A model generated the notes under the pieces. The model ran no database searches, was not told the DNA's origin, and saw only the letters and a program-made list of their open reading frames with translations. A stretch of DNA of 64,000 nucleotides from Bugula neritina. Lineage: Eukaryota > Animalia > Bryozoa. Positions 1 through 64,000 of the stretch are shown here, in pieces (within the stretch, counting starts at the first letter, position 1; each line of letters begins with the position of its first letter). The stretch lies in the NCBI GenBank assembly GCA_964035545.1, contig OZ037769.1, positions 17,142,633 through 17,206,632 on the forward strand. The letters run 5' to 3'. The position numbers and the translations under genes are program-made.

Positions 1-3000
1 TTATAGTTAGCACGTGCAGCATAGTTACTGGCGTTCACACGTCACGTATTAGGCTATTCTTTTTCATGGCTGAAAATTTTACCTCCCTCAAAATTGGAAT
101 TTTGAAAAGCTGTTTTCTAGGCATATATCCCTTTGCAAAGTCACAATTGTTTGCATACACATTAGATTATAGTTTATAATTATAATGTGATTGTAATAAA
201 CTAAGATAGAGCAATCCTTTAAGTTGGTGGTATCGATTGCAATCTGCCACCATGAGCATAGGCACAACAGGCACAGCTGTATGCTTCAAGAAGTAATACT
301 AATAGAGTTAGACATTGAATATTTCATCCATGTAATATACTTATAGTTGTTTGAACCAATTCCTTAAACTAAAGCAATGAATATATTTGTTAATTAGTTG
401 TTCATCTATATTCTTATTGATAATTTTCTTTTTATAAAAATAGTATTGATTTACCAATAAAAAATTAACAGCGTAATTAAATATTATGTGAAAACCTGCT
501 TTTTTTCACTAACTAGTTTGAAGTTACTTTCTCTATAAAACAGTAGGCGTGTACCCCTTAGCAGCTATTCATTGGTGCAGGAGAAACCTAAACTAGCCAA
601 TGAAAAGAATATTATAATTCACATCGATTTTTCTGAGCAGCTGCCTGTGCGCAGATAAACTATACATTTTATCAAGAAATTTGTGACCAAAACGTTACTA
701 TAGCGCATTTTTAACACTTTTATATTGAGAACTAGGGCTACTAATTTTTTGAAAATGAATAAAAGATGCGGGTTTACAAAACATACAAAACTCAAGCTAA
801 ACTTATTCATCATTACGATTAATGAAACTTATAGCCCGTGATCTAAATTTATTGAGAACTGGTGTCTTACCTTTATTATAAAACTTCGTTATAAATCTAT
901 TTTATTGATTATTGTTAAAATATGGAACAAGTGTTTGCAGGTTGAGTCGTTATACCAGTATTTGAAAAGCTCGTACTAGAACATTAACTATAGCTGCCAA
1001 TAAGTTATTGAATAACTGCTTTGAAAGCAAATTCACATTTTAGGCTTTATTAACACTTGCAGTAAGTATGATTTGTTAAAAGCAAATGGAGCTAACCTAG
1101 TAGTAGTACTAGTTAGACTAATAAAGTTAAGCAGAGTCAGAGGTAGGCTTTTACTTTTAGTTTTAGTTTTACTTTTTTAGTTTTAGTTTTACGTATGCCG
1201 TTTGAAGTTTTTATTTTCATTTTACTGTTACCTTTTCACTTCTGGTTGTTACTCTCAAAGTCAATGTCACTTTGATAGTGACTCTCTAAACAGGGGCTGT
1301 TGGTCCTTGTGAGGAATTTTAATTTTGAGTGAGTGGCTTTAAACTGACTGACCTCTCTTTCATTTTCACTTCTGTTCTTACTCATGTTGAACTTGAGCGT
1401 GAAGTAGTGAACTGTTGAAGTGATGCTGTAAATTACATTTATTAACAGGAACTGAGTTTGATAACGTTGAATCTTAACGTACTCGTACTCGTACTCATAC
1501 TGATAGTGATACATATATTAATATTGGAGTTTATGAAGTGATTATAATTGCTATATCAATAACATCATGATTTTCATTATGAATAACCATACTCATAATG
1601 TTTAATGGTATTCATAATGATAATGGTTACATTTATAATTTATGTTTAATGATTTATAAATAGTTGTAATAATGATAATAAATATTGATGTAAATCATTA
1701 TGATTAAGGTGTCATTCCAGTTAGACGCTAGGCTAAATTTCCCACTTCTGCTCTTTCCACTTGAACTCTTCTTAGCTAAAAGCTATTTTTTTTATTTTGG
1801 TACAATATATATTCTATGTGCAAGTTATTTGAATATTATTGAAATATAAGTATATTTAAATAAACTGGGATCAATTGCTCATTATTTAGCACATATAAAT
1901 AAATTCCTTTGATCTGCATTAACCTATTAATTTTGCATTTTATATACTTCTTGTTGTTTAAAAAGATATTTTGATAATAAGCATTCATTAAAGATAGTAT
2001 CTATTATTAACTTATTAGTGCTTTTTTTGTCTCGTACATATATCTGTGAAAATTGGAATATTATCCTAGTTAATTTCTATTAGCTATTATAGCCATTAGC
2101 TATAGCTATTTAGTAATCAATGCAGCATTTTTATGGGCATATAATATATGTATGTATGTAATGGTACCAAAATAAAAAATAGCGTCTAACTGGGAAACGT
2201 CTGCCTCGGATCAAACCATGATTATTTATTATTTGAATTTGACAATGCAATTTTTAAAGTTAAATATAGTCATTATAATATAATAATTTAGGGTAACTAT
2301 AAACTAACCTAAATTTACAAACCTTCACTTTACCCATTGAATGTTACCATTGCTAATTGACCAATATGAACATGGATATTAAATGCAATACTGATATAGG
2401 AATTGGAAGACCCTAAAACTCATTAATATACTAATACCTATGTTTATAATTATATTGTTATAGTTACAAATACATGATGAATGAATTTATTTATTATAGT
2501 AATTATAGAAATATTCTGAGTATGTAATAATATTTTATTAATAGATTAGGGCATAGCCACATAGGTAATAGCACTACGTAATGATAAACATGAAATTATA
2601 AAATAAACTAAACAGCAATAAATATGAATATAATTGAATAAGAACATAAATATGCAAATCAAAGTGTAAAAATCATAGTGAATATACATTTTAATATAGG
2701 TAGTAATTTTAGCTTAGACTTCACATGTTGCTTATATTTATATAGTGTTGCTTTATTTTAACTCTGACTCTTATTTAGATTGGTTAATGTTATTGTATTA
2801 GTGTGATTAATATTTAATAATAATAATTAATAATATTTAATGACAATAATATTTAATAGTTTATTGCACTATTATTATGCTCAATATCCTTAAATCACTA
2901 ATAAAAGTTGTTATGGTAAGTTGATACTAATGCAAATCAATTATTTAATCCTTAATTTAAAATTTGGAAAAATAATCTTTATAATTATCAACCTTATGAC

Positions 3001-4034
3001 TTTTTTGGGGAGCTAGCAAGATCCTAAAGACTTCATTTTAGTAACATGTAAAGAATTTACTATTCCTGACTAATTTACATTTGATTTAATTACTTTAAGT
3101 TTTCCTCTGCAGATCAAAGTCTTGCATTTCAGTGAGAAAGTATTAGTATATTTATGACTGAGAAAACACAATTCCAAACTGCAAAACAAGTAGCACATAG
3201 GTTAAGTTGCTGTTTATTCAATATTAAGATGGCAAACATGATAGCCATATGCATGCAGTTAGGATTTTTACTTCACTAAGTGGTTATCGGTAAAAGCGAG
3301 TCCAGTTTGAACGGCGTTTGATCTATTGATCTGTGCGGCTAAACACACACCTACATAGTACACAGTACTTGCTAACTAGTATCAAGCTAATATAATATTA
3401 ATTGAACATCACAGGTAGTAATACTATTGCTGCCAGCTTAGCCACAGGCTCAACTAAGGTTCTAGCAGCTCAAGTAAGCCATTTATACCTTGATTTAAAT
3501 ATTTTGGTTCTTCACGTCGAAATTGCTGCCTGCTTGATATTGAGTGTAAATACTTTAATCAGTTTGCGTGTACAAGATATAATGGTAATCAATGCTAACT
3601 TATTTTCAACAGCTTTGTTAAATGGTAGCATTTATACTCCCTTCTCCGTTGGTGTAGGAAATAATCTTTTTCTCCAAGTCATTTCCCTCTCAGTTGCTTG
3701 TTGCAAATTATCTCAGAGCATTCTTCAGTTATCATTCTTACTTTTCTACTGAATACGGAATAAAACAGGCAAGTCTGTCTGTCTGTTTGTCTGTATCCAG
3801 CTTCATTCAGTTATTACAGTTACTCCTATCACTATACTATTTGGCATTTGAAAGTAGTGAATTTTCAAGCCAAGTTCTGCACATACACGTACATAGATAG
3901 GCTCATACATCAGTATCTTGTATAACATTTAGTGAAAATCACTCCTTAGTATGACTATCTGCAGTGAGAATACTCTGCTTTGATAGGTTCTAGAATAAGA
4001 CTAAGTTCCTAAAGCGCTCATACACTGTCTAAAG

Positions 4035-4216
4035 ATGGGGTGCACTCTGAGTGCTGAGGAAAAGGAGGCTATGGAGAGAAATAAGGCTATAGAGAAAGGA
4101 CTGAAAGAGGACGGCATGCAAGCTGCTAAGGATATTAAACTACTGCTGCTCGGTGAGATGGCATCTGTTACTAGTACTAGTAGTACTAGTAGTAGTAATA
4201 GTAGCAGTAGTAGTAC

Positions 4217-4248
<32 letters not shown>

Positions 4249-4264
4249 CTAGCAGTAGTAGTAC

Positions 4265-4299
<35 letters not shown>

Positions 4300-4357
4300 C
4301 TAGTAGTAGTAGTAGTAGTTCTAGTAGTAGTTCTAGTAGTAGTAGTAGTAGTAGTTC

Positions 4358-4413
<56 letters not shown>

Positions 4414-5585
4414 CTAGTATGAGTAAAGTAATGCAGTTACTTTAGTACCAAAGAACTGCATGTTAAAGTATTGCTGCCAGCCATCGATATGCTGTCTTGT
4501 AAAACATACTTTCAACACACGGAGATATTGATTTATGAAATATAGGCTTTTACATTTCACAGTGCGATTGTGTACATTGTATCTAATGTGTCTAATGTTA
4601 TGTAGATGTGTCTATTATTAACTCACTTAGAGTAAGTAGCTGTGCTCTACTTGCTCTACATGCATTTCACCCACTGTTTATTGGGACACCTCCCTAGCCA
4701 CCCCTACTTTCTCTCAACTTATTCTTATGTTTGCAGGGGCTGGAGAGTCTGGTAAAAGCACCATAGTAAAGCAGATGAAGTAAGTATGCAGCCCACTAGT
4801 CCAGTCCTCTATCACTTGGCCAATCATGAGCATTCTGTGCTCTGATTGGTCAATATTGTAATCTGGTGTATTCTCTAATCTTTGTGGGATTCTCACAACT
4901 TCCACCCCTCAGCGTAATGCTGGGAATTCTGGCAATTATTGGCTATGTCTTGGTGAATCGAGCTAGGGTAAGGGTGTAAGGTAGGGAGAGGTGTAGGGAG
5001 AGGTGTAGGGTAGGGGTGTAGGGTAGGGGTTTGGGGGTAGCTTTCGAATAGAGAGTTCTAAGTAGTGTTGAATTGGTCTGTAGTTCTACCTGTTCTGGCA
5101 GCATCTTCTGTCAGCTATCAGTTCTGTGCCCTCTTCCTTGTCCTTATCTTCATCATCTGGCAGCTGAAAAACCCCAGTTGTGTAGGAGAAGAGTTTAGCT
5201 AGAGAATTGTTGTGTATTTCGAGTGAGAAGAACTAAGTCTATGGAACAGACTAATGCTGCTCACAGACGACATTGATTTGGGAGAGGCAGTTGATTGCCA
5301 GGCAAAGGTTTAGGGCCCAGAGGGAGCTCTACTGTAGCTAGTACTACTCACTAAAACTCTAGTAATATCTCTAAAACTCTTTATAGTTAGCAGTATAAGA
5401 TTAGCTGTGGAGGTCAAAGTACTGTTCTATTGCTATTGCTAAAGACACGGTATTGATTGTTTTAATATCATTCGTTAACTTAATTTACTCTCTTCACTCC
5501 TCAGTACAGGCTCTGTCAACAGAATACCTTTATAACTCTAAGCTCATTCACATACAGCTGTATCCCCTCTCCCTCTCCCTCTCCC

Positions 5586-5641
<56 letters not shown>

Positions 5642-6218
5642 CTCCCTCTCTCCCTCTCTCCCTCTCTCCCTCTCTCCCTCTCTCCCTCTCTCCCTCTCTC
5701 CCTCTCTCCCTCTCTCCCTCTCTCCCTCTCTCCCTCTCTCCCTCTCTCCCTCTCTCCCTCTCTCCCTCTCTCCCTCTCTCCCTCTCTCCCTCTCTCCCTC
5801 TCTCCCTCTCTCCCTCTCTCCCTCTCTCCCTCTCTCCCTCTCTCCCTCTCTCCCTCTCTCCCTCTCTCCCTCTCTCCCTCTCTCCCTCTCTCCCTCTCTC
5901 CCTCTCTCCCTCTCTCCCTCTCTCCCTCTCTCCCTCTCTCCCTCTCTCCCTCTCTCCCTCTCTCCCTCTCTCCCTCTCTCCCTCTCTCCCTCTCTCCCTC
6001 TCTCCCTCTCTCCCTCTCTCCCTCTCTCCCTCTCTCCCTCTCTCCCTCTCTCCCTCTCTCCCTCTCTCCCTCTCTCCCTCTCTCCCTCTCTCCCTCTCTC
6101 CCTCTCTCCCTCTCTCCCTCTCTCCCTCTCTCCCTCTCTCCCTCTCTCCCTCTCTCCCTCTCTCCCTCTCTCCCTCTCTCCCTCTCTCCCTCTCCCCTCT
6201 CTCCCTCTCTCCCTCTCT

Positions 6219-6312
<94 letters not shown>

Positions 6313-9300
6313 GTTGTCCGCTTTTCACACCCATTTTCTGATTTCTTGTATAAATATGTACCTATAATAACTAAATTTTATTAGTGAAACTAACTACAGC
6401 AGCTGCAATGGCCCATATTTGAGATTAGTAGACTATCATGGGTTTATTAGTACAGGCTTGCACAGTTGCTCTGTAATTGAGCAAGAGAGAGAGTATTATT
6501 TGATGCACACTTGTTCTATCATTATCTCTATGTTATGATATTTAGTTTTAATTCAGCTTCTTACTCTGCTAGCCTACCTTGGTAATTAAACAAATCTGCA
6601 GGAATTACTAGATTAGAGTGATTGGTTGAAGCTCCGTGTTACTTCTACATTTATCCTTGTCAGTATAGTTGAGGGCTTCTCAACTTGTCATGGAATCAAC
6701 TCACAAGAATATAGAAACATAAAACAAGTAAATTTCTGCATTAAAGTGCTACTGACTCTTCCTTTCTAACACTGCTGCCATTATCAATAAATTCTCACAA
6801 ACTTATGGGTCTCTCATAATGTCAAGTTGCATTTGAAATATTTTAGTTTTCCTTTCTTTTGGTATTATTTTGCTTCACTTTAATACAATATGGCAGAAAA
6901 AGGAGTAAATGTTTCACTGCAACTTGTTTCTGCTTTTTCATCCACGTTTGACGACTACTGCACGATGTGTGAAACAATCAGGTAGTTGTGTGGAGCATGA
7001 CATTCAAATAGATTGACCTAAAGTCAGTGTTGCGTATCGTGTCAGTAAACAATGGGTGAGGGATGCTATTTTAGACACAGATTTTCTTTGTTAATTCTAA
7101 GCTGGTGGAGAATACTTGTTAGAATATGCCATCATATATAATTACAAGAATAGCTGAATATACTTCTTGGTAAACAGCAAGATGGACTCAATGTGTACTT
7201 GGTTGTGGAGACAACTGTAGGTCACACTTCGTTGGTTTCAACACGACAAATGGCTATTATGGTATTGAGATTTCTGTCAAGAAAAATAGGCTAGCTGGTT
7301 TCAATATTGGATAACGAGATGTTAAAATGGTAGTTAATAATAACTGTGGTAGTTAATAAAACATTCTGGATTTTTTATAATTTACGAAATATGGTCAGAT
7401 TCTATTCACTTTGAAAACTTTCAATAGCTTCATTTATATTTCTTTAAACGGCAAAAACCTTTTTAAAACTGTACTGGCCCTAATCATTGTATTTATCATC
7501 TAAAAGAGTCAGCCATGTTGTATAAAGCAAAACAATACTTGCTATTTCAATGTCATTCTAAAAATTTAAAAAGAATTATTTACACTTGAAATATAAATAA
7601 AATGTGAAGAATTTTTGGAAAAAATAGTGATTTTAACAGCCGGTGCTGGTTGTTTTATAAGTTTGCTGGTTCAAAACAGTTCATTACTCTTTTCGATATG
7701 GATGACGAAAGTAAGGATGAAAGACAGCTGATAAAGGAAGTCGGCCATGCCATGTACAAGGGTGATATCAAACGTTTCAGAGAAATTGTTGAAGACCCCG
7801 AGTTTTGTATCAATGCACAGGTTGCTGAAAATGCCCCTATTTTAATCTATGCTGTTATTCTTGGAAATTTGGAAATGGTTAAGGAAATACTGGCTCATCC
7901 GAACTTCTCCGCTTGCCAATCTATGATGGGACCAAAGGAAATGACCGCGTATCATTTCGTTAAAAAGGATAATTTGGAGTGCATCAAAGCTCTGTACCCA
8001 CTGTGCAAAGAATATCTGAATTTCTGTGGAGGAAAACATCACTTGAAGCCCTTGCAGTTGGCTATAAGAGAGGGCACTGCAGCTGTGGACGCTTTGCTCG
8101 GTTTAGGAGCTGATCCCACCGCCCTCCTCGACTCTGCTAACTCTGAGGTAATGGAAGAACTGCTCCGTCCCGACAATGAGAACAGTCTAGCACTTTTCAG
8201 GTATTTCATGTACCAAAGACTTCATCAATACCACGTCCTGCATTCTGGCTCGGACAGTCGAGTTTACTCCCTGCTTTATTATGCAATCAAGGTTGGACAC
8301 TGTAAAGCTGTCTGTGAGCTACTCAAACGTGGGGCCAAGGTCAATTATAAGATTCGACCCACTTTTGACAATGCCAACTTATCCAATGTAGCTATAAGGA
8401 ATGTTCAAGTAAGGAACCCCCAATACGGTGCCAAACCAGAAGACACTGTAGAGATAGCGTGGAGGGTGATTGAAGCCTCGGCTGAACCTCCCAGCTTCTT
8501 TGTCATTCTGGAGTTTTATACTACGCATCTGGCTCGTAAATTATCTTGCCTTGGTGCTGAGGAGAGACTGCCTAAACATCTCGTGGAAGGGCTCATGCGA
8601 ATCTTGGCTGCCGCATTCGCCAACACTCACTCTTTACAGAATGACGAGCTTATCAGCTACAATCGCAGTCCTTGTAACTTTGTGCTCATCAACTGTCAGA
8701 ACTCTCCTCTCCAGCAACTTGCTGCCAACAGTTTGAGAAGGCAGCTGCTAGAGAATGGACAGAATAACATTGCTGAGGCGTTACACTGTGAACGGATTGA
8801 TCCAGGGCTCCACTCCATGATTGCGATGGATAAAGTTAGAGACAAGTATTTAGAGCGTATTAGGGCCCATTTTTATAGAGATTAAACCAAGTATTTTGGT
8901 GAATAGAGTTTTACTTGGTTGTGTGTTATGTGACTTGACAGAATGTAGCGATACTGCGACATTAGCTGCCACTCCCCAGGACCATTTAATGCATTTTTAA
9001 TAATATTTCCTGTTGATACATAATAAATAATAGAGAAAATTTCATATAAATTTGTCGTAATGCTGTGATATTATTCTCCTGTGAAGCTAATGTACCCCAA
9101 GGTAAGTTTTCAAATTGACAGACTTTGTCAATTGTGCACATTTATTGTTTTAAGGAAGAGCTCTCAGCAAAAGACTTTTCATGAGGGTTTTATTATAGAA
9201 TATAAAGTAAGTTAAAAGTTTACAAGAACAATATAAAATCCATTTTTTTACCACCAAACTTTTACCTATCACTCAGTAAGCATATCACACAGTAAACATC

Positions 9301-12300
9301 ATATTAAGCATATCTCTCACTTTCCACTGTGTAACTCAGTAAATTGTGGTAAGCAGTGAAGCTGTAGCAATGTTGTTATAATCAATGTGCACAGTGGGCC
9401 ACCTCAGCTATTGTGTGGGTACAATAGCTGGAATATGATCATTCATACAGTAACTCTCAGTATTGCTAGCTCACTGTGCTGTTTACTATGAGGAAGAAAT
9501 GAGAGACTGGCATCTATTATCATCTCAATTCTCTAGAGTGGCTCTTCATGTTTTCAAACAATAGTGTACAATGAATAGTCTATAAACTAACACTAGCAGC
9601 AATCACACGCTGTCAGCATTCTCTCCCAGGCAGCAACATTCTCCTGCTACTCTGACCTCCTTTAGTATGTGTGCCTTCTTTCACCCTGTTTCCTTGTCTT
9701 GATGTAGCTTATTCTTATAGTGTTGACTGTTACCATAGCAACCACTGCTGTGTTGACTGTTACCATAGCAACCACTTCTGCGTTGACTGTTACCGTAGCA
9801 ACCACTGCTGCGTTGACTGTTACCGTAGCAACCATTGCTGTGTTGACTGTTACCATAGCAACCACTGCTGTGTCGACTGTTACCATAGCAACCACTGCTG
9901 TGTCGACTGTTACCGTAGCAACCACTGCTGTGTTGACTGTTACCATAGCAACCACTGCTGTGTTTACCAATACTGTCTCCAATGTTTACACTGCCCATGG
10001 TTGTGTAGGTTGAAATGTTATCAGGTTAAATATCCTTTCTTGTGTACCTTGTGGTATTTAGACTTCTCTCTGAAAGGTTGGAGCAGGCATTGGAGTAATA
10101 CACTTTACCTGCATGTCATCATTATATCATCATTATTATTCAACTATAATAGTCCTCTCAAGTTACAATACAGTAAACTTACCCACACATAGGATCTCAT
10201 TACAGTGTCATGCTTTGGTATTGTTGGTTCCTCCTAATCAGTTGGGGCGGGGTGTGGGACAGTGTTTCCCCAATCAGTTGGGGGCAAACAGGGTAGTGAT
10301 CACATGATTTCCTAAATTTGTATGCTTCTAGAATCATCCATGAAGGAGGTTTCACTCAAGAAGACAACAAACAGTACAGAGCTGTGGTATACAGCAACAC
10401 CATTCAGTCCCTATCAGCCATCATCAAGGCCATGTCCATGTTGAAGCTGTCCTACAGTAACGACGCTAGACAAGTATGGAGTTATCTCTCCTAGTCTGTG
10501 TACTATTACAGTGTGTCGAGTATGTACTATGTGGTGTAGTCTGGGTGAGGGGGTGGTGGGGGGAGCGTTGTAGTAATGAAGACATCCTTGCTGTGTGTTG
10601 TAGAGAGAAGGTGCAATGGTTCTAGATGTCATTGCCAAGATGGAGGATACAGAACCGTTTGGAGATGAGCTGCTGGTTGCCATGAAGAACCTGTGGAATG
10701 ATTCGGGGCTACAAGAGTGTTTCTCCCGGGCCAACGAGTATCAGCTCAATGACTCTGCTAAATAGTAAGCTGCCGCCATTCTCTAGTTGTATGCTGCCCG
10801 CTAGTCTCTAGTTGTATGCTGCCGCTAGTCTCTAGCACTATGGTGTGCTGCCTGTACGATGCGCTGCTTGCTGCTGCCAGTGATTTCTCTGCTAACATCT
10901 GGTGACTCATAAAGCTGTGAAATTTGCTAATTTTAATGGCAAATAGTTTTTTCTTGTTGAAATGATTTAATCAATTCTCTTTAAGTCTAAGGCTTAGTGA
11001 GTGGTACTCTCAGTGATAGTACCAGTGAGTGATACTGTACAGAGTTGTTGCTAGTGCAAAGCCATAACAATGTGTGACAAGCTAGTGTGTGTTCTGCAGT
11101 TTCTTAGACGCTCTGGATAGGCTGGGACAGCCCGACTACGTCCCAACCGAGCAAGATATTCTCAGAACCAGAGTTAAAACTACTGGAATAGTGGAAGTGC
11201 ACTTCTCTTTTAAGAATCTCAACTTTAAGTAAGTTTCCCTGATGTTAGAGTATGACCTGCGGTAACCATGGTAACTGCTGCAACCATGCCCCACTGTGTG
11301 AGTTACTAACCCTGGTATAACCTAACTTGTGCTAAGGTGACACCATGATGACACCCCTGTGCCAGTGTCATCATGGTGTCACCCTAGCTTATCTCCAAGC
11401 AGTTGAGACATGCCGTTGCTGAATTACAATCACCTGACAGGTCTTCACAAATGCTGTTTGGGTCATGGAGTGGAGGGCTTCTGTAATTGCGCTTCTTTGC
11501 TCATCATGAGATATTACCTTGACCTTAGGGCTCATCATGAGATATTACCTTGACCTTAGGGTTTAGACTAGTTAATGTGAGTCAGCCATTACTATAATAA
11601 ATAGCTGCATGCTGCGTTACCTATTCAACATATTACTATCTATGCATATCACAGGTAAAGGTAAGTACTGAACATATTACTATCACTATGCATATCACAG
11701 GTAAAGGTAAGTACTGGACATATTACTATCACTATGCATATCACAGGTAAAGGTAAGTACTGAACATATTACTATCACTATGCATATCACAGGTAAAGCT
11801 GATGTAAGCTGAGAACTGCTCTTTAAAGCCAGGTGTGATAGAGTTGACATTTGAAATCAATATCTTAAATGAAGTAATTATCACATTAAACAGAGTGTAA
11901 TCATAGTCTCCCGTGTAGAGCGGTGGTATTGATTGGCTGCATTGGCTTGACAATAATGTAGCCAATCATCCGGTTTTTCAACTCTCGGCAAATTGCTCAT
12001 CTTGACCTCTTAAGATTACACAGGAAATAACAGCCTCTCTCTGGCCTCCTTTAATTTCTCTGTCATTCAAACTACGACTATATAGCTGAATTCCTATTAA
12101 GTTCCAATGGCTGGACGACACAACAAATAGTTATCAACATGGTTGTGTCTGTTCTCTCTTCTAGATTGTTTGATGTCGGGGGTCAGAGGTCAGAGCGGAA
12201 GAAGTGGATTCACTGTTTTGAAGACGTCACGGCAATCATATTCTGTGTCGCTATGAGTGAATATGATCAGGTCCTTCACGAAGATGAGACTACGGTAAGT

Positions 12301-13670
12301 GAGCTGATGTGGTATCTGGTGTTGCTGAGTGAGTGGGTGAGTGAGTGAGTGAGTGAGCGATAGTCAGTGAGTGAGTGAGTGAGTGAGTGAGTGAGTGAGT
12401 GAGTGAGTGAGTGAGTGAGTGAGTGAGTGAGTGAGTGAGTGAGTGAGTGAGTGAGTGAGTGAGTGAGTGAGTGAGTGAGTGAGTGAGTGAGTGAGTGAGT
12501 GAGTGAGTGAGTGAGTGAGTGAGTGAGTGAGTGAGTGAGTGAGTGAGTGAGTGAGTGAGTGAGTGAGTGAGTGAGTGAGTGAGTGAGTGAGTGAGTGAGT
12601 GAGTGAGTGAGTGAGTGAGTGAGTGAGTGAGTGAGTGAGTGAGTGAGTGAGTGAGTAAGTGAGTGAGTCACCTATAACAGAACTGTATTCTGTACGACTC
12701 AGCTAGTTGAAGGCGTGTTGACTCAATCTAACTGATTTGGTTATATTTAGAAGCCGCCATCTACGTGATCATATCTGGTAAGCCATGCTCGCTTCAACCT
12801 TCTCAACTATTAAATTCTGGTTTCATTGGAACACAACTGGGACCCGGTTGCCTTCTTTTCCTTTTACTCATTATGTAACAGAGGAAAAGCTCTGTTTCAT
12901 GAACTTGATTTGAGTTAATTCAGCGGCAACTTTCTAATACCTTTGCTCCTTGTGTTGACCTGTTTCCTCCCATTTCACGTGGCCACTGGAGTGGTCCTAT
13001 AAATTTGCAAGTTGCTAGTGATAACCCTTAGCAGATTTAATTTATTGTTTTTACGCAGTAATAGTGCTACTCTTGCTCTAGTTGGGCCAATCAACATGCT
13101 TTATGCGTTAAACAGCTTGGCCAATGGCTGTGGGTTATGCAACAGGTGAACCAATGGCTGAATATTTAACAAAGTACATTGACGGTGTTATTATTTACAG
13201 AACCGAATGCAGGAGAGTCTGAAGTTGTTTGACTCAATATGTAACAACAAATGGTTTGGCAATACGTCCATCATCCTCTTCCTGAACAAGAAGGACCTGT
13301 TTGAGATAAAGATAAAGAAATCACCTTTGACTATTGCCTTCCCAGAATACACCGGTCAGTACCAGATCTGCCAACTCCTCTAAACTACTGTCTGTGTTGA
13401 GTGACTCATAGCAGTAATACTAACCATGCTGTATACTGGTTGCTATGGTAACAACCTTGACACTATCTCCATTGTGTTACAGGTCCGCAGTCGTACGAGG
13501 AGGCTGGCGCTTTTATTCAAGTTCAGTTTGAAACTAAAAACAAATCAGAGAACAAAGAGATCTACTGCCACCAGACGTGCGCCACTGATACGGAGAACGT
13601 GCAGTTTGTGTTTGATGCTGTCACTGACGTCATCATAGCTAACAATCTGAGGGGGTGTGGCCTCTACTGA
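4035..13670 (+). CDS. GNAO1: Heterotrimeric G protein alpha-o subunit, 8 exons (4035-4152, 4737-4779, 10332-10473, 10604-10764, 11100-11228, 12165-12294, 13201-13354, 13483-13670), 354 aa
   Basis: [10 protein letters not shown]-terminus, [29 protein letters not shown], Go-type MEDTEPF and C-terminal [13 protein letters not shown] exons of 118/43/142/161/129/130/154/188 nt match the Gi/o family structure. Confidence 0.97.
4168..4418. repeat. (AGT)n microsatellite, Gao intron 1
   Basis: Direct reading of the sequence. Confidence 0.95.
5564..6310. repeat. (CT)n/(CCCTCTCT)n polypyrimidine repeat, Gao intron 2
   Basis: About 750 bp composed only of C and T. Confidence 0.97.
7698..8885 (+). CDS. 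Intronless ankyrin-repeat protein with C-terminal SOCS-box-like motif (ASB-like), nested in Gao intron 2
   Basis: 395-codon non-repetitive ORF with ankyrin-type segments ([63 protein letters not shown]). C-terminal [15 protein letters not shown]...[15 protein letters not shown] at ~9022. Confidence 0.75.
   Translation: MDDESKDERQLIKEVGHAMYKGDIKRFREIVEDPEFCINAQVAENAPILIYAVILGNLEMVKEILAHPNFSACQSMMGPKEMTAYHFVKKDNLECIKALYPLCKEYLNFCGGKHHLKPLQLAIREGTAAVDALLGLGADPTALLDSANSEVMEELLRPDNENSLALFRYFMYQRLHQYHVLHSGSDSRVYSLLYYAIKVGHCKAVCELLKRGAKVNYKIRPTFDNANLSNVAIRNVQVRNPQYGAKPEDTVEIAWRVIEASAEPPSFFVILEFYTTHLARKLSCLGAEERLPKHLVEGLMRILAAAFANTHSLQNDELISYNRSPCNFVLINCQNSPLQQLAANSLRRQLLENGQNNIAEALHCERIDPGLHSMIAMDKVRDKYLERIRAHFYRD
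9721..9960. repeat. 30-bp minisatellite x8, each unit carrying GTTACCRTAGCAAC (RFX X-box)
   Basis: Unit TGTTGACTGTTACCATAGCAACCACTGCTG. Confidence 0.95.
11628..11798. repeat. 46-bp minisatellite (~3.7 copies) with CAG|GTAAAG|GTAAGT, Gao intron 5
   Basis: CAG|GT with GT at 11655, 11701, 11747 and 11793. Confidence 0.92.
12326..12668. repeat. (GAGT)n microsatellite, Gao intron 6
   Basis: Direct reading of the sequence. Confidence 0.97.
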
Positions 13671-15271
13671 TCTAGGGGCGTGGCTGACCCGACACGTCTG
13701 CAGCCATCTTCTTTCAAAGCTCAGTCAGTGACTTATGGTTAAGGGCGAGATGTAGTGCATACATTCCGCCAATCATGTTTCAAGTCATATTCATAGTTGA
13801 TTTATTCAGCCAATCAGCATTGGCGTTGTATATGTTTAGCCAATCAGCAATAGAGTTGTAGCCGTATTCAATTTAGAACGACTACAATATCAGTGACAAT
13901 CATTTTGTCTTGTATATGTTGTGTAGATTCTACGTACTCTATCCTTTATTGTCATTTTAACTGCTGCTATTATCTACTATATTTATAGCCGTTTATTATT
14001 CCTATAGGACTGCTTTTATTGGGTGACTCATTACTCAAATGTCTCAATATTAAATGATTTAATAATTGGCTCGTTAGTTTAGGAGTTACGCTCCCCTTTA
14101 TTGTTTTACGTTTTGTATTGTATTTGAAGTCATATTTTCTATTACAACCTCGTGTTAGTTTGTGAGTCAATTTTATTATAGTGTTTACAGCAATATTCAA
14201 CATAGTTTTCTGTGTACATCAGAGTTGTCTTATTTACTGCATGCTTTGATGGCTCAACGTAAGAAAGATGTCAGTTTGTAACATCTTAGACTGGGATCCT
14301 AAACGATGTTTATAGCTTCATATTTAGCATATAAATGAAAGTTGTCCTGTACTAAAATTTCTGTCAAGTGGCATTTTTTTAGGCCATCGCTCTACAATCT
14401 GTACTGGACTCTGTGAACATTTAATCGGCCTGTGTGGAGTTAAGTTCTATTTCGTTCATGTTTCTCATCTAGTTTAAAAACAGTCAAGTACTACTTAACT
14501 CACACAAGTCAGTACTTAACTCATGCTAGTCAAGTACAATCAATTACTCAGCTACTGTCTATTACTTGTATATGTATTATGTTTATTAGCTATATACTTC
14601 TCTATTGTATTTAATTTTTTGTTGTATGAAATACAGATTTCCCTCACAGTCTTGTCTCACTGTTATTATGATGACTATCACTACTTGAAGATATTTCCTG
14701 CTTTACCCCCCCCCCCCCCACCTTTTTTTCTAAGGAAATTATTACTGCCAGCATTACTGCTATGTTGACTGGTCTGTGCAAAAAATAATTTATAGAATTT
14801 TTAAAACATGCAAAATCTAAAGAGGTGCTTAAGAAACAAAAATTAGGTTATCAGTATTATGGTTGCATTATAGTATTCTGTTGCAGCTTTTATTATTAAA
14901 TTTTTTTACCCTGCAGCATAAAATACTGTTTTATATACGATAAATCTATATGATACAGTAATTAAAGTACTAATTAAATGAAATGCTATTAGTTTGCATA
15001 GCTGTCCCAAAAATAAAAATCGAGAGAACCAATTTTCAAGGACCTACTAATTATATCATTTATTACTACTGTTAAATGTAGAAAGCCCGGAGTTGTCAGT
15101 CATCGTACATTTTGTTTCGCTTATTTGTAGCGAGCAAACTAGAAGGTCATTGACGAATGTCAAGGTAGAAAATCGTTTCCTGTTTTTAAAATTGAAAACT
15201 GGACATTTTTATCGTTCAGGGTTAAATAGAATGACTATTTGAAGTTAAAAACCCTAATAACTTAGAAGAAA

Positions 15272-17877
15272 ATGGGAGTTTTCAAGTTTTTAGTTGTTCA
15301 GTCTGTTGTTGTTATATTAAGTTCCTTACTAGCTTGGCATATATCACAATATGGGCATCAGCCTACTGCCTATATGGATGAAATATTTCATATCCCACAA
15401 GCTCAGAAGTACTGCAACGGCTCGTTTGAAGAGGTAATTTAACCGACATGGTTCATTTAAATTAGCTGTAGGATTTATATTTTTTTTTCAGTAGTTGGCC
15501 AAGAAGTTTAACTTTATGAATGACTCTCGTACTATGTACTAAATTTAAAATTACCATAAGTTAATGCATAAGTATAATTAATTGCAATTCTACTAGTACT
15601 AGTAGTAATACTACTTTAGTACTTGAGTACTGGTAGAATAGTAATACTATAAATATTAGCACTAGTATAAATTTTAGATTTAGTTTGATTGCTATTTTAC
15701 TTATTTAGGAAATGACTTCACTTTTTAAAAAAATTAAAACTTATTCAAATTTTGGTGTCTTAATAATATTATTAAAATATTAAAAAACAGAAAGTACAGT
15801 GATTGGTAGTCAAAGTCATACTCAAAGTCATACTCATAGTCATACTCAAAGTCATACTCATATTGGTGTTGATTGTGATTTTGTTACTTCAACTCTATAT
15901 AGATAATTTTGAATTAAGCAGGGCATTGCAAACCTTTGCATTTTGTTTCAATCAATTTATTTAAAAAATTTACGTTCATGCCGAAAGCTTGATTTTGCTT
16001 GATTTGCCACGCTACTGTATCAGAATTTTTATTGGTTAGTGGGATCCAAAGATTACCACGTTACCTGGACTATACCTGTTCAGCGTTGGTTTACTGAAGC
16101 CCTTTCAGCAGATACTATCCGCCACCAACCGTGAGCTTTGCTCAGTACTCAATCTCAGACTCGTTAACAGTCTTTTCTGTGCCGGAAACTTCTATTTATT
16201 CGTTGTAATCACTGAAACTCTCAACAAGAAAAACAAACAGGTAATAAAATCATTTTAATGTTGCCAGTAGAGAATGCATAGTTTTGAAAGTCTAAAATGT
16301 TAAAAGTGTAACTGATATTAGCCTGTAAGTTTGACTTATACACAACTTTACAGGAGAATTATACTCTACTGAAAGCGCTGACACTGAGTCTCATGCCGCT
16401 GCTCTTCTTCTTCAACTTCCTGTTTTACACCGACTCAGGTAGGTTTTGCTGACTCGGCTGAGTCATTCTCAACATCTTCATTGAAAATGTTCAATTTTAA
16501 ATTTTATTTTATTGAAAATTCTGACTTGATGGTTATATTTGTCTCAAGTTGTATATTTATTTATTTCAGAGAGAGATGTAACTTTTTATCTCTTTCTTTC
16601 AGTATAATGAAATAATTTCCATTAAGCACTCACTCTCTCTAATCATGAAAATATTATCTAACCTCCACCTTAAACTTGGAAATTGTTTTAATAGAATATT
16701 TAAACTCTTATAAGTGACATTTGACCTCACTCCAACATGTTCTGTTGCATTATATTACACAGTATAATGGTATGACATCATTATTGCGCTGTATCATTGT
16801 ACATTATATTATTTAGACGTAACATGAGAGTATTATTCTCTGCAGGATCGCTGTTCTTCATTCTCTATGCCTATTACTACCATCTGAAAGGCTCTTACTC
16901 TGCGGCGGCAATACTTGGTATGATTTCTATGATATTCCGGCAGACTAACATAGTGTGGGTTTTCTTCATGGCTCTCTGCAACGTCTCCAGGATTCTGTAT
17001 AAGTACGTTTACCTCAGACTATCTTATCACTTAATACATGCATATATTATATACATGTGTGTGTATAGTACAGAGTAAGGTAGCAGAGGCGAGTTTAATG
17101 TCGCTACTGTGTGTTATCCTCAGGCAGATGAGACTGGAGAATAGAGAAACTCACACCATCTGCTTTCTGCTCACTCACTCCCTCCCTGTGTTTGTCATCA
17201 ACACCATCATATCCTGTTGGAGTTATGCCATCGTCGGAGGCACCGCTATAGCCTTTGTTCTCTGGAACGGCAGCGTTGTGGTTGGTGATAAATCAGCTCA
17301 CGAAGCTTCATTTAACCCACCCCAACTGGGCTACTTTGCACTCTTCACTCTAGGTCTATCTTTGATGCATCTAGTCACAGCTAATAAGATCAAGCAGTTC
17401 CTTAACAATATTTGTAGCAACTTGTTTGTTTACACGGTTGTCATAGCAACAAGCTCTTTGTTGATATACCGGTTTACGCAGGTACACCCGTACCTTCTAG
17501 CTGACAATAGACACTACACGTTCTACTTCTGGTCTAAACTCTATGCCAGGTTCACCTGGGGCAGGTACATCCTGTTACCCGTGTACTTGTTTAGCCTCTG
17601 GTCCATAAACCATAGTCTCAGCCACATACACAGCATGATTAGAGGCTGCTTGTGGGTGTGTATCTGTGCCGCCCTTCTTCCTCAGAAGCTCATAGAGTTC
17701 CGGTACTTTGTGGTGCCGTACATGCTGATCCGACTCCACATGAAAGGGGAGACAACCCGCAGCCTTCTACTCGAACTCACTCTGTATATTCTCATCAACT
17801 CCTTCACTCTGCACAGATTTCTATATAAACCCATATTCTGGCCTAATGTGGAAGAACCCCAGAGAATTATGTGGTGA
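15272..17877 (+). CDS. ALG10: Dol-P-Glc alpha-1,2-glucosyltransferase (DIE2/ALG10), 5 exons (15272-15433, 16040-16240, 16354-16438, 16846-17002, 17124-17877)
   Basis: YMDEIFHIPQAQKYC, WDPKITTLPGLY, FRQTNIVW, NGSVVVGDKSAH, HPYLLADNRHYTFY, EFRYF and QRIMW terminus. Confidence 0.95.
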
Positions 17878-18135
17878 TGATTTGACTGGCTTCTTAGTGG
17901 TTACAAAGGAAATAGGTCGGTCACACTGACCAATCATATCACAGGAAACATGTATTGTAAAATACTAATGAAATAAAATAGAATGCAAATATATGCTGGA
18001 CAATAATTATGTACACAATTTGGAGTTGTCTTCCATCCTCTGCAATACACTGCATAGCTTTGACAGATGTTAGTTAGAATTAGAATGCTTATAATTAGTT
18101 AAATATGTCAATAATAAATAAATAATTGTAAGTTT

Positions 18136-21100
18136 TTATGTCTCGGGCAGTATTTCTTCATCTTCCTTTAGTATTCCCAGCAGACGTAAGAAGTTGCGCT
18201 CTTCTTCCAGAAACCCATTATATTCATTTTTATCTCTCATATCTTTCTCCTCATCGGTGAGAGTGACATTCGGTGCAATCTAAAAATAGAGCACGCAATG
18301 GTGTTATACTAGCAGACGGTCTGATGCTTACAGTAGCAGACGACAAACAATGTAGCCTCTAAAACAAATAATGTGTATGTGATGGAGACTGGTTTGAATC
18401 TTGTGCATAAATCTAGTAAAAAGAGAAGTTCTATGATGTCAGCCTTTACCTGCATTACTGCCACACTCTGACTAACCTGAGAATAAATCAAGTCTAAAGT
18501 GGGACAACTCCTACTTTTGAATAATGTTTCTCGTATATCATGTTAAATAGTGATGGGATTTATATTTCATGTGACAAACACAAATTCTAGTAAGTAAACA
18601 TAAACGGAGTATTGCAGTAATAAATTAGTTGCTTTGACAAACTTATAAAATTATTTTATCGCTACTAACCCCCATTTTTCTTTTATTTTCTGCTTCTATT
18701 TCTCTCTTTTCCTCTTCTCTGAAGTTCCATCTGGCGACCACAAAGTTCCTTCTTGCAACTTCACGGTCTAAGTAGGCCTGGACAGCTTGCAGCTGAAACA
18801 CAAAACATCACCACACCTGTATTATAATATTATATCTCTACTTTTGTATTATAATATTATATCTCTACTCTCGTATTATAATATTATATCTCTACAGTCT
18901 ACATGTATTATAATATTATATCTTTACTCTCGTATTATAATATTATATCTATACAAGCATTGTAATATTAGATCACCACACCTGTATTGTAATATACTAC
19001 ACTGTAATAATGTGTGTAAGATATGATTGAAGGAGTTACCTCCCCGGCAGTAGCGTGTCTAAGACTCCAAGGTATTTCCATGACATGCAGAGTACCAGAG
19101 TTGTCTCCCACTGCTAGCAGGTGCTGCCGGTGAGTGATCTGGAAGGGGTAGATGCAGGTGATGGGGTGGGCTGACACATTCTGGTTCATAGAAGGCTCGT
19201 GAGTTTTCTCTAACAAGTCCCAAATATCTACACTGCCATCATCTCTGGCAATGTACAAGACACCGGGTCGGGACGGGGACCAGAAGCCCGAAGTTAGCTG
19301 TCTTCTAGTGGTAGGGGACCTGAGGATAGGGCCGCTGCTCACCCCCTCCTTCCAGACGGTGAAGGTCCAGCCGCCCACGCACAGCACGATGTCTCTGAAG
19401 AAGGGGGACCTCTGCACACAGATGATACGCCCGTCATGCAGCCCGTGGTAGTAGGCCGGTTTGGGAGTCTGTATCTTCCCGCTGTCTTGATCTTTCTGCG
19501 GCATCCAGTCCAGATAAACCAGGTCACCATCTTCAGTGCCGCAGTAGAAGTGCGTGTTGACTCCAGTGAGGGTTTTCTTCTCTTTTCCTGATGGAGGTTT
19601 TCCAACCCCTGCCGTGAAATGACCTCCAGGTCCGATGGATTCCTTCAACTCTTCCGACCCTTTGTTGATAACACTGAAACAGTCAGAGTAGCTGTGTACA
19701 CACAGACCTCTACCTCTTTACACGTACCTCTACTCTACCTCATTACACGTACATCTACCTCATTACACGTACATCTACTCTACCTCATTACACGTACATC
19801 TACTCTACCTCTTTACACGTACCTCTACTCTACTTATTAATATGAACAAGTAAAGATTCCTCTCATCACATAAGTATATAGCAGATGCATTGTTGAACTA
19901 CACAACTAGATATTAGCAGAAAATACAATAAACCCTGATACCTTTTATCTCCTTGCACTTCTGATATTGAAAAGACGGTAGGGTTGTGATCACCCCCGGG
20001 CTCACTCTTGTGGAGATGCACTTTCATCAGAGGTCTCCAGGCTAAGTCTAGCTGTTTCAGAGGGGAGGCATTGGTAAGGTTGGAGTGTTCACTGCCCTTC
20101 TTCTGGTCCACCTTGGAGACTGGTCTTATATCCCACACTAGGACTGAGTGGTCGGCCGCTGCTGTCATTATCTAGCAGCAGAAACATTACAGAATCTGAC
20201 ATGAGGTGAGATTTTATTTAGCTGGGACTGGATTCCTACATAATATACTAATGATGTGGCCTCAGCGAGGCAGTTACACCTAAACCGTTGCCCTTACGCC
20301 TCCTGAGACAGAATTACCTGCACACATTGTCCAGATCTGCTTTCCTGGGCCACACCCATTCTGGTGAGCTCCATGTGATCTGGCACCCAGAGGAGGTCGG
20401 TGATGGCTGCCTTGTGACTGTGCTCTATGCTAGACACGGCTACATACCGTACTATGGGCGTCTCCATGGGGTTCTCATCCGAATATCCTGTGAACCATAG
20501 GCTATTTATATTATTTGACTCACACAGTTGTGATGTAAACTTGTATGCAGGCAGTAGAGTTTGCTTAGTTTATAGAGAAACGTGATATTGACAAGAGAAG
20601 ACGAATCTAGCAACACATTTTTTGATGACAAGGGAAGACAAACCTGGTAAAGTGTTGAGAGTATTCTTTTTCTTTTCTTGTTTATTGGATCTTTGGTTTT
20701 TCAGTCTCTCAGCATGAGCTGATAAATCCCACATAACTACCTGTCCACTTAGACAGCCACCTACACAAAGTGTAAGCATATTAAACTCAATGTGATAGCA
20801 AGTGCCCTTTATATTGATTTAGTAAGAGTACTATATGGGGCCAGTTCAGGTGTACTTGGTAGTTGATAGCCTACTCTTAGGTAATACATCTTTCTGTAGT
20901 GATTCAAGACATACTCTGTATAGCGACTTGATATGTTTTCTGTAGTAACATAAGGCATACTTAGTAGTGACTTAAGACATACGCCGTAGTAACATGAGAC
21001 ATACTCTGTAGTAACCAGTGAGATAGTGCAGACAACTCACCAGCTACATAATTTGGTTCTGTCGGGCAGAATCGGAAGCAGTAGACGTCTTCGGGAGCCT

Positions 21101-23409
21101 CTAGAAGGAGCAATGGGTGAATCGGGTCAACGAAGCTCCAGATGAGAATGAGGGAAGGAGTCATAATGATCTTGTGGGAATTATCTACTCGGGCGTCAAA
21201 CCCCATCTTCTGTGCAACAGATACCGCTACTAGCCCCTTGATTGTGGGGTGCCAGTCTATGCAAGTAATTGTCTTCTCTTTACTAAACAGCAAGTCGGTG
21301 AATGATTGGAACTCCTTCAGATGACTGTCGGCCTTATTTCCAAAAGTGTTGTCATCTGGAATTATATGAAAATAGCATCAAACATTTGTGAAGCAAATTA
21401 ATAAGTGAATTACAACAAAACTTGAAGGAAAACTTTAAAATAAAATTGTACTGTAAAAACATATTGCAAGTATCTATGGTATTATATAGCCATGGTTATT
21501 ATACCCACTAAATTGCTAAACAATACCGAAAATTGAAATTTTCTTTCAACTAATTAAAAATTATGAAAGTTTAAATTCAAAATAACCTACGAGTAACTCG
21601 GCCTGATGAACTATAAGGAAAACAGAATATAATACTAGAAATTCTTAAGTTTCTACTTTGCTCTTTCAGTGAAACTGAGAAAACTAAAATATTTTATTCA
21701 CCATTTGAAAGTGAAGTCCAGTCATCAAAGAAAACATTCATTATCTCATTTTGCTGCAGGGCCTCTTCAAACCTCGGTCTCACATCCGTCATGAATGAGC
21801 TCAACGTCTGCTTCTCAAACTCTGTCTTCTGCTGCTCCTCAGAAAACTCTCGATATTCGTACTGGGTGTTGGCATTCTTTGGGTACTTCCATTCCGTCTG
21901 ACTGGAGATATCAATGCTCTCAGGGATAGCCTAAGATATCACACATAACATGTATTTACAGTGCACTTTTGCTAAGTCTCGCAATCAGTATGTAGTTAAA
22001 ATAGACCTCTGCTAAGTTCCAGAATAGAAAGCATAGCAATAAGTATAATAAAACTAATATCAAATACATGTGACTATTTATATAATATGTAAAACTAGTA
22101 AAATTTCAATTAAGAAAATCACAGACCTGAGTAGCACAATCCTGCTCTATTTTCACAACATCGAAACTGGCATCTTCATATGCAGTGCATTCGATGTAAG
22201 CGTCTTTGGCATCGCCAACATTCCTATCCTTAAATGTGACGGGAGCCCCAAAGTCCTTCCTCACTCTTACAATAGACTGAGAAATCAGTGGTCTATTTGT
22301 TACTAGCGATTCCTCTTTTACTTCATTTTCACTTCCTGTAAAGATATTCACACTTAATGAATAAACAGCATGATGGCTGACTGAGAGTGTATAAAATGTA
22401 GAGCTCTAGTGTTAGTAACTCAATGACTGTGAAAACTATAACATGTTTGACCTTGAGTGACCCAGTCTTTAGGAACTGGAGGCACGTATTTGTAGACAAC
22501 CTGTTCCCCTTCCTCTTCTTCTTCGCCTTCTGCTTTTACCTGCCAATAAAATGACAAGAGTATTCACTATATTCTGTTTACACCGCAATTGCATAGAACA
22601 TGATGTCATTGAAAGGGATTCAAATATAATGATAAATAATCTTTATTTAAAAATACTTTAAAATTAACTTTGCATTAAATATACTAATATTATTGTTGGA
22701 TATATTCAAATTAAAGTGTTTGATAATTGATGTGAGAATCTGCAACGTCAACTGCCACATAAGCATTTTGCAACTTAAAAACTCAACTTACTTCCGGAGC
22801 TACTAACAGAGCATCTTTAGCTTCAACAGATAAAATTATGACAAAATTTTCGCCAAATTTGTAGTCTAAATCAGCGATAAGTATAATGTCATCTTCAGGG
22901 TAGTCTTGAATCTTCTTTTTTATAGGAGAGAAGTCGCTAACAGCAGCTCTTTTAAAAATGTCATCAAGTATACTTTGTTTTGTTCGAATTTTAACTAGTT
23001 TGTCCTCCTCAGTGTTAGCATCACCAAGGTTAAACATTTCCTGAGTCATTGATGATAAAAAGAGTGATTTTGCTCCTTCTGGTAATTCATCTGGTATTGT
23101 AAATGCTTCAATCTTTGCTTTCATCATATTATCAACAATTTCCACCTTTTCTTCATCTTCAGTTTTTGCAGATGCCGTCTTTTTCTTAGCACTTTTTTTG
23201 CTACTTTTGTCAGATCTTCCAGACTTTGGAGATTTTGGAGACTTTGCTCTAACCGACTTAGACGGAGTGCTTGGTTTAGATCCTGCAGATTTGCCAGATT
23301 TAGCTGAGCCTGGTTTTGAATTAGGCTTTGATCCAACGGCAATTGTTGTATCTTCATCTTTTTCTTCAGTAACTGCTGTTACTTTTTCTTTTTCAGAATC
23401 ATCAGCCAT
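18136..23409 (-). CDS. DNAI3: Dynein axonemal intermediate chain 3 (WDR63/IC140-like), multi-exon
   Basis: AVSDFSPIKKKIQDYPEDDIILIADLDYKFGENF, WSFVDPIHPLLLLEAPEDVYCFRFCP, WD40 segments RSPFFRDIVLCVGGW and WSPSRPGV. ATG at 23409, TAA at 18136-18138. Confidence 0.9.
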
Positions 23410-23483
23410 AGTTAACAGTATTTGTTGAGTATCAATCTGCAATCACTCGTGAACCTTTTCTGCCATTTAAACGCCTAAAGGAA

Positions 23484-23574
23484 GTTTCTTAGCAACTATG
23501 TGCGACAACGTTTTACAGCGCCAAGAAAGTCGGGATAACACGGTGTTTACACGAATTGAAAAATATATGTTTAC
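23484..23574. promoter_or_regulatory. Putative RFX X-box plus two Forkhead sites in the DNAI3/RNFT bidirectional promoter
   Basis: GTTGCTAAGAAAC (minus, 23484-23496) 75 bp upstream of the DNAI3 ATG; TGTTTAC at 23544 and 23568. Confidence 0.6.
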
Positions 23575-23727
23575 GCTTGTTTCCTGTCTCAAGGTTGACT
23601 GAAGGTTACAGAAACTGTAACCGCTGTATTAAAAATAATTTTAATTCGTCACTAGTTGTAATTTTTATCTCAAATTTTGACTATTTTTACATCATGTGTT
23701 TTACATGTGTATGTTCTTAAACTCGAA

Positions 23728-26700
23728 ATGGCTAATTTTCACAATCGTAGTGGTGGTAGTAGTGCCCAGCCGCTTGATACAATGCTGGACACAATAAATA
23801 TTCACCTCAATAACCCTCATGGTCAGACCCAGCATCAGCCTGTTCAGATTGATATTGAACAGCCAGAGAGAATTGACCCCAGTCGTGTAGTGACAGCTCA
23901 ATCATACAGAGGTATAGCATTTAGCATAGTAGTTTGTCAGTTACTAAGTTGCTAAAGCACATCATTATAACATATTGATGCTGAAATAAAAATAAAATCA
24001 AGTTCAATGTGGATATCAACAACTTGAACTACAAATGTCAATGATTAATGATTTAATCATTGATTATGAACATTTACTGATTTAGTTTTACATATGCACC
24101 ATCATTACGATTTAGATTATGATTAACCCAAACTGAAACTAAGTCCCAGTCCGATTGAGTTTAACATAGTGCTGATAAATATAAAAATTGTAAAAGTTAT
24201 AATATAACTCCTATTCTATGAGTATAACTATAACTATAAGTATTGATTCAATTGTAATAGTAATAGTAATACTAATAGTAATGCAAATAGTAATTGCTAG
24301 TAGTAGTAGACATTACTAGTCTTATACGTTATAGTTACCCTAATACTAAATGGCAAGTGTGTTTTACTAATTTATGTTTATTGTTTATTAGGTTTATTTT
24401 ATCTCACTAACAATCTGGTCTGGTTTTACTAAAACATATAGTCTGCACGTGTCATACTTGTTTATTAACACATTTGCTGAACGTCTTATCGGGATTTTTT
24501 TTAATTTATTTAAAGACTTCTTATGAAAAACTAAAAATATTACCATGCGAAAAAAGTCTTATTTATCTTATATAATCAGTCAATATCTCAAGTTTGATAT
24601 TAGCGATCGAATAACTTTTACAAGCAGTATTTGGTGTTTATTATCTATTCATACATTAACTTATATTTGACTGCTTTGTGCTGCTAGAAGGTGAGGTGTC
24701 TTTGACCATAGAACCAGAAACGTCTTCTTCTGCAAGCACCAACCAATCACACGGCCACACACATGCTGAGTCCAGCGACCCTCAGCCGTTGGCTATTCTC
24801 ATGCCGTACATTGCCAAGTTTGGCATATTCGTTCTCATCCTACTGCTGAAACTTCTCTACTCTCACAGATACGGTATACTTTTTTCAATGATGAACTCTT
24901 CAATTTTGCGTAGAGTTTTGCTTTGAACTTTTGAGACCTTTAGAATTTTTCATGATATGTTTTGTTTTTTTTTTCAATTCGCCGTTCCTGCAGATGTTCA
25001 CTGCAGACTTTCACTGCCGATGTTTACTGCAGATGTTTACTGCAGATGTTGAATCAACTGTTTGTACTGTTTAGGGTTGCTGATAATCATATGTACGGTG
25101 GGCACCTGGTTTCACGCCAACAACACTCTAACTACACAGATCACTCTCCGAGTAAGAAAACTCCTGTTTCCTTCTGTATAACCTATGACATGCTTGTTTA
25201 CTCTAACCTTCCTTCTGTATAACCTATGACATGCTTGTTTACTCTAACCTTTCTTCTGTATAACCTATGACATGCTTGTTTACTCTAAGCTTCCTGTGTA
25301 TAACCTATGACATGCTTGTTTACTCTAAGCTTCCTGTGTATAACCTATGACATGCTTGTTTACTCTAAGCTTCCTTCTGTATAACCTATGACATGCTTGT
25401 TTACTCTAAGCTTCCTTCTGTATAACCTGTGACATGCTTGTTTACTCTAACCTTCCTTCTGTATAACCTGTGACATGCTTGTTTACTCTAACCTTCCTTC
25501 TGTATAACCTATGACATGCTTGTTTACTCTAAGCTTCCTGTGTATAACCTATGACATGCTTGTTTACTCTAAGCTTCCTTCTGTATAACCTATGACATGC
25601 TTGTTTACTCTAACCTTCCTTCTGTATAACCTATGACATGCTTGTTTACTCTAAGCTTCCTCTGTATAACCTGTGACATGCTTGTTTACTCTAAGCTTCC
25701 TGTGTATAACCTATGACATGCTTGTTTACTCTAAGCTTCCTGTGTATAACCTGTGACACGCTTGTTTACTCTAACCTTCCTTCTGTATAACCTGTGACAT
25801 GCTTGTTTACTCTAAGCTTCCTGTGTATAACCTGTGACACGCTTGTTTACTCTAACCTTCCTTCTGTATAACCTGTGACATGCTTGTTTACTCTAAGCTT
25901 CCTTCTGTATAACCTATGACATGCTTGTTTACTCTAACCTTCCTTCTGTATAACCTATGACATGCTTGTTTACTCTAACCTTCCTTCTGTATAACCTATG
26001 ACATGCTTGTTTACTCTAAGCTTCCTGTGTATAACCTGTGACACGCTTGTTTACTCTAACCTTCCTTCTGTATAACCTATGACATGCTTGTTTACTCTAA
26101 GCTTCCTTCTGTATAACCTATGACATGCTTGTTTACTCTAAGCTTCCTGTGTATAACCTATGACATGCTTGTTTACTCTAAGCTTCCTTCTGTATAACCT
26201 ATGACATGCTTGTTTACTCTAACCTTTCTTCTGTATAACCTGTGACATGCTTGTTTACTCTAAGCTTCCTTCTGTATAACCTGTGACATGCTTGTTTACT
26301 CTAAGCTTCCTGTGTATAACCTATGACATGCTTGTTTACTCTAAGCTTCCTCTGTATAACCTGTGACATGCTTGTTTACTCTAACCTTCCTTCTGTATAA
26401 CCTGTGACATGCTTGTTTACTCTAACCTTCCTTCTGTATAACCTATGACATGCTTGTTTACTCTAACCTTCCTGTGTATAACCTGTGACATGCTTGTTTA
26501 CTCTAAGCTTCCTCTGTATAACCTATGACATGCTTGTTTACTCTAACCTTCCTTCTGTATAACCTGTGACATGCTTGTTTACTCTAACCTTCCTTCTGTA
26601 TAACCTATGACATGCTTGTTTACTCTAACCTTCCTTCTGTATAACCTGTGACATGCTTGTTTACTCTAACCTTCCTGTGTATAACCTGTGACATGCTTGT

Positions 26701-29211
26701 TTACTCTAACCTTCCTTCTGTATAACCTGTGACATGCTTGTTTACTCTAACCTTCCTTCTGTATAACCTGTGACATGCTTGTTTACTCTAACCTTCCTTC
26801 TGTATAACCTATGACATGCTTGTTTACTCTAACCTTCCTTCTGTATAACCTGTGACATGCTTGTTTACTCTAACCTTCCTGTGTATAACCTATGACATGC
26901 TTGTTTACTCTAACCTTCCTTCTGTATAACCTATGACATGCTTGTTTACTCTAACCTTCCTTCTGTATAACCTGTGACATGCTTGTTTACTCTAACCTTC
27001 CTTCTGTATAACCTATGACATGCTTGTTTACTCTAACCTTCCTTCTGTATAACCTGTGACATGCTTGTTTACTCTAACCTTCCTTCTGTATAACCTATGA
27101 CATGCTTGTTTACTCTAACCTTCCTTCTGTATAACCTATGACATGCTTGTTTACTCTAAGCTTCCTTCTGTATAACCTATGACATGCTTGTTTACTCTAA
27201 GCTTCCTGTGTATAACCTATGACATGCTTGTTTACTCTAACCTTCCTTCTGTATAACCTGTGACATGCTTGTTTACTCTAACCTTCCTTCTGTATAACCT
27301 ATGACATGCTTGTTTACTCTAACCTTCCTTCTGTATAACCTATGACATGCTTGTTTACTCTAATATAATAATATGTTTTTATTGCTGATAACTGGAAGCT
27401 GTGTTGACCCCCGCTGCCTCTGCTTTAGGGTCACTCTCGACACAAGCTGTTTGTCAGCAAACTCTGCTGGATCATCGTCTTCCTCGGGTGTAATCTGTTC
27501 GGTATTTATTACTTCCTGGACAATGACGACCTGCTCTTCAACAGGTGAGTTTAGTGTGCGACCTGCTCATCAACAGGTACACAAACAGTACATATCTCAG
27601 GCTAAGGCCAGTATATAGAGTGTAGAGAGAAAGACTGTGCTCTTGTTACAGGTTGATGCTGAGAACTAGGGGGTTAGAAAAAGGGGTGGATATCTGGATC
27701 CTCCTCTGGATTCTCATAATCAATGACTATGCAGTGAAATACTCCACTATTATTATCAAATCTCTTCTAACTCTCGTGCCAAAGAGGTTCATTTCCTACC
27801 AACTGAAGGTATGTTGTATTTATATACTTACACTTACCTTGTATGTATATACTTACCTTGTATTTATATATTTACCTTGTATTTATATACTTACACTTAC
27901 CTTGTATTTATATACTTACACTTACCTTGTATTTATATACTTACACTTACCTTGTATTTATATACTTACCTTGTATTTATATACTTATACTTACCTTGTA
28001 TTTATATACTTACACTTACCTTGTATTTATATACTTACACTTACCTTGTATTTATATACTTACCTTGTATTTATATACTTATACTTACCTTGTATTTATA
28101 TACTTACACTTACCTTGTATTTATATACTTACCTTGTATTTATATACTTACACTTACCTTGTATTTATATACTTACACTTACCTTGTATTTATATACTTA
28201 CACTTACCTTGTATTTATATACTTACACTTACCTTGTATTTATATACTTGCACTTACCTTGTATTTATATACTTACACTCATTCTATGAGAAGTTATCTG
28301 TTCCTTGTCTATGTCTATAATCATGATGTGTGTATGAATCATTGTAGGGAAGTTTATACAGCTCGTTGGAGAGACTGACGATGCTATATAGGTCACTGTT
28401 ACCCATAGTTCCCTGGTACTACTTCCTGTTTTCATCGGATGGCCCGTGGTTCTCGGCCGTGCTCTTTGTCTTGTATATTGTAGCCAAGGTGAGCTCTTTG
28501 TCTTGTATATTGTAGCCAAGGTGAGCTCTTTGTCTTGTATATTGTAGCCAAGGTGAGCTCTTTGTCTTGTATATTGTAGCCAAGGTGAGCTCTCTGTCTT
28601 GTATATTGTATCCAAGGTGGGTTTTGGTGTATATATCTCACCTGTAGCTCACCTGTCTCACATCTATATTTCTCCTGTAGTTCCTGGACCTGTACAAGCA
28701 GCTGAAACCCCTAAAGACCTCCCTGCTCAGACTATTTACTAACAGTGTGAGTATATCTGTATGTTATTGTCTCCCCTGTCAGTTGATTCTGTTGTATATT
28801 ATTGTAATAGTACAGTATTGTAACATACTTCTGCAGAGTTCATATGGCCGGAAGCCCACCACCAGCGAACTAGAGGACTCAGAGGGTATCTGCCCCGTCT
28901 GTCATGAAGACTACAGCGACCCCCTCATCTTAGGGTGTAACGTACGTCTCCTATTCACTCCGCTTACATAGCTTTCACTATGTCACTCTAGTTTACATGC
29001 TAGTTATATCACTGAGCTATGCTTTAACATGATGCATTCTAGTATATTGTGTATTGATTCGTTTCTCTCTCTGTAGCATGTGTTTTGTGAAGAGTGTGTA
29101 CTCATATGGTTTGACAAAGAGACGTCTTGTCCTATGTGCAGAACTAAAATTATCACAGAAGACAACAGTTTCAGAGATGGATCCAGCTGCGGGGGTGTTC
29201 ATTTCTTCTAA
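23728..29211 (+). CDS. RNFT2: RING finger and transmembrane domain protein (RNFT1/RNFT2 family), multi-exon
   Basis: Transmembrane exons (LWILIINDYAVKY, LYRSLLPIVPW) and C-terminal RING CPVCHEDYSDPLILGCNHVFCEECVLIWFDKETSCPMCR followed by FRDGS. RNFT1 versus RNFT2 is not resolvable. Confidence 0.85.
25168..27362. repeat. 40/41-bp minisatellite (~53 copies), RNFT intron
   Basis: Unit TATAACCTRTGACATGCTTGTTTACTCTAASCTTCCTTCTG. Confidence 0.97.
27814..28278. repeat. 20-26-bp minisatellite TTGTATTTATATACTTACACTTACC, RNFT intron
   Basis: Direct reading of the sequence. Confidence 0.93.
28461..28620 (+). repeat. 32-bp repeat x5 spanning an RNFT exon/intron donor junction
   Basis: Unit GCTCTTTGTCTTGTATATTGTAGCCAAG|GTGA; the first copy is coding. 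Confidence 0.93.
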
Positions 29212-29867
29212 TATTTTAATTCTGTCCACTTTTTGTGTTTATATAATTTATTTTTATGTATTTTTATAAACTTTATTTCATGTATAGAATGCAATAAACC
29301 TATTATGCCTTATTGTTATACTGATTATTCAAATCTTTAATTTTTTATTTCAAAATAAATATCTTGCAACGACTTTCTAGCTATTAACTGCAATCTTTAC
29401 AATGTTTACAATATTTTGCTGGCTTCCACAAGTGGTTGGTTCATATTTAATATGATCAGAAGGATAGTTATATTACTCTACTAGCTATGATCACAGCAAT
29501 AAAATCTATTGTGTGAGCGATTGTTTGCTAATCATTTATAGTAGATAAAAATTAATCAATTCATTGCAACACTTTTTGGTTTGATGGATGGGAGAGGTGT
29601 TGTAATGTTCCCAATGTCGTTGAAATACTATCTTCTAGTAACGTTGTTTACCCAGTTTGGATTTGCATGCCCTGTTTGAAATAAAATCAGTAATAAAGTT
29701 GCCACACTAGTAAAAAAGTTGAGCTACTTGATGAATAATCCCGATATCTTAAGTGTCGTATTTATTGGCTATATAGCTTATAAGTTTCATAAATCATCCG
29801 CCCCTATTACAAATGCGTATAATTCAATAGTCATCGAGAGATCAAAGGCTTTTGACACGGAGAGAAC

Positions 29868-32800
29868 ATGGCAGATGTTGGCATGGAGAAAAAAGTAGAA
29901 GACCTGACTTTAAACAATTCAAAGGCATGATTTTGTCTATGTTGTTAAGTCTTTGTTTTCTTGATGACGCTGATAATCAATTTTCTGAAAGTTCTAAATG
30001 CTGGTAGACGTATTTCGACCTTAAGCCTGTCCACTTTTACAAAAATGGTTTGTCTTAAGTTGACCTTGAATGCATAGTGATAGCTTTTTCATTGAACTAA
30101 TCATAATGATGATAGTTATCGATGCTTAACGCCCGGAGGTTTCACGTAATATTGCATCAGCTTTTTTTCACTAGTGAAATTTCATATCGTGCATTTCATC
30201 ATTTTTTCTTCAAATAATACATATTCATTTTCTATTTCTAAATTCAGTCAAACTAAATCAATTACCTTTAAGTTAATTGCCTTGAAGTTAATCTCAATCT
30301 AGACTTAAGTTTCAGTTTGTCTTGTGATCGTCTGAATCATATTCATTGGGATAAAATCACCTAGTATTAGTGATTAAGTAATCATAAAAATAAAATCAAC
30401 TCATTCTAAATGAAAATGTATGAAGTTCATCCTGATTCTTGTTTAGAAAACAGCAGCGTGAGTGTTGTATCTCAATCTGAGTGTTACTGTTAGTTTTGCT
30501 ATCATTATGATTCATGACCATCTTGAAATATATTAGTATCAGCCTTGGGTTATCTAAATTTTGAATTCAATCCACTGCTGTTAGGCTCAATTGAATCATT
30601 TTAAGTGCATAGCCATATGGCATCAACATTAAATTGCTATAAATATAACTCCATTTAAAGGCTAGAAATACAATTATTAAATTTAGTATTTTAAAATAAT
30701 GTCATTTGATTGTAGCTGTTAATTAATTAATTATGTTGATATTTAATATTCATGTAATATTTATACTGATTTTGGTATTAACTTATTTTAATATCACTTC
30801 AACTTATAGTTGTAGTTCAACTGATTACAGTAAAACTAAATGAAAATACTGGTGTTTTTATGAATTTATTAATAAAGGGCCGTGCCTCTCACTATTCTGG
30901 CCACAGGGTTTGGGGACTTTTCTTGCGACACCGGAAAAATTAAAATTTTCTTGACATCACCAGTGGCAGGGACTAGAACCCATGACCCGTGCCATAATAT
31001 ACAGTCCGTCATTGCACTGGGTATAACTTTATTGTAGCTCTTGATGAACTTTATTTGCTAAAACTGAAATAACCTCTGGAGCTTTCTACTCAACTTAATG
31101 AGCCATATATCAACTTTTTTTTAAAATAATTTTTATTTTGAGTTTTTATAACTTCATTTCAATCTCCATAATCATAGAATTGTTGGATTATTTTTGATTC
31201 TATCTTGAAATGTTGAATTTTTAAAATAAGTTAGTAGTAATCTCTGTGATTTTATTGTTGGTGAAGTGATTAACTGAATGGTACAAATAGTTTCTTTCGT
31301 GCCAGTCTTGAACTGCTAACCTTTGACCTATACTCCCTACTTGTCACTTTAATAGTACAAACTTATTTTAGTCTGCAGGTAAAAAGTCTAAAGGAAAAGG
31401 AGACTCAGCTGGTTCGTCATTAAAGGAAGTGAGTATAACTCTGCTATAACCAATCAGGGCTTGTATTTAACTAACTGCCTTTACATACTGTATCTATTAG
31501 CTAGAGGGTATCAGGAGTTGTGTGCTCCTACATCCAGTATTTACCTCACCATAACTGCTGTGTGTAATTCTCCAGTTGAACCCATGGCCACAGTACATAC
31601 ATGATCGTATCGCTCTGTTTGATGAGCTACACGCAGCTTACAAGGACAAAGTAGCGTCATACCCAAGGTCACCCATCAAGGTCACTCTACCCGATGGCAA
31701 GGTCGTTGAGGGGACGTCATGGGAAACAACTCCCTATGAAGTAGCCAGAGGCATCAGGTAATATTGTTATAGTATCAGCATGGAATCCTCACTATTAGCT
31801 GTAGTGAGACTCACTACTAGTTAGAGTGAGTCTCACTACTAGTTAAAGTAAAACCCATTACTAGTTGGAGTGAGACTCACTACTAGTTAGAGTAAGACTT
31901 ACTGTGACTTTGAGTCCGTTGGTTTGTAGTCAGGGTCTAGCTGACAACACGGTAGTTGCTAAAGTGAACGGGGTGTTGTGGGATCTAGACCGTCCCCTAG
32001 AAGCCGACACGGAGCTGAAGCTACTCAAGTTTGACGACGAGGAAGGAGAGTATGTGTTCAGACACTCGACGGCTCATATGCTCGGTGAGTGGCTACCTCT
32101 CCAGTGACGTGAATATACACCTGCACTAACCTGCACTAACCTGCACTAGTATCCACTAACCTGCACTAGTCTGCACTAGCCTGCACTAACCTGCACTAAC
32201 CTGCCAGTTGTAATGTTGCAGGTGAAGCTATGGAGAGATGCTATGGCGGTTGTCTGTGTTACGGTCCACCAGTGGAGGGCGGCTTTTACTACGACATGTT
32301 CTACGACAAAGGGTTAGTTTGTCTCTGTATACTGTAGCTCAGTTTCACACAACTCTGTACACTGTAGCTCAGTTTCACACAACTCCGTACACTGTAGCTC
32401 AGTTTCACACAACTCTGTACACTGTAGCTCAGTTTCACACAACTCCGTACATTGTAGCTCAGTTTCACACAACTCTGTACACTGTAGCTCAGTTTCACAC
32501 AACTCTGTATACTGTAGCTCAGTTTCACACAACTCTGTACACTGTAGCTCAGTTTCACACAACTCTGTACACTGTAGCTCAGTTTCACACAACTCTGTAC
32601 ACTGTAGCTCAGTTTCACACAACTCTGTACACTGTAGCTCAGTTTCACACAACTCTGTACACTGTAGCTCAGTTTCATACAACTCTGTACACTGTAGCTC
32701 AGTTTCACACAACTCTGTACACTGTAGCTCAGTTTCATACAACTCTGTACACTGTAGCTCAGTTTCACACAACTCTGTACACTGTAGCTCAGTTTCACAG

Positions 32801-35800
32801 ACCGATTACCCTGCCCTAGAGAATGTCATGAAATCCATAGCAAAAGAAAAGCAGGAGTTTATCCGTCTGGAGATGACGAAAGCTGATCTACTAAAGATGT
32901 TTGAGGTTTGTGTTGGTGTATTGTATAGTATAGTGTATAGTATAGTATAGTGTAGTATAGTATAGTGTAGTGTATAGTATAATGTAGTGTAGTATAGTGT
33001 AGTGTATATAATATAGTATAGTATAGTGTATAGTATAGTGAATATAGTGTAGTATAGTATAGTGTATAGTATATAGTATAGTGTATAGTATAGTGTATAG
33101 TATAGTGTAGTATAGTATATAGTATAATGTATAGTATAGTGTAGTATAGTGTAGTATAGTATAGTGTATAGTATATAGTATAGTGTATAGTATAGTGTAT
33201 AGTATAGTGTATAGTATAGTGTATAGTATAGTGTAGTATAGTGTATAGTATAGTGTAGTATAGTATAATGTATAGTATAGTGTAGTATAGTGTAGTATAG
33301 TATAGTGTATAGTATAGTATATAGTATAGTATAGTGTATAGTATAGTGTAGTGTATAGTATAGTGTATAGTATAGTATAGTGTATAGTATAGTGTATAGT
33401 ATAGTGTAGTATAGTGTATAGTATAGTGTAGTGTATAGTGTAGTGTATAGTATAGTATATAGTATAGTATAGTGTATAGTATAGTATATAGTATAGTATA
33501 GTGTATAGTATAGTGTATAGTATAGTGTAGTATAGTGTATAGTATAGTGTAGTGTATAGTGTAGTGTATAGTATAGTATATAGTATAGTATAGTGTATAG
33601 TATAGTATATAGTATAGTATAGTGTATAGTATAGTGTATAGTATAGTGTAGTATAGTGTATAGTATAGTGTAGTGTATAGTGTAGTGTATAGTATAGTAA
33701 AGTATAGTATATAGAATAGGATAGTGTATAGTATAGTGTATAGTAGTATAGTATAGTGTAGTATAGTATAGTAAAGTATAGTGTATAGAATAGGATAGTA
33801 ACATAGTATTATATTGTGTTTTAGTATAATGAATTCAAGAAGAGGATTATCAACGAGAGGATAGACACCCCCACCACCACTGTCTACAGATGTGGGCCTC
33901 TCATTGATCTCTGCAGAGGGCCACACGTCAGACACACCGGCAAGGTCAAGGCCTTTGCCGTCACCAAGGTGAGACAACTAGACAAGATATCCTGGGTGTG
34001 GCTCAGCTTCACTAACTTTTCTGACCAAGAAACAGATTTGAACATTTACTGAGCCATTGTTGAAGTGTAGCTCAGTACAATGCTCTATTGTAGTTTACTG
34101 TAATGTAGTGTAATGTACTGTATTGTGATGTGCTGTATTCACTACTTGATATTATACTGTAAGCTAGTCTTTTGTCAACCAAACAATTATGTGCTTTTCA
34201 TTTGCTGCATGCAATATAACTATGCTATGTTATTACTACTATGATATACTATATTATACTATACTATACTATACTATACTATACTACACTTTACTATGAT
34301 ATACTATACTATACTACACTATATTATACTATACTATATACTCGACTATCTATACTACATTATACTATACTATACTACACTATGTTATACTATACTATGC
34401 TATCATAAACTATGAAGGTGTGTGTTTGCTATACTATTATGACCGTGGCTATGTATTACGTAATGTCCCTGTACTCAAATACTGATGGTGAAATACTCAA
34501 CTACTGATGATGAAATACTCAACTACTGATGATGAAATACGTTGTTCTCATAGAATTCTGCCACCTACTGGGAGGGCAACTCCGAGGCCGAATCCTTACA
34601 GAGAATATACGGAATCTCTTTCCCGGATGCCAAGCAGATGAAGGAGTGGAAATACCTACAGGAGGAGGCAGCTAAGAGAGACCACAGGAAGATCGGACGG
34701 GTGTGTCACTAGTTTGTGTGTGTGATGTCACTAGTTTGTGTGTGTGATGTCACTGGTATTGTGTGTGTGATGTCACTAGTTTCTGTGTGTGATGTCAGGA
34801 ATACTGTATGTGATGTCACGGATATTGTGTGTCATGTCAGTAATACTGTGTGTGATGTCATGGGTATTGTGTGTAATATACATTCACAGGGTGAATTGTC
34901 ACATTGCAGGAACAAGAGCTGTTTTTCTTCCACGAGTTGAGTCCGGGTTCGTGTTTCTTCCTGCCCCGGGGAGCTCACATCTACAACAAGCTCACCGAGT
35001 TTATCAAGGTTTGTTACTTCCACTGCACACCCGTCTCCTCCTAGTAGCCTATTCTGGTGACGTTCTCTTGATTTCAACATAGAAAAATGGCAAGAGACAT
35101 GGTTTATTAGCTGCTGAGCTGCGCTCTTTGTAGAAAGAGTACAGAAAGAGAGGTTTCCAGGAGGTGCTCACCCCGAACATCTACAACACTAAACTGTGGG
35201 AGACTTCGGGCCACTGGCAACATTACGCAGAGAATATGTTCTCTTTTGATTGTGAGAAACAGAAGTATGCCTTGAAACCCATGAACTGTCCCGGCCACTG
35301 GTGAGTGATTGATAGTCAGTGAGTGATAGTCAGTCAGTGAGTGATAGTCAGTGGGAGAGTGAGTGATAGTCAGTGAGCGAGTGTTAGTCAGTGAGTGAGT
35401 CAGTGAGTGATAGTCAGTGAGTGAGTGAGTGACTCAGCGTTGGAGTGATGTTTGTATTACTGATGACAGAGTTGTATTATTTAGTCTAATGTTTGTATTA
35501 CTGATGACAGAGTTGTATTATTTAGTCTAATGTTTGTATTACTGATGACAGAGTTGTATTATTTAGTCTAATGTTTGTATTACTGATGACAGAGTTGTAT
35601 TATTTAGTCTAATGTTTGTATTACTGATGACAGAGTTGTATTATTTAGTCTAATGTTTGTATTACTGATGACAGAGTTGTATTATTTAGTCTAATGTTTG
35701 TATTACTGATGACAGAGTTGTATTATTTAGTCTAATGTTTGCCAACCGCGTCCGCTCTTGGAGGGAACTTCCCCTCAGACTTGCAGACTTTGGAGTTCTC

Positions 35801-38361
35801 CACAGAAATGAGTTGTCCGGCACTCTACACGGGTTGACTCGGGTGAGGCGGTTCCAGCAGGACGACGCTCATATCTTCTGCATGCCCGAACAGGTGCGAC
35901 ATATTCCTGTCTTCCCTCCCTGTCTCTCCACCCCCTCTGTCTCTCTACCCCCTCTGTCTCTCCACCCCCTCTGTCTCTCCCCCCCCTCTGTCTCTCCACC
36001 CCTTCTGTCTCTCCCCCCCCCTCCTACTATCACATATTACTATCACATATTACTATCACATATTACTATCACGTATTACTATCACGTATTACTATCACGT
36101 ATTACTATCACGTATTACTATCACATATTACTATCACATATTACTATCATATATTGCCGGTAGATTGAGTCTGAAATGCAAGGCTGTTTCGACTTCATGG
36201 AGTATGTTTACGGAATATTTGGATTCACTTTTAAACTCAAACTGTCCACGAGACCCGAGAAGTACCTCGGAGACATCGAGGACTGGAACAAGGCCGAAGA
36301 GGTTAGTGTAGTCATGTGACTCAGTGTACTGAGAGTTGTTTGCCTGTTGCTAGGCGACCAGTAGGTATCACTGGTAGAGTTCTCTCCTCACCCTGTAACC
36401 TGTATTGTAGAGTCTAAGCAACAGTCTCAATGCCTCAGGACACCCCTGGGAGCTGAACCCCGGCGACGGGGCTTTCTACGGCCCTAAGATAGACATTACG
36501 ATACACGACGCGCTGAAGAGAGCTCACCAGTGTGCCACCATCCAGCTGGACTTTCAGCTGCCTTCTAGGTTTAATCTCCAGTACTCCAGGTGTCTACTTA
36601 CTCTATATATACTATATACTTACTCTGTATGTACTGTATACTTACACTGCATACTATATACTTACACTGTATACTATATACTTACACTGTATACTATATA
36701 CTTACACTGTCTACTATATACTTACACTGTATACTATATACTTACACTGTGTACTATATACTTACACTATACTATATACTTAGACTGTATACTATATACT
36801 TACACTGTATACTATATACTTACACTGTATACTATATACTTACACTGTATACTATATACTTACACTGTATACTATATACTTACACTGTATACTATATACT
36901 TACACTGTATACTATATACTTACACTGTATACTATATACTGTACACTATATACTTACACTGTATACTATATACTTACACTGTATACTATATACTTACACT
37001 GTATACTATATACTTACACTGTATACTATATACTTACACTGTATACTATATACTTAGACTGTATACTATATACTTACACTGTATACTATATACTTACACT
37101 GTATACTATATACTTACACTGTATACTATATACTTACACAGTGTACTATATACTTAGACTGTATACTATATACTTACACTGTATACTATATACTTACACT
37201 GTATACTATATACTTACACTGTATACTATATACTTACACTGTATACTATATACTTACACTGTATACTATATACTTACACTGTATACTATATACTTACACT
37301 ATATACTATATACTTACACTGTATACTATATACTTACACTGTATACTATATACTTACACTGTATACTATATACTTACACTGTGTACTATATACTTACACT
37401 GTATACTATATACTTACACTGCATACTATATACTTACACTGTATACTATATACTTACACTATATATACTGTATACTTAGTACTTAAACTGTATAATATGC
37501 TGCAGTGATGAAGTTGCGGTCACCAAGAGACCGGTCATGATACACAGAGCAGTCCTAGGCTCCGTAGAGAGGATGATAGCCATTCTTACAGAGAACTGCG
37601 CAGGGAAATGGTAAGTCAGCTCCGCCCCCCCCCCCCTACAACTTGACACGCCCCCCCTACAACTTGACACACCCCCCTACAACTTGACACGCCCCTCCCT
37701 AGCCCGATAGTCTAATTGTTGAATGTGTGTTGCAGGCCCTTCTGGTTGTCCCCGAGACAGGCTATTGTGATCCCGATAGCCGCACCCCTCAATGACTACG
37801 CGGAGGAGGTCAAGGCCAAACTGCACGATGCCGGCTACATGGCAGACGTGGACCTGGACGCAGGAAATACTCTGAACAAGAAAGTGAGGAATGCTCAGAT
37901 TGCTCAGTACAACTTCATACTCGGTGAGTGTGTTATATACTGTGTACTGTGTAAGTATTATATACTGTGTACTGTGTAAGTATTATATACTGTATACTGT
38001 GTAAGTATTATATACTGTATACTGTGTAAGTATTATATGCTGTATACTTTGTAAGTATTATATACTGTATACTGTGTAAGTATTATATACTGTATACTGT
38101 GTAAGTATTATATACTGTATACTGTGTAAGTATTATATACTGTATACTGTGTGTTATATACTTTGTGTTATATACTGTATGTGTTATATAAGACGTTGTA
38201 TGGTGTCTGTAGTGGTGGGGGAGAACGAAAGACAGGCTGGTACAGTCAATGTCCGCACTAGAGATAACAAGGTACACGGAGAGAGGTCTATAGATGACGT
38301 TCTCACCAGATTCAAACACTTGGCTGAGACTCACGAGAAAGACGCTGAGGAAAAGTTCTAG
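29868..38361 (+). CDS. TARS1: Cytoplasmic threonyl-tRNA synthetase, multi-exon
   Basis: TGS domain ([16 protein letters not shown]), [53 protein letters not shown] and anticodon-binding domain. The first exon at 29868 is less certain. Confidence 0.96.
30880..31025 (-). mobile_element. Degenerate tRNA-derived SINE remnant, ThrRS intron 1
   Basis: Minus strand TCATGGGTTCTAGTCCC...CCACTGGTGATGTCAAGAA resembles the element at 50825-51025. Confidence 0.4.
32323..32799 (+). repeat. 30-bp minisatellite x16 spanning a ThrRS acceptor junction
   Basis: Unit ACTGTAG|CTCAGTTTCACACAACTCTGTAC. Confidence 0.95.
32921..33810. repeat. (TAGTA/TAGTG/TATAG)n degenerate microsatellite, ThrRS intron
   Basis: Direct reading of the sequence. 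Confidence 0.95.
35448..35741 (+). repeat. 41-bp minisatellite x7 spanning a ThrRS acceptor junction
   Basis: Unit TATTACTGATGACAGAGTTGTATTATTTAG|TCTAATGTTTG. Confidence 0.95.
36600..37480. repeat. 20-bp minisatellite TACTTACACTGTATACTATA, ThrRS intron
   Basis: Direct reading of the sequence. Confidence 0.95.
37930..38190. repeat. 25-bp minisatellite with GTAAGT x8, last ThrRS intron
   Basis: GTAAGT every 25 bp from 37951 to 38126. Confidence 0.92.
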
Positions 38362-38370
38362 AAGGAAGTA

Positions 38371-38513
38371 CATGTTTACTATGACACTGTGTTATACATA
38401 TAGTCATGTTTACTATGACACTGTGTTATACATATAGTCATGTTTACTATGACACTGTGTTATACATATAGTCATGTTTACTATGACGCTGTGTTATACA
38501 TATAGTCATGTTT
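38371..38513. repeat. 34-bp repeat x4 in the ThrRS 3' UTR
   Basis: Unit CATGTTTACTATGACACTGTGTTATACATATAGT. Confidence 0.9.
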
Positions 38514-38852
38514 AATATGATATCTAGGCAATAGTGTCACAGAGACAGTGTATGCTGTGTCTACTTCCACACCAAATACTTTTAGCAAATGATATTCTGT
38601 AATTATTGTGATTTGACATTTACAAAATATACATGGTGAGCATAACTCCAACCAGCCCTCATTCATACTACAGATAATTATACTGGTTATAAATGAATAA
38701 AATGGACATAATATTTACATGAGTCAATAGATATACAATTACAAAGGAGACAACCCTAATTGGCCTCTAAACCCTGAAGTCACAATCTACAGTCTGGGTG
38801 TCCTGCTGACTCGACCCAGGGAGCCGAATGCTGTCGCTATGAGTCACCAGCC

Positions 38853-41850
38853 TCAGAACCCGTACTTGGCCTGAGTCTGCTGCCGGGTGGCTTTGTTGGC
38901 TGCCCACGTGTTCTTCAGCTCCAGTTCTCTCTCCTTCGCCTGCAACACAGTATAGAGTATAGAGAGCAGAAGTGCAGAGAGTATAGAGAGCAGAAGTGCA
39001 GAGAGTGTAGAGAGCAGAAGTGCAGAGAGTATAGAGAGCAGAAGTGCAGAGAGTGTAGAGAGCAGAAGTGCAGAGAGTATAGAGAGCAGAAGTGCAGAGA
39101 GTGTAGAGAGCAGAAGTGCAGAGAGTGTAGAGAGCAGAAGTGCAGAGAGTGTAGAGAGCAGAAGTGTAGAGAGTATAGAGAGCAGAAGTGCAGAGAGTAT
39201 AGAGAGCAGAAGTGCAGAGAGTATAGAGAGCAGAAGTGCAGAGAGTATAGAGAGCAGAAGTGCAGAGAGTATAGAGAGCAGAAGTGCAGAGAGTATAGAG
39301 AGCAGAAGTGTAGAGAGTATAGAGAGCAGAAGTGCAGAGAGTATAGAGAGCAGAAGTGCAGAGAGTATAGAGAGCAGAAGTGCAGAGAGTATAGAGAGCA
39401 GAAGTGCAGAGAGTATAGAGAGCAGAAGTGCAGAGAGTATAGAGAGCAGAAGTGCAGAGAGTATAGAGAGCAGAAGTGCAGAGAGTATAGAGAGCAGAAG
39501 TGCAGAGAGTATAGAGAGCAGAAGTGCAGAGAGTATAGAGAGCAGAAGTGCAGAGAGTGTAGAGAGCAGAAGTGCAGAGAGTATAGAGAGCAGAAGTGCA
39601 GAGAGTATAGAGAGCAGAAGTGCAGAGAGTGTAGAGAGCAGAAGTGCAGAGAGTATAGAGAGCAGAAGTGCAGAGAGTGTAGAGAGCAGAAGTGCAGAGA
39701 GTATAGAGAGCAGAAGTGCAGAGAGTATAGAGAGCAGAAGTGCAGAGAGTATAGAGAGCAGAAGTGCAGAGAGTATAGAGAGCAGAAGTGCAGAGAGTAT
39801 AGAGAGCAGAAGTGCAGAGAGTATAGAGAGCAGAAGTGCAGAGAGTATAGAGAGCAGAAGTGCAGAGAGTATAGAGAGCAGAAGTGCAGAGAGTATAGAG
39901 AGCAGAAGTGCAGAGGGTATAGAGAGCAGAAGTGCAGAGAGTATAGAGAGCAGAAGTGCAGAGAGTAACTGAGTAGGTGGTGTGGAAGGGAGACTTCAAA
40001 CTCACCTGGAACGCCAGGTAAGTGATCTGATGCTTTCTCTTCTGCTGACTAGAAGGTCCCTCCCCCTTCTTTCTGTGAGCAAAAGCTGCTGGATCCACCA
40101 CCTCTTCTGATATATTCTTAGTTAATTCTAGCTCGGATAATTTCTGATCATTTGAGTGGATGTCAATGAACTCTATAGCTTCTTTACCTCTTCCTTTCTT
40201 TCCTTGTAGCTTTAGAAACTGTAATAGTAAGTATAATACAGACAGGGTACACAGTAGGTCCCCTCTACATGTGGACCAGAAACAATGATAGATAAATACT
40301 CTATGTCTTCACACCAACTCTGTCATATCACAACACATGAATATGGGCAGCAGTACCTCCTTGTCATTTAATAAGTGGTGAACTTCATTAGCTTCTCTAA
40401 CTGCAGTCAGAGGTGTGTCATCCTCCCAGTTAGCTCCACCCCCAGTGTCATCCTCCCAGTTGGCTTCACCACTGACATCATCTGTCATGTTATATAAACT
40501 AGCGGCAGTAAGTCTGGCCGCCGGCTTCTCATCAGGTAAACTTTCATTGTGAAATGCACCATTAGCTAGGGTGGGGTCAGTTACCGTCCCTGTATGAGCC
40601 GAGTGAGATACAGGCTCTGAGTCTAACGAGAAGAAGTTGGTGGGAGGAGCTGAGAGCTGAGCAGATTCCGCCTCTTCCTCGCTATCGCTAGAATACTCCG
40701 TCGTTACTTTGTTCACCGAGCTGTTAGTCAGTGCAGGAGATTTCATTACTGCGCTGCCTCTGGACACTGATTGGCTGATGGGCAGTTTACTAGCAGACGG
40801 CTTACTAGCAGACGGCTTACTAGCAGAAGGCGCACTCTTGGTGAGAGTGTGAGGAATGAACTTCCTGCCGCTCTCTTTACCTCCACAGTTCCGTGGTGCC
40901 GGCAGACAGCCCAGAAACCCAGCGGCGCCAGAAAATGATTTCTGTTTCTTTGGAGTTGGCTCCTCCCCTTCAGAGTCCGAGTCCTACACATAGTTGATTT
41001 CTCTATACAATATTCCATTCAGTTTACTTTCTCGGTTTTATAAATTGCTTGCCATTGATAATTCTGAGATTTACAAATAATGTAAAGTTAAAGTAATGTA
41101 CAAAACAATATCATTTATCTCCCCATAAGTTTTCACGCTACACAACAAAACTTTAAGCTGAAAGCTGCATTGGCGTGGCAATTGCTTTTCTCTTTGCTTG
41201 TGAATAGAAAGAAACGGCTCCAATACACAACCTTCTTTACAGAATCTATCAATTTAATTTAAACTAACAATTATTACCTGCTAATACATAAACATGGACT
41301 AAGGGTGGTATTAGTTACCTGCTAGTATATAAATATAGACTAAGGGTGATATTAGTTACCTACTAGTATATAAACATGGGCTAAGGGTGATATTAGTTAC
41401 CTGCTAGTATATAAACATGGACTAAGGGTGGTATTAGTTACCTGCTAGTATATAAATATGGACTAAGGGTGATATTAGTTACCTGCTAGTATATAAACAT
41501 GGACTAAGGGTGATATTAGTTACCTGCAATGCAGGAACAGAAATCTGAATCTTGCCTTTGGCAGACAAAGTTTTCAGTTTGGCCAAACCCGCAGTAGCCA
41601 TTAGCTTAGGGGGTGGTTTTTCTAGAGGCGCATTTCCTAAAATCAGCAATAATTCTCAGATAAAACTTTTCTTAACACAGTCTTGAGGTTTCAAAACAAC
41701 TCAAGCTACCAAATCCCTACCATAGTTTGTTTTCTTTACAAAGTCTTCGAGCACATCATCAGAATTGGCATTTGTTGTTTTTGCTTCACTGACTTCCATT
41801 TCTTCATCACTCATGTCACTGTCTGAACCATAGTTAGCTACTAGTGCCAT
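38853..41850 (-). CDS. PRCC: PRCC (proline-rich mitotic checkpoint control factor), 5 coding exons
   Basis: N-terminus MALVANYGSDSD; C-terminus QKRKHQITYLAFQ|AKERELELKNTWAANKATRQQTQAKYGF. Confidence 0.93.
38953..39966. repeat. 24-bp minisatellite (~42 copies), last PRCC intron
   Basis: Unit AGAGAGCAGAAGTGCAGAGAGTAT. Confidence 0.97.
41272..41527 (-). repeat. 41-bp minisatellite (6 full units, 7 AG|GTAA junctions) spanning a PRCC donor
   Basis: Minus-strand unit GCAG|GTAACTAATATCACCCTTAGTCCATGTTTATATACTA. Confidence 0.93.
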
Positions 41851-43077
41851 CTAAACATGCCAAGAGAAATAGAGAGAGGTTATGAGCTACTCATCAATAC
41901 AGTATATAATACAATTACACTATAATATAATCTATATTATTTATCTAATACATTGTTATATACATTATTATATAAATAATACAAGTTTAAATATTAATTA
42001 TAATGATAAATAATGAATATAATGGAATTGAATAGAAAAGTCAATGTAAGTATTAAATATAATACAAATAAAATCATAATTGCATCAATAACAAATGTAG
42101 GTACTATTTATTCAATATTACAAATAAATTAATATAACCTAAAATATTGGTTATTATTATAAAATTAAATAATTAACATTCACATTGATATAACTTACAG
42201 TTACAATTAGAAGTATAAGTAAAACTTCAAGTCATTATAGGTAGCATAAAATGATTATAATAAACTAAAACTATTAATTGATTCTGATTATCAGCTGATT
42301 ATGACTATCTTAGCATCATACATGATGATTTACTATAACTATAAGCTACATTATTAGTATAACTAATGCTATCAAGATCAATTAATATTATACTCTACAA
42401 GTATAAGACTAGGAGTAAGTAACTAAGTTGAAGTTGAAGTTATCAAGTTGAAGCATAAATATTAATATAAATATAACTATAATTATAAAATAAAGTAAAA
42501 GCGAAATTCACTTTTAATGTAAATCACTAAATGTGATAACCACTAGGTAGCAAGTGATAAATAACCAAAAACCGTTTAGTTTGATTAACTCAAACATCAG
42601 TCACTCATCATCAGTCACAGATAGCATTTTGATAATCATAATGGTAATCATAATCATAATGATAATGATGACTTATAAGTTATAACTTATAAGTTATAAA
42701 TATAAGGCTAATACTAATAGTAATACTAATACTAATAGTAATACTAATACAGTAATAGTTATACTTATACTGTAACTGTTATACTTATAGTAATACACTA
42801 ATAGTAATAGTAATAATAGTAATAACTTGATTAATAAATATAATAATATGAATATCACTATGGCACTAGCTATGAATAATGAGCACGTCAATATTGTTTT
42901 ACCTTGAACTTTTTGCTGTATATAAGTGAAAGATTATGCTGTAATACTAATAAGTAATAAACAACACTTCTTCGCTTTTACTTTTTGAGTCTAATCATTA
43001 TCACTATAAGTATAATGTCGACGTTCACTCAACTCACCGAATCCATTAAAATATATAGCTGCCTTTCTTAAAACATT

Positions 43078-43838
43078 GAAATTTATTGCCTTGGTTCCAT
43101 GGATAATTATAAGCGTAATAAAAATAAATTCTATCGGCCCCATTATATACCCTTTTCTTCCTAAGTTAATTGCTCAGTTTTCATGAGATTTTATTTTGAG
43201 CAAAAATTAATATGCAGAGCCAGATGTAATAATTATAAGGACAAAAGTCGTAAAACAAACATCGGCATTTAATATAGGTACGTAAAAGTCACTCAAATTC
43301 GACGAACGATAATGATAGACATGCATTTTGATTTACAGAATTTATTGCCTTGGTTCCATGGATAATTATAAGTGTGATAAAAATAAATTCTATCGGCCCC
43401 ATTATATACCCTTTTCTTCCTAAGTTAATTGCTCAGTTTTTATGAGATTTTATTTTGAGCAAAAATTATTATGCAGAGCCAAAGGTAATAATTATAAGGA
43501 CAAAAGTCGTAAAACAAACATCGGCATTTAATATAGGTACGTAAAAGTCACTCAATTTCGACGAACGATAATGATAGACATGCATTTTGATTTACAGAAT
43601 TTATTGCCTTGGTTCCATGGATAATTATAAGTGTTATAAAAATAAATTCTATCGGCCCCATTATATACCCTTTTCTTCCTAAGTTAATTGCTCAGTTTTT
43701 ATAAGATTTTATTTTGAGCAAAAATTAATATGCAGAGCCAGAGGTAATAATTATAAGGACAAAAGTCGTAAAAAAAACAATAGCAGTTAATAAAGGTATG
43801 TAAAAGTCACTCAAATTCGACTAATGATGACGATAGAC
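43078..43838. repeat. 259-bp tandem repeat x3 between divergent PRCC and TMEM203
   Basis: ATTTATTGCCTTGGTTCCATGG recurs at 43081, 43340 and 43599. Confidence 0.93.
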
Positions 43839-44818
43839 CTACATAACAAATACTTATACTGGTAGTTTAAATAGTAATACTAATACTAATAGTAATACTA
43901 ATAGTAATAAGTAATAGTAATACTAATATACTTATAGTTATACTAATAGTAATACTAATAGTAATAGTAATACTATTACTACTAGTGAGTATTACTAATA
44001 GATTATTACTAAATCTAATAGTAATACTATTAAACGTAGTACGTGAGTACTACTGCTACTAGTAGTAGAAGTGGTAGTAGTAGTAGTAGCAGTAGTAGTA
44101 CTGATATCAAATTTATTTGAAATTTATATAACATAATAAAATTATTCTCGACCATATGGATATTTTAAATACATGTTGATGTTAATTCATAATTTATAAC
44201 TTGGGGTGTATCACAACTACTGACACTGCGAGAATAGTTTTATTTGCACCAGTGATTTTGATATAGTTGAACTAGAAGTAAACTATTTAAAGCTTGTTTT
44301 GTTTTAGCAGTGAATTGTCATTGGATTGTAGTATTATTCATAATTACAATAGTATCTGGTTTTAAATGTTCACGAAGGCTGATGAGTAGTAAAGTTGTAG
44401 TTTATAGTTCAGTATGGAATTGAATGAGCTCTTCTATTACAATTGTTCGCTACTTTTACTTACTACTATTAGTTAACTATTAGTATTACTAACATAATAG
44501 CTGATTAGATAGGGCTGAGCATGGCAGTACAATAATAGGACAGTGAAACAATGAGCAATTCTTATGCAGGAAATTTAGGACCAACTATTGAAATAGTAGG
44601 AGATGTTGCTTTAATGTGTGACTTTTTGCTACGGATTGTTTATAGGAAAATGGTAATGTTCACCCAGTTTGTATTTAGCATCAAGAAAATGTTCACATCA
44701 ATATTCAATCTTTAAGTTTTATATTTAGTTATAAAGCATAAACAAGTTTATATACGGTTTTGGTATAGTTGTGTTGCCGTGTTATAATGAATTGAACATT
44801 TGTCTTTTTGTTGGTAGA

Positions 44819-45280
44819 ATGATTCTGTTCAGTGTGACTGAGATATGTCACATACTAGGAGTTAGCCAGCTGGAATACTTCCTCCTCATCTCATCTTACA
44901 TTCCATTTACCATATTACTTTGCCTATATCACGAAGGTCTTGTACTACTGACTGCAGCAAAGGTGTTCATACCTTTATTTGTATATATTGCATTGCATTG
45001 GTATCTGGCAACAATCGTGTTAGTGAGGAGATTAAGACTGGGTATGTTGCGGCCAGCTGTTATCATCCCGAGATACGTGGGCAGTCTGTTCAGCATCATG
45101 ATGATGCTTACTACGCAAATACTGCTAGTTCAGCGACTGGACAGTCATAATACTGATGTGATGTTGTATTTAGAGATCTTTGTGCCGCTACTACTGTGGT
45201 TAGTGCTGGTAGCATTATTCCAGTGTGCTGGCTGTACCAGACAACACGGTAACTTCCAACCAGTCAGCTTCAACTCTTGA
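44819..45280 (+). CDS. TMEM203: TMEM203-like transmembrane protein, single coding exon
   Basis: MILFSVTEICHILG start, four hydrophobic segments, VFIPLF...YLATIVLVR motif. Confidence 0.75.
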   Translation: MILFSVTEICHILGVSQLEYFLLISSYIPFTILLCLYHEGLVLLTAAKVFIPLFVYIALHWYLATIVLVRRLRLGMLRPAVIIPRYVGSLFSIMMMLTTQILLVQRLDSHNTDVMLYLEIFVPLLLWLVLVALFQCAGCTRQHGNFQPVSFNS

Positions 45281-45511
45281 ATATTATGTTTTAAGTTGAA
45301 ATAACGTTTTTATTTATTAAAAACTAGGAGCTCATTTTCAACTTTGTGTATATACAACATATATGTAACTAATACAATGTAAATACAGTTTATATTTAAT
45401 TATTATATTATTTTTGCTAATAAATATCTTCAGAAACAAAAAAATTCTTGTCTTATCTTACTTACAAAATCAAGACAATCACAATACTGATTTACAAAAA
45501 ACCCAACTACT

Positions 45512-48500
45512 TTATATGTCAATACCGATAGCACACATCTTGATCTGGAGGAACTCATCCATGCCATATTTACCACCTTCTCTACCGATACCGGACTGTT
45601 TGTAACCACCAAATGGCGTTTCAGCACTGCTAACTGTTGTGTCATTACAGCCAATAAGTCCAGCTTGTAAGGCCTCCATCACACGGTAACACTGGGACAG
45701 ATCACTGCTGTAGAAGTAACCTACATAAACATTTACATTTTTCATTTTCCAAAGAATACCAGTGGCCAATCCAGAAATATCTTTAGCAGAACAAAAATAG
45801 TGCCTTAGATTTAGCTCAATAACCATACAGGAAACCTATTCTTTGTTAAATCAAAACAGTTCTGTTTCACTATCTATCTTTGGAAAACTAAGTAAAGTAT
45901 TATTCTCTTGCGCGTCCAACTACCGACTAGTTAGCAGCTTCTTTACTGCTCCACGTTAGCAGCAGGTCACATGACAGCGCAGTCATGTGACAGGTAATGG
46001 AGGAACTTACTTGCCAGACCTCTTTCGGTATTATTGGCTTTTCTAATTACTTCTTCTTCATAGTTGAATCTACAAAGTATGAAAATTCTGATGTCACATG
46101 CACAGTTAGGACTTTAACAAAGCCTCTCAATACAGTGAAACTTAACTTACAGTACTGGGAAACTAAGCAAATAACAAACTTCTTGAACCTCATTGTCATA
46201 AATAGCATAGCTTACTTGATAACACAAATAACAGGTCCAAACACCTCTTGGTGTAGGATATCCATATCCTCTGTGATTCCAGTTAACAGAGTTGGCTGGA
46301 AATACAACTCCCCGACATCTGTAGCCCTAGAACCACCGCAGATAACCGTGGCTCCTTTACTCTTAGCATCATTGACCAGTCTCTCTACCTGCACACAGTG
46401 TATAGTGTGTAGTATCAGGGCGTTATACTATAATGTTACATTCACTGCTGGGTGAGTACATCAGATAAATAAGTAAGAGGGGGCAGGCTGATACCCTCTC
46501 GTACTGCTAGTACACAAGGAACACAGTCCAAACCCACCTTCTCCAACCCTCTGCTGTTTATAAGTGGTCCAATACTAGTCGTAGAATCCATAGGATCTCC
46601 CATTTTCAATGATTTAGTGAGTTTAGTCAGTTCTTCTACTGCCCTGTCATATATCCCTGTAAGTACATAGGAATATCATATACAGTTAACCACCACTACA
46701 AAGTCTACACTGTACATAGTCTGTTGTAGATCCCTTTAGGGACATAGGAAAAATCTATACAGTTAACCACCATTACGAAGTCACTCACCTTTTTGGATGA
46801 AGAAAAACTGAGGGCTGATACACTTTTGGCCACAATTTTCAAATTTTGAATGCAAAGTTCCTGAGATGACCTTGGAAAGGTCAGCTGAGTCGAAAATGAT
46901 AAACGGACAAAGTCCACCGAGCTCTAAACTTATCCTCTTGACTTGTTTTGCACACTGGGACATCAATAGCTACAGAATCAATAGATATCATGTAATAGCT
47001 GCATAGAATCTATATCTAATATATTGTAATAACTGCATAAGAATAAAGTGAATAGAAATTAATTTGAATTTTTCTGACTTACTTTACCAACTTCACAAGA
47101 ACCTGTGAAAGAGACGGTAGAGACTTTAGGGTCAGAAGAGAAAAGCTGTCCGATACCGGCAGCATTAGATCTGCTGCAGGAGACTATATTTAGAACACCT
47201 CTGGGGATCCCAGCTCTGTTAGCTAACTACAAGGAAAAACAGAATAAATACATGAATCTACTCTGAGATAGATAATATACTAGAGAGGATGTTAAGTTAA
47301 TTGTAGGTGCAGCTGGTGTTGTCCATGAGACAAACTCCCCAGTACACTCACTCATTACATTCATGGTTATATAATACATATCATAGTAGATAGGGTAGCC
47401 TCAGTACCTCTACTAATGCAGTTGTGGTGTACGGGGTGTCCTCTGGGTTCTTCACAATCACTGTGCAACCGGCAGCCAGAGCTGGACCTACTTTACGAGT
47501 CAGCATGGCTATTGGCACATTCCACTACAACAGCATTGAGTTTCTACATACACAGTGGGCGTGGTATACTCACAGTGGGCGTGGTATACTCACGGTGGGT
47601 GTGGTATACTCCAGTAGGTGTGGTATACACACAGTAGGAGTGGTATACTCACAGTAGGTGTGGTATACACACAGTGGGAGTGGTATACTCACAGTGGGCG
47701 TGGTATACACACAGTGGGTGTGGTATACACACAGTGGGCGTGGTATACTAACAGTGGGCGTGGTATACTCACAGTGGGCGCGGTATACTCACAGTGGGCG
47801 TGGTATACACACAGTATGAGTGGTATACTCACAGTGGCTGTGGTATACTCATAGTAGGCGTGGTATACTCACAAAGTTACTTACTGCTTATCTACACTGT
47901 AGAGCAAAACTCATAGACAGGTAGATTATAAAGGAGTGATTGCATCATATGGGGTAGATATTATTTATGGTAAACTCTTCCTATACTGTCTCCTTAATAC
48001 TCAACTAATGAGCTCACATTGTTCTACTTCTCAGATATCATGGAGTAGTGTAATCTCAATGTGCTAGTTTAGACAGAAATCATGAGCTCCTTAATAACTT
48101 GACGCTACAGCAAAAGCGCTTTGAAATATTTTTTTGAAACTATAAAGATGGACACAAGTATTTGAAATATACAAACTGGTAGAATGATTCCAGCTACTCC
48201 AATCGGCTCTTTTCTTACAATGGATCTTCTATTAGTTACGGGGAACTCAATTGTCTCCCCATACACTCTCCTAGCCTCAGCCGAATACCAGTCTAGAAAT
48301 GAACCTGCAAGTTTTGCTTCCTTTTTACTTTCGGCAATTGGCTTACCCTGGTAACAAAGTGCAATGGGTGAATATGTTGTGCAAGAAGTTTAAATGGTAG
48401 ATCAGTGATTATCTAGTCACATGAGTAACTTACATTCTCTTCTGTTAACATCTCTCCAAGTTCTGGAATGTTCTCCAATATTAAACTGTACCATTTGTAC

Positions 48501-49010
48501 AAGAGAGCACTTCTTTCCTGTAGAAATAGTAGTTTCACTTTGACACTAGAGTACTTTCACTTTGACACTAGAGTACTTTCACTTTAACACTAGAGTACTT
48601 TCACTTTGACACTAGAGTAGTTTCACTTTGACACTAGAGTAGTTTCACTTTGACACTAGAGTAGTTTCACTTTGACACTAGAGTAGTTTCACTTCATTAT
48701 ATAATATAAAGTCATACCTTAGCTGTCTTCTTACTCCATGGACCAAATGCCTCATAGGCAGCATCTACCGCTGCCTTCGTATCTTCTGCGTCCAGATCAT
48801 ACACCTCTCCAATGAGACTGCCATTCTTAGGGTTGAACACTACAAACCATACTTCTGTGTAAACAACTTTCACTTACTAACATGCTGTACAGTTTCTTGG
48901 TACAGTTACAGTAGTGTGACCTTATCCTGACCTTGAAACAGTTTCTCTGCTCTCCCTTTCACCCACTCTCCATTGATATATGACTCGGTCCTTCTCAGCC
49001 TCAAGGACAT
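45512..49010 (-). CDS. ALDH5A1: SSADH/ALDH5A1-like aldehyde dehydrogenase, copy A (divergent active site)
   Basis: SFTGS, LELGG, catalytic [24 protein letters not shown]; GT-AG exons homologous to copies B-D. Confidence 0.85.
47549..47873. repeat. 20-bp minisatellite CACAGTGGGCGTGGTATACT, SSADH copy A intron
   Basis: Direct reading; the unit contains a GGGCGTGG GC-box. Confidence 0.92.
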
Positions 49011-50386
49011 GGTTGTTTAGTGCCTATCAATAGAACTGCAACCAATAGAACTGCAACCAATAGAACCAAGGCTCCACAGCCTGCTGAGTGGTTGTGTGTT
49101 ACAACACAGTTGTTATAAAATAAGTTGGTTGGTAAACAGTCCACATACCCAATTGACATATGCCTTCTGTTAAGCCACAAGAGAGTCTAGCAAAATAATA
49201 ACCAAAGAGCCTGTGTTTAGATGAGAAACCTGGGAGAAGTTATGTTTGAGTGAGACTCTCAACCCACACTCCAAACCAGACTTCATAGACATTTAAGTAA
49301 CTTTTTGCACTCAAGTACGTGCATTGCAGATCTTTTGTAAAAGCTCAAATTTCACCCTAACCTACACACTAATTGAAATGCAATGTTGAAAACAAACTAA
49401 AACTCCTAATTAAACTCAATAAAATATTAGGGAGAGCTTACTAGCATTAGCATCTATACATATCTATACATACCTGTAGAACACACATGCACTATCACGA
49501 TGAAAAAGAAAGCATGCCTTCAAGATGTGGTTAAATTGCCTCACTAAGACAACATACTTAGTGTAGCCAATCAGAGGCATGGGGGTAGCAGCATTCTACG
49601 CTTCCACATCAACTGGTATATTCTACATCAACTGGTATATGAAGGTAGTGCTCGGTGGAGGAAATTATTTGCAGTTATTTTTTGATCCGAAATTAGAGTA
49701 AAAGAAAAAAGGGCAAAAGTTAGGACTAGTTTTTTCAGATGGCTTATTATCATCTTTGAAAGTATGTAATAAGAACAACTGTTGTCCCACTAGTTATAGC
49801 ACACAGCGTACTTCATCCTTTAACATTCTGATCGCTATATATACTTCTTCAACGTATAGGTGTCGGTCACATGAATGACCCAGTGTGACCTAGTTACTTG
49901 GGGTAGAGCATAAGGGTGATAGCTACTGTGTCTTGCCTTGACAATAGTCATAGCTCTGGTCAAAACAAGTTGAACAACTGGTTGAAAGGCACATATAGCA
50001 CATATCTGAGAAGTTAATCTCGGCTATATAAATCTTACAGTATTGTGGTGTGACACATCACAATATCAACTATTTAACTTTCTTTATTATTTTATAAATA
50101 TTAGAAAAAAGTAAACATTCATATCAGAGCAAATTTAGTGAATTCAGTAATTTTGTTCCACTGCACGTTCCCAGAAAGATCACTTTTCCGCATAAATAAA
50201 GAAAAACTTTATTATCAACTGTAAAGCAATGCTAAAAGATATTTTTAAATCATTTATAAATAAAAAAATGCCATTTTTAAATGAGACTGTGAACTAAGCT
50301 GAATTAGTAACTAAAGCGTTGAACAAGTTTGATTATAAAACTTTTGTTAGACTGCTCACGGATTGACTAACAAAAACCCAACTACT

Positions 50387-53300
50387 TTATAAGTCAATAC
50401 CGATAGCACACATCTTGATCTGGAGGAACTCATCCATGCCATATTTACCACCTTCTCTACCGATACCGGACTGTTTGTAACCACCAAATGGGCTTTCGAT
50501 GCCTCCAAGTGTTGTATCATTACAGCCAATAAGTCCAGCTTGTAAGGCCTCCATCACACGGTAACACTGGGACAGATCACTGCTATAGAAGTAACCTACG
50601 GAGATACAGAACACACAATGCAAGTAGCGGACATTTAGAAGACAATGTGGGTGTGGCTAAAACAGGAAATAGTGGGAGGTGAAACTTACTAGCCAAGCCT
50701 CTCTCTGAGTCATTAGCTCTTCTGATAGCCTCTTCTTCAGTTTTAAATCTTCAACAATAGAATAAATATTGCGAGGTAGGAGTACAGACACTTCTGGCAA
50801 ATCAAGTTATTCTCAAGCAAGTATATGGTTACCATCCTGCGAGAAAACCCCTGATGGAAGGCGACTTTTGTTAAAGCGGGCTAAGGACTTATTTAAATGA
50901 CGCACAGGAACAATTATGACTGGATGCTCTTCCTAACATCACCAATGGCCTTGGTTTGGGCTCGAACCCATGACTTGGTGTTTACTAGACAAACGCTCTA
51001 ACCCCTAGACCACGGCTGCTCCCTGCCAACTCAACTTATTACTATGTATTTATATTTCCTAAACAGTTGAGTAATAAAGTAAAATCAGTCACGAAGTGTT
51101 GACCAATCAGAACTCACTTAATCACATTGATGACAGGTCCAAACACCTCTTGGTGTAGGATATCCATATCCTCTGTGATTCCAGTTAACAGAGTTGGCTG
51201 GAAATACAACTCCCCGACATCTGTAGCCCTAGAACCACCGCAGATAACCGTGGCTCCTTTACTCTTAGCATCATTGACCAGTCTCTCTACCTGCACACAG
51301 TATATAGTGTGTAGTATCAGGGCTTTATACTATAATGTTACATTCACTGCTGGATGAGTACATCAGATAAATAAGTAAGAGGGGGCAGGTTGATGCCCAC
51401 CCGTACTGCTAGTACACAAGGAACACAGTCTAAACCCACCTTCTCCAACCCTCTGCTGTTTATAAGTGGTCCAATACTAGTCGTAGAATCCATTGGATCT
51501 CCCATCTTCAATGATTTAGTGAGTTTAGTCAGTTCTTCTACTGCCCTGTCATATATCCCTGTAAGTACATAGGAATATCATATACAGTTAACCACCACTA
51601 CAAGGCCTGCACTGTACATATTCTGTCATATTGTGACAGTGTTAGTCATGTGACAGTGGTAGTCATGTGAAAGACTGAAAATATTACCTTCCTGAATAAA
51701 GAAATTCTGAGCACTGATGCAAGCTTGACCACAGTTCCGGAACTTTGCAAATAGAGTTCCTGAGACGACCTTGGAAAGGTCAGCCGAGTCGAAGACTATG
51801 AGAGGAGCCAAACCACCGAGCTCTAAACTTATTCTCTTCACTTCTACTGCACACTGAGACATGAGTAGCTGTAATACATAATATAATATAATACATAATA
51901 TAATATAATATAACACAGTAATATAATATAATGCAGTAATATAATATAATACAGTAATATAATATAATATAACACAGTAATATAATATAATACAGAAAGT
52001 AATATAATACAGTAATATAATATAATGCAGTAATATAATATAATAATATTCTGAGACTTACTTTACCAACTTCACAGGAACCTGTGAAAGAGACGGTAGA
52101 GACTTTAGGGTCAGAAGAGAAAAGCTGTCCGATGCCGGCAGCATTAGATCTGCTGCAGGAGACTATATTTAGAACACCTTTGGGAATCCCAGCTCTGTTA
52201 GCTAGCTGTAACATAGTAGCATGGTGAGGACATGTAATAGCACATAGTACACTCTATAATATACAACTGGTAGCCTCAGTACCTCAACTAAAGCTGTGGG
52301 GATGTACGGGGTGTCTTCTGGGGACTTCACAACAACAGTACATCCGGCAGCCAGAGCTGGACCTACTTTACGAGTCAGCATACCAGCTGGGAAGTTCCAC
52401 TGAAACATATCAAAGTGAGTCAATGAATATATAGTCACAGTACCATGTAGTGAATATATAGTCACAGTATCATGGACTGAAAGGAGTTTCATTAGGAATA
52501 ATCATTACGGTAGTTGAGAGTTTCACACCCACCGGCACTATGATTCCAGCTACTCCAATCGGCTCTTTTCTTATAATGGATCTTCTATTAGTTACGGGGA
52601 ACTCAATTGTCTCCCCATACACTCTCCTAGCCTCAGCTGAGTACCAGTCTAGAAATGAGGCTGCATACATCATCTCCCCCTTCCCTTCAGCTAATGGCTT
52701 TCCCTGGGAATGTAATGTGACAGTCTAAAGCTGTGAAGATGTGCTGTATGTATGCTGTGTTACGTCTAGTCACTTTACAGTAGATGTACAGTCTACTTAC
52801 TTTATTACTCAACTTACATTCTCTTCTGTTAACATCTCTCCAAGTTCTGGAATGTTCTCTAATATTAAACTGTACCATTTGTACAAGAGAGCACTTCTTT
52901 CCTGTAGAAATAGTAGTTTCACTTTGACACTAGAGTAGTTTCACTTTGACACTAGAGTACTTTCACTTTGACACTAGATTAGTTTCACTTTGACACTAGA
53001 GTAGTTTCACTTTGACACTAGAGTACTTTCACTTTGACACTAGAGTAGTTTCACTTTGACACTAGAGTAGTTTCACTTTGACACTAGAGTACTTTCACTT
53101 TGACACTAGAGTAGTTTCACTTTGACACAAGAGTAGTTTCACTTTGACACTAGAGTAGTTTCACTTCATTATATAATATAAAGTCATACCTTAGCTGTCT
53201 TCTTACTCCACGGACCAAATGCCTCATAGGCAGCATCTACCGCTGCCTTCGTATCTTCTGCGTCCAGATCATACACCTCTCCAATGAGACTGCCATTCTT

Positions 53301-53481
53301 AGGGTTGAACACTACAAACCATACTTCTGTGTAAACACATTCACTTACTAACAAGCTGTACACTTTCTTGGTACAGTTACAGTAGTGTAACCTTATCCTG
53401 ACCTTGAAACAGCTTCTCTGCTCTCCCTTTCACCCACTCTCCATTGATATACGACTCAGACCTTCTCAGACTCTCTGACAT
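50387..53481 (-). CDS. ALDH5A1: SSADH/ALDH5A1-like, copy B
   Basis: [35 protein letters not shown]; ATG of MSESLRR at 53481. Confidence 0.88.
50825..51025 (-). mobile_element. tRNA-derived SINE in an SSADH copy B intron
   Basis: Minus strand A-box TGGTCTAGGGG and B-box GGTTCGAGCCC, followed by non-tRNA body GGTGATGTTAGGAAGAGCATCCAGTCATAA; absent from the homologous intron of copies C and D. Confidence 0.7.
52912..53166. repeat. 22-bp VNTR AGTAGTTTCACTTTGACACTAG (also at ~48530, ~57597 and ~62593)
   Basis: Same intron in all four SSADH copies with different copy numbers. Confidence 0.93.
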
Positions 53482-56400
53482 GATTGTTGAAGTGTGCAAG
53501 TCTTTACTCAGTACTTATAGTCATATGTTTAACTTCTTACACAGACTAGTGTGTGCACAGAGATAAACAATGGAGATCCTTCTATGTTCTTAGATAGTCA
53601 AAGTTTCTTGAAATATCAGCATAAGATATAGTGGCTAGAAATATACAAGTTTGAGCAATGCCACCACACCAAGTATGTACTTGGTAAAGTCCACAGTCTA
53701 AAGCCTCCTTCACTGAGTACACACTACCTTAATGAACTGACTGTGAGTTATGAAGTGCAGCTGACCATGTGACCTCTAGTAGACCTTGTGACACGCCCAC
53801 TTTAACAAACCAATAATCAAGTAAATATGAATACAAGTCGACTACCCTGGGAAAGTTTAAGTTGAGCTAATGGTTGGTACACAGATAATAGATAGCCTAA
53901 GTGACACTCCCTTCACAGAAATTTTTGCTAATGAGTACATAACCTGTGCCTAGAAGAACAAGGAAAAGTTCTAGAATCTCAGACCGCATCTATATTAATA
54001 CAGCCATGAGTTGATATACAAGACTAGATATACTACATGTAAGTGATGGAATCCAAGCAGAGGATGTTATTTAAATATAAACACTAATAGGAAATTTCTG
54101 AGTGTATTGATTAGAAGAGTTGTGTGTCCTTGTAAACTGCTGATACTTTATATATCAATCTTCTCACCAATTAAATTGCTATTCTGACTCATACGCTGCA
54201 GCTCCTGTGCTGACATAACAGTGAAGTGACTTCTGCACACTGAGATGGTTTGATAGTACAGTTGGTAGACGTATGCAGCTAAAATACTCGCATCTCATTG
54301 GTTGGGGAGAGAAAGATGAAGAGACACAATTTTATGAACTAAACTCAGAGTCACTAAAACCCTGACAGTTTATGTTCAGCCATGTTAAATTGAGTTTGCA
54401 ACGTTGTGGCATAACATAATCTACTAGTTCAAGTTGTTTGGCACTTTATTAATTTACATCTGTCTGTGTTATTAAAAAGTCAGATGAGAACTCTCTTTAG
54501 TATAAACCAGTTTATTATCACAACAAAGGGAGTGGATTTAGAAAAAGCAGCTACAGTAATCTACACACATACTCTGGGGTTGTAGACAATAATGGAACTC
54601 AACGTATAGAAGTTTATCTCAGACTAACTGAGAGAAACTTGGACTTTGATAGTTGAGGAGTAAATACTGTAGACGTACCACCAGTAGATGGTGAGAAAGA
54701 TTAATTTGGTAAAAAACAGGAAATTGAGTTAAATATAATATCTACACTAAAAGGTAATAGTGCTTCACTAGTAAGTAAAGTAACTCATAGTTCTGAACTG
54801 GACCGTGATTTCAGTTAAATTAGTGACTAAAGCTTCAAGCCTCATTATAAAAGTGTTGATAACCTGGTGACAAGCAAATTACAACAACCCAACTAGTTTA
54901 TATGTCAATACCGATAGCACACATCTTGATCTGGAGGAACTCATCCATGCCATATTTACCACCTTCTCTACCGATACCAGACTGTTTGTAACCACCAAAT
55001 GGAGTTTCAGCACTGCTAACTGTTGTGTCATTACAGCCAATAAGTCCAGCTTGTAAGGCCTCCATCACACGGTAACACTGGGACAGATCACTGCTGTAGA
55101 AGTAACCTACGCAGATACAGAACACACAATGCAAGTAGCGGACATTTAGAAGATAGTGTGGGTGTGGCTAAAACAGGAAACAGGGGGAAGTGAAACTTAC
55201 TAGCCAAGCCTCTCTCTGAGTCATTAGCTCTTCTGATAGCTTCTTCTTCAGTTTTAAATCTTCAACAATAGAATAAATATTGTGAGGTTGGAGGAGAGAC
55301 ACTTCTGGTAAGAGTAGAGCTGATTATATAAGAACATTACGGAGATGGTAACAGTGGTCATGAAGGTATAAGTGGATAAGTTTTAAATTTAGTTTAATCT
55401 TGAAAAGTATTTTTTTAAAAACATCCTTATATGGCACCAATTCATTATGTCATAAATATTAAATCATTTTGATAAACTTACAATGCGATGAGTATGATTG
55501 TATTACTATTTGTAAGAATAAGTCTCTCCCGATACATGCTGGTCACTTATTACTCTGCACATCATACACGAGGAGTTATGTTCTTCTCAAAATATCAGTC
55601 ACCAAGTGTTGACCAATGAGAACTCACTTAATCACATTGATGACAGGTCCAAACACCTCTTGGCGTAGGATATCCATATCCTCTGTGATTCCAGTTAACA
55701 GAGTTGGCTGGAAATACAACTCCCCGACATCTGTAGCCCTAGAACCACCGCAGATAACCGTGGCTCCTTTACTCTTAGCATCATTGACCAGTCTCTCTAC
55801 CTGCACACAGTATATAGTGTGTAGTATCAGGGCTTTATACTATAATGTTACATTCACTGCTGGATGAGTACATCAGATAAATAAGTAAAAGGGGGCAGGC
55901 TGATGCCCTCTCGTACTGCTAGTACACAAGGAACACAGTCCAAACCCACCTTCTCCAACCCTCTGCTGTTTATAAGTGGTCCAATACTAGTCGTAGAATC
56001 CATTGGATCTCCCATCTTCAATGATTTAGTGAGTTTAGTTAGTTCTTCTACTGCCCTGTCATATATCCCTGTAAGTACATAGGAATATCATATACAGTTA
56101 ACCACCACTACAAAGTCTGCACTGTATATAGTCTGTCATATTGTGATAATGTTAGTCACGTGAAAGACTGAAAATATTACCTTCCTGAATAAAGAAATTC
56201 TGAGCACTGATGCAAGCTTGGCCACAGTTACGGAACTTTGCAAATAGAGTTCCCGAGACGACCTTGGAAAGGTCAGCCGAGTCGAAGACTATGAGAGGAG
56301 CCAAACCACCGAGCTCTAAACTTATTCTCTTCACTTCTACTGCACACTGAGACATGAGTAACTGTAATACATAATATAATATAATGCAGTAATATAATAT

Positions 56401-59377
56401 AATACAGTAATATAATATAATATAATACAGTAATATAATATAATATAATACAGTAATATAATTTAATATAGTAATATAAAACAGTAATACAATATAATAT
56501 AATACAGTTAGTAATATAATACAGTGATATAATATAATATAATATAATAATATAATATAATATAGTAATATAATACAAGTAATATAATATAATACAGTAA
56601 TATAATATAACACAGTAATATAATATAATACAGAAAGTAATATAATATAATACAGTAATATAATATAATAATAATATTCCAAGACTTACTTTACCAACTT
56701 CACAAGAACCTGTGAAAGAGACGGTAAAGACTTTAGGGTCAGAAGAGAAAAGCTGTCCGATGCCGGCAGCATTAGATCTGCTGCAGGAGACTATATTTAG
56801 AACACCTCTGGGAATCCCAGCTCTGTTAGCTAGCTGTAACATAGTAGCATGGTGAGGACATATAATGGCATATAGTATACTCTATAATATACAACTGGTA
56901 GCCTCAGTACCTCTACTAAAGCTGTGGGGATGTACGGGGTGTCTTCTGGGGACTTCACAACAACAGTGCATCCGGCAGCCAGAGCTGGACCTACTTTACG
57001 AGTCAGCATACCAGCTGGGAAGTTCCACTGAAACATATCAAAGTGAGTCACTGAGTATATAGTCACAGTATCATGTAGTGAGTATATATAGTCACAGTAC
57101 CATGTAGTGAGTATATAGTCACAGTACCATGTAGTGAGTATATAGTCACAGTATCATGGACCGAAAGGTGTATTATTATGAATAATCATTACGGTAGTTT
57201 AGAGTTTCACACCCACCGGCACTATGATTCCAGCTACTCCAATCGGCTCTTTTCTTATAATGGATCTTCTATTAGTTACGGGGAACTCAATTGTCTCCCC
57301 ATACACTCTCCTAGCCTCAGCTGAATACCAGTCTAGAAATGAGGCTGCATACATCATCTCCCCCTTCCCTTCAGCTAATGGCTTTCCCTGGGAATGTAAT
57401 GTGACAGTCTAAAGCTGTTAAGATGTGCTGTATGTATGCTGTGTTATGTCTAGTCACTTTAGAGTAGATGTACAGTCTACTTACTTTATTACACAACTTA
57501 CATTCTCTTCTGTTAACATCTCTCCAAGTTCTGGAATGTTCTCCAATATTAAACTGTACCATTTGTACAAGAGAGCACTTCTTTCCTGTAGAAATAGTAG
57601 TTTCACTTTGACACTAGAGTAGTTTCACTTTGACACTAGAGTAGTTTCACTTCATTATATAATATAAAGTCATACCTTAGCTGTTTTCTTACTCCACGGA
57701 CCAAATGCTTCATAGGCAGCATCTACCGCTGCCTTCGTATCTTCTGCGTCCAGATCATACACCTCTCCAATGAGACTGCCATTCTTAGGGTTGAACACTA
57801 CAAACCATACTTCTGTGTAAACACATTCACTTACTAACAAGCTGTACACTTTCTTGGTACAGTTACAGTAGTGTAACCTTATCCTGACCTTGAAACAGCT
57901 TCTCTGCTCTCCCTTTCACCCACTCTCCATTGATATATGACTCGGACCTTCTCAGACTCTCTGACATGATTGTTGAAGTGTGCAAGTTTTTACTCAGTAC
58001 TTATAGTCATATGTTTAACTTCTTACACAGACTAGTGTGTGCACAGAGATAAACAATGGAGATCCTTCTATGTTCTTAGATAGTCAAAGTTTCTTGAAAT
58101 ATCAGCATAAGATATGGTGGCTAGAAATATACAAGTTTGAGCAATGCCACCACACCAAGTATGTACTTGGTAAAGTCCACAGTCTAAAGCCTCCTTCACT
58201 GAGTACACACTACCTTAATGAACTGACTGTGAGTTATGAAGTGCAGCTGACCATGTGACCTCTAGTAGACCTTGTGACACGCCCACTTTAACAAACCAAT
58301 AATCAAGTAAATATGAATACAAGTCGACTACCCTGGGAAAGTTTAAGTTGAGCTAATGGTTGGTACACAGATAATAGATAGCCTAAGTGACACTCCCTTC
58401 ACAGAAATTTTTGCTAATGAGTACATAACCTGTGCCTAGAAGAACAAGGAAAAGTTCTAGAATCTCAGACCGCATCTATATTAATACAGCCATGAGTTGA
58501 TATACAAGACTAGATATACTACATGTAAGTGATGGAATCCAAACAGAGAATGTTATTTAAATATAAACACTGATAGGAAATTTCTGAGTGTATTGATTAG
58601 AAGAGTTGTGTGTCCTTGTAAACTGCTGATACTTTATATATCAATCTTCTCACCAATTAAATTGCTATTCTGACTCATACGCTGCAGCTCCTGTGCTGAC
58701 ATAACAGTGAAGTGACTTCTGCACGCTGAGAAGGTTTAATAGTACCGTTGGTAGACGTATGCAGCTAAAATACTCGCATCTCATTGGTTGGGGAGAGAAA
58801 GATTAAGAGACACAACTTTATGAACTAAACTCAGAGTCACTAAAACCCTGACTGTTTATGTTCAGCCATGTTAAATTGACTGCAATGTTGTGGCATAACA
58901 TAATTGTTCAAGTTGTTTGGCACTTTATTGATTTACATCTGTCTGTGTTATTAAATACTCAGATGAGAACTCTCTTTAGTATAAACCAGTTTATTATCAC
59001 AACAAAGGGAGTGGATTTAGAAAAAGCAGCTACAGTAATCTACGCACATATACTGGGGTTGTAGACAATAATGCAACTCAACGTATAGAAGTTTATCTCA
59101 GACTAACTGAGAGAAACTTGGACTCTGTTAGTTGAGGAGTAAATACTGTAGACGTACCACCAGTAGATGGTGAGAAAGATTAATTTGGTAAAAAACAGGA
59201 AATTGAGTTAAATATAATATCTACACTAAAAGGTAATAGTGCTTCACTAGTAAGTAAAGTAACTCATAGTTCTGAACTGGACCGTGATTTCAGTTAAATT
59301 AGTGACTAAAGCTTCAAGCCTCATTATAAAATTGTTGATAACCTGGTGACAAAGCAAATTACAACAACCCAACTAGT
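53482..59377. repeat. Near-identical intergenic spacers B-C (53482-54897) and C-D (57968-59377); ~4.48-kb tandem duplication unit
   Basis: Spacers align almost base for base; stop codons of C and D are 4480 bp apart. Confidence 0.93.
54898..57967 (-). CDS. ALDH5A1: SSADH/ALDH5A1-like, copy C
   Basis: Same exon set and motifs as copies B and D; ATG at 57967. Confidence 0.88.
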
Positions 59378-62300
59378 TTATATGTCAATACCGATAGCAC
59401 ACATCTTGATCTGGAGGAACTCATCCATGCCATATTTACCACCTTCTCTACCGATACCAGACTGTTTGTAACCACCAAATGGAGTTTCAGCACTGCTAAC
59501 TGTTGTGTCATTACAGCCAATAAGTCCAGCTTGTAAGGCCTCCATCACACGGTAACACTGGGACAGATCACTGCTGTAGAAGTAACCTACGCAGATACAG
59601 AACACACAATGCAAGTAGCGGACATTTAGAAGATAGTGTGGGTGTGGCTAAAACAGGAAACAGGGGGAAGTGAAACTTACTAGCCAAGCCTCTCTCTGAG
59701 TCATTAGCTCTTCTGATAGCCTCTTCTTCAGTTTTAAATCTTCAACAATAGAATAAATATTGCGAGGTTGGAGTAGAGACACTTCTGGTAAGAGTAGAGC
59801 TGATTATACAAGAACATTACGGAGATGGTAACATGGTCATGAAGGTATAACTGGATAAGTTTTAAATTTAATTTAATCTTGAAAAGAATTTTTCTAAAAA
59901 CGCCCTTATATGGCACCAATTCATTATGTCATAAATACTAAATCATTTTGATAAAATTACAACGGGATGAGTATGATTGTATTACTATTACTTAGTATTT
60001 GCCAGAATAAGTCTCTCCCAATACATGCTAGTCACTTATTACTCTGCATATCATACACGAGGAGTTATGTTCTCCTCAAAGTGTCAGTCACCAAGTGTTG
60101 ACCAATGAGAACTCACTTAATCACATTGATGACAGGTCCAAAAACCTCTTGGCGTAGGATATCCATATCCTCTGTGATTCCAGTTAACAGAGTTGGCTGG
60201 AAATACAACTCCCCGACATCTGTAGCCCTAGAACCACCGCAGATAACTGTGGCTCCTTTACTCTTAGCATCATTGACCAGTCTCTCTACCTGCACACAGT
60301 ATATAGTGTGTAGTATCAGGGCTTTATACTATAATGTTACATTCACTGCTGGATGAGTACATCAGATACATCAGTAAGAGGGGGCAGGCTGATGCCCACC
60401 CGTACTGCTAGTACACAAGGAACACAGTCTAAACCCACCTTCTCCAACCCTCTGCTGTTTATAAGTGGTCCAATACTAGTCGTAGAATCCATTGGATCTC
60501 CCATCTTCAATGATTTAGTGAGTTTAGTCAGTTCTTCTACTGCCCTGTCATATATCCCTGTAAGTACATAGGAATATCATATACAGTTAACCACCACTAC
60601 AAAGTATACACTGTACATAATCTGTCATATTGTGACAGTGTTAGTCATGTGAAAGACTGAAAATATTACCTTCCTGAATAAAGAAATTCTGAGCACTGAT
60701 GCAAGCTTGGCCACAGTTACGGAACTTTGCAAATAGAGTTCCCGAGACGACCTTGGAAAGGTCAGCCGAGTCGAAGACTATGAGAGGAGCCAAACCACCG
60801 AGCTCTAAACTTATTCTCTTCACTTCTACTGCACACTGAGACATGAGTAGCTGTAATACATAATATAATATAATACATAATATAATACATAATATAATAT
60901 AATACAGTAATATAATATAATACAGTAATATAATTTAATACAGTAATATAATATAATATAATACAGTAATATAATATAATATAATACAGTAATATAATAT
61001 AATTCAGTAATATAATATAATACAGTAATATAATACAATATAGTAATATAATATAATACAGCAATATAATATAATATAATGCAGTAATATAATATAATAT
61101 AATACAGTAATATAATATAATGCAGTAATATAATATAATATAATGCAGTAATATAATATAATATAATGCAGTAATATAATATAATAATAATTTTCTAAGA
61201 CTTACTTTACCAACTTCACAAGAACCTGTGAAAGAGACGGTAGAGACTTTAGGGTCAGAAGAGAAAAGCTGTCCGATGCCGGCAGCATTAGATCTGCTGC
61301 AGGAGACTATATTTAGAACACCTTTGGGAATCCCAGCTCTGTTAGCTAGCTGTAACATAGTAGCATGGTGAGGACATGTAATAGCACATAGTACACTCTA
61401 TAATATACAACTGGTAGCCTCAGTACCTCTACTAAAGCTGTGGGGATGTACGGGGTGTCTTCTGGGGACTTCACAACAACAGTACATCCGGCAGCGAGAG
61501 CTGGGCCTACTTTACGAGTCAGCATACCAGCTGGGAAGTTCCACTGAAACATATCAAAGTGAGTCAGTGAGTATATAGTCACAGTACCATGTAGTGAATA
61601 TATAGTCACAGTAACATGTAGTGAGTATATAGTCACAGTATCATGTAGTGAGTATATAGTCACAGTATCATGTAGTGAGTATATAGTCACAGTAACATGT
61701 AGTGAGTATATAGTCACAGTATCATGTAGTGAGTATATAGTCACAGTATCATGTAGTGAGTATATAGTCACAGTATCATGTAGTGAGTATATAGTCACAG
61801 TACCATGTAGTGAGAGTTTGGAGTGAGAGTCAACGTGTTAGTATCTGTGACAGTAACATGAAACTATTATGAAATACTTAACATATTTTCATCTGCCTGC
61901 ATTTCATTTCATAAACTTATCTAAACATGAGGTCAGCAGGTTGGAGGCTGACAGGGCTCTAGTTTCTACTGGCAGCTCACAGATTATATATATTACAGCA
62001 ATGACCTTAGCAACTAGGGTAAGAAATGTGAACATAATGGTAAACGTATTCATAGACACTATAAAAGAGAGACAACTCCCAGATACTGTCTGTACTAAGC
62101 TGTATGTTCTACTTGGCACTCTGTATGTATTATAGTACAGCAAGGTAGTCACTTGACTATAAAGAGTTTCATTATGAATGATCATTACGGTAGTTGAGAG
62201 TTGCACACCCACCGGCACTATGATTCCAGCTACTCCAATCGGCTCTTTTCTTATAATGGATCTTCTATTAGTTACGGGGAACTCAATTGTCTCCCCATAC

Positions 62301-63078
62301 ACTCTCCTAGCCTCAGCCGAATACCAGTCTAGAAATGAGGCTGCATACATCATCTCCCCCTTCCCTTCAGCTAATGGCTTTCCCTGGGAACGTAATGTGA
62401 CAGTCTAAAGCTGTGAAGATGTGCTGTATGTATGCTGTGTTACGTCTAGTCACTTTAGAGTAGATGTACAGTCTACTTACTTTATTACACAACTTACATT
62501 CTCTTCTGTTAACATCTCTCCAAGTTCTGGAATGTTCTCCAATATCAAACTGTACCATTTGTACAGGAGAGCACTTCTTTCCTGTAGAAATAGTAGTTTC
62601 ACTTTGACACTAAAGTTTTTTCACTTTGATATTAGAGTAGTTTCACTTTGATATTAGAGTAGTTTCACTTTGCCACTAGAGTAGTTTCACTTTGACACTA
62701 GAGTAGTTTCACTTTGACACTAGAGTAGTTTCACTTCATTATATAATATAAAGTCATACCTTTGCTGTCTTCTTACTCCACGGACCAAATGCCTCATAGG
62801 CAGCATCTACCGCTGCCTTCGTATCTTCTGCGTCCAGATCATACACCTCTCCAATGAGACTGCCATTCTTAGGGTTGAACACTACAAACCATACTTCTGT
62901 GTAAACACATTACCTTACTAACAAGCTGTACAGTTTCTAGGTACAGTTACAGTATTGTGACCTTATCCTGACCTTGAAACAGCTTCTCTGCTCTTCCTTT
63001 CACCCACTCTCCATTAATATATGACTCGGACCTTCTCAGACTCTCTGACATGATTGTTGAAGTGTGCAAGTTTTTACT
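59378..63078 (-). CDS. ALDH5A1: SSADH/ALDH5A1-like, copy D (may have a further upstream exon not located)
   Basis: Same motifs. The first visible exon opens at a strong acceptor (TTTGTTCCTACAG) and reads [16 protein letters not shown] in frame; ATG at 63051. Confidence 0.88.
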
Positions 63079-64000
63079 CTGTAGGAACAAACAGATAGCA
63101 ATCAGTTTATAAGCTATGCTGCCAGGCAGCACCTTAGACACTACTGTCTACAGGCAGCACAGAGGGAAAAGTTTCAACTCCCCTCCCCTGAGCAGCTCCA
63201 TGTACTGGTTGAGTACAACAAATACTATTCTATAACAAATTTTGATTTTTTATAAATGATTAATGATTCGTGTGGTCAGGATCAGTGAGCCTAGCTTGAG
63301 AGTTATATATGGCATGCTATCCTAAGATTCTGTGATAATCACATTACTCACTGGGATGGTTTATAAGTTAAAACACAGGCTATAAACAAGGCTAAGTGAG
63401 AAAACACAGCTAATCTGTTAAAGACATTGAGCGTTAAAGATCCAACTATTAAAATATAGAGCATGTGTAAATTAAAACCAGCTACTAGCCACTCAGAAGC
63501 ATCAACACGCATGAGTTTGAATTCAAATTGATAACGTAGTAACTGAAGGTGTTATTACTATCATATTATTGCGTCTTATTCTAATCCTTTGGTAGTCATG
63601 CATAATCAGCATGCAAACTATACTAAATTGAAAACTTATCCTTTTAATTTATGTTTATCCCAAGTTCAAGATCACTAGTTACTATGAATATTAGTATTAC
63701 CTAATAATTGACCACCATTAACAAACTAATCATCATATTATAATGATAACAATAAAGGATCAAACCAAATTACAGTCTCAAACAATGAGAATATTAAAAT
63801 AATCTAGTGTAATATGCCAACCATAATTAATGGCAATTATAATAACCATAAAAGTTTATTCTATTGTACATTTAATATATGATCAAATAAAACACCACAA
63901 AAATATTCTGTAAATAACCTAATAAACATAGGACAACAGCAAAACAAAGCATCATAATAATCAAGTTAGGTAACCCACTCTAGGACATATATTATGGGAA

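Follow-up and report, generated by a model that had tools for sequence, protein, structure and literature searches.

The window analyzed here, a 64,000-nucleotide stretch of the Bugula neritina genome, contains four complete tandem genes of the succinic semialdehyde dehydrogenase (SSADH, ALDH5) type, all on the minus strand, which we located by tblastn, using E. coli GabD as the query, and by searching for splice junctions. Copies A (CDS 49010..45512), B (CDS 53481..50387), C (CDS 57967..54898) and D (CDS 63051..59378) share the same 11 exons of 79, 122, 84, 171, 117, 144, 181, 119, 173, 59 and 209 nucleotides, and each encodes a 485-residue protein from an ATG start to a TAA stop, with no indels between copies. 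GT-AG splice sites border all 40 introns. Copy A is a divergent paralogue with an intact open reading frame, whereas B, C and D are of the canonical type; B carries a private LGGIES island in exon 11, and D, which has PDB and NCBIfam matches to SSADH, served as the reference copy. C and D differ by two amino acids (K200R and S227F; dS 0.05). The four-copy SSADH array described by the first-pass annotation is therefore real, and all of the protein motifs quoted there were present in our gene models.

Searches of the 216-Mb assembly with exon 7 and with PF00171 recovered no further SSADH-type gene. The idea of a fifth copy, or of a canonical ALDH5A1 gene located elsewhere, was rejected, as these searches and 10 kb on each side of the window yielded nothing but ciliate contaminant contigs and members of other ALDH families. 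One related contig contains a single SSADH gene. Shared synteny with L012, the contig of a related animal, was also rejected since the ribulose-phosphate epimerase gene that comes after the related gene on L012 is absent from the window. A high-copy element is located in intron 9 of copy B; a tRNA-like origin of this element was rejected because ARAGORN found nothing.

Family membership was examined exon by exon, and the spliced coding sequences were joined in scripts only, for counting. All exons tested matched ALDH chains and NCBIfam ALDH models, and their best or near-best matches were SSADH entries (human 2W8N, E. coli 3JZ4, TIGR01780 and PRK11241). For exons 4, 5, 7 and 11 of A and D the top match was TIGR01780 or PRK11241, with A scoring 1-8 bits below D. 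Exon fragments of this gene type also carried precomputed PF00171 matches. Lys214 and Cys342 are residues specific to ALDH5 (PMC11681614). The former is present in all four copies, whereas the four copies and the related L012 gene all have Ser at the Cys342 position, suggesting that the two-cysteine redox switch is absent in this clade. The predicted start is a common ATG that aligns with human residue 52, such that the gene models contain no mitochondrial presequence. An in-frame stop codon is found upstream of this ATG in A, B and C; the 5′ ends are gene-model predictions, and an upstream exon may exist for B, C and D.

Exon-by-exon phmmer searches against PDB chains gave a constant offset in which bryozoan residue r corresponds to residue r+3 of the human 2W8N chain and to r+51 of the precursor. 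In keeping with the claim that the catalytic Cys and Glu were kept, C289, E255 and N154 of all four copies align with human Cys340, Glu306 and Asn205, and the equivalents of Arg213, Lys214 and Glu515 are likewise retained in each copy. In SSADH, Arg213, Arg334 and Ser498 hydrogen-bond the carboxylate of succinic semialdehyde (PMC11681614, PMC12041015, PMC10599462, PMC2823781). This set of ligands is complete in C and D. Copy A retains Arg213 and Ser498 and has lost Arg334, which is replaced by E283 (R334E; GAA at 46838..46840 on the minus strand, CGT or CGG in B-D and GGA, encoding Gly, in a second lineage). Copy B has lost Ser498 (G447, S498G), and its next residue is also Gly (G448, human position 499). 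In addition, A contains L108 (Y159L) and V155 (F206V). Alignment to human 2W8N thus confirmed every pocket substitution that the annotation had assigned by eye to A and B. In the literature searched, no paper assigned Tyr159 and Phe206 to the lining of the SSADH pocket. We take both to be pocket residues from general features of ALDH enzymes, as Phe206 adjoins the oxyanion Asn and is the counterpart of the tunnel residue Phe170 of ALDH2.

The changes in copy A affect residues that are nearly invariant in the family: G155K, Y159L, F206V, A311C, R334E and replacement of the Thr339 equivalent by Lys. When we compared A with its 149 closest homologues, drawn from 1.84 billion representatives, none had the residue of A at positions 311, 330, 334, 339 or 345, and 98% of these homologues had Arg at position 334.

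Comparison of A with B, C and D revealed an alternation of highly similar and strongly diverged segments. Identity was 93-100% from exon 1 through exon 3 (introns 1 and 2 included), in exon 6, from exon 8 through intron 8 to exon 9, and in exon 11, whereas it fell to 50-86% in three blocks that include introns. The first block (intron 3-exon 4-intron 4-exon 5-intron 5; 47227..48433, minus strand) has exons of 80-86% and introns of ~50-65% identity, and contains G155K, Y159L and F206V. The second (intron 6-exon 7-intron 7; 46657..47082, minus strand) contains the catalytic loop, E283 and K288; its exon is 75% identical to those of B, C and D, and 23 of 39 synonymous sites differ. In the third (intron 9-exon 10-intron 10; 45721..46215, minus strand), exon 10 is ~70% identical and the introns on either side are ~55% identical. 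Overall, A outside the blocks is ~97-99% identical to B/C/D, and the value of dS between A and B/C/D was ~0.75 within the blocks and ~0.11 elsewhere.

An even spread of substitutions over the protein, which had been named in advance as evidence against specialization, was not observed, as synonymous A-D differences were distributed unevenly among exons (chi2 74, p 6e-12). Synonymous and intron divergence also tracked amino-acid divergence by block (Spearman 0.94). The view that divergence is concentrated on pocket residues was not upheld: divergence follows blocks, extends to silent sites and introns, and has an omega of ~0.19 in the diverged blocks. Variants are shared reticulately among the copies, residue 200 being Arg in A and C and Lys in B and D, and residue 385 being His in A and B and Arg in C and D. 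A, C and D have the same exon 11, from which that of B differs. Segmental discordance that extends to silent sites and introns, together with reticulate variants, is the signature of non-allelic gene conversion, and on this sequence pattern we consider copy A to be an older paralogue that gene conversion has turned into a mosaic.

The four unconverted exons (4, 5, 7 and 10) are those best conserved relative to the L012 gene (amino-acid identity of 0.74-0.82 vs 0.43-0.72 for the others; Mann-Whitney p 0.016). Escape of the best-conserved exons from homogenization fits selection against conversion at these exons. However, the escape could be self-reinforcing, in that exons that had diverged would offer too little homology to convert, and selection would not be needed. 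The proposal that the copies are maintained against gene conversion is consistent with the former explanation.

RNA-seq run X1 contained contigs covering the A-specific exon 7 (181 nucleotides, ~97% identical) and exon 5, and the ends of these contigs coincide with exon borders. Contigs of B/C/D type, or contigs that were ambiguous as to copy, showed joints spliced at the predicted introns; no such joint was listed for an A-specific contig of X1. The k-mer depth of A-specific contigs was ~25-fold lower than that of B/C/D-type contigs, although k-mer depth is a poor measure. As X1 is from a diverged lineage, its A-specific contigs could in principle derive from DNA carry-over. No X1 contig covered exon 11 of B (depth 0). 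Expression, which had been anticipated for both divergent copies, is hence indicated for A by its exons and not for exon 11 of B.

We consider it likely that the locus comprises four functional ALDH5-family genes whose history combines duplication with ongoing non-allelic conversion, with A being an older paralogue that acts on a different substrate. Tandem duplication followed by continued conversion would have produced the array. The near-identical B, C and D genes, of canonical SSADH type, most likely supply succinic semialdehyde oxidation, because the assembly contains no other gene of this type. Conversion from B/C/D-type sequence would have overwritten exons 1-3, 6, 8-9 and 11 of A while sparing exons 4-5, 7 and 10, which are predicted to build the substrate tunnel and the catalytic loop. 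Since pocket residues are replaced while Cys340, Glu306, Asn205, Arg213 and Ser498 are retained, A most likely remains active as an aldehyde dehydrogenase, lacks the canonical succinic semialdehyde clamp and would use a different aldehyde. Selection would then probably purge conversion tracts that reset exons 4-5, 7 and 10.

Alternatively, A could be a redundant duplicate under relaxed constraint that is heading to loss, its blocks being too diverged to convert and its pocket changes representing damage. We regard this explanation as unlikely, although several observations are compatible with it. When replacements were polarized with the L012 outgroup, 19 were derived in A vs 4 in B/C/D (p 0.0026), showing faster protein evolution on the A branch; when E. 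coli GabD was the only outgroup, the counts were 14 vs 7, which was not significant, such that the closer outgroup was needed. This excess, the loss of family-invariant residues and the low depth of the A-specific RNA contigs are all features that a decaying duplicate could have. The tests for positive selection gave no significant result, and parsimony estimates of omega (~0.4 on the A branch vs 0.17 for B/C/D) did not differ significantly (Fisher p 0.10). An orthologue of A on L015, a JGI metagenome contig from a second lineage, aligns collinearly with A, and the collinearity extends through the A-specific introns. Both this orthologue and an X1 RNA contig have Gly at the 334 site (position 283), the remaining 59 residues of exon 7 being identical, and the Glu vs Gly difference between the two A lineages may reflect relaxed constraint at this position. 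The L015 orthologue as found also lacks the first 48 nucleotides of exon 6, which could mean that A is disrupted in this second lineage or that assembly of the metagenome contig went wrong where the copies share sequence. In contrast, omega between A and its L015 orthologue was 0.16 in exons 4, 5 and 7 (P 3e-4 vs neutrality), indicating purifying selection. Moreover, the 485-codon open reading frame and all 20 splice sites of A are intact despite a dS of 0.75 over 525 nucleotides of unconverted coding sequence, and the catalytic Cys, Glu and Asn are retained together with Arg213. Finally, it is the most conserved exons that remain unconverted, the opposite of what neutral conversion limited by homology would predict. 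Conservation, derived replacements, RNA contigs and purifying selection point to A being a working, specialized copy. The earlier suggestion that A is neofunctionalized agrees with its being intact, transcribed, constrained and altered at canonical pocket residues, while the adaptive signal that such a history might leave was not significant.

The LGGIES island of copy B (codons 443-451; 50492..50518, minus strand) could represent a second adaptive pocket change that was kept despite conversion, although we find this distinctly unlikely. Within its 27 nucleotides lie 11 substitutions, resulting in V446L, S447G, S448G, A449I and T451S; these account for 11 of the 14 differences in exon 11 of B (Fisher p 6e-9), and the exon is otherwise 98% identical. 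The island alters the Ser498 carboxylate ligand, and its codon 449 differs at all three bases, which favors one replacement event, or survival of an old remnant, over drift in successive steps. An ectopic donor was rejected, as the genome contained no other 23-mer at ≤2 mismatches and the window contained no word match of at least 12 nucleotides. However, the island was missing from nine related exon-11 fragments, which have T[VI]SSAETPFGG-like motifs, and a related animal has Asn and Thr at positions 498 and 499, suggesting that this site is not strictly required in the clade. Together with the lack of RNA contigs on exon 11, these results suggest that the island may be a variant of recent origin that is neutral or slightly deleterious. 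For B, S498G stands as annotated, whereas its neofunctionalization is not favored. The proposal that the charge reversal R334E retargets A to cationic or amino aldehydes, although supported by a Glu in this genome where none of the 149 homologues has an acidic residue, is very improbable, because the A orthologue of the second lineage has Gly there, so that an acidic residue at this site is not conserved within the A type, and because Lys gains at positions 104, 107 and 288, putatively near the pocket, together with the retained Arg213 leave a region that is not obviously negative.

Returning to A as a specialized paralogue, we tentatively raise the broader possibility that the array constitutes an ALDH5 substrate-range panel, in which A and, independently, B would have been remodeled in the pocket for other aldehydes while selection resisted homogenization; A would then found a bryozoan-specific subfamily marked by a Lys beside the catalytic Cys and the absence of Arg334. 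In animals, ALDH5 is usually treated as a single conserved enzyme of the GABA shunt. If A has a new substrate, the locus would add a lineage-specific branch to ALDH5 and provide a clean natural experiment in which specificity changed at the Arg213/Arg334/Ser498 clamp while conversion overwrote the rest of the gene. The array also yields a defined set of ~20 derived residues for mutagenesis. As a case of enzyme gene evolution it is instructive and has precedents; tandem duplication, exon-restricted conversion and divergence of paralogues are known processes that it documents well, and no new mechanism is revealed.

Human mitochondrial SSADH (ALDH5A1; PDB 2W8N-2W8R) is colinear with the bryozoan copies, with no indels over residues 96-481. 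B, C and D retain Asn205, Arg213, Lys214, Glu306, Arg334, Cys340 and Glu515 of the human enzyme, and of these copies only C and D retain Ser498. In contrast to the single human gene there are four tandem bryozoan copies, their models begin where bacterial GabD begins rather than with an N-terminal presequence, and the redox-switch partner Cys342 is Ser in each; A further differs by the absence of Arg334, Tyr159 and Phe206, and B by the absence of Ser498. E. coli GabD, an NADP-dependent SSADH (PDB 3JZ4), is 48% identical to D over its full length and has the same length class and start point. Its ligand triad of R164, R283 and S445 is conserved in C and D, whereas the R283 equivalent is replaced in A; the bacterial gene differs in being an intron-less single gene of the gab operon.

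Ligand positions are also changed in sulfolactaldehyde dehydrogenases, which have Arg171/Arg289 in RlGabD and His/Asn in B. megaterium SlaB (PMC10599462). The metagenomic protein P0043 carries R213Q, R334I, S498V and Y159I. In such retargeted members of the SSADH family, which belong to distant and mostly bacterial lineages, Arg213, Arg334 and Ser498 are the sites of substrate change, and A alters one of these together with aromatic residues that line the tunnel. The combination found in A (Glu or Gly at 334, Lys before the catalytic Cys and Cys at 311) occurs in none of the 149 closest homologues. Primate L and M opsins are conversion mosaics of tandem paralogues in which specificity-determining exons are kept distinct. 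Although opsins are a different protein family, and the functional difference between the bryozoan copies is one that we infer from sequence, the two systems are alike in that introns and most exons have been homogenized while the function-defining exons have diverged.

Genes were located by tblastn with E. coli GabD (source locus L001) combined with a scan for GT/AG junctions. The minus strand carries four complete genes, in agreement with the four-copy SSADH array proposed by the first-pass annotation: copies A (coding sequence 49010..45512), B (53481..50387), C (57967..54898) and D (63051..59378). Each contains 11 exons of 79, 122, 84, 171, 117, 144, 181, 119, 173, 59 and 209 nt, and encodes 485 amino acids from an ATG start to a TAA stop; every intron is GT-AG and there are no indels among the copies. 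All searches were carried out by single exon, with spliced proteins joined only for counting. The best matches of exons 4, 5, 7 and 11 were human SSADH (2W8N/2W8P) and E. coli GabD (3JZ4), and the top NCBIfam match for these exons of A and D was TIGR01780 (SSADH) or PRK11241. Introns of all four copies contain minisatellites (47551-47873, 48528-48694, 52912-53166, 56365-56677, 60860-61191 and 61566-61814) that vary in copy number by gene copy and are the source of long spurious repeat ORFs. The units are 22 nt in intron 2 (2.6 to 11.6 units, depending on the copy), 20 or 27 nt in intron 4, and AT-rich 18/23 nt in intron 6. Many long simple or minisatellite tracts also occur elsewhere in the window (4035-4445, 5450-6370, 12276-12671, 27650-28380, 32238-33980, 36590-37480 and 38767-40101); at 4035 a Ser-rich run lies right behind a G-protein alpha-like first exon (12-residue start).

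The window belongs to a contig of 17.7 Mb in an assembly totalling 216 Mb. No fifth copy was found within 10 kb either side of the window, and searches of the assembly with exon 7 and PF00171 found no further SSADH-type gene. The other matches were rejected as SSADH because they belong to different ALDH families or to ciliate contigs in which stop codons are read through. In this assembly (G000), the ALDH genes at C15:86663-88012, C310:8621-9685 and C284:22820-24058 run almost without interruption and contain many in-frame TAA/TAG codons; they are ciliate contaminants rather than bryozoan genes.

Divergence between A and B/C/D is arranged in blocks. Identity is 90-100% over E1-I1-E2-I2-E3, 97% in exon 6, 94-98% over E8-I8-E9 and 99% in exon 11 (A versus C and D), and it is 50-86% over I3-E4-I4-E5-I5, 55-80% over I6-E7-I7 and 55-70% over I9-E10-I10. 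Although 35 of the 41 differing residues (among 485) lie in exons 4, 5, 7 and 10, the earlier reading that divergence is concentrated on pocket residues was not supported; instead, silent differences are concentrated in these exons as well, and the introns flanking exons 4-5, 7 and 10 diverge along with them. Codons for the same residue differ silently at 43 of 140 positions in these four exons versus 21 of 304 elsewhere, synonymous differences are heterogeneous by exon (p 6e-12), and replacement and silent rates are correlated over exons (Spearman 0.94). Pooled estimates for A versus B/C/D were dS 0.75, dN 0.143 and omega 0.19 in the diverged exons versus dS 0.109 and dN 0.011 in the remaining exons, and B, C and D differ from one another by a dS of only 0.05-0.08. 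Because the block-wise divergence includes silent sites and introns, we conclude that A is an older paralogue in which non-allelic gene conversion overwrote at least four stretches with the B/C/D type. Conflicting variant sharing among the copies at residues 200 and 385 and in exon 11 also indicates a conversion process.

An outgroup was provided by a related animal's gene on an ENA metagenome contig (L012), found via exon fragment P0002. The pocket of this gene is canonical, and its exons 3-10 have the same lengths as those of the array. At 1904-2330 of the contig, three copies of the first ~60 nt of exon 4 occur 182 nt apart; two of them, partial and decayed, lie in intron 3 and precede the real exon. 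Third-position identity places the separation of A from B/C/D after the divergence of this relative. Polarised with L012, the A branch carries 19 replacements in the unconverted exons and the B/C/D branch 4 (p 0.0026). Positive selection was not indicated by any test, the parsimony N:S counts being 32:24 (A branch) versus 9:16 (B/C/D branch; Fisher p 0.10). The four unconverted exons of A are also precisely those that rank highest in conservation between D and L012, with amino acid identity of 0.74-0.82 versus 0.43-0.72 (Mann-Whitney p 0.016, the smallest possible for 4 versus 5). Neutral conversion limited by homology predicts the opposite, so the escape of exons 4, 5, 7 and 10 fits selection against resetting them. 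Conversion mosaics that are limited to certain exons and spare function-defining exons are a known pattern.

Several lines of evidence, among them the polarised replacements and the exon conservation just described, suggest that A is a working gene. It retains an intact ORF and a full set of intact splice sites even though dS is 0.75 across 525 nt of unconverted coding sequence. A word search with A exon 7 led to P0154 on a JGI contig (L015) that is collinear with A, including the A-specific introns (87-93% identical), indicating an A orthologue from a diverged lineage. Between the two, exons 4, 5 and 7 show 11 silent and 6 replacement differences (omega 0.16; neutrality rejected at P 3e-4). 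In L015, exon 6 was found only without its first 48 nt; an alternative acceptor would preserve the reading frame but replace a conserved segment. Either the orthologue is damaged in that lineage, or this short metagenome contig contains a false join within sequence that the copies share. RNA-seq run X1 carries the same variants as L015 and thus comes from this second lineage. One X1 contig matches A exon 7 at ~97% identity, the match ending no more than 2 nt from both exon borders while the contig extends 28 and 127 nt, and another covers A exon 5 and stops exactly at the exon border. Such ends are expected where A-specific exons join exons common to B/C/D. Splicing across predicted introns 1 and 2 (A coordinates) and intron 9 (B coordinates) was seen in B/C/D-type or copy-ambiguous contigs, and no joint was listed on an A-specific X1 contig. 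As a rough guide only, k-mer depth was ~10 for A-specific versus 220-320 for B/C/D-type contigs. Empty introns in X1 are by themselves no proof of a DNA-free run, since non-coding DNA of this lineage would fall below the 93% threshold.

The alignment to the human chain is gapless over residues 96-481, and bryozoan residue r corresponds to chain residue r+3 and precursor residue r+51, so that the catalytic Cys falls on position 340 and the general base on position 306. This alignment confirmed the substitutions that had been called by eye in A, namely Y159L (L108), F206V (V155) and R334E (E283), and S498G in B. We also found G155K and a Lys immediately before the catalytic Cys in A, and S499G in B. 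The catalytic Cys and Glu were correctly reported as kept; equivalents of Asn205, Arg213, Lys214, Glu306, Cys340 and Glu515 are retained in all four copies. Among the 149 closest homologues of A exon 7 (from 1.84 billion cluster representatives), Arg334 is present in 98% and Glu334 in none, and A's residue at 311, 330, 339 or 345 occurs in 0 of the 149, making A's pocket unusual. The proposal that an Arg-to-Glu charge reversal suits A to cationic or amino aldehydes was not upheld. A-type codon 283 is GGA (Gly) in X1 and L015 versus GAA (Glu) here, the other 59 exon 7 residues being identical, so the conserved A-type feature is loss of Arg334 and not an acidic side chain. Moreover, A gains Lys at 104, 107 and 288 and retains Arg213.

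Copy B is canonical except in exon 11, where it shows 14 differences from D, 11 of them inside 27 nt (codons 443-451; Fisher p 6e-9), and all three bases of codon 449 differ. This distribution points either to replacement of the segment in one step or to survival of a tiny piece of old sequence. The island has no second occurrence in the genome and no template nearby, and it was not in nine related exon 11 fragments from a 5.8-billion-protein collection, most of which have the Ser-Ser motif. The L012 gene has Asn-Thr at the Ser498/499 site, indicating that Ser498 is not strictly required within this clade. No X1 contig was placed on B exon 11, although rare variants can go unrepresented in contigs and X1 belongs to the other lineage. 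Intron 9 of B (50800-51200) contains a very high-copy element with many loose ends and alternative joints, whose summed contig k-mer depth was ~300,000-600,000 in both runs versus ~100-400 around it. Intron 9 of C and D lacks the element, which makes a SINE-like insertion probable; ARAGORN found no tRNA in it.

The homologous ATG begins all four models (49010, 53481, 57967 and 63051), with in-frame stops shortly upstream in A, B and C. The predicted starts lie where bacterial GabD starts, at residue 52 of the human precursor, and the predicted models, whose 5′ ends are from DNA models, lack a mitochondrial presequence. Either import of the SSADHs differs from the usual route in this bryozoan, or the models of B, C and D lack an upstream exon.

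In known SSADHs, Arg213, Arg334 and Ser498 (E. coli R164, R283 and S445) hydrogen-bond the substrate carboxylate, as stated in PMC11681614, PMC12041015, PMC10599462 and PMC2823781, citing Kim et al. 2009. Elsewhere in the family, for example in sulfolactaldehyde dehydrogenases, substrate changes are accompanied by changes at these very ligand positions (PMC10599462). Pocket-remodelled relatives do exist, as seen from a metagenomic SSADH-like protein (P0043) in which none of the three ligands remains. Unlike human SSADH, all four bryozoan copies have Ser in place of Cys342. Copies C and D share every SSADH feature testable here except the presequence and Cys342, whereas A and B each depart from the SSADH ligand set at one position.
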